Shown: positions 1 to 64,000 of the stretch, piece by piece
Position numbering within the stretch: the stretch's first letter is position 1
How the letters are laid out: each line of letters starts with the position of its first letter
Source: Phallusia mammillata
Lineage: Eukaryota
Direction: 5' to 3'
DNA length: 64,000 nucleotides
Assembly: GCA_965637545.1 (NCBI GenBank)
Contig: OZ281494.1
Span: 3,348,001-3,412,000 of the forward strand
The notes under the pieces: generated by a model
The model's database searches: none
What the model was told of the DNA's origin: nothing
Seen by the model: the letters and a program-made list of their open reading frames with translations, nothing else
Position numbers and translations under genes: made by a program

Positions 1-216
1 ACTACTACAGCAATAACAACAACTACAACCGCTGCAGCAACAACAACTACAATCTTAACAACAACACCACCTACAACCATTACAGCAGCAACAGCCATCA
101 CTACAGAAACAAGAATAACCACTACAGCAGCAACAACATCTGGTGCTAAACACGCAGCAAAAATTAATATTTTGATGACGATGTGTCTTGTGGTACTTAG
201 TTGGTTCGTGATTTAA
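1..216 (+). CDS. 3' end (partial) of a Thr-rich mucin-like surface protein with a probable GPI-anchor signal
   Basis: Frame 1 is open from base 1 to TAA at 214-216: TTTAITTTTTAAATTTTILTTTPPTTITAATAITTETRITTTAATTSGAKHAAKINILMTMCLVVLSWFVI*. A Thr/Ala stalk is followed by small residues (SG-A), a short polar spacer and a hydrophobic terminal stretch, the usual GPI-signal layout. The ORF track misses it because there is no start codon in the window. Confidence 0.75.
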   Translation, partial: TTTAITTTTTAAATTTTILTTTPPTTITAATAITTETRITTTAATTSGAKHAAKINILMTMCLVVLSWFVI

Positions 217-1573
217 CTATTGACATTTTTGGTTGGTGTTTTTGTTACTAAACTGCGCTTACATTTTCAATTTAAACTGGAGAGAAGATTCGTTTGAGTT
301 TCAACAAAAATTGTAGAAAGTGACTGGCGAATATACTTATGCTACATAAAGACGTTTTATCCAGTTGCAAACATTCATTTAATTAAAGACATAACACCCG
401 GCGAGATAGTGTATATAGAGTACATATTAGGACAGTTTGAACAATCGGTGTTGTCATCATCAGTGCAGTTTGTCAACTAAGCTTGAAACAAATATTCACA
501 TTTGCTACATGGATGATGCTTATTGTAATTCCAATAATCGTGTTTCCTGTGAAAATTTCGACTTACTGGTATTTCTCTACAATGTGGAGGCAAACTGCGT
601 TAGTGTAGTCGAGCGTTGAAAAGAAATAAATGAAACAGATTGTTGAGAAAACAATAGCTAGACGAGCTATATAAGAAGGTTTAGTTGCGTTTGGTCTGAG
701 GGCTCATAACATACGACGACGGAATAATCGCAACGTTGCTCAAATGTCAAAAACGTTGCGCACTGTGGCTTTAGGCAACAAGGGATAAGAATCGTACCAA
801 GGGCAGATTGAAAAGCAGGAGTACCAAGATATACCATCTTGATTTACTGGATAGACATATGACTAGTAATGATCTTCACATTACTGTAGCATGCCTTTTT
901 GACATGCACAGTTGAATAAGCGAGTAAATTTATTAATACGATTCTTAACGCTTGCTGCATAGAGCCGACATGATCCACAAAAGATCAATTTAGTTCTTGT
1001 CTTTTATTCTGGTTACGCAACACACATCAAGTCTCAATTATCTCAAGGAAAGGATACGATGGAAACAGACAAAGATCAACGATAAAGCACTGGCTTTTAA
1101 ACTGATACTCGTTTTTCTTGCGATCACTGCAAAACAGTACCTTCTTTTACTCACATCAGTTATTAGTTTGTTTTAAGTTAAACGCTTACAAAGAAATGCA
1201 GCACTGCAATGGATTGCACAACTAGTCGAAACACCGCGGTTGACCCAACAGCCCATCTTATGGTCAGGCTGTTGGAACATATCAGGAAAACGGGAACATG
1301 TAACAGTGTGAGAACAACAACACTGAATATGTACTTCCAACAGTTACTGAATCATGAGAACGCATGGAACAGTAAAGTTACACCGCTCAATACCATATGT
1401 CATAAAAGCAGCATATAACTTCCATGGAAAGAAAAGTCATGCTTGCAAAGTTAAAACTTCCATTACTTAATGCTTAGCCAAATCAAACTGCCAAAATGAT
1501 GGTTTAAAAGCACGTGACCGCTACAAAAGCTATTTGAAACTGAAATACTCTGAAAAAAGGAAAGGGCAATAAA

Positions 1574-1941
1574 CTTCGAAAATCGGGTCAAAATTTCGGG
1601 TTTTTGATTCCGGTTTAAATCGGTCTGATGGTTCGGTAGGAGGCTAAAACCGACTAGAACCAGTTTGAAACTGGAATACTCCGGCGAAAACCCACCCAAA
1701 ACCGGATTTTTCTTTAATTTATTGACCCCCAAAATCGAAAAAAAGTGAACGGCTTCAGGCTTAGTGTTTCTTCGAAAATCGGGTCAAAATTTTTGGCTTT
1801 CGATTCCGGTTTAAACCGGTTTGGAGGTTCGGTAGGAGGCTAAATCCGGCTAGAACCAGTTTGAAACTGGAATACTCCAGCAGAAGCTCACCCCCAAAAA
1901 ATGGAATTTTCAGGCAAAATCCTACCCAAACCGGATGTTTT
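1574..1941. repeat. Direct duplication, two copies with a period of about 196 bp
   Basis: The block cttcgaaaatcgggtcaaaattt...ggttcggtaggaggctaaa...gaaactggaatactcc occurs at 1574-1682 and 1770-1878. Each copy is followed by a related cccaaaccgga motif. Confidence 0.85.
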
Positions 1942-2451
1942 CTTGTACTTGTACGATTCAAAAAATATCCAAAACGTAAACATAACCTTGTCAAAGATTT
2001 TCGTCCCTGGTTTTATCAAGGAATAATATTGCGTTGAGCACCAAGAACATGCGCTAACAAATATGAAAAAAGTACAGTGAATATCTGGGTGGTGGTGATG
2101 AAACCATAAAACGTAAAAAATACATCGTAAATATACTAACACACGTGTGTCTTTGATTTTTTGTTAAATCAATCATTCTAGCAGCATAACAATTACGTTT
2201 GAAACGTTACTTAAACGTTTCCTCCAAAACTTAGTATTTCAGCTTATTTATCATTCCCGGTAAGTTCAAATAACATGAAAATAGGAAATGATTCAAAAAC
2301 TGTTTTTGTAAATCAAAGTTTTCAAATGAAAGTTTTTCCGCTTAAAACTTAATCCTCGCCGCTTTTCTTTCGTTCTCTGATTTGATTTTGCCTTTTTCTC
2401 TTTTCTCTCTTTCACTTTAATTCTACCAGCATTCAATTCTTGGTTTTAATA

Positions 2452-5400
2452 TTATGGTTCGGGAATCGATGTTTTCGACGCATTTCCAACAGGTGTCGTT
2501 GTGGTTCCGATTTTAGGAGCTTTGTACAGCAACATGCTTATGACGTAACAAGCAATTCCACTCATCTGAAAATCAAAATGTTGGTTTTAATTTATTTAGA
2601 ATGTCTATGTTGTCAAACCCAGAATATTCTTTTGTTTTGTTTTACACAAAGAATAGTAATTGGGTCATATTTAAATGACGACTCAAACTTTGATACTGTG
2701 CAAAAAAGTATCTTTGTCACATTTGTGTAGCGATCATTAAATTTTAACAAAAGTGTTTCCATCTATGAGGTAGACAAGCACCAATAAGTACAACGATTGA
2801 TAATGAAGTTAAAAATATCGCCAGAAAAATTGATAAGAGGTTGGTATCTGTGACTTGTTTTATAGGCACACAGCTGAATCAGATGCTTTTATATATAACC
2901 TTTGTCAGTCAAGGTCCTATTTTCTACTTAAAGTTTGTGATACAAATTTTATTAATGTAACTTACTTTGTGAAACAAAATTACCAAGAAGAGATAGAAAG
3001 ACATCTCATCAGTGAAATACATCCTGCAGGAAGATCCCTCACCAGGTTCTGACCTCCAAACGGAACAGGCTTGATCCAAGACTTGCCCAACTATTATAGG
3101 GATTGGAATTCCTCCTATTGCCCGGTTCAACATCCACTGCAAAAAACATCAAAAGCTAAGATCCCGGTTTAATTTCGTCTGATGCTATTTAAGTGTAGGT
3201 AAATTAGTAAAAAAGACCGTGTTGAAGGCTACTTGGTGGAGTCTCCATTTATTTGCTGGCAGAAAATGATAATTTATAGTCAAAATTATAGTGAATTATA
3301 GTTATAGTGTACATATGGATTGCAAGGCATTCAACAAACTTTAAAAAAATAGCGTTTGTTATCATTATAATCCATAAAATAGTAATCCATAAAAATAAAA
3401 CTGTATTCTGTTATCCAATCCATACAATTACTTCCCTACAAATTGACGGAATCCCATATATCCAGCAAACTTATCAACCAACCGCTGAACGTTTTAAATA
3501 CATCAAGTTTTAACCAGGTCAATATTTTTCTGTGCGGTTTTCAATTTTCGATTTCGTGTTTCAACTTTATTTAAAGTTTTTAGTTTAAACAAACCTGAAC
3601 GCCGACGGCGAGCGATCGAAAGTTAAACGGAACAATTCGCATCACAATCTGTAACAAAATTTCATCCATAATTTGCAAAAAAATTCCAACTTGACTTTAA
3701 GTCATACCTGTAAGTTTGGTGTCCAGCACATTAATGTGGTGAAGATTAGAACAAAGAAAAAAACGAGAAATAGAGGAAGGTTGGTGCAGGTATTATTAGC
3801 GCATTTTCCCATCTTAGCTGTTCCAAGTAAAGCTTCGTTACCCGGAATGCAAGAACAGTTCACGAACGTCTAAAACCAACAAGCAATCAATATTATATTC
3901 TTGATAGCTATTAAAATAAAAAGACACTCTTTATTCTGCTAAATTACAATCCTGGTGCTTACTCTCCGAAAAGATCTATTGCAAGTTAGTGATACCGTTA
4001 CATCAAAAATCTCCCACCACATAACTGCGACCATGTTTAGAAGCAAAATTAGTGGTTATCCCAAAATGAGTAAAATTTTGCATTGTTTTCTAAAACATTC
4101 GCGTTTTTGGCAGGTAACTCCCGAAATCGTGTTATAATAAAAATGGATCTTTGTTTGCAAATAAAGCAAGCATTGGCCAACTTTTTGTTTGTTCTACGAT
4201 TTTGTTGTGTTATTGTAAAAAGCGTGCAATTATTATCACGAAAAAGCATTTAATTGCAAATCTATGCTGTCATACTATGATATAGCTTATTTTAATCTAT
4301 ATTATACGTTATCACATCGTTTTGTTTTTAAACACAAACACAACCAGAGACGTAACAAAGTGTAAGCTAACCCCGTTGACGTAGTCATGACAACCGGCAA
4401 AACACGTCGAGAAGTAGGTGATGTCGTCACTTCCGCACACCGGATTATACTCATCCGTGCTGCAGCTGCAAGGGTGGTTGCATGATGCGGTGAAGTTGTC
4501 CGATGATAAAGTTGTTGTGTTTAAATATGGGACAGTGGCTCCAGCGAACTCTACAGAGGCAGTTGACAGGTTTAAATAGGTCTTACGGTTGAGTCACTAT
4601 CTTCTGCGCAGACAAACTAGACCGGTGTTACGTGTGACGTTGTCGCAGCAGTTAAACCAAAAAACTTCGGACGATTCGAGTATTTTTTGAGAACAACACA
4701 ACTCTGGTCACTTGAGAAAAACTCTTAAAATAAGAAGATTAACCATCGAATCAATTCGTGTAATTTCGAAAGTCAAACTCGACTCGAACCGGCTCAAATC
4801 AGTTTAAATAACTTTTACATGAACTCGGCTTATTTTTTTGAGTCACTAGACGAAGGACTTGACTTAATGAAGTTAAACTTATTTATTTTGTTCAAATCAA
4901 AGATGTAACGAGGTTTGACTTATTTTATGTAAAGATTTTGGTGGAACTCGGCTTAACATGGTTGCTTGTAACAAATCTCTCGACTTTACTCGAGTCAGTG
5001 AATGGATCTACTTAAATTTTCAACTTAAGAAAGATAAAAGTACATCCTATATGGTTGCGATTCCTATTAATGAATTAAAACAACTGAAATTTAAAGTCAG
5101 TTTACGTTTCACACATGGTGCAACATTCCATGCTGCAAACAACAGCTTTTATATTTAAAGATAACTTAGGTAGCGAATTAAAGCTCTTTAAATAAAGCAT
5201 TAGTGCACAACTAAAGTTCTCTTACTCTGGTTCGGACATCTGAGAAAGAAAATGAATCCGCAAGCAAGTGCAATGATCGTGTTGAGCAGGCAGAACCGCT
5301 GTATTCCTCTGATGTCAAGGTTTGCTTTCGACACAATCACTCCGCCTAAAATCATGCCAAGTGCACCAGAACTGATTGTAACAGCGCCTAAAAAAACATG

Positions 5401-8400
5401 CTTTTCTCCTAAATTGTAAATATACGTGTGATGAATTGTACACTTTTCTATCTTGGCACACAAAAAATCGTTTAAACACAAATTTTACGGTTAAATTTTG
5501 GTATGTTTGCGCCAAACTGAATGTCAACAAATGCCAAAACATAATTTAGGATGTTAAAATAAAACAAAGTCCAATGTTATAAGGGTCAGCCTTAATGATC
5601 ATTTTTAAAAATCTGACGGGAAAGTTACAAAACAACAACAGATAATTGAACTTATATTAATCTTGTCTTTAACGGATAAAACAGTAGTTAACATTTTGAG
5701 AATCAGGCTATTTTAACCCATTTCTTTTTTACCACATTTTGTAGTTTGACAGAACGTTTATGCGACCAGATAGTAAAATGCCGGGTAAATGTGGTACAAA
5801 AAATAAGAAAACGCTGTATATACTACACGCGTGTCACTTACCTAGATATACAGACGCCTCCGTGGCAGTGAGGCCGTACATAGATTCGAGAAACTTCGGT
5901 GTAAATGCGGAGAACCCGGAGACGAGCCCAAGGTCAAGTGCGTTTGCCATCGCGGTGAATATGAAGGGAGCGTTCCGAAGGAGAACAGCCAGTGCGCTTG
6001 GAAAGCTTTTAAGGCTGTAATAAAAAAAAACTTTTGTTTGTTACATACGAAAAGCGAAATGGGGTACAAAATCATTATATTGGAACGAAAATGTGTGTAG
6101 AAAATTCTGCAGTTGAATGTGCACGACCACTAGTGCTTGACCTCAAGTCTGCTTTTTGCTTAACAGTAATCAATCAATCAATCACTGTTTTATTTGTTTC
6201 AACGCCAAAATATGAATAAGACAGATGACATAAATGTAAACATGTAAAATAGGGATTGAAACAAAAGGGTGCAGCTGGAGCCACAATTGGCTATTTTGAA
6301 AAGCTGACCCTATCTATTTGTTTTTGGTGAATGGTTGTAAAAAGAAACACAAGAAGAGAAAAAAACAAAACAAGCACTGCGTTATAAGTGTTTTTCTTGA
6401 AAATGCATCAAATAAATAACATGAATCTTTGTGAAAATACGGCTGTAGAAATGTGTTCGCATTTCTTCGGGCAGTAATTTCACGCTTGTCTGGCGGGGGT
6501 AATTAGTGAACGGTATTTGCGTTGCACAAGTAATTAAGACCATAACACCCCGTGGAATGTAAATAATGCACCTCTGTGGTTGCGTTTATACTGTCTTATG
6601 TCTGGATTACAAACGGTATAATATTATGGATCGGTTGTCCTTGTGGACCAAGCGACATGCTTTGGTAGAGTTAACCTGAGCAAGGCAACCTGAATATGAC
6701 GTGAAACCGACATCAATACGAAAATATATCCGTACAGAAATGTACTACGGTCGTCAACAAGATTTGAAATTGTTTTATGCGAAATCGTACATCTAAAAAA
6801 TCCCGACATTACTACTTCACAAACAGCTCACGTATATTCTATTTTTAGCAAAGCTGTAAAGTGTTAACCACAAACATCGTGTGCGACCTGACATCAAACA
6901 AATTCCTTTTTTTAATACCGATTGAACAACACGCCGCCTTAGGCCAAAAAACACCAACAACGAAATTATACAACAGTTCCTCTACCTGATTTGTAGCGAT
7001 TTTCAATAAGGTTGTCCTAGTGACGTTAATTTTTTCAAATTGAAAAAACTATAACAAACAATAGGAAATTTCTGTTTTAACAAAGTAATATATAGGCTGC
7101 TGACAGGCATAACATCAACTTTATAGAGCTCTTCTGGCAATTGTATTTTATACCGACATTTCGACGTCCTACAGGTCGCCTTCATTAGGGTAGATGCCCA
7201 ATTAATGTGTTTTCGTTGCGTTGCGACGTGCTTGCGTTTAATTCCTTTATTTCCTGTATAAGACGTCGAAACGTCGGTACAAAAATAAAATCTATATAGT
7301 TAACAATGTTATATCGGGTTGTTTATAATTATGAATCCAACCAACAACTTATATTGTGGTTTGTGGGTTGACAAAGGTGTAAATGTTTACGCCTTCCAAG
7401 AAACGTTTGCACATTTGATTAAGGCGTAATCGTCGGGTTATAATCCAATGTCTTATGGCCCGGGGTTATCATTTTGACAATTCTGGTGCGAAAATATTAT
7501 TTAATGGCAAAAAGTTTTGAGAAAGTCACTTTAATGTGCGAAGAAATCGGTTCAGCAAATTGAGATTGGAATCTACAGGTCAACAAAAATAGTTGCTTTT
7601 TCGTCATTTTTCACGCGCCAAACCATCGTACATTTATCTTTTTCAAATTTGTCGAAAATAACAAAATTTTAATGTTCTGACTAGTTTTGTTGTCATATTT
7701 TGGTTTAAATACTTTTTTCCCTATAATTAGACAAATCTTTTGTGTATAACACTCTTGACTGACTTTGGAGTAATTAATGAAAAAGACTCAATTCGGGCCT
7801 TGTAATGTAACAAACTAGTATTTAACCTTGTATCTTCCTGTCCGTTGTTGTCTGTGTTATTGTCATGTACTTGTGTTCCTCTGTTGTTCCTCACACTCTC
7901 CGTACCGGGAAGGTCACGAGGAAACATTAACATCGGAACTACAAAAAAACGCACACTCTGTTTTGACTGTACTTCAGCACGAAACAATTAAACAACACGG
8001 TAATTTAAAGTTTACCAAATCATTCAAGAATACAGTGCTTATACATGACCACCTGTGCCTCGTTTCAACATTTGGGTAATCCAGTCGCCTTATCAACGTT
8101 TTTGAAATAGTGACAACGTGGTAAAAAAAATTACAACGCTTCATACTTTATGCCACTTGTTTCCATCTACATTCCTAAATCAATCTTACAATCTTTAGAA
8201 AGCTAAAGGTGAGGATTTTTGTACGAATTTAATGACCTGTTTTTGTGGTACACAATTTTTGAAAAACAGTGTGTTAAAATATAATTGGACGAAGTTGTGG
8301 TTATTTAAATACCTGCAAGAGTAATCAGAAGCGCTCCAGAAATTAGAAATCCCAACCACCACGCTCCGACCCAAGATGGATGAGTGTCGTTTAATCCGGA

Positions 8401-10492
8401 ACTATAGCGTATTTAAATAATATTTTGTTTATTATGAACTCATTGTTAAAATGGGGTGAAGCGTGTTAAAAGGCCCAGCATTTAAAATATTGTCATTACA
8501 TGAGAAAATTTTAAATTAAAAAATCAGTAATGCATCTATCGTGGTAAATAAATTGCAGAAGTTTTTTTTCAATAACTGAAGATATTCACAATAAATTTGA
8601 CGAAACATACGAAATATCCAGCAATGTTCTAAAGACGATATTTTTATTGTAATAGAACTTACGACATTCCGATGTCAGTGTACAATTGCAGAGTATAACC
8701 TCCGAGGATGTAACCGCCTGCTGGACCCAATGCACTGGCACAAGCATAATAAATACCTGAAAATACAAGTGGAAAATTAATATCAAATGGAAAAGTTTGA
8801 CTTCCTGGTGAATGTTTTGTATTATGAAACTCTTTTACAGCAAACGTTTTTACTACTGAATTGATTGTGTATGAAAAAATATCTTTTTTTGAAAATTACC
8901 AATCACAGTAGGCCTACGCCAAACTATTTGAAAGTAACAAAAAGTATGTTTTATTAACTGTATATTTGTTTTGTTGGCAAACGTTCCGTAGAACTAACAA
9001 AAGAAGTCCAACTGTTTTGTACATTACACTTGACCTATTTTTAAGAACGAAAATAAGTTCTTGTACTGGCTACGTTTAAGTTACAGCGTGTTTAAGTAAA
9101 GCCCAAATTCTCACCGTGGTACACTGACGACGCCTGCTGAGGAACGTTCTCGTCCAAATACGTCAGACCCAACGTGTAAAGTGATGACGTACCAACTCCG
9201 TTCATTACTTGGGCGAGAATAAAAACAAATCTAAAAAGATTTTTTTGCACAATCAGGCTTCAACCATCTCAGTTTTACAAGAAATGTTGAATCGTTTTAA
9301 TACTAAACTCCATGCCTAATTTAAATGTATTATTGGTTGATATATAAACTAAAGTTTTAGATACACAAAGTACCGACTAGATTACTTTTCTAAAAAAATA
9401 TTGCAATCCATTTAGTATAAAACGTAGAAATGCGTACATTTGACTCTAAATCGCTGGAAATTAAGTGTTTGGTAAAGTAAACTAAAGAAGATTTAAACTT
9501 ATTGTTAAAAGTTAGTATTTTTTGCTAACATTTGCCCATTTGGGTTTCTGCTTATGCAAAAAAATGCAAGATGTACTTACAAATAAATGTGTAACGCTGA
9601 AACTTCTCCGGCGATCTTCACGTGGTCTTCCACACACAAAAATTGCGATTCGTTTATGCTTGTTACGTCATAGGAGGGTGCCGCGAAGTGGGGTATAGTG
9701 AAGACAAAGCACCCCAATCCCATAAGAACGATACCCCAGCCGACCCATAAGGGTTTGTGACCCTTTCCACCCATGTACGTCACAAAGGGAATCGCGAGCA
9801 ACGACGCGAAGTTGTATGAGCTGACAATGAATCCAGAATCTCTGCTTCGTAAACCGAATCTGGAAAGGAACAGGAATTAAAGCCAATTTTTGTCATTTTA
9901 TCGTGTGTTTTTTTATCGGGGAAGATTTTATTGATAATTCTTTTATTTATTGGAAACAAAATTGTTTGCTTATACAATGTTGTACAACTTTATAAAATAT
10001 AAAGAAAAATAATTATAATTATCTAAATTTACCCTTTGGTTTGCGACATGAAGTTTATCAGAGCAAACAATAGCAAAACGTTTAAAACAAAATTTTATAG
10101 TAATTTTAGATAAAACGTCATTCAGAAGTAAAATATGTTTTTTTCGGTAGTTTTAGAGAGATGTGGTATCTAAGATGAATATATTCATACTGGGAGCGTC
10201 CCTGAAGCGTCCATGCAGACCAGCGAGCACGGGTTACTGATTCCCACATGCCCTGGCGTAGTTTGATTTATGAGATTTGGTAGAGACGTTTGTGACATTT
10301 GCCGCGCGTTTAGAAATACATAACCCTATCACTAAAATAAATAATTAATTGCACAGTCACCTTTTCTCCAACGTAGTGATGACGACATTAACAAGTCCAC
10401 TGATGACGAATCCTTGAAGAAACCCGATCGCACTCAACACTGCCAGGGCGAACTGTGGAGTAGCGAAACACCGCATAAACTTGAAGATGTAC
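2452..10492 (-). CDS. SLCO4-like: SLCO/OATP organic anion transporter, paralog A (OATP4-like); 13 exons resolved, first coding exon uncertain
   Basis: Exons in transcript order: 10361-10492, 9581-9859, 9115-9230, 8663-8756, 8313-8401, 7827-7938, 5842-6014, 5226-5387, 4372-4550, 3708-3869, 3595-3648, 2966-3136, 2452-2565 (TAA). All introns are GT-AG and the phases chain (1837 nt = 1 + 612 codons). Motifs: LQGFVISGLVNVVITTLEKRFGL, GHKPLWVGWG, TYLDENV, WVGAWWLGF, PKFLE, Kazal-like CNHPCSC..YNPVCGSDDITYFSTCFAGC, RSLAVGVQWMLNRAIGGIPIP. Confidence 0.93.
7146..7286. mobile_element. Inverted pair of Penelope-like terminal fragments with a degenerate hammerhead-like core
   Basis: The minus strand of 7146-7188 reads ctaatgaaggcgacctgtaggacgtcgaaatgtcgg. 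The plus strand at 7262-7286 reads gacgtcgaaacgtcggtacaaaaata. The arms are reverse complements, and a family copy lies at 31074-31109. Confidence 0.55.
10190..10275 (-). mobile_element. 3' fragment of tRNA-derived SINE family 2
   Basis: cctgaagcgtccatgcagaccagcgagcacgg is nearly identical to 22156-22187 (cctgaagcgttcatgcagaccagcgatcacgg). Confidence 0.55.
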
Positions 10493-11978
10493 CTGGCAAG
10501 AAAACGGTTTTCGTCAGCAATTTTTTATTTACTTATTATTTTTCAATTTATTATTGTAATTTTAAATTAGTTAAACAAAAGTGGCAATTCTGATATTATA
10601 CAAATACTTTTCATTCTCAGTAATTATTAAAAAGGTGTTAATTTTGACACGACACATAACTTGACCATCTCACAAAATAACCCTTTTCGTTTGAATAACC
10701 TGAGAAATATACTCAACTTTTTGCATTTACAAACCCTGGGCCGGAAACAAGCTCAGCAAAGCATCAGCGAGGGCCCAGTATGTGTTTATTTTGTAAATTT
10801 AAAGAGATAGCGATTGCGGTCTTTATCGCGGTATATAACTGGACCACTAGTTCCCCCCAGGGCGAAAAACATAGGTTGATATTCCACAAGTATGACGCGT
10901 ATATAGTCACGTTTGTAATTTAATGTAAAATTACGTGAGTCAAACATAAAAACATATTTTATGCATGAGATATAAGCAATGTATGTTTAAAATATAAAAT
11001 CTTATTGTTAAGTTGTAGGATCAGCCACATATGTAAACATTTTGACGGCTAATGCGTAAATAGTTTTGGGTAACTTTTCACCGACACACAATACTTTTTC
11101 TCTTGTGATTAAGACCGCACTTAATTTTATGCAGCACCTAATGGATCAAAAAACACAATCCGTCTCAAAAAGAGGGGGCATAATGAGAGTTTGACAATTT
11201 TCTCAAATAAATTTGAAATTAAAATAGTTTAGTTCTGTTTTGACCTTTGCAACTTATTATTGTATTTGCCGGTATCACGCTTTTGATTTATAAATTCCCG
11301 TAATTTTCACGTCCGGATAAATGTCCCAAACATAGCTCTTAGGTAAGAAAATCGCGTACGTCATGAAAAGGAAATGGTCATTAAAAGATTGCAGTGGTTT
11401 TCTTGGACTTTACATATCAAGACATTTTTACAAGTTTTAGGACAGTTTTTGGTTTAAAATTTATGCCAAAAATATGTTTTGACCTTATCAACGTCATAAT
11501 TCCAATTCGATTTCATAAATTTATGTTTTATTTCCGGTTAGTGTTAAAAGCCGGGGTCGAATCTATCCGCTTTAATCGACTAGTTTGGCCCAGACAGAAT
11601 TGCGCAAAAGTTATTTCTGTTTCTTGTGATGTCACGTATCTATTTGGCACCAACTAATGCATTTCAACCGTTGCAATGTCAGAACCTAGTTTAAAATCTC
11701 ACAACAGTACAGAAAAGCAATAACATGCCTTTGATATACAGCGAAAAATTTGCAAAGCATTTAAACGTAAAATCCTATGATAGTTTAACTTAATTGCTAA
11801 AACATTTTTTAGTAATTTCTAGTTAATTTATCATTAACAGGTTGTACTTTCATACGAATTGAATTATGTTAAAAAGTTAGGAAGGGTTGACGCAAAAATG
11901 CGGTCAAGAATTTGTGATATAATCTGTGTTTATATTCTGACTGATATTTCTGCCTAATCCGAGAATCACATTCGTTAC

Positions 11979-12111
11979 TTTCAGCGACGACATTTTTTGA
12001 TTTCTTGTGAAAATCGAAGCGCGTTTTGCCATTGACTTCTTTTTTGAAGTTGTTCGGTTCGGGTTCAGGATAAATAGGCTTCTTCAGGCGTGACTTTACA
12101 CCTGGCCGCAT
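11979..12111 (-). CDS. Candidate first coding exon of SLCO-A
   Basis: ATG at 12111 opens the hydrophilic peptide MRPGVKSRLKKPIYPEPEPNNFKKEVNGKTRFDFHKKSKNVVAE, with a donor A|GTAACG at 11978 (phase 1). Reaching the phase-2 exon at 10492 would need a bridging exon. The candidate is 10700-10751 (CFRPRVCKCKKLSIFLR), whose GAG acceptor is weak. Confidence 0.35.
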
Positions 12112-15100
12112 TTGTATCGTAAATACTCCTTGGTAAATTGAATTTCATGCCCAATGTGGTTGTTTTATAGGCCCGTTACGACTATGATTTAAAGCGACAC
12201 ACTTTTACACATTCTACAAATTTGAAAACTGACAACTGAACTTGGGGGATTTCTTGTAGTGACCGAAGCGAATCTTGCCATTGTCTACTTTGAGTATAAA
12301 ATCAGAAATACATTTTTCGGGTTAGGGTACGCAATTAACTTTTAAATAATCAGACTTGAATCGGGCCTTACTTTGCAATCGAAGTTTGCATAGTAATTTG
12401 ATCTTAAGAAATCGAATTTCGGACCCATATTGCCCGCTGACACTTTCACACGTTCTACAGATGTAAACGCTGTGTGGTTTTAGCAAACAGGTTTTTAATA
12501 CCACAGCTGTCGCATCAAAGAATGTCGTTTCCATATTTCGCCTTAGGTTAATTCCACTTCAAAATAACACCTGGAAATTATAAACATCATGACATATGCG
12601 TAATATCTACGTACCTTTTTGGCTTACAGCAGCATCCGTAACTATACTGTAGCCCGCATCCGGTTTCAGATTCTCTGCAAATCTGTTCGCTTGACGTCAA
12701 AACCATTTTCCCACGGTACCAAAATATTTTTATTTTTACAAATTGTTTATTTCGCTTAGTTATCTGTTAACAGCAGTTTCATACCCAACATTTATCAATT
12801 AACTATTTGAAAAATAAGGAAAGGAAAGTTAGATTTAAGACAGTTTTGTATTGTCAAATTAATCAACAAAACGCAATAATAAATATATATATTTATATAT
12901 TGTGTATTATCACAATCAGTTTTGTAACAAAACTGTTAAAATATTTGAAAAGCGAAACTGTTTGCAAATAAATGTACATTACAATATATGTATGACTGAT
13001 CTAACTTTACCAGTGTAAATCCTGTTGTGTATAAATCCCGCTGTACGTGATACAGATAAAGGATCCTATCAATGGCATTACTGGCTCCTTAATTAAACGC
13101 AGCTGCAACGACTTAATGAGCACAAACATATACCGTTGTAAAGTTAATAAAACAAATGTCGGGTAATTACTGTAGTTTTATGAGCCACGTGGTTCATAAA
13201 AAACTGCGTTCGGACGTCAGCAGCTTTTTATTGTCCCAATTGCAAGGTAAATAATTAAATTTTCACTCCGACTCGCCACAGCATAAAGCGTTTCCGTTTT
13301 TAACTGCACCTTATGTTCAAGCCAGTGGTATTGTCATAACGGAAGTTTGAAGTTACATGCATGTTTGACATTTTGTTGCAATATTGAATGCAAATTTATA
13401 TCTATATATGCTAACGTTGAAAAAATGGAACCTACAACAGAATTTGTTTTATCAATTTAATTCCAAATACATTAAAAATTAGGTCACCCCAACAACGAAA
13501 TTTATACCACACGTGTTATAACGTAAAGATACTTATTCATTGTCGCTATCTATTGACCAGATAACGTGTCGTAATAATAATCTTTTTTTGAATAAAAATC
13601 TGCATTAGAAGTGATACGAGTTAACGAAGAGGTAAACGTTGTTTAATCAGAACTAACCTACAGCATAATGTCCCTTGGTTTGATCCTGTTATATTAAGCA
13701 CATGTTTGTTACGTAAACCCACTAAACAAGTGCCTAGCCTTTTGACAGATGTTACTATACAATAATTCACGTTTTTACATATAAATCCATAATAAGTATG
13801 AGGTAACGAATAGCTTAAGTGGCTTGTTTGCTTGGTTCACCTATAGTATAGGTCCTATACTGAACAAGATTTATCACTTAAACATACTGAACAGGTGCCT
13901 GACCTCTTGACAAACGTAACCGTATAATAATCCACGTTTTTGCATGTAAACCAACATTACAACTGTGAAGTAACAAACGACAGTTCACTTGAGTTCTGTT
14001 CGACTCCGCAAAAGAGGAAATTTCAAAACCACAAGCGTGTCATAAAACTAAATCTAATCTCTACGACTACAAGCATTACAAAGGTGCGCTGTGATAATCT
14101 CACACTTACATGAACCTGCTCGTTTGCTATGCTGCCAGACACACGCAAAGCGCTGCGTTTATAAATAGACGCTCGCCTTTTTTCACACACGAAGCTGCGA
14201 ATGTTCACAACAAGCTAAAAACGTCACAAATGAATCTGGTATTTTGGGGCGGGAATCTTTTTCGTGCAGTTAGCGCCGTTGAAAATGGTCGTGACCTCAA
14301 GAAAACATCAACAAGGGTCTAAAATCTGTTTATTTGTGAAGGTTTAATCATGATACGTGATGCCTTCAACTTGAGTGGACGAATATTATTTTCCCCGGAG
14401 GCAAGTGTACAGGTCAACTATGTTTGTTTTATTACGGCCACGTGCATTGAATCATATCCGCAAATTATGAAAAACAGACAGTGAGATATCAAATGACAAT
14501 CAATTGTGACTACCTCTGACGTATTCGGAACACCAGGTTGTAAAATATTGGTGTGAAGTTGAAGATTACTAATATGTAACTAATTAGATGAATCAGTTGT
14601 ATTGGTCCCCAGCACAACATTTTAGCTATAGTGCGTTTGGTTTTGAATACAAACCAAATCATTTTCACCCCAGAACCACATAATGTTCACAATGAACTTT
14701 GAAAAACCGTGAAATACGAGCCCACGGTTGTTCCAATGACTGCTTTTATTTATAAGTCTGAAAAACTTAATTGTAACTTTAGTCCAACAATTTGAACTGC
14801 AAGAATTTCTGCGACCAATTAAGATAATTTTCACATGCGAGGCACAGATTAGAATTGGGTTTGAGGCAAAGTAGCTGTTCCCGCTACACCTGCCGGCGGA
14901 ACCAAACAAGCAAGAAAATGACCAGTGCTACTACTGCTAAGCTGTTGCTCAACCGGGATTAAAAGTTCATTAAGGTGTAGAAAAATAGAGAAGACATAGG
15001 TAACACTATTTCAAGGTTCCTGCGTAATTATAGCACTAACAAGCCTTGCATAATATCACAAACTCATAAGTTCTACAAACATGTTTCAATTAAATAATCG

Positions 15101-17413
15101 AACTGAAATTTGATCCACATTAGGATACAGATATCGGTTAAATTATCAGTTTCGGATTACTAAACCCGTTATCAGATGTATTTAAACTTGTAAAGTGAGG
15201 GTTCCTCGTTTCACCTGTCGCATTTTGCACCTTTACGCACCTGGGAAATTTTTTTTGACTGAAATTACGGTTTCAGGTTCTACATCTGAATCACTAATGT
15301 AAAAAGTGAGACGGTTGTGAAAAATAGAAAAAGCCAAAAATCGTGGCAATCAAATACTTAAATCATTAGCTTCTTTTAGTTTAATGGTCCTCAGCTTTCT
15401 AGGAGGCCTTAAGTTTGATTTGTTCTCAAACATTTTTTTTTAAATTTAACACGTTGCAACACAATTGCTTTAAATCCCTGGGTAATTGGTGTTCCGGTTT
15501 GTGGAACCCTTTGTGGAAACCGAGGTCTGTGAGTTCGTTCTAAAAAATCCAGAATGCTTAAAAGGCAAAACATATTCATTTTAAACTTTGTTTGTCAAGG
15601 AACGTTTAGGTAAATTTGACCGTTACTGCAAAAAGTTCGCGAACCTCTCGTTCAGTTACCATAACAAACGTAACATACATCGCAGCTCGTATTAGGATAT
15701 CGTTACCGGAAAGGCGTATGTATATTAGGAACATGTTTAGTGCATAAAATTTCCGAGATATGTGACGTCACGGTATTTTGCAATCACATTTTGGCGCAAG
15801 CATCATGACATCATTTTCATGTTCGTTTGTGTCGGCGTCCTTTGATTTTCGCACGCCAGGAAAGTGGTTCGTGTCAGAAATTGCGATTCGGTCTCATGCT
15901 TGGTGCTAAATTTTAAGTTATAATGGGAAACGTTGGTCGTTGTGTCTGAAGACATTTGTCAAAATCGACCGTACAAGTCTTTACTTTGAACAAACAGATT
16001 GTCATTTACAAAGCACTTTTAATGAGGCCTCTATATTTGTACGTGCTATTTTCGATGGAACAAACTTTTCTCTAGAATAAAGATAGCTTAGAAATTGATA
16101 TGTGTTTGCAAACTCTTTTTTCCCACTAAAATCACAGCACAACGAAAATGTTTTAGGCTCTATTAAACAAGATAAAACAGTTTTGTTTCTACTTCTATGT
16201 ACTTTTACCGTAGTATATCATTTTAAACTTGTAAGTTAGGCTAAACGAAAAGTAAATTTAGTTTTCTAATCTGATTATAAACAATAGAAAACATGGCACA
16301 ACTAATTTAAATCAGCCCCAATACATGTATTGATCATTCTTGATACTAGTCATGAAATTGTAGCGAGACACTTCTAATCAAGGGTGTTCAACACTGGGCC
16401 TGGGGTCTAAATTTATGTTTTCATTATTTTAAAATAACCCTCTCAGGGTGATTAAAATTGTTGTTTCGAAATAGAAACGGAATATGGAATTAATTTTTTA
16501 CATGATATGATACCAGCAATAAATAGAAAACGGTGTTTCTCAAATATACGCCAACAATTTCGGGCAACAACCATGTTTAGTTTGTGTATCACTGTTCACA
16601 GAAAGCGGCCGTTTTATTAATATTGAGTTTGACTTGGGGTTATATGGAGTGTAACTTGTTTACGCAAGACCTGCTATACTAAACACTTATTACCCATCCA
16701 CTGAAGCTACAAAATCTAAACGTCTGTTGTTCGACATTCATAATGCATAAGTCCTAATGAGAAAAGCACTGAAGGAGCGGAGAGTTTAAATCACAAACGC
16801 GTGTCTTTTACTGATAAGTCCCAAACAGCTCGATTGCAGATCGGATTAAAATTTTACTTCGAGCATTAGGTCAAGTTAATTCGATGATTTTTGTTGTTGA
16901 CAATCAAGCAGTTGCAAAGCAGACCAGTTTCAACAATTGTCTTCGGCGTTAGTGAGTATTGCAACTGCCATGTGAATTTTAAATCAAATACTTTTTGAGA
17001 ATAGATGACTAGTGGCTTCTGTTTAGAAGTTTAAGAAGTATTTGCGCAATTGTAAAACTTATTAAACCAAAATTCATTAATTCACTAAAGTAATATGATT
17101 TAATATAACAATATGACTCGGAAATAGCCAGCGCCTATTGGTGTTTCCAACAATTCAGATACTTTCCAACATTTGGCAAATTTACATTTTCATAAAGCTG
17201 GGAGGTTGTTGCCAATTACCCATTTCTCTTCACCAAGCGCTATTATTTACTACGGGCGTCGACAACACCTTGAACACCGCGTGTCAATTTACTTGTGATG
17301 TCAAAGTGTTGTAAGGTTCGCGTGCCAACAATTTTGTGCGTAATGGTGCTTTGTTTTTTGATTAAAAAGAATACCATGGAAAGCAGAGAGATTCGTACTT
17401 ATGTGTTTTAAAC

Positions 17414-17898
17414 CAGTGCTCTTCAACCGGTGTGCACGGTGCACCCTAGGGTGCACCAAAATATGCATGGGGTGCACCAGTACGAAGGGGTATACAAGGG
17501 TGCATCACAAACTTTTAATGAACCATTAATATTTGACTGCCAGGATATTAGAAAAAAGATGTATGTTTCAAATGATGTGAGCCAAGGTAAACTTTTTTAA
17601 TGTTTTATCCCCGTGTCCAAGTTTGATAGTGTCTGCGTTACAGTCGGGTTATATTAGGACATCGAGTTTAAGCTTTTTCTCCTGTGTTTTACAGAAAATT
17701 CGCGAACATATGCTTGGAGTATTGGTAGCAATTCAAGCAATTTTTGCGAGCTCTGCTCGGTTTGATTGACATGATGATACGCATAATGATTTTTAATATC
17801 GCTTTTATCTCAGTTAACCTTTTTAAGTAAACAGGGTGCATGAGTTCGTCACAACAACTTTAAGGCTTCACCAAGCCAAAAAAGGTTGAAGAGCACTG
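17414..17898. mobile_element. hAT-type MITE (485 bp)
   Basis: TIRs cagtgctcttcaacc / ggttgaagagcactg with a perfect 8-bp TSD ttttaaac (17406-17413, 17899-17906). Confidence 0.92.
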
Positions 17899-18237
17899 TT
17901 TTAAACAACAATAAAATCATGGCAAAATAAATACAACTCATCCAACAGTAAAAATTTAAATTGACAAGTACTTAAACATGAACTAGCAAATCGTTAGCGT
18001 GCCTTGCCGACTCCTGCGTTGTTGTGTTGCTAACCACGCACAACCGATCCTATGGAAAAGCGAAATTTTATTACTTAGAATACTGACTGTGTTTTAAAGA
18101 ACCTTAGTTTTTGGGTGTCACTTATAGTTTACAAAGTTAAACTTTGCCTAAGAGCAACTAATGTTTGAAAATTTGCATGGCCAAGCACGTCCACGTAATA
18201 AACAATGAGACAAGATTGGCAAGCCAATATACTCAAC

Positions 18238-18390
18238 CAGTGTTTTTTTAAGGTGTTTTGTTTTTTCTCCAGCGGTTTCCCAAAATTCCCGTTTAAGCAA
18301 ATATGGCTATTTTTTGGTATTTAAATGAAACACTTGCGGCCTCTTAAAACCACTTAGCGGTTACCCAAACCAAACCTTAAAAAAACCCTG
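18238..18390. mobile_element. hAT-type MITE (153 bp), about 100 bp downstream of the SLCO-B stop codon
   Basis: TIRs cagtgtttttttaagg / ccttaaaaaaaccctg with a perfect 8-bp TSD tactcaac (18230-18237, 18391-18398). Confidence 0.88.
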
Positions 18391-18492
18391 TACTCAACTA
18401 TACTTAACACAAAAACATGGCTTAGCTTTATCTTTTTCGAAAAAAAAATGTTCTTTGAATTCTCGCTGGAAAATTCAATGTTCAGATTGGAT

Positions 18493-21400
18493 TCAACTGT
18501 CGAGAGTCGGTGAGGTTTCTGCTGAGTCAGCAGAATTTGGTTTTGATTTTGGAGGTTTGTAAAACAGATGGTCGAACCCGTAACAAGTAAGAGTGATAAT
18601 CTGAAGGAAAAATAAACAAAATTAATTTCAGTGGGTGTAATTATTGGTTAGGTAGGGTTTGAGAACATAATTCCCGATAAAAAATGTCCAGGTCTTGAAA
18701 AATTCAAACAAATCAACCAAATTTTTAAATGTATTTCGCCCTGTTGCCCGAAACTAAAATAACAAACGAAACATACGAAACATCATACGAAACAAACAGG
18801 AAGGTGGTAAACTTGCTAAATCTTGTGAATATGTGAGTACACAAATATTTTAATATGGGATAAATGCAGTGGAACCTTACTTAAAAATATACTACACTAA
18901 TAAACGTAAAAAATATACTACACTAATAAACGTAAAAAATATACTACACTAATAAAAATCTTATACTCCTGAATAAAATATATGCGTGTAAAGTAAACTT
19001 GCCTTGCAGCCCAATAGAATTAGAAAAAGATACAAAGACATTTGGTTGGAGGAGTAGAGCCGACAAGAAGCTGTTTTCCCCATTTTCGTGCTCCATACGA
19101 TACAAGAATAATCAAGAACTCTGCCAACGATTATTGGGAATGGAAAACCAATGCAACGATTGAACACCCACTGAAGAAAAAAAAAATGTAGTCATTTAGC
19201 AATAAGTTTCATTGCAAAACACTGCAATGTAAAATTACAAATAAAAATTAATTTTACAAATATAGTTTAGTAAGTTGCAATAAACGTTTCTAGCGTTTCG
19301 TTCGATTGCAAACAAAGCCTACAATAGTTTATTATGGTAATAAAAGTAGTAAGTATATCAAAAGCATAAATCAGCCGTCATGAGCCATTATCAAAACGAC
19401 TGAAAACAGCATGGTACTTTTTACCTATTGCTAGTATATTCTTGTTAGACTTTGAAAACGTGTTCAGTATTTAAAAATAAAACAGTCTTATACTAAACAA
19501 GTAATACTGAAAGCGCGACAACGATGCTTGTAGGAAACAACATTTTTGAAAACGTTTTTGCAATACTTATAATGTTCTACAAAACGTTTGTTTAGTAATA
19601 GTTTATAGAAATCATACACGAACCTGGAAACCCACAGCTACTGATCTTTGATTGAACGGCACGACTCTTAAAATAATCTGCAAAATATCTCTATTATATA
19701 ACGACCTTAACTTTGTACGTGCAATGTCACACAAACTACATAAAGTCAATCAATAACGTTCCAGTTACCTGTAATGTTGGTGTTAAGCTCATTAATGTGA
19801 ACAACATCAGAACGAAGAACGTGCAGAGGAATATTGGGAGGCCATTACATTGTTTACCACCACATTTTCCCTTTCTAGACGTAGCGAACTGATTAGTTGT
19901 TGATAAAATGCAAGAACAGTCTGTGTACGTCTGCAGATTAAAGAATAAGTTGTCATTTATTGAACAGAAGCAATTGATATTTATGTCGTGGAAGTATTAT
20001 AAACATTTTTAAAATTGAAAACAAAACGGAACAATTTTTTTTACGCATTGTGTCGTGTTATTGTTAAGTTCAAAGAACAGTAGAAATACCAATGTGCATA
20101 AAAAAGCTGCCGGACTTGACTATAAAAAATGCTTTATAATAAAGTATTATAATATTACATATAATAATATTATAAACAATATTATACTATAAAATACTAT
20201 TATAATAAAGTGCTTTTCCGTTGATTTTTTTCAATATGGCTTGGAGCTTTTCGAAAAAAAAATGAAAGAAAACGTTAATTAAAATTGTTCTGTACCCTGA
20301 CATTTTAGTAACTGCAATTTAAACTTCTACTGCCACAATAACAAAATATTTGTAAAACGAAAACATGTTACCGAGCAAAGTGATAAACTTTAGAAACGCA
20401 TTCAAAAAACGAATCTTATCAACCAATTTAAATTGCCTTTTCGATTATTATTGTTTAATATTTAAAGCCAGCGGAACTAAGTTGTCTATTTAAACGATGT
20501 TGACCTTGTTTAACAGTTGTCAAAAGACAGTCGACAAGTATTCTCACCTGGTTTAGACTTCCTGTGCAGCCTGCAAAACAAGGTGAAAAATATGTGACAG
20601 AATTTTCCCCACACACTGGACTGTAGTGGTCGGTTGTACAGTGGCAAAGAGAATTGCAAGTAGAAGAAAAATCATGCGATGAAACAATAGATTGCTCTGG
20701 GTAAAAAACGGTTGCTCCTGCGAAATCTGCAAAACCATGGGTCGCGTTACAGAGGCATAGCATACGTAACTGAACAATACAAATGCCTAATAAAAAATAA
20801 AATTGAATAGTCCAAAATTATTCCCTCAAAACTTTTACATTCCGGTCGCCTAAGTCAAGCCACTAACACAACTGTTTACATCGGAAACGTTTACCAATTA
20901 CCGCTAATGGATGCAATGAGTCCTGGCGCGAATAGGTTTGAAAGAGATGTGGTGACTAAGTTATAAGTTTGTTTGATTTATACACCTCACACTAATCCAA
21001 TTAGCCCAAAACATGAGCGTTTTTTTCCCAGAAATTTGTGTAAAGCGTCATTGCTCTTTGCGCCACCAATCGGTATTTCGCAACTTGTCTTCTGAAGCCG
21101 AAAATTCAAACAAACGTAAGAACTCGCATTGCACAAAGTTTGCTATGTACCGATTAGTGGCGCAAAGAGCATTTGCAAATATTGTAAACCAAATTGTATC
21201 AGAATGCTGATGGTAAGGGCTATTCCAGTATGGGTAGGGTTTGGTAATAAAAATAACTACAAAACCATCTTACAAAACTTTGCTGCCAACGATAAATTTA
21301 GTTCCTTACCCTATCCCAGCCCAACTGAAAATTTAAACAACTGTGCTCTTTACCTCATCTTTTGGGATTTATAATAATAATATCAATAAAACCAACTTAT

Positions 21401-24400
21401 AAACTTGGTCCCTAACCCTATCCTAGTTTTTTTTTAGTTTTTTTATTATTTCTATTTTTTTCACGGGGTTCGAACCCAGGACACTCCCGGGGACGAATCC
21501 CGATCAAGGTTTTTTCTGTCTGTATATGGGTCAGGCGCGCTAGACCATTCGGCCAAGTTCTCACTGTGAAGTCAAATAACTGTGCTTTTTACGCCATCTA
21601 CCGGTATGTGGCAAACTTTGTTTGTGGGAGCCCTTATGTTAGTAATTTAACCTATGTAGGCACCAAAAGATACGAAAACAAAAATTCGGCAACCGTTTTT
21701 TGGTCTGTGGACCGTTTAAAAACTGAAACGTTATCGCGGGCCGGCCTTCAAACAACAACAATTGTTCAGCAATCAAATTTTATCACAGCTTATATTAGTT
21801 ATATCTTTGGATTCGGCAATACAGCCGTACAAAAATGTTTCAAAGCATTTACAACCCCGTAACTTACTGAAACCCCTCCATCCCTGGCACCTCGGATAGG
21901 TTTTAGTCACAACGTTGCTTACCTGCGGTGGGACATCGTATCAAAAACCCAAAGCTGCATACTAGGGCAATTAGAGTATTAAGGAAACAAAACTTGATCA
22001 TTCCTCGAACTCGTAGACGAGCTTTGGTCACAACAACTCCGCCTGTGATTAAACCAGCAGTTGATCCAATGATTGACACGAATGCTGAAAAACATAACAC
22101 ACTGCAATTCACAAAATATATCGAGTTAAGACATAGATGAATAGTAGGGATCAGCCCTGAAGCGTTCATGCAGACCAGCGATCACGGCACACTCATATAG
22201 AAATCAAAGTACGTCAGGCCGATTGAAGGCGTTATACCGAATCAGTCGGTCACCAAGCATTCACCATACGTAGCTCAGTTGGAAGAGGGCAAGTCCCACT
22301 GCTGGCTAGATTTTTCTAGCTTGGGCCTTGCAATATGGTGAATGTTTGACCGGTTGAATCGGTAGAACGCCTTCAAAGGACCTGGCATACTATGGAAAAT
22401 ATATCGAGAAAATGTTTTGGCAATGATGGGGCAACAACTGTACACGGTCAGAATAAAAAAAAATTAAACTTTCAACATATGTTAAGACAAATTGCCCGAC
22501 ATAAATTTGTCCGATTATGTTTTGCAAATTTCAGGAAAAAAACAGTAAATGTTAATTCATTTTGGTTTGTTTGCTTTTTGGAAAAAAATCGGATAGACGA
22601 AACAAAATGTAATGATCAACATATATGTAACTTAGCTAAAACAAAAACGTACAGCCATAGTGGGTAAAGGTTAGAATCAACTCGACCCTAAATCGGAGTG
22701 GATTAATTTTTAATAAAAGTTGAATTAAATTAATCGACCTAATTCTATTCAAATATTTTGTAATTTTTATGAATAATATACAATGAATGTCAGTTTATTT
22801 TTGTTTTTTAAATTTTGGTAACTGCGTTGACTCAAGTGCGTTAAAAAGGTTTTTCAACAAGTGTGAAAAAAGTCCTGACTTTATTACAATCCATAGATTT
22901 GCCCTGTTCAAATATACACTGACTTACCTATCACAATTGAGGCTTGCGTAGCTGTCAATCCGTACATGGTTTCCAGGTATTTTGGCACATAAGCTGAAAA
23001 CCCAACGATCAATCCATAATCGAAAGCATAAGCAAGTGCACTGAAGATTAGAGGCGCATTCCGCAATAAATTCGAGTTCGTTAAAATCAGATCTTTGATG
23101 CCTCTAAACATGAACGATCTAGTGTTGTTTTTACGTTATAGTAGGGAAAAAATATTTATAAGCTTGGTTCTCAACTGGGTGTTTCCTCAAATGCTCTATT
23201 TGTTCATGCGTAACCGAATCGCACATCACGTTACGTGCCCTTTTCTATTTTTAACTTGTCTTCTCTCGTTTTGGTGTCAGCTGTTCGATATGTGGCCCGG
23301 AAAGATTCCCGTCGGGGGTTCGAATCCAACAGCAGGCTAGAGTTTTTTAGGCTACGCCTTTTCATATGAGATAGTTTGGTTACTGGCTGATTCGGTACAG
23401 TCCTTAAATGGGCCTAGCCGCCTAGCGTAATATGATGACATAAATGGAGGACGGATTTAAGTCGTAAGATTTTAACAGTAACATGGCCAGCAGTTATATA
23501 AGTTACCAATAAAATTTACTCAAAACAACCCAATAAAACTAACTTTTTGTGGTGGTTGTCAGAGTGAAGATTTTCTGCCGAACGTTGTACTTCAGTTTCT
23601 CTCGCTAAAGTGTCGCCATCTAGACGTCCAGGCATCTTCTTTGGGAGCATCAGGAGTGGAACTGGAAAACGAAAAATAGGTTTAATACCTGCACTCTTAA
23701 ACTTCTCCCCGAAAATGGTGGTTGATCCTTACAACAGACGATGAGGCGTATTTGGTTTACTAAATTTTATAAACGTGCTGGTCTAACTCTATTACATGTG
23801 GAATTACAAATGACTTTGCTATAATGATATCAGCAGATGAAGAGAAATATGGTGGTTTTAAATTTTTTTTTTATCATTGATTGAATTGAAACAAGCTATT
23901 TTAAGTATAATGGTGAAAATAACGGCCCAAATAGACGTAAAAAGCGACATGCTTTATTGTTCAAACATTTCGGCAAATGCTCATTCTGCGCACCTTTTTA
24001 TCTATCGTTTTTTTGCGACGCTTGTTTCGCACCTTTTTATCATTCCTTTTTGTGACTAAAGTGTATATAAACGAGTGTAACTGATGTGGCCTTCATATCA
24101 CTGATGATGGCATGAGCATTTGCCGAAACGTTTAAACAATAAAGCATGTCGCTTTTTACGTCTATTTGGGCCGTTATTGTCACCATTAAACTCATGAACA
24201 GATCCGTATATAGTGTTCCAAGGCTATTTTACATTTATGAATAAATTTAACAAAAGCAGCCGAGCAAGGTTGCCAACCCAAACTTAATCACTACATGTGA
24301 CGGGTACAAGTTTTGGTGTTAATCACTTCATTTTATCATGTACAATTCTCGTAGTTTACCTGCAGATATGAAAAGCAATACAGAAGCGATGATCATTCCC

Positions 24401-26816
24401 AACCACCAAGCTCCGACCCATGCTGGATTCGTGTTGGTTATCTTCACACTGTTTCATGTGAAAAAAGAGACAACAAAGCTGATGCCAATTGTCTTGTAAC
24501 TTGAATTAGAGTTAAGTTTATTTTGCTCGGTAAATAAAATTACTACAGCGCAGTTGCTCTAAAATACTTATAAATTAGAAAATAAATATAAAGGTTTTAT
24601 TGTACCCAATTCTTAGTTTGACAATATTAAAAAACAAAACAAGCAACTATTTATGATGTAGTAAATAATGTGGATTTACAGTGCCGGATTAAGGGTCTGC
24701 TGGCCTGTAGGCACATTTTATAAGTGGCCAAATCATTATCACAAAGATCATTGTTGTAACTATAACACAGGGTACCGTGCAAAAACTTGGTCACATGCCT
24801 AACTAAATAATAACTTTGCGCGTTTTTGCGATTGAAAACGCGTTAAATATTTTTTGGAGGTCAATCTTACGGAGTGGATCGCTTTCAATACACTAAATTT
24901 TTGAAAACATAACTAAATTTTATACTGATTTCAAAATGGCCTGTATTTTTGACTGGCCTGTAGGCACGTGACTACTTTGCCTAATGGTTAATCCGGCACT
25001 GTGGATTTATCAAATGAAAGTTGCGGAGTCATGTTTTGTACTTTTCTCCAATATTGGTGAATAATCCAAGAGTGAGACCGCCCAAAATATAACCAGAAGC
25101 AGGTCCAACTGAAGATTGCAGGGAATAGTAGATTGCTGAAAAAAATTAAGAAATACAAAAATTATTACAAACAAGAACCACAGGGTTCCATAGAAGGACA
25201 CATGTGGATATTTTATGAAACTCTGTTTTCCCATTTTTGTGTGTCGGATTATTTTTATTTGCCCCATGGAAAGTTCGTAAAAAAGTCAAAACAATAAAAA
25301 TAGTTGGGAGTAAAATAGTGTATGTGGACTTACATGTAACGTGTTTAGTTTCATCTAAGCCTGAGACTCATAAAAAGATAAAAAGCACCGCACTAAATGA
25401 AAATATTTTAAATTAAGAAATCATATTACCATAGTATGTTTTCCTTAAATCAATGGAAGACTCAGTGAAAATATAAAGAGAAAAGTAGGAATTTAAAATA
25501 TATCTATTTTGCTAACTGGCTAAAATCTTTAGTGGAACTTTTGCTAAATAGAAATCATATTACCGTGATATGTTGATGACGACTTTTGTGCAACATTTTC
25601 ATCAAGATACGTCATACCCAGAGTAAATATGGCTGTAGATCCAACTCCATTCAATAAATTTCCAAGCATAAACAAATACCTAAAATCAAAACAAAACCGC
25701 CGCAACAAATTATCATGAAGACCCATCTATTTGCTTAACCCCCCATTTTATCTTACCCTATACTTATAATGTTAGTCTACATCGTAATGCTGTAGAAAAT
25801 AATTACAAAAAAGGGAAATAAAAAGTTACCATGAAACTTTGAGCACTAAAACTATGAAAGTAATATTCTAAACGGACAAATCTTCGTAAAAACGGTCAAA
25901 CATACCACTATGAAAAAACATATCACTTACATGTAATTTTTCAACGTGGCTTCAGCATTATTCACAGTGATGTTAGCGCCACATAGTGGCTCCTCTCTCT
26001 TTGGCGTCATCGCGACGTATCGGGGGGCTGCGAAGTGGGGGATCACGAATATGAGACACCCAGTGGCGAAAATAACAATCCCCCAACCAATCCATAGTGG
26101 TTTTCGTCCTCTTCCACCATAGTACGTCACAATGGGTAGCGAGAGGAGCGAAGCAGCGTCGTAACAACTGATGATGATTGCTGATTCAGTGCTACTCAGA
26201 CCAAACCTGCATATCGAATAGCATTGGTGTATACTGTATAAAATATGTAGGATCACTTGGCGTTATTACCACCGCTTGATGTACCATAACAGTACTAGTT
26301 TATAAGCGCTTGGTGGCCTTTAACATCACTTGGAGTAACAGTGTACCAAGCAATTCAAGTAAATCTGTATATTTTAGATGTACTTCTCTCCAGGTTGAAA
26401 ACTACTGTCGTGTAATAGTTTCTAGTAAACAACTGTTTTGTTAAATGTACAACAGCCAGTTTCAAACATACAAAACGACGAGTGTTCTTAAAACAAACAC
26501 ATATCTGTAATAATTGTTGTGTTACATAGATGTCGTTAAATTTTGAAAATGCTTTTCTTAACCAAATTAGAAAAAAAACATACAAAAGGTTTAAATATTC
26601 TATACCGCTATTGAGTTAGCATTTTTTTGGCTAAACATGTTGTTGCAGCAAGAAACATGATGTTACTGATGTAGCATATACCTTTTCTCTAATGTTGTAA
26701 GCACCACACGAGTCAGGCCATGTACAGTGAAGCCTTGCAACCAGCCAGCAAAACTGAGAAAAGCCAAAGCCCATTTGGACGTTGCAAAGCGCTGAAGAGG
26801 TTTGCAGTAAAGTCCC
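18493..26816 (-). CDS. SLCO4-like: SLCO/OATP organic anion transporter, paralog B (OATP4-like); 13 exons resolved, first coding exon uncertain
   Basis: Exons: 26682-26816, 25931-26206, 25564-25679, 25042-25135, 24360-24448, 23544-23661, 22928-23103, 21923-22084, 20548-20726, 19769-19930, 19624-19677, 19003-19170, 18493-18600 (TGA). Total 1837 nt in frame, with the same phases as A. One GC-AG intron (18601-19002). Motifs: [68 protein letters not shown]. Confidence 0.93.
18883..18955. repeat. 26-bp minisatellite, about 2.8 copies
   Basis: The unit aaaaatatactacactaataaacgta recurs; tatactacac starts at 18888, 18914 and 18940. Confidence 0.9.
21461..21562 (-). mobile_element. tRNA(Leu/Ser-like)-derived SINE family 1, single copy
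   Basis: The minus strand reads agaacttggccgaatggtctagcgcgcctgac...gggttcgaaccccgtg followed by an A-rich tail, with Pol III A box TGGCCGAATGG and B box GGTTCGAACCC. It is nearly identical to the copies at 55048-55430. Confidence 0.85.
22150..22390. mobile_element. tRNA-derived SINE family 2, two oppositely oriented pieces forming an imperfect hairpin
   Basis: Arms at 22224-22268 and 22334-22375 are imperfect reverse complements. An A-box-like tagctcagttgg lies at 22271. The body resembles 23310-23420. Confidence 0.6.
23290..23430 (+). mobile_element. tRNA-derived SINE family 2 copy
   Basis: B box ggttcgaatcc is followed by aacagcaggctagagttttttaggct...ctggctgattcggta, which is similar to 22290-22365. 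Confidence 0.55.
23908..24210. mobile_element. Inverted-repeat element with about 75-bp arms and a hammerhead-like core (Penelope-like inverted ends, or a MITE)
   Basis: Arm 23908-23983 (taatggtgaaaataacggcccaaatagacgtaaaaagcgacatgc...) is the reverse complement of 24114-24188. CTGATGA..GAAAC lies at 24101-24129. A shorter related copy is at about 54589-54705. Confidence 0.8.
24679..25001. mobile_element. hAT-type MITE (323 bp)
   Basis: TIRs cagtgccggattaa / ttaatccggcactg with a perfect 8-bp TSD tggattta. The subterminal motif ctggcctgtaggcac is repeated near both ends. Confidence 0.92.
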
Positions 26817-29208
26817 CTGAGTACAAACACATAATTTGCTACTAAACCAACAACTTGTCAAGAAATTGTTTTTGTGACATTGTTTCGTTCTGGCCTAATA
26901 AGGACTTACCTGTAAATCAAGCATTTTCAGTAATACAATCTACTAAACAAGAATCACTTTTTAAAAATGTGCTTCGCCATATACTAACACCGAAGACCTT
27001 ATACATATAGTAACCACAGTCTATCATGGACATTTCAACAATCGCTGTTGTCATCTTTAGGGTAAAGCGATTGTCGAAGTGCCTGCTTTAGAGTTTAGTC
27101 ACAATACATTCAAGCACCCTTTCAGTTTTGTTTTTGTTCAAGCCACTGTTGAAATCAACCCAAGTTTGTGCCTTCCTGTCTAAGCTTTGCGCATTTATGC
27201 CACTGGTTTGAAAAGCGCTGCATGTAATCTAATCACGGCCAAAGTTTCGGCACAGGCACGGTGGTTGCGTTCGAAAAACGTAATGCGTAAAAATCTAAAG
27301 GTTGCAACACAATCATGGCAAACACATACTCAGTACGCTGTAGGCACGTTACTAGGCAACGCCGGGTAATTAATTGAATTACTTCCTTCTTTCATGACCA
27401 CAGACCGCTTGTGAAGAGAGTTGCCTGTTTTGCGTGTAACAAACTGTAAGCAGGCTTGTTCAAGTTATTGTTGTTTTTACTTACCAAACCTGATTGCGGA
27501 TAGCTTTTATGAGCCTAGTTGCGGCATAACTTATATTTTAACTGATTTGTTTACAAATGTGCATTTAATAGGCAATTTTGTTATGTCCTAACTGAAAAAA
27601 ATAAAGTCTTTTTGTTTATTGGTTGATTTTATCTGACAATATCTCGATATCTACATATTATTTGAGTGAAACACAATCCATTACGTTGTTTACGGTCGAA
27701 AAACTGAGCCAAACAAATATATGTGCCATAATCTTCTTATTGCAGGTGTAAAGGTTCATCATAATTATGAAATCAACTCTACCAACCTCTTTGTGCCTTT
27801 GTAGCAGCAATAATCCAGAGGGAAGCCGCATCTAGTGTCTGGATCTTCCGGTATGTTATTGTTAACAGCTGACATTCTTCTTGAAATATAATCTTAACAG
27901 AGACCCATACCCATTTTTAGCAGCACTGTGTCAAACACTTGGTAACTAACAACCCATTAATTGCTTGTAATATTTTCGATAAAATTTGTAAAGAGCTTTG
28001 CGTAGATGACTAGATTCACGACCCTGTTCTAGTGTTGCTATAAAAACACAAATTGGGCTTAAATGAGGCTAAGTAATTTTCAGTTTGTCACGTATGTCCT
28101 TATTTGGGACCCAACCAGCAGCAGTTTTCTTCCTATTCAATACAATGCTTAAATACTTTATGTTAACAACCAAATTCACAAAGCGTTAATCGAAGTGTAT
28201 TTAAATCAAATAACAATTCTATATTCAGGTGTTACTGTGACTATAAGATTGATCGACCTATTCTACCGAGCTTAGGGTCTTCCTGTAGCAATAACTCATT
28301 TGCGAATGCTATTTTCGGAATAAAAAACATTGTTCGTTTTACAAAACAGTAAAATGTATAGTGCCATCAACTCAACTATTTTCAAGTTCTACTCTCACTT
28401 TAATCAAGCTATACTTTTAAACTTTGATCCCCTTGTAATAATTCTCTTTTGATAAACTTACTCTAGAACTTAGAAGACTGTCCAACTTATTCACAGTTGA
28501 CTTTCGCATGCAAATCCAGCCCTGCGCCATTCTGTACTTTCCGGCTTTGTTGTTGACGTTGGGCACAATAGGTTATCTAAGGTTCACTAAAGTCAAATAG
28601 GCAATATACCAGCACACGTATTGTCTTCTTCGAACAACATACGACTTTTGTACGTGCGAAATTCTAAGTAGCCCGTACGTGAGAATACAGGATATGATGC
28701 ATGTCACAACAACATGCAGCGCAGTGTTACATTTTTTAGAACACAAGTCGCAAATCAGGTTGCACGTTGTAAAGCAAGTAAAGTAATCTAAACAATGTTT
28801 GCTGAGATCTACTTACTGAGGCAAAAGCATACATTGAGGTAGTCAATGTTTAGATTGCAACAAAAACGTCTATTGAAATGCAACTTTTATAAAATTATTA
28901 AAAATAATTTTGAAGACAAAACAAACAAAAGGTATTTCAATAGACATTGCGAGAGTAACTCAGTTCCAAAATTAGCCCAAAAGGAAGAAAAATACAATTT
29001 TAAAGCGATATTTGTTTAACTTATGTTGAATTGTCAGTCGAAGTCTTTAGCACAGGAACCAAAAAAATGAAGAAAACCGCGGTCTTTTGTTTTAACCGAA
29101 CACCGATTCACAAGCAGAATCATCTAACAATGCTCGGTTGGTTTCGAACGATTTGCGACGCTTGTTGTTCTTTTTGCACCTTCGTCTTCCACTTTTGTAA
29201 GCTTTTTG

Positions 29209-32200
29209 TCACCTGCCAATGTTGGCAGATAGTTCGCTTTCATTAGAACTTTGATTGTTTTTGTGTCTTCTGTAGATAAGCAGGGCAGCGATGTAGGACA
29301 CAAAAGCGAGAATCTGTAAAGCAGATTATAAAACTTGCTGCCAACGTATATACATTTGTATTCTTCAAATATATACGTCTAGGCTCATCAGAGATCAGAC
29401 CAACGTAACATTGAACAACTTTGACGACTAACTGTGTAAAACTAACTGACAAGCAAGGGATTACTGCATTAAAATGGTATGGTATTTGTTCTAAACGGTC
29501 TAGTTAATTAGACAGGGTAAGCTTATGGTGTTTTTCTGTTACAGTCCGCTGAAGCAACAATCATGAATAGCCTAATGAACTCGGAAACAGTTTGCCTAAT
29601 TCCCTAAACACGATCACAGTTCAAACATATTTTCCGTTTTGAACCCAACAATACATTCGTGTTTTTAGTAACAGCTGCTTGGACATGACAATTTACAAAA
29701 AAGATCAAACTCGTAAACGCACCTTTGATATCAAAACAACGAAAAAGATGTAGAGCCCCATCTGGTGGTTGAAATATCGCCTACATGACGTCACTACTCC
29801 GTCTTCTGTGCTCCAAACCGAACAAGCCAAGTCAAGAAGTCGCCCCATGATTATGGGAATGGGAATTCCCCCCAACGCCCGGTTCAGTATCCACTGTAAG
29901 GTTAAAAGGGTGAAAAGTTTAAAAATGTTTTCAATACAACTTTACCACCCTGTAATAGTTTTGGTTTTGCCAGCCTATAGTTAAAGCTGCTAACATCATA
30001 CCTGACGGCACACACACATTTTTCTAAATTTCGATAGGTGGCGTCAAGAGCTAAATTATAAAATTATCAGCTCAAGGGGGAGGGGGTTAGAAGTTTATAT
30101 ATTAAATTTAACTAAATTTTAAAATTACGCCCATATACCCACAACCGTCAGCATTTTTAAGTTTTCATATTTTTTAAATATAAGTTACTTGTTTAAATAG
30201 GTATTTCTGCTCTGTGCGCTACCGAGCGAAACTTAGCGTAATTTGCGTCTGCCATGAGGTGGAGTGTTGGTAGATTTTCCAGCCTACTACGATCATATAA
30301 TGTAAATATATCGTAAACAAGTTTTTAACAAATACAAACCTGCAAACCGACGGCTAAGTGACGGTGACTGAATGGGACGATGCGAATGACGACCTAAGAT
30401 AGAAAAAGACTGTTTCAAATAAATTAATAACGGCGTTTTGTCGACAATAGTTTTTTACAAGGGGTACAAAGAAGTAATACATAATTGGGATTGAACAAAG
30501 AGTGTGAAAACAGCATCATAAGCTAAACCGTATATAAATAAACTATTTTTTGTTGTGTTTCATTCCGAAACATTGTTGTCCCCTACAAATTAAATATACA
30601 CACAAAGATTTACATAATTTTTTCCCAAATATCTACATAAAATGGTAATTTGTAATTTCTGTTTTGTTTGCAACACTATAAATTAACATGCCTGTACATT
30701 TGGGGTCCAACACATAAACGTTCCACAAACTGCAAGAAAAAATAAACAGAGAAATAAAGGAAGATTTTTGCACTGTTTGTCCACACAACTTCCCATAGTG
30801 ACTGTTTGATTGAAAGTGCTCACACATGAGCAGTTTAAGTAGGTCTAAAAATATATAAAACGTATCATAAACAAACAACACAACCTAAAACGGTCGCAAA
30901 CATTATCCACTTAGCCAATAGAAAACTTCGTTATTTTTCATTTACCGTTTCTATGTGGCAACAAATATTTACCGAAAACATTTAGTGATGTAATATCTTA
31001 CAATTCGTCAAACCTGTTTTTGTGTTTTAAAAATGCATGTTAGAAAATTTGTCTCGCAAGATATGCCATTATTCTAATGAAGGCGTTTTGCATGGGACGT
31101 CGAAACGTCAATTATTTGTTGCAAAAAGTGCTGAAAGAACATTACTCGTTTATATGTTTGTAAATATAGTTTTAACAAACAACTAAAGCCTTAGACATAG
31201 ATTTTACGATGGCATGTTTTAATTCAAATTTAATTACATGCAAATCAAGAGAAAGGCCAGTCTTGCGAAAAAGATAAAAGCGTTTTACCTCTCCCAAGTT
31301 GTTTATAGTATCGGTGCAGCCTGCGTAACACGGCGAGAAGTACGTGACGTCATTATCACCGCAGACCGGGTTATATACGTCACTGTTGCATCCGCAGTGA
31401 AGATTGCAAGACGAGGAGAAGTTGGTTGCTGATATTAAGGCTGATGTTAAATTGTGATAAGGGACGGTCGCTCCAGCGAAACCTGTTATCCAAGGAAATA
31501 ATTTGTAAGTTTGTGTACGTTTTGGTTTCAAGTGTTATTATCTTGAGTACTTTTATCAATAACGTGGGGCGAGAAATTTAAGTTATCAAACGACAAAATA
31601 TTATATATTGCTTTAATGTCACTTTTGGTTTTCAATGGAAGCGGGTAGAATAATGGAGAATACTTTTTAAACTCCACAATAGCACAAGAAAAACTATTTT
31701 GAGGATGAATAACTTTTAGCATCGTTAAAGTTATCTCTGCACAAATTAAACTCTGTATCCATGCCAACAGAACGGGCATTTCCTGATTTTCGTGCATACA
31801 AAACCAAGAGAGTTGGCTTCGCGGGAAGAGGCACCAAAAGGCGAAATAATGAATGAGAATTGTCTGCATGGCATTCTTACCGACAAACGTGATGTTAGGA
31901 CGTGATTTACTACAGGCTACAAGCTCCTACTAACATATAAGATTGCTATTAATCGAAGATACTTTCCAGAAACGTTACAGATTTTATGGAACAAAGGTCG
32001 GCACAAACCGCGTTACAATCGTTTGCCGGTACGTTATGAAAATGTCATCGGAAATGTAGTATGATTTTATTCTTTACACTTAAATGTGAGGCAATGTGAG
32101 TTCGCTTGTTACGAACTAAGTGCATGTGATAGCGGCAAACTACGTAACGCAGTTTACTGAATCACCGTCACGATTATTGATAAATTTCCATGCGCCTAAT

Positions 32201-35200
32201 AATGGTTGTTTAACATATTTATTATTTATCGTTCATAGATGACCAGTCAAAAAAAACACACACAAAATCTAACCACAATCTCTAAAGCTAAAAAGTTTGC
32301 AGCCCTCTGCCGCAATAATAACTGTTTTACTCCTGATATGAAATGACCAAAAGCTTCATTGATATGAAATTTAAATTCTACAATCATATTATAAATACTA
32401 AGTCCTCGGTATCGTAATGTGGACTGTTTGATAACCACTACTCTAATGTGTAAGGTTGTAAAGTTAAAATAATCATCCTGCTCATGTCAGAACTAAACAA
32501 CATGAGAACAGTTTGCAGGTTTCACATTAATACCTGGTTGAGAACACTGCAGAAAGAACATTCCTCCAGCGAGCAGTGAAAATACAACGAAGAACATACA
32601 AAATTTGATCATTCCCTGCACCTTCATGTTGGTTTTTGTGACGATCAAACCTCCAACAGAAAGTCCTATTGAACCTCCAGCCACTGCAACTAAACCTAGA
32701 ACGCAAATACAAATATGTGGACAATATTCACATACATGCAGAGATAAAAGATATAACCGGGTTTTATCACTCGTGTATTTGAATTGGGTTTAATTTAAGA
32801 AGGTAAGATCTGTGATTCTGTACGTATTTTTATGTTTGCTTTTTTTTATTCGGAAAAGCTAGCATTAGTAGTGGGCTACAAAAGACTAAAAGTATTTGGG
32901 TGGGCCTCAAGGGGCTTTCTAATTTGTTTTTTCAACAAAAATAGTTTTTCTGTTTTTTTCATGTGATAAATTTACACGTCACTATTATATAACAGAAAAA
33001 CAACTGTTTTACATAATGGTCTGGATTTTTTTGAACTGGTTTGTGCCCCAGACCCTTCCGATCACAAATCCTAACCCGGTTTTTTATTTCACCTAAGACC
33101 ATTCAGTCTTGTTCTAACCAAACAATAGTTTTTATGAGATCGGAACGAGTCGTCGAAAGTGTTCTAACCCCGTGAAAAAATCAAAATATAAGTTTGTTTT
33201 TGCACCAACCCGTGTAGAAAGCCCCCTCTGCGGCCGAAACTCCAAAAACAGTTTCCAAATATTTTGGAGCAAAACTGGAAAAACCACCGATCAGTCCAGC
33301 GTCCATGCAGTTTGCGAAAGTCATGAATAAATAGGGAGGGTTTCGAAGAAGAACCAGAAATTCTTTGTAGAAATTCACAGCCCTGAAAAATAGTTTTGAA
33401 ATAAAACAACATTTACGATTGTGGTTAATATATTTTATAATATAATGTTTTTCAGCTTTTTGTAGGTATTTGCTCAGCAATTTACCATAGACTTAAAGAA
33501 AGAAATACGAATGTAGTATAGATCAGCAAACATAAATAAAAATGTGTATTAGGTTAAACTGGTCACTTATTGTTAACCTGTGCCTACTTTATTGACATAA
33601 ACTATTAAATGATACACTAAATATACGTTAAACATATTTATAAGCTAAGAAAGAAAAAATGATTTTCCAAATAAAACAACAACCAGTTCATTCAAGAATT
33701 ATTTAGCAAAAGTTTGGCAAGGAACACCAAATTTATTATTTGAAGCTACTTTTAAAATACTGCCTCTGAGTACTGTACATGTGTCAAGTTTATCGAGGGG
33801 CGGGCACGCCCGTTGCTAGATCAAGCATGTGTTTAGGAAAAGACACTACAAGACATTTTATGGAGTACCCCTGGCGTTATGACGTTCATATCGATGAATA
33901 ATTTCAACACACGCGTATTAATAACTGAAAAATATTTTTTTTCGAAAGTTTGTGCGCTGAAAAGCTTTAAAGGCGTAGAATATTGTGTCAAAATTTCAGT
34001 ATCGTATCTTTTTTAGTTTTAGCGCAATTGCGATTGCTGACCAGCTTCTCTATGGGGTTGTTATGCCACGTTTTTAAGTTTAAGATTTTCTATTGGTGTT
34101 TCAAGGCACAGTTGAAACGCGAGCGTTGCTAGCAATGTCACACACAGCTTTATATAATATTTACCCACCTACTCATTTTCCCTTTGACATTTTTCACTTC
34201 TTTCTCATTTTCGTGCGACGTCACATATTTTTCGTTTTCGCGGTTTTTGCGGATTTCTTCCGTCCCGGGAAGATTTCGAGGCATCAGCAGCATGGGAACT
34301 AAGAATATACAAAATATTAAGTTTATTGTGTCCACTTGAAGTTTCATTCGTTCTTGTATTTTGGACAAATGTAGCGAATTTTTATTTGATTTTTTACCAA
34401 GCTCAGTTAAAACTTTAAATCTTTTTCGGATTTACGATGGAGATTAGGGGCATTTGCTGTACAATAAGAGTATTTTGTTTTTATAATTGTAAAATAATAT
34501 TAAAGGTAATTGATAACTTACTTAATGAAATTGTAAGTAAAAATGTTTGTAAAAATGCATGTACTGCATTTACGTCATGTGTCTTATTCAAATTTTGGCG
34601 CTGAAACAAATAAATAAAAAATTAATTGATTGACTGATTACTGCTAATATTTGCAGGTCCGCATAAATTTCAAGTTATCTACAACTGCTTTTTTGAAACA
34701 TTTAATAGCATTACTGGCCATGTAACAGCTGTCCCTGTACTACGGGTATTGGTATTGGTTCATGTAGGAGCTACATTAGGTTGTGCATGACATGACTCAA
34801 AGGTTTTCGTATTTTTATAATTTCTAGCAAAATTTCAAGCTCCCGCAATCTGGTAAAGAACTCACAGCTCAAAATAGTTTTTGTTTCTTTTTTACCTCGA
34901 ATTGTGACATTTAACGTCAGAAAATGCGTCCAGAATGCAAAATATCGACACTATGCCTAAAATTGGCGGTTTTAAAGCTTTACTTTGAAAGTGGATAAAC
35001 GGAAAAATTGGGGCAGGCGCGCCGGGCCATTAGGCCAGTAATCAATGTGGCTTGAATATGCAAGCAGTTTGTGTAAAATAACTGTCCAATATTTCTTAAA
35101 ATTTTTGTAATATTACCTGAAAAGAGGAATATCAATGTTCCACTTGCGATGTAGCCCGGCCACCAAGCACCGATCCATGATGCGTGTGCTGTTGTTATTG

Positions 35201-38200
35201 AAACTCTATTAAAAGTATGGCATATTAGCGTTGGTAGAACATATTATAACAAGATTTAATTACTTTGCCCACGATGGTGTCGTTTGTATAACTTACAACT
35301 TTATATGGCATTAGTGTCCTTTTTCATAAAAATATAACCTACACCTTTGTGTAAAACCTAAAATGTGCCATTTGTACACGCTTTCACCCAAACCGATTTT
35401 ATATGATAAACTGCAGACAGTACATACTCTCTCGATCTGGAACAGGGGTTCTTAAACTGGGGGGCTCGCCCCCCTAGGGGGGCGTGAAGGGTTCGCAAGG
35501 GAGGCGCAGCACATTATGGCAGCAAAGTTTTCACTTGCAAACAATTGTAAATGAATGCATTGGAATTAAGTCGGCACTGATTTCGAGCTTATTGTTTAAA
35601 GTAAACGCTTCATTACTCTGAAATGGATGTCCAGTTGTACTAACCAAACTTTTCTACACTGCGGGCCGGATACGTTTAATACTAATTCGCGCGGGCCGCA
35701 TAGTTTACATGCCTTAGTGCCGTCTTCTCAAGCTTAGCCCACGAGGCTATTTTTATAGGGGCGCCAAGATTATTATTTTTTTGTCGTTTTAAAAACCCAT
35801 TTAAAATCTGTCAAATTGTATAGTTAGTTTCATCTTACAAGGAATGTTTGTATATTACGTCACAAGTAACACAATAAGGCATTTGTTTGCGCACAATTAA
35901 CACTTTTTGTCTTCTCTGTGACGTAATAAACTGGCTTTGGATCAATCCTGGGCGTTGCAATCCTATGAAAGTCGGTAATATTAATTTTACAATTCGTAAC
36001 AGTAAACTTTCGTAAGGAGTAGATTAATTTTTATCAATAACAAAGTTATCAATACGTTTTGGCCTAAAAATGGGATCGCGGGCCATAGTTTGGTGACCCC
36101 TGTACTATATAGTCGGCGGCACATTCTTTATTTGTTCGCAATTTCGCCTTAGAGATTGCCTTGACTTTGAGTGAATCAACAATTTCTGGGCAACATGTGC
36201 GTAGTTTACAAGAATACTGGCAACGTGACTCTGTGTGCGCGCAAAAAAAAACTTTTTTTCGCAACTTATCAGTGTTGAAGTGGCTTTTTCTAACGATTGG
36301 AACTAACTCGACAGTAGCTTAAGGCGGACCTACGATGTATGTTGTTTTCAAAAACCAAGATAAGCATCATCAGTGCTAACGTTTTTTAGGGGGACGTGAG
36401 ATTAAATAAATAGCGTCAAGTGGGGGCACGACCGAAAAAGTTTAAGAACCCCTGATCTAGAAGGTCTCATCAGTACATCTGGTGACGGAAGATCTGTCTT
36501 ATTGGCTGCAACCAACGGCACTCCAGTTTGTTGTGAGTTACAGGCTTGAAAGCCATGTCATACCTATTCTGTTCGATGCCACAACTAGGCACACACCACA
36601 GATTAAACTGGCTCGCAGTGGCCAAGCAACTGCTTGAGAACCAAAGTCGGTTTGGTGTCACAGGATCAATGCTAAAGCATCGAGGCAATAGACGATTAGC
36701 TGCAGACAGTACTTGGAATTTATATTACTTCGTAACGAAATAGTTTTTAAATTTCTAGTTAAGTAGTGATAATTCATTGGAAAAAAACAGAGATGAAACG
36801 AACTGTCGGGTCTCGAAACTAAATCGTAAGCGTAGTCATGCGAGAGATATCCCGATGCAGTGCATGTTCACGACTCTGTTTCTCTAGTTACACGTTTGGC
36901 AAGTTTTGAAGCGTATCCCCAAGTTTCATGTCACGGTTGACCGAAATAATAATTTCGTTCACTGTTTCGCGCACGTTAAATTTACTGGTTAGGGGCAAAT
37001 TCACCTATGGTGAAGATCCTTAGGCGTAAGGAACAATCTTTTCCATTTGAGCACTTACTTTTCACCGATGTTAGTAAAGCATTGAAGCAGCGCACCAGAA
37101 ACCAAATATCCAACAGCTGGCCCGGTTGCTCCCGTGATAGCGAAGTAGATACCTGTTGTACATGCAAATCAAACTTTTCAGATACGTTTGCCCTTATTTG
37201 TTAGTATAACTTAAAGACAGAACTGTCAAAGCTTTCTAACTTTATGCTAAACAGAAGCGGTTGCTTAAATTAGTTCGTTAAATGCCCAGTACTTTCTGAA
37301 ATCAAACTTTTTACATATCTTTGCCCTCAAGTGATTAGACAGAACCGTCAAAAGCTTTTTAACTTTATGCTAAACAGAAGTGGTTGCTTCGGTCAAAATT
37401 AGTTACAGTAAAAAGTAAATAGTTTTCTTTCAATGTCCTGGACTTGTGCCGTAAAGAAATATTGCCGTAGTACAGTATAAAGTAATGAGTTTCCTAATAA
37501 ACTGCAAAACTATTCAAATCTACCATTTTATTATTATTTCCTAAAAACGTGCATGTCTTACCATGATAGAGGGATGAATATTTTTGAGCGACATTTTCAT
37601 CCAGGTAGGTCAATCCCAAAGTATAAAGTGCAGCAGCACCACAACCGTTCATGAGATTTCCAAAGTACAAAGCGTATCTAGAAAAAGCATGTTAGGTATA
37701 TGAATTCAACTGTTCGGTACGTTTAAATAACTTCTATGCTTCTGTTACTGCAGAAAATTACCTGATTTCAAAATAATAAAAAAAGAATAATTTGCGTTTT
37801 AACACCACCATACCAAAAAAGCGGTGATAAGTCTTGGAAATTTTGCATTATGCCTGACACTTAATATATCTCTGATGTTATTTCACTCATGTTCATACCA
37901 AAATAAAATGATAACTTTTGTAGTAAACATTAAAACTTTCCGCATAAATCAATACATACTAATGGAAAAGTACACTGACATTTCAATATATGTTTTGTAA
38001 CATGCCATATGGTATGTGGTATTTTCCTTGTGCCAAACACTAATACTGAAATAAAAACAAAAAAATCGCAAAAACATAAAATTTTGCGCAATACTAACGG
38101 TACACGGATTTGCAACATGCCATTTGTCACATGGTATTTTGCTCATGCCCAACAGTAATGCCAAAATACAAATATTTTGTAGGAAACATTCCACTTACAC

Positions 38201-39079
38201 ATAATTTCTCAAACTCGAATCAGTAGATCTCATTGTGGAGTTGACTGAACAAAGTAGTTCTCCGTTGCTGCTTGAATCCACTGTGTAACTTGGGGCGGCA
38301 AAATGGGGTAAAGAAAACACGATACATCCCGACCCCATAAGGATCATGCCCCACCCGATCCAGAGGGGTTTGTGCCCCCTTCCTCCCAAATACATCACAA
38401 TCGCTGTAGCGAATAGAGAAGCGATATCATAGGAGCTCATCACTAAACCGGATTCTGCACTCTTTAAACCGAATCTGCAATTCAAAACGGAGCTTTAGAT
38501 TTCCAGCTTATTTTTCTTGCATAAACCAAAATAAGTATTTCCTTTTTATCACCGCCTCATTTATTCATAAAATTAGAAATACCAACAAAGTGTTGGCGTA
38601 CCTATGAATTGTTATCGTTCCACTGGGACCAAATCAAACACTAATTAAAAGTATAAAAACAAATGAAATTGATGCCCAACTAAAAATACCCGGACTAATG
38701 TGGTTTTTGTTTGATTCAACAGTTTTACACAAGCGATTTTGCGAGGTTTGTTTCGTTAATTCTCGTTCAGTTTAGTTATATTACAATCAAATTAACAAAA
38801 CGCTAATGCAATGCACAACTACTATTCAAACATTTTTTTCTACATGTAAGACATGCAATTTGGCGATGGTGTTGATTTGTTATGTATTGTTTTGATTAAC
38901 ATTTGACTGAAATGATTCACACACACTAATAGCTGCGAACGTTTTACCGCTTCTCAATCGTTGTGAGGACAGAGTTCATCATCCCGTTGATTACAAATCC
39001 CTGGAAAAATCCAAGACACGACATAAAGAAGAGGGCCCAACGCGGGGTGGCAAAGCGTTGAAGAATCTTTAACGGTTGC
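29209..39079 (-). CDS. SLCO4-like: SLCO/OATP organic anion transporter, paralog C (OATP4-like); 13 exons resolved, first coding exon not found
   Basis: Exons: 38948-39079, 38199-38474, 37562-37677, 37059-37152, 35117-35205, 34169-34298, 33210-33382, 32534-32695, 31289-31482, 30692-30844, 30340-30393, 29723-29893, 29209-29313 (TGA). Total 1849 nt in frame. One GC-AG intron (30394-30691). Motifs: [76 protein letters not shown]. Confidence 0.93.
35443..36454. mobile_element. hAT-type non-autonomous element (1012 bp) containing a second hAT-type element
   Basis: TIRs caggggttcttaaact / agtttaagaacccctg with TSD atctggaa/atctagaa (one mismatch). An inner element at about 35632-36102 ends in gggccatagtttggtgacccctg and carries gcgggccg motifs. 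Confidence 0.88.
37217..37390. repeat. Short direct duplication of about 50 bp, two copies
   Basis: gacagaactgtcaaagctttctaactttatgctaaacagaagcggttgctt starts at 37217, and a near-identical copy starts at 37339. Confidence 0.8.
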
Positions 39080-39135
39080 CTGTTCATAAACAGAAAATTA
39101 GTTGGGAACACTATACACGGACTTGAAAAGTAATT

Positions 39136-39316
39136 TAATCATAAACATTACTGCCAAGGTACTGGTGTATATAGAATACATCATTCAGACGTTCCAACTT
39201 CCAGAAATCTCTGTTGTCATCATCAGTGCAGGTTGATGATGAAAACAGAGATTGTCGAAACGTCTGAACGATGTATTCTATATACACCAGTACCTTGGCA
39301 GTAATGTTTATGATTA
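39136..39316. mobile_element. 181-bp near-perfect palindrome with hammerhead-like cores (Penelope-like inverted ends)
   Basis: taatcataaacattactgccaaggtactggtgtatatagaatacatc is exactly complementary to gatgtattctatatacaccagtaccttggcagtaatgtttatgatta. The inner parts read (c/t)TGATGA-t-gacaa-cagaga-ttgtc-GAAAC-GTC as a consensus of the two strands. A related degenerate copy is at 431-463 (-). Confidence 0.8.
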
Positions 39317-42300
39317 GAAAGTTAGTTGTTTTGTGTTTTAATAGGGTTGTTTTTTGTCCAACCAAACTTATGTATTTCTTGAGTTTTATGACCATCTTAC
39401 TGCATTCATGTTCTCATGATGTTTTCAGGGGTCGGGTATCAGTTTTTAGTGTCTTTACATCAGTCTTACTCCACGACTTATTGGGATTTAACAACGTTCT
39501 TCTTGTCATCCCCATAATTAGAATATTACTGCAGATTTTAGTGGAAAATTTACATTCATTTTTTCTAGTACTTCCGTTTAAGGAAGTTTTGTGATGTGTA
39601 ACTTTACAAGGGCTGCTACATGGTCATAAGATACTATAAAGATACTATTAGATTACTATTTGGTTATAAGGTGCAGGGTGACTATACATGGTTATAAGGT
39701 AATGTGAATTTTTTTCTAGGTAAACCCTAGTTTGGTAAACAATACCTTTGTTTTAAGATTCACATAGATTTTTTTGAGTCGAACACTTTAAAACATTCAT
39801 GCTTGATGACTTTATCAGTTATATTCACTACCGTGATTTTCAGTAAAAGTAAATTGAGAAACTAACAGGCACATTAGCATATTCTGTGCAGTACAGTGTC
39901 ATGTACAGTTTTAAATTGTGTTGTGGTAATTAGACTGTAAAATGTCGTTATTTAACCATTTGGGTGGGAGGTGTCACAATATTTTTAAACTATAAAAAAG
40001 GCACCTTGCATTGAAAAAGCTCATAAAGATGCCCTAATTAGATAATTGACAAATACAAAATGAACAAACCGTTTCTTTCCTGTACAACATCCGTAATCAA
40101 GCTGCATACCACATAAAGTATCCTCGACATCCACTGGTTTTTGTTTTATTTCAACACTCATAATGTGGTTCTATTTACAATTGCTTTGGCTCAGAAGGTC
40201 TTAAGCAGTGAAAGAATGTTTTTGTTAATCCCACTCTGATTTCAGCTACAACAGTGATGTTTTTCTTTTGCCAAATGACGTACGTATATGTTTTGTAAAA
40301 GAAAACCTGCAACAACAAATACGTAAGAAATAAATTTGCACATTATGAATTTATGAATGATTTTAAACTTAAAAAAATAAAAACATATCTCGGAAAACAA
40401 TTAAGCTTTGTTTATAATTTAGAGACCTTACGACGTTCAAAGAACAAACAACGTAAATCATTTCCAACCTAACACCGTTTAGAGAACATCACTGCCATTT
40501 AAGAATTTCAAAGCGAAATTCTAAATTTTATCTTGAGATTCTTTCTTACCGTAACACTGACTAAATCAGAAAAAAACAGTTTCCACTCAAACTAATCTCA
40601 CCACGTTGGAAATTACGGCCCGTACAAGATGAATAACATATATCCTTGCAAACAGCTCAGCTATATTCCTAGTTTTTAGTTACAGCTTGCTATGTTCAGA
40701 GCATAATAAACCTATCGTCTCGCAGACATACAAAATGTTTCGTATTGACCCGAAAACAAGTAGGCTACAAAAAACTTCCAGTGCGAAACACCAAGACAAC
40801 CTAACGTGGCTATAGAAACCGGTGACGAAACCAATGACATGCATCCGTTGGCGTCAAAACAAACTCTCTGCATTAAAACAGGCTGTGTTTTGGAAAGATT
40901 TCGTGACACAAAGCACGCAATAAGCAAAGGCAGATTCCTCTAAAACTACGCAATACAGAAACAACGTAACACTTTGCGTTTTTCCACTTAAGTCGTTTTT
41001 GTTGTTGACAAATAAGTTAAAGCAAAAGTCGCCTATAAGAAATTAGGACAAGGGACAATTTTGCATGAACTTATGTATGCAGTTGATAGGTGAATGAAAA
41101 CTCTTTTAAAACACTGTACGGTAATATACTGTTGTCAAGGCACCTCAAATAATGTTATATTTCTAATAACTCTATTCCTCTGCTAGTAATAAACGCAACT
41201 AACCTTTCATAGTACTATTTTAGGTATCTAAGCTTCTCTAAGGACGGTAGCTGACTGTTCTGTCTTTTTACCTGCAGCCTATTTTGCGAGATACAATAAG
41301 TCAGCACACCAATAATCTCATCTTTAACTTAGAGACTACAACTTTATCACTTTCACAGCTACGCCCTCTTGCTAAATAAGGAAGGTATAGGCAGATTGTA
41401 TGCGTTAGGGCTAACATTTTAAAGAAGTGACCTATGTTGGCAAAGTTACAGGCGTCGGATTTGCACAACCATTTTTGTCACGAGCTCTTTACAGAGAAAT
41501 GTCGATCGTGAGGCTTCAACTTTAAATGCCCCAGAGTACTGGTGCGTTTGAAGCATGATTACTATTACAACACAAGTTACGAAGTAATTAACGTGTTGAT
41601 TTCTATTGCAAGTGGAAACTTCTTAAAACACACAGAAGTGCTTCAAACTCAAATAAGCCGCTTGAACAACTAGATCTGTGAGGTTTTTTCAGAGCAGTTA
41701 GCGGCAAGACATTGGCAAGCGTAGCCACATTACATCAATTTAGTTTGTTGGGAGTGACAGGCTGAAAAGCCCCGCATCACCTTATCTGTTCGATGCTGCA
41801 CAATTTTTGACACGTGCTGTCTCCAAGTTTACAAATTTACTTTCACGTTTAGGATTATGAGAAAACTAAAAAAAATCCATTTGAATCTCAATTTGTTTGA
41901 ACTTTCAAAACACTATAAGTAACTTTCCATAACGACGTCAGAGAAATGAGCCACTTCACGAAAAACTTCACTTCCCATGAAGCGGCCTTAAACTGTGACG
42001 TAGCATAGTTTTAAAATTCACTATTTTGAGCTGACGTCACTGTTGACATTAGCGACATTATTACATCTTGAATTTAAATTCCCATCTTGCAGGAAATGAC
42101 GTCATGCTTTGGCGGAGTTGACGCGAGACAACGAATTACCACGCAGATGTGTTTTACAGCACTTAGTTTGTTTACTTATCCGATGTAAACAAAAAACAAA
42201 CGTTTTCACGCATGTCATGCAGAGACATTTTATAGGTTGCTAAAATATAAATAGATGCGACGTAATGAACAAATACGTCATTTTTCGTTGTAATCGTTTA

Positions 42301-42713
42301 ATGGCAATACGCAAAAAATCTACTTTGTGGGGTTAGTCCTTAAACAGATATAACAGCTTTCTGTCATCACCAAACATATAATTTGCTGGTTGTAATCTTT
42401 ATTCATGGCAATACGTAAAAACAAATCTAGTTTGTTGGGTCCCGTTTGTCCTTTAAACCGGATAGAAAAACCTTTCTGCTTTCACAAAACATTTAATATG
42501 CTCGCTGACTGCAATCTTTATTTATTGCAATTTGACAGAAGACAGACAACATGTTTTCATCTTCATACACATGTTCGTATTTGCTTGTAGATAATCGTGG
42601 AAGGGAAAAAGAATCCGGGGATGTCCCTAAAGCAAAACACAGCCCCAGTAACACTTGAGGCGGTAAAGATTAAAAAAGAAGCCAAACGTTGGCAGCAAAG
42701 AGATCAAATAAGT

Positions 42714-42931
42714 GGGTAGAACTACTAACGTAAGAACTGGCAGTAGCTAGGTTTGGGAATTTCCGCTGGGTAGCGCAACAGAATATAGGCGTTTACGGCG
42801 ACAATAATTGCTGAGTCAGCATGTTGCAAATTGCTGTATTATTGTCACCATAAACGCCTATGCTCCGCTGCGCCACCCAGCGGAAATTCCCAAACCTAGC
42901 TACTGCCAGTTCTTACGTTAGTAGTTCTACC
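42714..42931. mobile_element. Foldback/MITE with about 100-bp arms and an 8-9 bp TSD (Mutator- or hAT/P-like)
   Basis: ggtagaactactaacgtaagaactggcagtagctaggtttgggaatttccgctggg is exactly mirrored at the right end. The element is flanked by (c)aaataagt on both sides. Confidence 0.9.
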
Positions 42932-43180
42932 AAATAAGTACATCAGGACGACAGAGAAATCTATTAAAGACACAGGGGGCAGTAGAGAATACAATAGAGA
43001 ACTTATTTTTGCCGCCCAGCCACAGAATTAGTTACGATATTCGCTTTTCTATTGAACGAAATACGTTTTAAAACAGTTTTTATCTGTACTGTAATTTCTA
43101 TGAATATTGAACAATTATTATTATAAACTTATTATAAACACTGTTTTCCGAACGTTCACGTTTTGATGTGTGGCGTAAGA

Positions 43181-43437
43181 CAGTTCCCAACCAGGGGGGA
43201 ATTCCCCACTAGGGGGGAATTTTGTAATTTCTAGGGGGAAATTTGTGTCACAATCTTAATCTCTTACTGGTTGTCTGTGCTATGTGTTATTGCTGCATTT
43301 GCCATATATGAGCTGAGAAAAAAAGTTCTCGTATAAATCGATTTAAGGCAGCAATGCAAGGGTGGAAATAATTTTGAATATCGACTAAAACAGGACAAAA
43401 AAGGGGTGCACAGGACAAAAAAGGTTGGGAGCCACTG
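43181..43437. mobile_element. hAT-type MITE (257 bp) with a 3-bp deletion in the left TIR
   Basis: Perfect 8-bp TSD gcgtaaga. The right end is ggttgggagccactg and the left end is cagttcccaacc. Confidence 0.88.
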
Positions 43438-45466
43438 GCGTAAGATATTGTTGAACTGAATGCGATTCTTTCAAATGGACAGCATTTATGGGGCGATCAA
43501 ATAAAACTGTATTGTTTGTCGTGATCGTTTGTCCCGATAACTTACTTGGTTTGCATTTTCACATGAAACAGCACTTTTGGTTCGCATGACACGAAAGTAA
43601 ATATTGCTTTAGCTTACAACAGGTAGTCTATGATATTATGTTAAACCTGTCTATTTGATTATTCAAACGTTTTGGTCTAATTTAAGTCAAGTCAGGTTCC
43701 TTTCTATTGTCACTTCATCACATTGACTTCGTACACCAGTTACCAAAACAGCCGAAGGAAACCGAAAAAAAAAAAAAAACATGTTTAAAAAAAACATGGT
43801 AGGCGAGTCAAGTGTCCTGAATCTAATTATAATCGATAATTATCAGTACCAGTGAAAAAACGTTTTTTCATCAGAAACGTGTGTTAAAATGCACACCATG
43901 AAAAGAATAAATAAACAACTAATTACATCACAAAGATAAAATTCCAGCGCTTAGAATGAACAAGATGAGATTATGAAATAGTGATAATGAGTTATAAAAA
44001 AAACGTAGTGCAATAAATTGAACACTTTTTATGCAACTTTAGTGGTGGTATTTTGTTCTTGATCAAGTTAATAGAATTACTTTGTAAAGTTTGCAAATGT
44101 TGTATCACCAACTCATCACATTTCAATTTGCTTGGTCAAAGCTCTCAGGGAAGTCAAATTGTTCTACGGTTTGATTCAACTGGATTGCCAAATTATGTGT
44201 GAACTTTGTAGTATTCCCTGTCACAGATAATTTGTAAATGTAGTTCGGTATTTAACTGCACTAGCAGTGTGTACTGGTTTAGTTTGTGTCGATTTAATTT
44301 AAACTACATTAGCTAACGTAAATTATCGCTACTGCACCTTGACGTAACATTTTATTGCAGGACGTTTTAACAAACACTATTGTCTTATCAGCAAATTAAA
44401 TTTAAAAGTTGAAAGGGAATTTATCCATTCAATCTGATTTTTTTAATAAAATAATACAATTTTTTTTTTGTATTCAACCTAAAAGAATCAAACCAAACAT
44501 CATTGCCAGGTTTATAATTTTTTTTCAAATAAGGATCCAAAGGAACTAAAGATGCGATTTGGGCAGAATATACATGAATCCATATAAATAAAAATAAAAC
44601 ATCAATAAAACTGTTAGCTCTTTCACCAGTTTTTTTTTATTATAATACGCCGACGTTTCGATTTCCCATACGCGACACCTTCAAATTTTGTTGATACATT
44701 ATGCCCGCCAGCAACAGTTTATTCATATGAATACATGTCTTCTGTGTTTTGACTTATTGGTTTGTTACTTAAAAAACGATTTTGGATTCTTAGTTGTTCC
44801 AAAATCGGTTTGTTTTTTCCATAAACACACAAAGTGGTACAGCTGTTGAGTGCCAGTTAACAACGCAACAAACGTGATATGTGTTTTTGTCTGGCCCGGG
44901 ATTATCGGGATAATTCTCTTGTGCAAGTGACAAGAACGGTGCAAAACCGGAAGCACGTTTTTTGAGCCAATCTCTTCATCGAGCATTTTTTGTTTACAAT
45001 TTCATTTTATTTTTGCAAGCTTGTAGACTGATGCAGAGAGCAATAGTTGAACTCTGTTGCTGAGTTGGAATCGTCACGAAAATCGTGCGCACAAATGTAG
45101 TTTATAGATCGCGCAACACTTTGCAGCGGACAAATTGTGTTTGCTGATAGCAAAGCGCGGTTTTGTTGGCAAATGTTTTTAGTCGTTTCAATCTTTATTT
45201 CAGCATTTTAAAAATTGGCAGTTTCAACGTGAGATATACGAAAGCACAGCTTTGTATTTATTTGGTAACAGTATTTTATCATTTTACATTTGGCTTAAAA
45301 CTTTGTTCCGTTAGCAATCTTTACTGTACTTCGTTGATTTTTTTGTGTTTTTTCTTACACTGCAATTGAAAGGGCAGTTTTTTTTTAACTTTTTTTTATG
45401 ACTGACGGAAATCTAGCATTACTAAAACAAGAATAGGTTAGTTTTTTAGATTATCAAACGACCACA

Positions 45467-48400
45467 ATGCTTCAAAATCGTCGCTCATTGCGTATGAGCA
45501 TATCTGAAGCAAAAGTAAAGATATCTTGTCCAGTCGAAGATACAACTTGTGGCTTGCAACTAAACTACGGATGCTGCCCGAAGAAGAAACGGTGAGAAGC
45601 TTTAATTTAAGTTTAGGTGTGTTACTTTACCAAAAGTACATAGAATGATGACCGTAGATTGCAGAAAATCTGATTTCTTTGCGACTTCAGACATGCGGAA
45701 CTCTAATTTAGTGGTTTTTCAAGCGATTTGCCACGAGGATGTCGTGATAGATTGATAAATATATGTGTTCGCAGGATCCAAACGTCTGTTTAAGGTCCTT
45801 ATGACATAATTCGAAAATAACCTATCTTAAGTTTTAGAAATTAATGAAAAAATGTTGGTGTACCTAATTGCACCAAGACCATCTTTTCAATTGATTTGTC
45901 ACAAATAGTGATAATTATCAAAGCTTTAAACAAAGTTGATTTGAACGATTTAATGTTGTATTTTTTATTTTATTTTTTTGTCATGCTAAGTTACCGCCTT
46001 CCGTGTCGCAAGCATAAAAAGGTTGGGAAACGCTTGCTTCACTCATCAAACCACTGAGACTATGTATTTGCTAATATCGACTAGGCATTTTTACTACAGA
46101 CAGCAACTTTATCTAAGCTGTTTAGCTTTCTAGTGATGCTTAAGTGCTTTAAATGTATAAACCTGGGCAGGTATTTTCCATGCTATTAGCATTTCACAAC
46201 AAAACCACTGCATCTTGTAATTTGGACTTAAATTGGGCTAAATGCCGGTTGGAAGATAGTTGGATTTACTAAGGGACTGACATAGTTTTAACTTTGGTTT
46301 TATTTGCAGACAACCAATTGGTTTTCTGCAGGGATTCGCGTCATCTCGGTGGGTTTTATGCTTCTTCTGTTGTCTCGGTTTCGCGTACGGGTTGGTCTCA
46401 AATGGAATGATGAAATCGGTTCTAACCACTGTTGAAAAAAGGTGAGTGAGTGAGTGAGTGAGTGAGTGAGTGAGTGAGTGAGTGAGTGAGTGCTCGTGTG
46501 AATACGTTGCAAAAGTAAGTTATTATTAGGCCTTATTTTTCAGATTCGGTTTAAAAAGCGCGGAATCTGGTCTAATCATCAGCATGAAAGAAGTCACAGC
46601 AATTGCTGGAGCAGGAATAGCAATGTTTGTTGGCAGAAAGGGTCACAAACCACTGTGGGTTGGCTGGGGTACGGTGATTATGGGTTGGGGTACCATTTTG
46701 TTTGCAGTCCCCCATTATGCTGCACCCCGTTACACAGTAAATACCGATGTGGGGTCGCAGTTTCTATGTCTTGCCAATACAACACACGTAGCAGCCCAAA
46801 GTACAGAAAAATACCTGTAAGTACAAAGCATGTGATACTCAATATTCAAAAAAATATTTAAATGCCTAAATTGACGGTTAATTTGTAAATGCTGAACACA
46901 CATAGGAAAAGCAACTAAGTTTCTATAATGCACTAATAATACTAATGGAGATTGTCAAAAAATCTGCACAATATGTTTTGTTTATACCCATGTTCCATAT
47001 TATTATTTTTTATCAAGTTACTTTTACTAAATCAATGGTTAAATTGGCCATTTGAAATTACATTGCGTTACCTATGGAATCAAACATGATTTGATTATTA
47101 CCAGTTTAAATGCAGGTACATTTTCTACATTTCTTCGCTGATGATAGGATACGGGTCAACGGCAATTTACACTTTAGGACTAACCTTCATCGACGAAAAT
47201 GTACCTCAAAAATCCTCTTCAACGTATCACGGTGAATTTACGTGTTATTTACATAATTATTATTTGAATCGTATTAAACTTAGATGTACAACGAGACGAA
47301 ATCATAGGTTTGGGATCATGAAGCATTAAAATGCAAAATAGCGAAAATCACGACACAAATGTACAAGCTCTTGTAATAGTTGAAAATTGTTGCAACTTTA
47401 TCAAACATTTTCCGCCAAAATTCTACCAGCCTGGTTCTAACATTCACTTTAAAAAAACACGAAAACACTAGGTTTACATTTTGCGGACGACGCAAACAAA
47501 ACGATTTCAGTATTTTTGGTCTATAAGTTTTCTTTGCCAATTTTTTTACTTTTATTTTTGCAGCTATATTTTTTGCGATCTCCAATGCCCTTGGCCCCGC
47601 AATTGGTTACCTTGGAGTAGGAGCTTTGCTAAAAATCTACACCAACATTGGAGAACAGTAAGTTTTGTCGCATAAGCCTTTTATCTCAGTAGGGATGAAG
47701 CAGATTTAAATTTAGCCGCAAAAAGCGATTAATGTCCCGTAAGGTCGATGTGTTAGGCATTTGTTATTGTTGCTGCTGCAGTAGTTGCTTCTGTTATTGT
47801 AGCTGTTGGCACATTGCTACTTTTAAAAGTTTCCGTAATTGGTGGTTAAGAGCTACTTCTGTACAGACGTTTGCAAGGCCACTGAAACAATCCCATTTCC
47901 TGTTTTTCAAGAAACTTTAACGAAGACCAACCACAGAAGCGATCACTAAAAAAATTCTTCTTTGTAGAGTTACGTTTGACGACACTCACGTTGAATGGGT
48001 TGGAGCTTGGTGGCCGGGATTTCTTGCTGCTGGAGTTTGGATGCTCGTCTTTTCAAGTAATTTTAACTAACTGATGCAGCGTTCCTACCTGCATGACGCA
48101 GTACACTGAAACAGGGGGTCCGAAAAGAGTAGGAATAAAAAATTTACAAACCCTTAATCTAAATAAAAATGAGTGTAGAATCGTTATGATTTGTAAAAAC
48201 CAAATGTCTTGTTCATTTTTGAAAAGAGTTAAAACCTAGACTTGTTTTGCATGGCATCAGTAAGTTATCTATGGTGGAGATGTGCGCTTCACAGCTCCAG
48301 TTTCATGACGTTTAACAGTTGTGCGCATGCGCAAGTATGAATACGCGTGCGCACTTGGAAAACCAACATGCCGGGAGAAATATGTCACAAGGAGCTTTAT

Positions 48401-51400
48401 AAACAAGAGTTAAAAACCTCATTTATACTAAATATTTTATGGCCTATAAAACCTTCGACCTTAACTTCGATTTGCGACAAAAAAATTCAACTTTTGAACA
48501 CTCCGGGTGGAATATTTTCGCATAGCAGCAAATTTCTTCAATTCTGGCCTAGTTGTTGTACGATAAAAAACTGTCAGGTAAGGCAACTAGAAAAACTCAT
48601 CAAAGTTGATGTTTATATCACGATTGTGTGTAATTGTTCTGCCTCTAAATACAAGGGTTATAGACCAGTGGTTCTCAAACTCGGTTTTCGGGGCCGCATG
48701 CGGCTCCCAACTACTTATTTTGCGGCTCGCACCAGACCTCAGAAAACCACCAAACATTGCTATTTTAGCTTTCAAAGTCATCTTCTTTAGTGATTTTCTC
48801 AAGGTTTCGTTTGTTTTGCGGCTCCCTACACACTTAAAAAATACCATTTGGCCCCGACAATAAAAAAGTTTGAGAACCACTGTTATAGACCCATTGAGAA
48901 AATAGTACAGTAAATGATTATTACATTTTACCTATTTTTCTAACTCGGTTTTGGTGAAACAGTGTGTGTTAAGATGGTTCGACCGTGTTACTCCCAAAAC
49001 TGAACAACACATTGAAATTGATAAGTTATTGTTCATCGTTAACAGTTCCAGTGCTGATGCTTCCGCGCAATTTGCCGGGAACTGAGGAAACAAGGGAAAA
49101 TCGAGGAACTGAAAGTTACGGAGCTTCCACAGATCCGACAACAGTAGCTGAAGAAGCGGAGAAGGAAAATAACACCAATAGGTTTGGATCAGTTTAATAC
49201 AACCGTTTTCAAGCAGTGAAACATAGAATAGTTTTCAAATAGGCAAAACATAAAAGGCCTTTTCCTGGTCTGTGGCGTGTCGTAAGGCAGCGTTAAAATT
49301 GACCAAAGATCCAAACTTAAACGTTGTTATAACTGCGGCAAAACAGTTACTGCATCAATACAATACTATACAAGTATGTGCCACAGCAAGACTATGGGCA
49401 ATGTTAATGAGACAATGGGCCGGAATTAAAAATATTGGAATAATAAGTATTTATTTTTTGGACTCGCTCAAAATTAACAAATTTACTAAAAAAAATTATA
49501 GGTGAAATCGTATTCAGACCCTATTACATACCTATCTTGCTTGCACAAAGTAAAATCCATTTTGTTACAAAAACCTTTGTTAACGTTTTAAAGGTTCAAG
49601 AAAGCATGGGACGATTTTTTTGTTCTTCTCCGCAATCCGCCCTATCTTCTCATGTGCTTTGCCAACAGTATGGAGGCTGGTACGATAGCCGGTTTGTCAA
49701 CATTTATACCGAAATACCTCGAGGCAATGTACGGCTTATCGGCCACGGAGGGCGCTCTATACACGGGTAAGATTTCCGACACGTTTGCAGGTTTAAAGCA
49801 GGAACTTGACTAAATGGTCTGGCGCGCCTGATTCATATACAAACATAAAAAATTCAAGCAGGATTCGTCCTCGGGAGCGTCCAGGGTATAAAACTTGCAA
49901 AAAATGTGTGTAAATTTCTGTAAATGGATTTTACACGCACTATAAGCAAACTCACTGAGATTGCTACCTGCCCTAAGACATCAAGATAAAGGGGACATTA
50001 CAAGTACTAACCCCTATTTTTTAATATACGGCAACTTATGATTGTCATTCTCTAAATGTAAATGTTGCAACAACGTTTTTTAGCTTTCAAGCTCGATTAA
50101 CTCAAAGGTGCTCGGAGCCGCCACAAGGGCCTGCTCTAAGCTAATATTGTAACACATCCTTTCTCTGTTCGGTATAGACCTGCAATTGTCAGCTGTTGCA
50201 ATCTTTGTTGACTATATAAAAACGGCATATAAAAACAAGACAGGAATATAACGTCTGTCTTGCACAAGCACCAAAAACGCCTACCACGTGCCTTTCCTGC
50301 CACGTCGAGTATCGCCACGTACAGAACAAACACTGGGCTCGCAACAGAACACATGTGACGTAATAATTATGTAACAATATTAGGTCACTTTGATACTGAA
50401 CGTGAAGCCTTAACTCATCTTCAACTTCTTCTCAGGTATTGTTGCGATTGGAGGAGCTTTGATTGGATTATTATCAGGAGGAGTGATTGTGAGCAAAGCT
50501 GAACTGAATGTGGAAGGAATCATGAAGTTCTGTTTGTCGTTTTTGGTTTTTTCGGTGCTTTGTTCCGGGGCTTTCTTTCTCACCTGTCCTGAACTAGGTA
50601 AGTACAAGATCGCAGTCAAAAATACAAAGATTCTTTAGCTCGAATAATTTTGCGAAATTAACAAATTAGTTCGAATAATTTGCGTTGTTTTGGGGGTAAT
50701 GCGGGACCTTTATTGGTGTACGTATCTACATCCCGGCGAGAACCCGATTTAAAAAGCCAAAATTATTCCCGAAATATATAATTAACAACGGTTGCGACAC
50801 TAATGTGTCTGATCATAATGTCAGGTCGTAGAAAATAAACTTAAGGTTCTCATGGAAAAGTTGGAATAACTAATATGAGCTGTAATAAATTTTTATTGCT
50901 GAACATTTGTTGTTTTAAGGCCGGTCCGTGATACAATTTTAGTTTCAAACTGGTCCGCAGGGCTAAAAAGGCTGCCGACCCCTGTTGCAGCGTATCGTTC
51001 ATTCAAGCACGTTTTCATGTTTTGCTTGTTCACAGTTTTGCAGTGTTCTTGTTCTAGTGTTCTAGTTGAGGAATTATTAAGTAATACTGTTGCAACTTTA
51101 ACATTCCACGACAAAAAAAATGTTATGAAGTGAACACTTTTTTAGGACGTTCAAACAATCCCTTGTTTCAACGATTGTCAAATCAATTTAAACTATAATT
51201 ACGTTTCATACAGGAAATCCAAGACGTTAGCGTTACAATGTACTCTCTTTCTACAATCTCTGGGACTGTTTTTCACTTGATAAAGCCATTTTTAAGTATG
51301 TGTTTATAGCGTTCCTTAACCCTTTAACTGCGGCGGGCGCATAAATGCGCCCCGACACATGCCTGGTTCGAAACAGCGATAAAAATCGTATTAGTGCGGA

Positions 51401-54400
51401 TATATTTTTTTTTTACAACTGGGGTGCGTTTGAAAGCTTATGCATATTAGCTTCAATTTATTCGAAAAAAATGATATGTTAGTATTTGAAAAAAATTAAT
51501 TACACTAAGTAGAAAGTCAAAATTCAGAAAAAAACAAGTTTTTTCCTAATTTTTGTTTTACAGCCATTTTTTATTATTTTACGCTTGGTTGATTCACAGA
51601 CAGCTGTTTGGAGTTGATTTCAGGGCTTTGCGCGCATGCTGCGGCTATCTTTGTTTACAATTTGATATGTGTTCAGCTGAATTGGGCTTGGAAGTGGGTA
51701 GTTGGGGGCAGTGAATTTGCCTTGATTTGCTTGAATATACTGCTGTATCAGTCAGTTTAGCTTTACTATTCGTGGTGACAGCAGTTATTTATCAAGAAAA
51801 CAACTGTTGTGGAAGCATTTTTTTGACTTAGAAAGTTTGTGGTTGCTGACCAATATTTTGATTATATCTGGCCCTCAACTGCATTTACATTGTCAAATGG
51901 TGGGAGGATTTGGCCTCATAAATGGACAACAAATACAGAAGAATCAGTGCAAAGTACCTTGGGAATGCTTGGAATTGTGTTTTTTCTGCTAACTTCTGTG
52001 AACTGTGTTTCAAACTTACACATGTTGTGGTGTAATGATACATAATAAACATCCCATGTACAAACACTTGTAAATGAATTATGTGTGTACAGATATTTAG
52101 TAAACGTTTATAAGTCCGTAAATTGTCAAGATTGCCAAAAATTATGATTGAAAACAAGTTTCATACGCTCAAAAACATTAATTTTATCCATTACTACAGA
52201 AAAATAAGAAACTAAAATTGATCATTATGACGTCATGAGCTAATTAATGACGTCATCGAAAAAAAACACATCAAGTTTTGTAAGGAATTATTTGTAAAAC
52301 AACTTGGAACTAATAATTGTAACGAAAAACACCGCTAAACTGCAATTTTATGGAAAAATAGAATTGAAATGACGTCATTTTGTAAGTGATGACGTCATCG
52401 AAAAATTTTTCATCTTTGAATTGTAGAAAATTTTATACCCAACAACTTTCCCAGAGAAAGTTTTTGCCTATCTTCTATCGATTTTGCATAAAACCCTAAA
52501 GAGCAAGAGCAGGTCTAAACATTAATTTTTGTCAAAAAGAATTCAGCAGTTAAAGGGTTAATGAACTAAATGGTGCTCTTCTAGCACACATATTGGTTTG
52601 CAGAAAAGGCGACCTGAAAGGGACGTTAAAACATAGGCAAAACAATACAACTTACTTGCTAAAAGGACATCATTTAGTTCATTTTATGCCTAGCAGGAAC
52701 AGTTTATTAGCAATCGTAATGTTTACTTGCATGACAGGTTTCGCTGGAGCCACTGTCCCTTATCACAATGAAACATCAGCCTTAATATCAGCCACCAACT
52801 TCTCCTCTTCTTGCAATCTTCACTGCGGATGCAACAGTGACGTATATAATCCTATCTGCGGAGATAATGACGTCACGTATTTCTCTCCCTGTTTCGCAGG
52901 CTGCACCGAGACTATCAACAAAGTAAGAGAAATTTGACATTTTTTTGTAATCTTGACAAAACTGCTTTCCTAGCATGGTTCTGCCGTTTCGAAATGACAT
53001 AAGTAACGTAGAAGCGACCTAATGCTTTACTAAAATGCATTGCTTAGTCTGTTTCTTATCACAATTTTTGTTACAGTTTAGACCAGTTTGATTCAAATTT
53101 ATTAATACATCGTCAAATGATCCTTGTGAATTCAAGAAAAATATATTTCGCCCCTGCGGCATCTTTGCGTTCATTGTAGTCTTGATCCACCAAGCAACAA
53201 GCTGGGAGATTTTAGCTTAAAGTCTTTGGTTTTTCCCGTGATTTTTTCCAAAGAAAAATGAGAAAAATAAATTTTCTTTCTTTCGCATTTTCTTTTGTCA
53301 AGATTGGCTTTTTGCGTTTTCTGGTAATACATATATTTGTAAAATATGTAAATTTTAATTTCAGACTTACTTAAACTGTTCTTGTGTCAGTCTGCTGAAC
53401 CAAACTCACACGTCAGCAAAGCTGGGAATTTGTTTGGCCAAGAATTGTACGAGTCCAGCAGTGTTTCTTGTACTACTTTTTTTGCTCACCGTATCAACTT
53501 TCATTTGTTGGACCCCTAATATACAGGTAAAAGTGAATCCATGCGATTTTTCTTAGTTTTTGTACTTTGAGTCTTCACTTGTATCCAATAAGACAAATAG
53601 TGGTTCTTAACCTTTTGGTAGTTTTCGGGGAAAAAAACGTTTTCGTCTTGATGAAGTCTTGAAAAACTATTGTAAAAACAAAGTCTAGATAAGTTCCCTA
53701 TCCCTATTACAATGACTTTTTTTATTTTATTTTTATTGGGCAACCCCTGACAAATACGGCACATGAAGTGGTTCAGAAAGTCGGATTCAAGTCATTTTTA
53801 AAATATATTTCAATAGTCTTAAATACCTCAGCCTGCATGTAGGAATCTGTCTGCATTCTGTCTGCTGTTGAAATCAAATCACAAGAAGCCATACGACTCA
53901 TAATAAAACGTTTTTGAAGACATGGAATGTTTACACGTTTAACTCAACTCACACAATACAACTCAAAATATGTTTTTTTAAGAATACGAAAGCTTACATG
54001 TTTATAAACTTTTGTTTGCAGATAGTTCTTCGAATAGTTCCTTTTACTCATCGAGATTTCGCGGTTGGCACGCAGGTTAGTTTTGCAATGATGTTTAGCA
54101 ACATTATCAGTTCTTGCTTTGCCTGAAGTTTTGTTATAAATAACTGGCGCATCATATTCGAGGCGCATCATCCTGCTCTTGATCAATTTCAAAACACCGT
54201 CATGGTCATATAGCACAAGAAAGTAAAATATCGTAAAACAAGAACGTTCATTCAGCACGCCTTGTAGCAAATGTTTAATTAGTTTTTGTGGCGTTTGATC
54301 ATGATATTGAATTAGATAACCGTTTTGACTCAATACCGCATTTTATTATTTTATTACAAGTGAAAATGGTTCTTTAAACTGTAATCAGTTTAACAGTATT

Positions 54401-56093
54401 ATTGAACTCGCAAAAAAGATCGGGAAAAAGTTCCTCCAACATTAGAAAACGTTTTTAACGTTATTTCAACTTGGAAAGATAAGTCAGATGCCACAAATAA
54501 TTACGATTTAAAGGAACACCCGGTAAAAATGTACGTAGCCTTCAATTCAATTCTTGTTTAGACCGTGTTTTAAATGAAATCAAATGTTTAATGATAAAGA
54601 TAACGGCCCAAATATATTCTTTATTAGCATCTCGTTTTTTACGTCTATTTGGGCCCTTATCTTTATCATTAAATTATAAACAGATCCGTATAGTGTCCGA
54701 AAATTAAATGTATCTTCCGTTTTTTGTAACGCTGACAAACGAAGTAAATAAAGGTGTAAAATCATAGAAAATATGGCTCGGCATTCTATGTTGCATTTGG
54801 GACAATACTACAAAATAGTGGTTAGAGTTTTAAGTGATATTTTGTGTTCCTTGCTTTTCAGTCGATAATCAACGACGTTTTAGGATCGTTTGCTGCTCCA
54901 ATTATCATGGGTCGCATATTAGACTTGGCCTGTGCGGTTTGGAACACCGAGGACGGCGTAGTTTCCTCGTGCAGGAGATATTTTAACCACCAGATGTCGT
55001 TGTACATATTTGGATTTGTCATTGCACTGAAGGTATGTAATTTAGGGCAGGAACTTGGCCGAACGGTCTAGCGCGCCTGACCCATATACAGACACAAAAA
55101 AAACTGATCGGGATTCGTCCCCGGGAGAGTCCTGGGTTCGAACCCCGTGAAAAAAAAAAAAAAAAAAAAAAAAGGTATGTAATGTAGTGCAGGAACTTGG
55201 CCGAATGGTCTAGAGCGCCTGACCGATATACAGACATAAAAAACCTTAATCGGGATTCGTCCCCGGGAGTGTCCTGGGTTCGAACCCCGTGAAAAAAAAG
55301 GTATGTAAGTTAGGGCAGGACTTTGGCCGAATGGTCTAGAGCGCCTGACCGATATACAGACATAAAAAACCTGATCGGGATTCGTCCCGGGGAGTGTCCT
55401 GGGTACGAACCCCGTTAAAAATAACAACAAAAATAAAAGGTATGTAATTTTGGGCAGGAAAATTACCCGAAAGATCCAGTCCAGGGCGCTTGACATTTAC
55501 ACAGACATAAAATTGATCAGGATTCATTATTGAAAGCTTCTAAGTTCCGAACCCTATCAAAAAACATCTTGGGCGCTAAACCTTAGGATCACAAACATTT
55601 TTCAACCTGCTGCAGCGTTAATTTTACTTGCTCTCGTCAGTGGTGTGAGCTTAACCTAAGTGAAAAGTCTGGCAGCTGGACGCGTACGACCAGATATCTA
55701 CAGATCCTTTTTTTCTGGACCAAAAAGTTTTTCATGTCCATTTTGGAAACAAAATATCCATCAAAGAGTATTCAACGCACAAAATAAACGAACAATTTAT
55801 TACATATTTGTCGCATTCATTTAAAACCTTGACAATATGTGACCTTATGAGGCTGATGGTTATGCATCACTATTAATGTGTAAACATCATAACGTTTTAA
55901 AATAAGAACGTATTATCGAGCTATTGTTAAATTCGTTTTCATATCCAATTCTCGCTTTAATATCAAAATATTTTTTCAGTCCCTAGCAATAATTTCCTAC
56001 ACCATTGGTTTCCTCATCTACAAACAAAGCAAGACAAAGGATAAAGCGGTTGATGATGTTGGGAACACTGAAGACAGCGCGTTCGAAAATTAG
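45467..56093 (+). CDS. SLCO4-like: SLCO/OATP transporter, paralog D (divergent, inverted relative to A-C); complete, 14 exons, 661 aa (652 aa from the second ATG at 45494)
   Basis: Exons: 45467-45591, 46310-46441, 46544-46816, 47116-47231, 47564-47657, 47968-48056, 49046-49181, 49594-49766, 50436-50597, 52738-52922, 53365-53526, 54022-54075, 54862-55032, 55980-56093 (TAG). All introns are GT-AG, the frame is uninterrupted, and exon sizes 132/116/94/89/173/162/54/171 match the paralogs. Confidence 0.93.
46442..46492 (+). repeat. (GTGA)12 microsatellite starting at a splice donor
   Basis: Twelve perfect GTGA units plus GTG begin at the first intron base after SLCO-D exon 2. Confidence 0.97.
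48666..48882. mobile_element. hAT-type MITE (217 bp)
   Basis: TIRs cagtggttctcaaact / agtttgagaaccactg with a perfect 8-bp TSD ttatagac. Confidence 0.93.
49797..49890 (+). mobile_element. Degenerate copy of SINE family 1
   Basis: gcaggaacttgactaaatggtctggcgcgcctgattcatatacaaacataaaaaattcaagcaggattcgtcctcgggagcgtccaggg aligns by eye to the 55048 copy. Confidence 0.75.
51320..52557. mobile_element. piggyBac-type non-autonomous element (1238 bp)
   Basis: TTAA on both sides and TIRs ccctttaactgc / gcagttaaaggg. A Cys-rich coding relic near 51930-52025 (QCKVPWECLELC; FCELCFKLTH in another frame) is reminiscent of the piggyBac C-terminal Cys-rich domain. Confidence 0.88.
54589..54705. mobile_element. 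Internally deleted relative of the 23908 inverted-repeat element
   Basis: taatgataaagataacggcccaaata ... tttttacgtctatttgggcccttatctttatcatta is followed by aacagatccgtata, as at about 24197. Confidence 0.7.
55030..55530 (+). mobile_element. Head-to-tail array of SINE family 1 (three full copies plus one degenerate), each preceded by a copy of the splice-donor sequence
   Basis: Each unit is aaggtatgtaa...gcagga-A box-spacer-B box-ccccgtg-poly(A). GT of the repeated motif lies at 55033 (true donor), 55175, 55301 and 55440. The first copy has a 24-A tail (55150-55173). Confidence 0.9.
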
Positions 56094-57206
56094 CATATGT
56101 TCAGCTGGCATGTGATCGGTTTGCGCACCATGAACGACATAATTATGTGCTAAAGGTCAATCGTTTTTGAGTAACAATTAGAAGGTTGGAACATATATTT
56201 TTGAATATTTTTACGAGAAGTATGTCCACAATCAGTAAATACACAATAAAATACTTTTTAAAGGTAAAACTTAAAACCAGATTTTCGGTCTGTGCAAAAC
56301 AATGATCGTGTGCGAAAAACGCTAACACGCGCCTTGACAGTAAAATACCTTTACCTTGTAAATGTAAGTTAAACCGTTTGCGTTAAAGTTGTGTTTTGTG
56401 GACGAAATGATTATGCATCAACGACGATTACTTGACTTTGGTAGTCACTTTCAAGGTCAAACACCTTCAGGGGTGAAGAATCAAAATATTTATTAAGGGC
56501 CATGTTTAGTGTATGTGGCAATTAAGTCGTTTTCAAACAATTATTTTTTCATTTTTTTTAACCAATGCTTAAGAACTACTACCTTATAACGCAGAGGTTT
56601 TTAATGTTCTCTTGATTCAAAGATAACATATGGTGTAGCTGCAGCGTGGTCAGCCAATATTTACCAATTGTGCTCGACACTTTTTGCGCTCCTTTACGTT
56701 TCAACGTAGCGCAGCTATTTCCGGCTTGGTGACTGTTTAAGTGCAATTATGTTGCTATGTTGTCTTTCACCAACCGAAATGAACCCAACTCAAAATCAAT
56801 CCCAAAGGATCTCTACTTCACTAATTTTGCAAATATAAAGAATGTTTTTAGATAAAAACGTTTTACTTGTTTTTTCGTTTAAAAAATAGTAATAGTATGT
56901 GCTTGTTTTTCTGGGTAAATGTAATTTTTACCCCACGCACTATGTGATTTGCTTATTGTTACCGATTTTATTTGGCGAGTGAGGAGACTTGGTGTGCTCG
57001 TAAAAATATGTTTTCTCCAGCAATTTGTCCTTTATTGCAGAAATTAAAGTGTACGAACCATTTACTGAACAGAAACTTTCGATAAAAAATAAAATGTTTC
57101 CTTCCAATTACAAACACATTACACACAAGCTAGGCTTATTAACACCATTTCTCCTTTGCCTAAAACATTTTCTAACAACCACAGGAAAGATATTTTTGAC
57201 AATTTT

Positions 57207-60200
57207 CTAAATCATGTACGGTTCATCCATAGATCGACATATCATCAAAAGGTCATAGGTCATAGATTCCGTCACTCGAGAGTCGCGCGCGTACTCCGTG
57301 TGTGACGTCACAAACGTTCGGATCCATTGTGCTGTGGTGGGGATTTCCCCTTAAAATAAAAACCCACCAGATGTAACTTATACTAAGAATAAAGTTATTG
57401 ATTTTTGTAAACTTTACCAGAAGCTTTTTTGCTGATGAAATCCAAGTATTGTCGAAGCTTGGTTTGAGCGCTCATTTTGATAGATTTGTTTTTTAAGTAT
57501 TCCTCAATAAGAAAAACGAACCCTGGAAACTGACCGACCTAAACAAATCACTAAGATATCAGTAATAATAATGACAATGCTTTTATATGTCAGAATATGT
57601 CAACACTTCGTATACACGGGATTTAATATGTATTCTATTTGAAAAGTAGAGACTGATGATGTCCACATCTCGTTTTGATTGATATATAGAAGCACAGATG
57701 TTTCGACATTAATAAATCCACAGTTTATCAGCGATTTTTGACATAAGAAGCCGACCATTTAAGGCAAAGATCCTGTACAAAATATAACGTAAAGGGACTA
57801 AAGATAATAAACAAAGAAAAACAACGGTAACACGTCTGAGCTCCACAATCCACAAATAATGTTAAAACCAAAATATAATTTTAATTCAACTAAGAAAACC
57901 TCGTAACACTTTAAAACTTTAACTAAAATAAAACATGGGTTAAACTAAGGTTGATTGTGGCAATTGTGAGCAGCATGGTGAATCTAACTACTGCGCTATG
58001 ATGTAAAATGGCAATGTTACACATAAATTAAAATATTTTATCAACAATTTTGAAACGGGGTCGCAGTCTTGGTTTCAACTTTGACCTACTTTTCCATTTA
58101 TGATTTCGTCAACAGTCATTTCCGGAATGGTTTGCTTAGTTTCCTTGATCTTGCAGCTCTCTGAAGTTGAATTGTTGATTAACAAACGAAGAATTAAGGC
58201 AGAAACACATACTGGTTTACCTGTTTTTGAGTTTAAATTGTGTTTGAAATGAAACTTCTGTGTCAATAGAGCGTTGTTTTGTTGAGCTCTTGTCATGTTT
58301 TCATCCAACTACAAAATGAGAATTATGAAAGCACGCTTAAATTTGATAAAATTTGTTAAAACAGTGAAAAAAGAAAAATAACTTTTAAATAACTTTAACT
58401 TTATGAGAAAAATAGCAGATAGTACGCACAATCTCATTCCAAATTAAATTTGAAAGTTATTGGGTGTTCTAGAGCAGTGGTCGGCAACCGCCTGTCCGCG
58501 GCCCGGTACCGGTCTGCGAGAAGTTCGTTACCGGGCCGTATAACTTTTCAGGTTAATTGCTATAAACCATTTTGCCCATGTATCCCGGGGATGATAAACT
58601 AGTTTAAGAGTTTTTATTGCTACATGTTTGTATTTTTTTGAAGACCGGTCCGCGTTTAATTTTCACTTTCAAAAAAAAAAAAATTTTCACGGTCCGCTAT
58701 GCAAAAAAGGTTGCCGATCCCTGTCCTAGAGAATCTAGACCTCCAACTAAATTATTTTAGTTTTGCACTGTGTTGCAGAAAAGGGCTACTTCGGTAAAGT
58801 TGTTTCCATACATTCCTGTATATTTCCAATTTAAATATCACATTTAAAGTGCTACACAGTTTACATGACCTACCTTTGATATGGGAACCAGAATATCGAG
58901 TTTATTTGCCAGAATTACTCTGCTGAGAAGTATGACAAAGACAACAAAAGCTGCATTCTCAAAGTCGCTCAATTGAGCTTCCATTATCCTGAACTCGACT
59001 CTCCATCCAATATCACTGTCTGGAGGAGGGGGCTTGAAACGAACCGTTTGCCAGTTGGTCGACTGAATGTTCTGCAAAAAATCTACGTTTATGCAAATAT
59101 ACAGAATGACCAAACGTAAACTAAACAAGCAGTCTAATCATTTACAAAAATTTTAAGAGAAGGTCTATGTTATAAATAAAATTTGTCAAGAACAATGGAA
59201 GCCATTTTGACTCAAATTGTTTATTTTTTTTGATTAAATAGTTTACTCTTTATTTAGGCCTGAATGGGTTTTGCATTGCATACAGTTTGTTCAGTGACAG
59301 TAGATTTGAATAGTCTTCGTCTTTATCTTGCAATTCCAAACGTCTTTCGATGTTAAATGTTTCATGTATGTTTGATAATTATGAAAAGTGATCAACTGGT
59401 TATGATTACGTTTGAATAAAAAAGAATAACTACAACGTTTGCAACAGTTGTTGTTGTTTCCTCTTTGTTTCAAAAGTATTATTTCCGACAATGTTAGTTC
59501 TGACCAAGCTCCATTTTAAATCAAGTGTCCCAAAAGTGAAGCACACACCTGAAAATGCTCGTAACCAAGTTGAGGAGTGAAAACAGTTTGACTTCGTTCC
59601 AACGAAAGTAGCTTTCTCACCCACAAGTGTGAAAAGTGGCAACTGATTGTCTTTTCCACCCCTGATGTACACAATACAGTATTAAACTATTAATAGAAGA
59701 CCGTTGGATTGCTCACAAAATCAAGAAATTGGCCAATATACACACAGAGTTTCAACGCTTAATGTACAAACAATGAAGTGTAAAATCGCAAAGAAATGGA
59801 TAAACCCAAAAGAGGCAAGTTCAATGACGTCGTTGTTATTTTTATCAGATGTTCACTGGTTTCCAAAATTTGAGCCCGCGAAAGGGTAAGCGCAAGGAGA
59901 CGCCCAGATTTGCTTAGCGCAGCTCGTGTAACCAGCAAATGTTATATTTCAGCAAACAAAAATGCTTGACACAAATTGGAGAAAATGTCGGAAATATAGT
60001 TTTGCTGCAAAAAAGAGTATTGGTAATTGAATGTTAGTATGTTAATCTGAAAATGCATACACGGACACCCTTTTGCACTTCGCAAGAGCCATTTGAAATC
60101 CCAAACCCGTGGTTGAAAACCAATGCCAAGTTCGCTGTGACAAATGAGAGTATTGTTAATAAGCGAAATGTGGTTCGGTATATTATGCTTGCAGGAAAAA

Positions 60201-62950
60201 TACACACAACGACCAAAGCGTTTGCTTTCTACAAGTATGACATTCACACAAACACCAAATCAAACCTGCGTTGTTGAGCATTTCAAACGCGCGTGCATTC
60301 ATTTCCAATGGCACGTCGTTCAGTGTAGGTTCATCATTCGAGAGATAACTTCTAATTGAAGTAACTCTCGGTGTATGGATCCTTGGCACTCTACATGCCA
60401 AGTCAATAACTCTCAAAGCACTTTACTTGGTTAAAATTTGACTCAACTGTTTGTTGACGTTTAGACCTCTTTCTTTATTAGTTCGATCATCTGAACATTC
60501 TGCGAACGCCTGCCATCTAGTGTCAGTATCAACGAGGTATCCACGGTGGATTGGTGACGCAGCAGTGAGTGCGAGCTGTGACGCAAAAACACTAAGCTTA
60601 CATGTTAGGCACATAATGGGACTAAAGTACATGATGTTTAAAGAAAATTTCACAAAACATGAGTTTTGAACAAAACAGCTATGACACTTAAAACAACTAT
60701 GACACTCAGCCATTCTTCATAATCCATTGCTTATGACTAACCATTATAGGACAAAGAACAGCTAGTTGGTCGTACAAATACTTTGCTTCATCAATATCAG
60801 CTGCTTGCAACGTGCATTGAATACAACAGTTGCTTCCGGCAAAAACTGGCGAGTCAAGGTACACGTGATTTGGCCTCGCATCCTGATTGGCCGAAGGGTC
60901 TTTAAAACATTCGAGGAACGGCGATGGCGTGTTCTTGTCCTTGTATACTGCAGTAAAACATTTTTCTAATCCTTTAATTCAGCGGTTTTAAAATACAAGG
61001 GCCATGGCCCAGTGGTGGGATCGTTGTGTATTATATGATAAAATAAGCTCTCATAATCGCACAAATAAAATTTGCAGAATGCTTTAAGTCACAAACCGAT
61101 TTTCACCAACTATTTGGCCCGCCCTATAAACCAAGTTTGGAAGATAAAGTGTATTCATTAAGATTTAAACACTTGTTATACTTGGTATATTTGCCGCGGG
61201 ATTCCTTCCTCGACCTTCCAAAATGCATTGTACAGTTTGTCTTTAAAATAAGAACAAATTATTATATGAAAGTGACAGTCACATGTTGCTAGTTTATGTC
61301 TATTTCTGATCAGAAAACTTAGAAAGAAACTAATTTGTAACCTATAGGTAAGTCAACTGTAATTTAATTGAACTTAAGATAATCATCTTCAAATCTTTTG
61401 GAATTAGTTGTTTCAACAAACCAATATGATGGTACCTGCAACGGACGTCATCTATCACTGCTTCATCTGGAATGAAAAAAGAGTGGTTGATGGGATTCAA
61501 ACCAATATCTTTCATGTTTATTGGAGGATAGATGAAATCTGGACAACCAAGCCTGAAAATAAAAACGTTAAAGGAGAGTTTAGGTTGGTGTGCGGTGGGA
61601 TTCGAACCAGCGACATCGTTCACACTAGGGTTGCGTTTCACCAAATTTCACCAAAGTAGGTGTGCTACGTTGGTCACAAGTCCAAATCCACACAATACTA
61701 CCTCACTTTTCTATTATTTTACCTCGGGAATGTTGTAAGCGTGAGAACCATCTCATCCGGATTCAAGTGTTTTAAAATTTCCTTTCGTCTATTGACAAGT
61801 AAGTGAAAGGTTTCATCAAGGTCTAAAACAGTTTTTCACAACAGAAAAGTTTCTTCACCTTTTAAGCATATTTGCCTCTACATCCAAACAGCTCGTCAGA
61901 ATCCCACTGTATGGCTCACCAGGAGAACTTTCCAACATGTAACCAGCTAACTCGACGCTCCACAAGGCTTCTGGGCTAAAGAAATGAGAAAATAATTTAA
62001 ATTTTATTGTTCTGAGATCACAGTAACTTTGTGAAATTTAGAGTGGTATTTACGGGACAATAATGACAAATTCCGGTTAGAAATTGTTCTATTATGAAAA
62101 CTGCTTGCAGGCAAAAATAATGTGCCCTGTTCAGTAACAAAACAGGAGCATGTGGTATTTCATCGACTTAGTAATATTGACCAGCCATCGTGAAATTAAT
62201 GTAAAAGCATTTTTGCAGCTTACGTTTGAAGACTATTTTCCTGCCCAAGCTTGAGTTGGTTAAAGAGTTCTCTACCTCTCATCGCAAGGCGAACTTTCCT
62301 ATTCTTGTGATCAAACCGAACGATCAGATATTCAATCTGTTTGATATAGTTGCATTTAAGTCATGCCAATAACACAGTGAAGCATGCCGACGTGCACACA
62401 TACAAGATAGTAAATTATTAAACCGACTGGGAGATGGAATCAAAAAGGTGGAAGTGCAGCACTACTTCAATGGTGACGCAATCCCAAATCCTCTACACAT
62501 TCTATGCAACACAATGTTCGAACCAGTGCTTGTTAAGGTAAAGGGTTTCTTAACCAAACAATCAAAGCCAGGACCATCAGATATGATGGCAAAAGTAGGG
62601 TTGCGTAAACCAACCGACGAAAAAATTTCAGTTGCGATGAAAAAGTTTTTTTCTAGTCATGGCAACTGAACACACTTTAGCCTTGCGAATTTCTAACCCC
62701 ATGAAATAGCCCAATGTTCCAATCGAGCGCGCGAGCTTCGTTCTAAGTCACAGGTTTTACATTCATACTTACAAACTTACAACCATTTCTTTGTTACCTC
62801 GTCTCCCCACTTGAGAGGTTCGTTTTTGCGCATTTTATGATCTTTATAAGTTCGAATACAATGGCTGATTCCGTTCATCTTTACGTCATCGGCAAACTGC
62901 TGAATTTCAGACCAAGTAAGAGGCTTCTCTTTAAAAGCTTGGGGCGCCAT
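57207..62950 (-). CDS. GCLC-like: Glutamate-cysteine ligase catalytic subunit-like protein (divergent), 15 exons, about 605 aa
   Basis: Exons: 62798-62950 (ATG), 62224-62336, 61859-61975, 61723-61788, 61436-61552, 61182-61240, 60742-60947, 60448-60575 (donor position least certain), 60266-60390, 59549-59661, 58874-59071, 58221-58308, 58090-58160, 57418-57538, 57207-57349 (TAG). Total 1818 nt in frame. Hallmarks: PLTW, [91 protein letters not shown], KASG. Confidence 0.92.
58475..58723. mobile_element. hAT-type MITE (249 bp)
   Basis: TIRs cagtggtcggcaacc / ggttgccgatccctg with TSD ttctagag/tcctagag. A right-end fragment of the same family lies at about 50916-50984. Confidence 0.88.
61580..61645 (-). 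mobile_element. tRNA-derived SINE-like fragment in a GCLC-like intron
   Basis: The minus strand reads ...gatgtcgctggttcgaatcccaccgcacacc, containing a B box. I could not fold a complete cloverleaf. Confidence 0.45.
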
Positions 62951-63220
62951 TACTATATGTGTTAAAATATCTTTAACCTTTTGCAAATGTACGTAAACTA
63001 TTTAAGCATAATTATCTGTTAGGGCATTACATTCGCACAAAACAGTTCGACAAACTTCTACACAAACGAAAGGCCCCAAACATTTCATTCCAACTGAAAC
63101 GCAAACCCGAATCAGTAGGCCTACTAGAACTCTAGTGCGTACATTCACAAATGTGGCGAAATTTACATGGTGTTATGGCAAAACAGACAATAAAAAAAAC
63201 TCTTGTGACATAGCTATTTA

Positions 63221-63346
63221 AATTCAGCTTTTAAAGACGCCAAGCAGGCCTTAGCTAAAGCAACTCTGCTGCACCACCTGTTACCGCATGCTCCAACTGC
63301 CCTCACCAACGATGCATCGAAAAATTCTGCTGGCGCTGCAAATCAG
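63221..63346 (+). mobile_element. Decayed Ty3/Gypsy pol fragment (RT-RNase H connection and RNase H start)
   Basis: Translates as NSAFKDAKQALAKATLLHHLLPHAPTALTNDASKNSAGAANQ. This matches the typical Gypsy pattern AF..AK.AL..A.LL.HP....P..L.TDAS....GA.L.Q. Confidence 0.7.
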
Positions 63347-64000
63347 ATTCCTTCACGAAATGCGATCACTTTTTATTCTGTACGCCGTATGTTTTGCCGG
63401 CAGGATATCGGTTTTCTCGGATTGTGACAAAAACGTTTAGGCTTGCCGTTGTTAAAAATAACCAGAAACATGCATTTCAAAAATGGATAATTTTATTCAA
63501 AAAAGAAAATAGATTAACTTTTATTCGCATGTATTCCCTTTTTGAGTGTAAAAAGAAACCTACGACGCCAGCGAGGGGATGGCATATTAACGCTTCGCCT
63601 TAGCTGCGTCGGAGCAGATGTTTTATGTTCAGTGTTGGGATTGGTTGTATTGAGACTGAAACCTAGTGTTCAGTCTTATGTTGAAGCCCCGTGTTTGTAT
63701 AATCTATAATGTGTTGTTGATATTTAGGGTAGTCGTCATATAATGTGTGTAATCAGGTAGTCCACCATTTCTGCCCCGTGTGTTAAATGGTATCTCATTT
63801 AATAAAATAAGATGGTGGTGTAAGGGGTTGTATGCATTTAGAGGTATTGCCCTGCTAAATAGTTTAACTCTAATTTAAACTGAAATTAGCAAACAATAAT
63901 CCATAAGCGTAAGAGTGAATTCACGCTTGACAAAGTATAAATTGTCGGTTAATCTTTGTTAACATCAAATTGTATTTTAATTTGTGACGTCAGTTTGGAC

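What the first reader, a model, noticed from the sequence alone, without database searches (positions are those of the whole stretch)
54862..54897. Charge reversal of the conserved TM11 arginine (R to D) in SLCO-D
Seen in sequence: A, B and C read QWMLNRAIG, QWVFNRCIG and QWILNRALG, whereas D reads QSIINDVLG at the same exon position (codon GAC). Established knowledge: this Arg corresponds to the conserved pore-facing R580 of human OATP1B1, which is important for anion transport. D also changes the TM1 Gln (LQG/FQG to AYG) and TM2 (SSYN/SCYD/SSYD to SMKE), yet keeps PKY and an intact frame. Inference: D may have switched to neutral, zwitterionic or cationic substrates, which would be unusual for an OATP.
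Basis: partly seen in the sequence, partly recalled or inferred. Interest (0 to 1): 0.72.

Follow-up and report, generated by a model that had tools for sequence, protein, structure and literature searches.

The report
Sea-squirt OATP with rewired central charges
One of four neighbouring organic-anion-transporter genes in the sea squirt Phallusia mammillata has replaced the family's near-invariant pore arginine with aspartate and gained two new lysines nearby, and it is expressed and conserved, so it is a natural experiment on how these transporters use their buried charges.

Summary
The window (Phallusia mammillata) holds four OATP4A1-like genes, each with 14 coding exons. Paralog D (45494-56093, + strand, 652 codons, no stops, canonical splice sites) has GAC (Asp563) at 54874-54876. 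HMMER aligns this position to Arg580 of human OATP1B1. A, B and C have Arg there, as do the three other OATP genes of this genome and 113 of 119 homologs; none has Asp or Glu.

D is a working gene. Spliced contigs from three runs (two studies) join exons 7-13 exactly as modelled, with no mismatch on exon 12. The C-D split is old (synonymous sites saturated, omega about 0.14).

In solved OATPs this Arg is mainly the TM11 half of a buried salt bridge with the TM2 acid (E74), not a ligand contact. D changed that whole network: N68K (TM1), Y92K and D93E (TM2), Q59Y, N178I and R563D. The formal charge count stays zero. D-lineage substitutions concentrate in TM1/2/3/11 (26 versus 1 in C).

My best reading is a polarity-inverted, charge-balanced network with an altered pocket. 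A simple anion-to-cation flip is less likely. No transport data exist and D was not folded.

The parts
45494..56093 (+). SLCO-D coding region. It has 14 exons: 45494-45591, 46310-46441, 46544-46816, 47116-47231, 47564-47657, 47968-48056, 49046-49181, 49594-49766, 50436-50597, 52738-52922, 53365-53526, 54022-54075, 54862-55032 and 55980-56093. It encodes 652 codons plus TAG.
   Evidence: The model was built by homology to paralog A, using the same intron phases and GT..AG sites. Junctions 7/8 through 12/13 are confirmed by spliced contigs. Exon-wise Pfam OATP and Kazal matches support it.
54862..55032 (+). Exon 12 of D. It encodes TM11, extracellular loop 6 and the start of TM12.
   Evidence: It matches Pfam OATP profile positions 497-545 and OATP1B1 residues 579-627. 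Contigs of X1, X2, X3 (RNA) and X7 (DNA) cover it with 0 other letters.
54874..54876 (+). Codon GAC, Asp563, in the R580 (OATP1B1) / R561 (SLCO2A1) column.
54892..54894 (+). Codon GCT, Ala569, in a column that holds Pro in 114 of 119 homologs (TM11).
46587..46592 (+). Codons AAA GAA, Lys92-Glu93 in TM2. They lie in the F73-E74 columns of OATP1B1. The family has Tyr (116/119) followed by Asp (109/119).
46413..46415 (+). Codon AAA, Lys68 in TM1. It lies in the K53 column of SLCO2A1 (by alignment) and the K49 column of OATP1B1 (by ungapped numbering). The family has Asn in 98 of 119 and never Lys.
46386..46388 (+). Codon TAC, Tyr59 in TM1. The column holds Gln in 113 of 119 homologs and lies next to the K41 column of OATP1B1.
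47144..47146 (+). Codon ATA, Ile178 in TM4. The family has His in 102 of 119 and A-C have Asn. I place this at the R181 position of OATP1B1 from my recollection of that sequence, not from a tool alignment.
29209..40161 (-). SLCO-C, the sister paralog of D, arranged head-to-head with it. It has 14 exons and 646 codons. Its Arg codon CGG is at 29881-29879.
18493..26816 (-). SLCO-B, exons 1-13 (the first coding exon was not found). Its Arg codon CGT is at 19158-19156. B matches P0004 (Phallusia mammillata) at 99.8%.
2452..12706 (-). SLCO-A, with 14 exons. Its translation is identical to P0002 (UniRef, Phallusia mammillata, 642 aa). Its Arg codon CGG is at 3124-3122.

Best explanation
SLCO-D is a real, transcribed and selectively maintained OATP4A1-like transporter gene. 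Its buried central charge network has been rebuilt as a set. In canonical OATPs an Arg on TM11 (R580 in OATP1B1) pairs with an acid on TM2 (E74). This pair ties the two halves of the protein together near the middle of the membrane. In D the TM11 Arg is Asp563. The residue before the TM2 acid has changed from Tyr to Lys92, the acid is lengthened from Asp to Glu93, and TM1 gains Lys68 in the column that holds K53 in SLCO2A1. The polar Gln59 and Asn178 are replaced by Tyr and Ile. I infer that Asp563 now pairs with one of the new N-lobe lysines. That would be an inter-lobe salt bridge of inverted polarity, with Glu93 paired to the other lysine. The pivot and overall neutrality would be kept (two plus, two minus, against one plus, one minus in C). 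The positive potential that the Arg contributed on the C-lobe side would be lost. The pocket's electrostatic pattern, and therefore probably its substrate preference, would differ from A-C. A simple anion-to-cation reversal does not follow. Shown here: the residues, their columns, their uniqueness, expression, constraint, and the concentration of changes in TM1/2/3/11. Inferred: the new pairings and any change in function.
For: The column identity is established: D5 of the exon aligns to R580 of 8phw_A, A's Arg aligns to R561 of SLCO2A1, and TM2 K15-E16 align to positions 73-74 of OATP1B3 and F88-E89 of OATP1C1. The residues are unique: Asp at the Arg column, Lys at the Tyr column and Lys at the Asn column each occur in 0 of 119 homologs. 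All six other OATP genes of this genome keep Arg. The gene is expressed and the codon is real: a 2497-nt contig in X1, plus contigs in X2 and X3 (two studies), carry GT..AG joints at 50597/52738, 52922/53365, 53526/54022, 54075/54862 and 55032/55980. None of these joints occurs in DNA run X7, exon 12 has 0 mismatches, and the loose end at 50435 equals the end of exon 7. The gene is constrained: C-D pS is 0.72 (saturated), pN is 0.26 and omega is about 0.14, with 652 codons free of stops. The remodelling is directed: changes polarised with A, B and Clavelina as outgroups number 75 in D and 57 in C overall, but 26 versus 1 in TM1/2/3/11 (Fisher 7e-7). An omnibus permutation test gives p=0.001 over 13 segments and p=0.013 by exon. 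The only charge-changing D-lineage substitutions inside TM helices are N68K, Y92K and R563D, and C has none. The family data are consistent with a need for charge balance: four of the five homologs with a non-basic residue at this column (tick proteins, T or I) have also lost the TM2 acid (H or Y), against 6 of 114 that keep a basic residue there (113 Arg, 1 Lys). The literature describes R580-E74 as a highly conserved charge pair and proposed central pivot, with no ligand contact to K41/K49/R580 (PMC10709409). MD keeps E74-R580 in both conformations (PMC12955633). K53 and R561 together form the charged patch at the bottom of the SLCO2A1 pocket (PMC12398505).
Against: There is no three-dimensional model of D. 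The spliced protein has no reference, so it was not folded, and the Lys-Asp pairings rest on helix positions taken from other OATPs. Lys92 is at i-1 of the acid, about 100 degrees around the helix, so it may not reach Asp563. R561Q and R561C in SLCO2A1, and R580A in OATP1B1, severely reduce transport. D could therefore be a poor transporter despite the compensating changes. Formal charge counting ignores protonation of buried carboxylates. No ortholog from another species was available to show that the combination is conserved. The tick correlation may reflect only one or two evolutionary events. Reads were laid only on exons 8-13, so the Lys68 and Lys92 codons are confirmed by the assembly alone.
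Confidence: 0.5

Rival explanations
1. The Asp faces the translocation pathway and changes charge selectivity, so D carries cationic, zwitterionic or neutral substrates instead of the usual amphipathic anions. The mechanism would be the same as the Arg/Asp dichotomy on TM11 that separates anion and cation carriers in SLC22.
For: The Arg column is acidic only in D. The Arg is thought to supply positive potential that favours anion binding, and R561Q abolishes uptake (PMC12398505). In SLC22, R466 of OAT1 and R454 of rOAT3 (TM11) are linked to anion recognition and D475 of OCT1 to cation recognition (PMC9521027). From my own knowledge, not checked here, the rOAT3 R454D/K370A double mutant prefers a cation. 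A pocket with two acids and two bases would suit zwitterions. This reading is compatible with the rewiring described as the best explanation.
Against: Two new lysines enter the same network, so the formal charge is unchanged. In the solved OATP1B1 and SLCO2A1 complexes the Arg is 8-11 Å from the ligand and does not contact it (PMC10709409, PMC12398505). No transport data exist. The neighbouring GCLC-like gene lies on the opposite strand, convergent with D, so adjacency gives no support for a gamma-glutamyl substrate.
Confidence: 0.25
2. D has lost, or nearly lost, transport activity and is kept for another role. Candidates are a binding or sensing protein that uses its conserved extracellular Kazal-type domain, or a partner that modulates C.
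For: Mutating this Arg cripples human OATPs (PMC10709409, PMC12398505). D's changes hit the most conserved membrane positions (Q59, Y92, R563, P569). Meanwhile the extracellular loops stay very close to C, with pN 0.04 in exon 9 and near-identity in ECL6.
Against: The changes are confined to one face (TM1/2/3/11) and are charge-balanced. TM4-6, 9 and 12 evolve no faster than in C. The total number of deviations at family-conserved columns is ordinary: D 26, A 21, B 27, C 22. The gate motif E75-K76-R77-F78 and the WVGAWWPGFL signature are kept.
Confidence: 0.12
3. Glu93 and Asp563 form a buried carboxyl pair that binds a proton or a metal cation. This would turn D into an ion-coupled or strongly pH-gated carrier.
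For: Two acids sit where OATPs normally have one acid and one Arg. From my own knowledge, not tested here, buried carboxylates are the usual proton-coupling sites of MFS symporters.
Against: Two lysines were gained in the same network, which argues for ion pairs rather than a free carboxyl pair. There is no structural or functional evidence.
Confidence: 0.08
4. The Asp is an assembly or sequencing error, or D is a decaying pseudogene.
For: No protein for C or D is present in the two large protein collections.
Against: The codon differs from C at all three bases. The DNA contig of X7 and spliced contigs of X1-X3 match exon 12 exactly. All 14 exons are open with canonical splice sites, although synonymous divergence from C is saturated. 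The genome holds no second copy of the exon, so a retrocopy does not explain the spliced contigs.
Confidence: 0.02

Closest known systems
Vertebrate SLCO4A1 (OATP4A1) and its invertebrate '4A1-like' relatives
   Same: D shares the Pfam OATP domain with an inserted Kazal-type domain, the 12 hydrophobic segments and the WVGAWWxGFL motif. It falls in a tunicate clade that groups with vertebrate 4A1.
   Different: D has Asp instead of the TM11 Arg, Lys-Glu instead of Tyr-Asp in TM2, Lys instead of Asn in TM1, and Tyr instead of Gln in TM1. None of these residues occurs in the 119 homologs compared.
Human OATP1B1/1B3 and SLCO2A1, with solved structures showing the R580-E74 (R561) charge pair
   Same: The fold family is the same. 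D's Asp563, Glu93 and Lys68 occupy the R580, E74 and K49/K53 columns.
   Different: The polarity on TM11 is inverted, and an extra Lys sits at the F73 column. OATP1-specific pairs (K41-E185, K49-D70) are absent from the whole OATP4-like group.
Tick OATP4A1-like proteins lacking the Arg (P0126 Ornithodoros, P0136 Ixodes, P0140 Haemaphysalis, P0131)
   Same: They are natural OATPs that have given up the TM11 Arg.
   Different: They replace it with a neutral Thr or Ile and also drop the TM2 acid (His or Tyr), so the pair is deleted. D keeps the acid, makes TM11 acidic and adds lysines, so the pair is inverted or re-partnered.
SLC22 organic anion versus organic cation transporters (OAT1 R466, rOAT3 R454, OCT1 D475 on TM11)
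   Same: This is another MFS drug-carrier family in which Arg or Asp on TM11 goes with anion or cation recognition (PMC9521027).
   Different: It is a different family and this is an analogy only. The TM11 positions are not shown to be homologous, and D's selectivity is unknown.

Membership tests
OATP/SLCO (Pfam PF03137) | Match to the OATP profile along the whole protein | tested here: met
   D's exons match profile positions 1-30, 30-106, 132-173, 172-200, 202-232, 226-270, 283-339, 332-397, 429-483 and 497-545 of 545, in order.
OATP/SLCO (Pfam PF03137) | Kazal-type cysteine-rich domain in the large extracellular loop between TM9 and TM10 | tested here: met
   Exon 9 matches Kazal_2 at E=8e-8 and Kazal_1 at E=5e-4.
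OATP/SLCO (Pfam PF03137) | Twelve-helix MFS architecture comparable to solved OATPs | tested here: inconclusive
   Paralog A aligns end to end with SLCO2A1, OATP1B1/1B3 and OATP1C1 chains, and D's exons 2 and 12 align to them too. D has 12 hydrophobic segments, which I assigned by eye. D itself was not folded.
OATP/SLCO (Pfam PF03137) | Family signature around the TM6 border, W-x-G-A-W-W-x-G-(F/L)-L (recalled from the literature) | tested here: met
   D reads WVGAWWPGFL.
OATP/SLCO (Pfam PF03137) | Conserved Arg on TM11 (R580 of OATP1B1), called strictly or fully conserved in PMC12398505 and PMC12955633 | tested here: not met
   D has Asp563, codon GAC at 54874-54876. This is a conserved functional residue, not a criterion for family assignment.
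OATP/SLCO (Pfam PF03137) | Acid on TM2 that pairs with the TM11 Arg (E74 of OATP1B1) | tested here: met
   Glu93 is in that column. Its usual partner is missing.
OATP/SLCO (Pfam PF03137) | TM1 extracellular-gate motif, E56-R57 of OATP1B1 (ExRF) | tested here: met
   D reads E75-K76-R77-F78. Family columns are E 117/119, R/K 118/119 and R 117/119.
OATP4 subfamily (SLCO4A1-like) | Groups with SLCO4A1 rather than 4C1 or other subfamilies in a tree, with best database hits named 4A1 | tested here: met
   The tunicate clade holding A-D groups with vertebrate 4A1, while 4C1-like proteins fall outside. Hits are named 4A1 or 4A1-like. Only a quick tree with SH-aLRT support was built.
Processed or unprocessed pseudogene | Stops, frameshifts, lost splice sites, no transcript, or neutral substitution pattern | tested here: not met
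   D has an open 652-codon frame and canonical GT..AG sites, spliced contigs and omega of about 0.14.

The most novel reading that the evidence does not exclude
SLCO-D could be the first OATP whose charge selectivity has been turned away from anions, making it a carrier of organic cations or zwitterions, possibly ion- or proton-coupled. It would have arisen by inverting the TM11/TM2 charge pair. This would parallel, inside the SLCO family, the OAT/OCT split of SLC22.
Probability: 0.2. Interest if true: 0.8.

Novelty: new variant of a known kind. Interest (0 to 1): 0.55.

Why it matters
The TM11 Arg and its TM2 acid are the most conserved charged pair in OATPs, and mutating the Arg is pathogenic in SLCO2A1. 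Whether the pair acts as a structural pivot, an electrostatic lure for anions, or both is still argued from mutants that mostly just lose function. D is an evolved, expressed protein in which the pair was inverted together with compensating changes. It offers a working template for reciprocal swap experiments with its sister gene C. Those experiments would separate the structural role from the selectivity role. They could also show whether the OATP scaffold can carry non-anionic substrates.

Tried and rejected
- **Exhaustive representative search with D's TM11 exon.** It returned only 25 hits. The top one (P0001) is a spurious bacterial repeat protein. No C- or D-like protein is in the collection, so it gave no orthologs. 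It did yield P0002, which is paralog A.
- **Word search with P0002.** It found A, B (partial) and one other Phallusia OATP, but not C or D. D therefore has no database protein id, and it could not be sent to the fold, cluster or contig look-up tools.
- **PDB search with D's exon 1.** It found no hit. The TM1 correspondence to OATP1B1 K41/K49 rests on ungapped numbering from the exon 2 alignment and on the A-SLCO2A1 alignment.
- **The first automatic last-exon predictions for C and D.** These were wrong (E>0.5). They were replaced by exons found by motif and an acceptor site. D's last exon was then confirmed by the RNA joint 55032/55980.
- **dN/dS beyond the C-D pair.** Synonymous sites are saturated for every other pair, so no branch test was attempted.
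- **Literature searches.** The search for the rOAT3 R454D/K370A work and for ascidian OATPs gave nothing usable.
- **tRNA scan of the SINE-like repeats in intron 12.** It found none.
- **Operon-like or co-oriented link to the GCLC-like neighbour.** Rejected, because that gene is on the minus strand and convergent with D.
Full report
**What is in the window.**
Three are on the minus strand (A at 3136, B at 19170, C at 29893) and one is on the plus strand (D at 54862).
- A database protein, P0002 (UniRef, Phallusia mammillata, 642 aa), maps onto the window exon by exon. A 14-exon model of A translates to exactly that protein.
- Using A's intron positions and phases I built models for the other three genes. 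B covers exons 1-13 and is 99.8% identical to the partial P0004. C has 14 exons and 646 codons. D has 14 exons at 45494-56093 and 652 codons.
- Every D exon is open and bounded by AG/GT. Exon-wise Pfam scans cover the OATP profile from position 1 to 545 in order, with a Kazal domain in exon 9.
- The spliced models were joined only inside local scripts, for alignment, trees and substitution counts.

**The observation.**
- D's exon 12 begins S-I-I-N-D, with GAC at 54874-54876. A, B and C have W-x-x-N-R with CGG, CGT and CGG. C and D differ at all three bases of this codon.
- phmmer against PDB sequences aligns N4-D5 of the exon with I579-R580 of 8phw_A, which is native-length human OATP1B1. A's Arg aligns with R561 of SLCO2A1.
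- In a MAFFT alignment of 119 OATP4-like proteins from across animals the column is R 113, T 3, L 1, I 1 and K 1. There is no acidic residue.
- The whole Phallusia assembly contains seven OATP TM11 exons. The six others all encode Arg.

**Is D a living gene?**
- Logan contigs of three runs from two studies were laid on 50400-56300. They show GT..AG joints at exactly the predicted boundaries of exons 8/9, 9/10, 10/11, 11/12 and 12/13.
- None of these joints is present in the DNA run X7. The sequence hanging off the start of exon 8 is the end of exon 7.
- One contig is 2497 nt long, enough for the whole coding sequence. Exon 12 is covered with zero differences in the RNA-type runs and in the DNA run.
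- The genome has no second copy of the exon, so the spliced contigs are transcripts and not a retrocopy.
- D's closest relative is C, at 58.5% identity and SH-aLRT support of 100. Between C and D, synonymous sites are saturated (pS 0.72) while pN is 0.26, giving omega of about 0.14 or less.
- An unconstrained copy would not have kept 652 open codons and 26 splice sites over that distance. The refutations 'assembly error' and 'not expressed' therefore both fail.

**What the Arg does in known OATPs.**
- Shan et al. (PMC10709409) describe three charge pairs in the OATP1B1 cavity: K41-E185, K49-D70 and the 'highly conserved R580-E74'. They see no contact between ligands and these basic residues, and they propose R580-E74 as a central pivot of the rocker switch.
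- Barber et al. (PMC12955633) find in MD that E74-R580 persists in both conformations like a pin between the lobes. They call R580 fully conserved in human OATPs.
- For SLCO2A1 (PMC12398505) the 'strictly conserved Arg' R561 lies 8.3 Å from PGE2. Together with K53 it forms the charged patch at the pocket bottom. R561Q and the pathogenic R561C abolish uptake.
- The Arg therefore matters, but mainly as half of a buried inter-lobe ion pair and as a source of positive potential.

**D changed the whole network, not one residue.**
- The exon 2 alignments to OATP1C1 and OATP1B3 put D's Lys92-Glu93 in the F73-E74 columns. The family has Tyr (116/119) then Asp (109/119), and never Lys or Glu.
- Lys68 in TM1 falls in the K53 (SLCO2A1) column by alignment, and in the K49 (OATP1B1) column by ungapped numbering from exon 2. 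The family has Asn in 98 of 119 and never Lys.
- Gln59 (113/119) has become Tyr, Pro569 (114/119) has become Ala, and Asn178 has become Ile. The family has His at the Asn178 column. I equate that column with R181 of OATP1B1 from memory of its sequence, not from a tool alignment.
- Counting formal charges in the network, C has one acid and one base, and D has two acids (Glu93, Asp563) and two bases (Lys68, Lys92). Both sum to zero.

**The changes are directed.**
- I polarised C/D differences using A, B and the Clavelina ortholog P0025 as outgroups. Overall D has 75 lineage-specific changes and C has 57, which is not significant.
- In TM1, TM2, TM3 and TM11 the counts are 26 against 1 (Fisher 7e-7). 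In loops they are 28 against 37.
- Without choosing segments after the fact, a permutation test over 12 TMs plus loops gives p=0.001. The same test over the 14 exons, which is an objective partition, gives p=0.013. The excess lies in exons 1, 2 and 12.
- The TM boundaries were set by eye from hydrophobic stretches, which is a weakness. The exon test does not depend on them.
- D is not degenerate overall. At 136 family-conserved columns it deviates 26 times, against 21, 27 and 22 for A, B and C.
- Inside helices, the only charge-changing D-lineage substitutions are N68K, Y92K and R563D. C has none.

**Evidence from other natural variants.**
- Five of the 119 homologs have a non-basic residue at the Arg column. 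Four of them, tick proteins with Thr or Ile, have also lost the TM2 acid (His or Tyr). Only 6 of the 114 that keep a basic residue there (113 Arg, 1 Lys) lack the acid.
- These may be only one or two events, so this is a hint and not a test. It agrees with the idea that a buried unpaired charge is not tolerated. Ticks deleted the pair. D appears to have inverted and re-partnered it.

**Interpretation.**
- The most economical reading is that Asp563 now pairs with a lysine from the N-lobe (Lys92 and/or Lys68), and Glu93 pairs with the other. This keeps an inter-lobe tie and neutrality, but moves the positive charges to TM1/TM2 and puts a carboxylate on TM11.
- That should change the pocket's electrostatic pattern and probably its substrates.
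It has an analogy in SLC22, where Arg or Asp on TM11 goes with anion or cation recognition (PMC9521027). It does not follow from the sequence once the two lysines are counted.
- Alternatives are a crippled transporter kept for its well-conserved extracellular parts, or a proton- or cation-binding carboxyl pair.
- The idea of a gamma-glutamyl substrate rests only on adjacency. The GCLC-like gene noted earlier (s1-399096) lies on the opposite strand, tail to tail with D.

**Limits.**
- There is no fold of D, no ortholog from another species and no transport data.
- Reads were laid only on exons 8-13.
- The run labels are coded and marked 'RNA?' by guess, although the splice joints settle their nature.
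- The tree was a quick one.

**Verdict.**
- D is a new variant of a known family, with a clear experimental programme.

Noticed in passing
window 52738-52922 (D exon 9) and 31482-31289 (C exon 9): The Kazal-domain exon is far more alike between C and D than any other exon. Its pS is 0.295 and pN 0.04, against pS 0.57-1.0 elsewhere. This suggests a later gene conversion between the head-to-head paralogs, or unusually strong constraint that extends to silent sites.
   Followed up: partly
window 55040-55530 (D intron 12); also 21421-21588 and 49797-49910: Three tandem copies of a roughly 140-nt SINE-like element follow exon 12, one with a poly-A run. In DNA run X7 their word depth is about 130,000-440,000 against about 240 for unique sequence, so this is a very abundant repeat family. 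It also appears in the RNA-type runs. ARAGORN finds no tRNA in it.
   Followed up: partly
window 51188-52566 (D intron 8): Another high-copy repeat, with depth 6,700-75,000 in the DNA run. It has several variant letters and short RNA-run contigs.
   Followed up: no
window 57250-63000, minus strand: The GCLC-like gene reported earlier (s1-399096) reads on the minus strand (GCLC-like peptides at 58847-59137 and 62780-63001). It is therefore convergent with SLCO-D. Only about 0.7 kb separates the 3' ends.
   Followed up: partly
P0126, P0131, P0136, P0140 (tick OATP4A1-like proteins): These natural OATPs have Thr or Ile instead of the TM11 Arg and His or Tyr instead of the TM2 acid. This looks like a coordinated loss of the conserved charge pair in a tick lineage.
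   Followed up: partly
window 9859-9581 (A exon 2); P0025 (Clavelina): Paralog A and its Clavelina relative have Asn instead of the TM2 acid (SSYN) while keeping the TM11 Arg. Their Arg would lack its usual partner.
   Followed up: no
window 26817-29000, minus strand: No first coding exon (the CG[LM]Q...CC motif) was found for paralog B between B exon 1 and the end of C. B may start differently or its first exon may be diverged.
   Followed up: no
window 40162-45493: C and D are head to head, with 5.3 kb between their start codons. A shared bidirectional regulatory region is possible. Inverted-repeat-like ORF echoes occur at 42673-42934 and 39100-39590.
   Followed up: no
P0001 (2310 aa, bacterial-type repeat protein): This was the top hit of the exhaustive search with the 57-aa exon. 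It is spurious: a six-fold repeated SDALGSFAKPVVIG motif resembles NDVLGSFAAPIIMG. It shows that short-exon queries can be led by low-information matches.
   Followed up: yes
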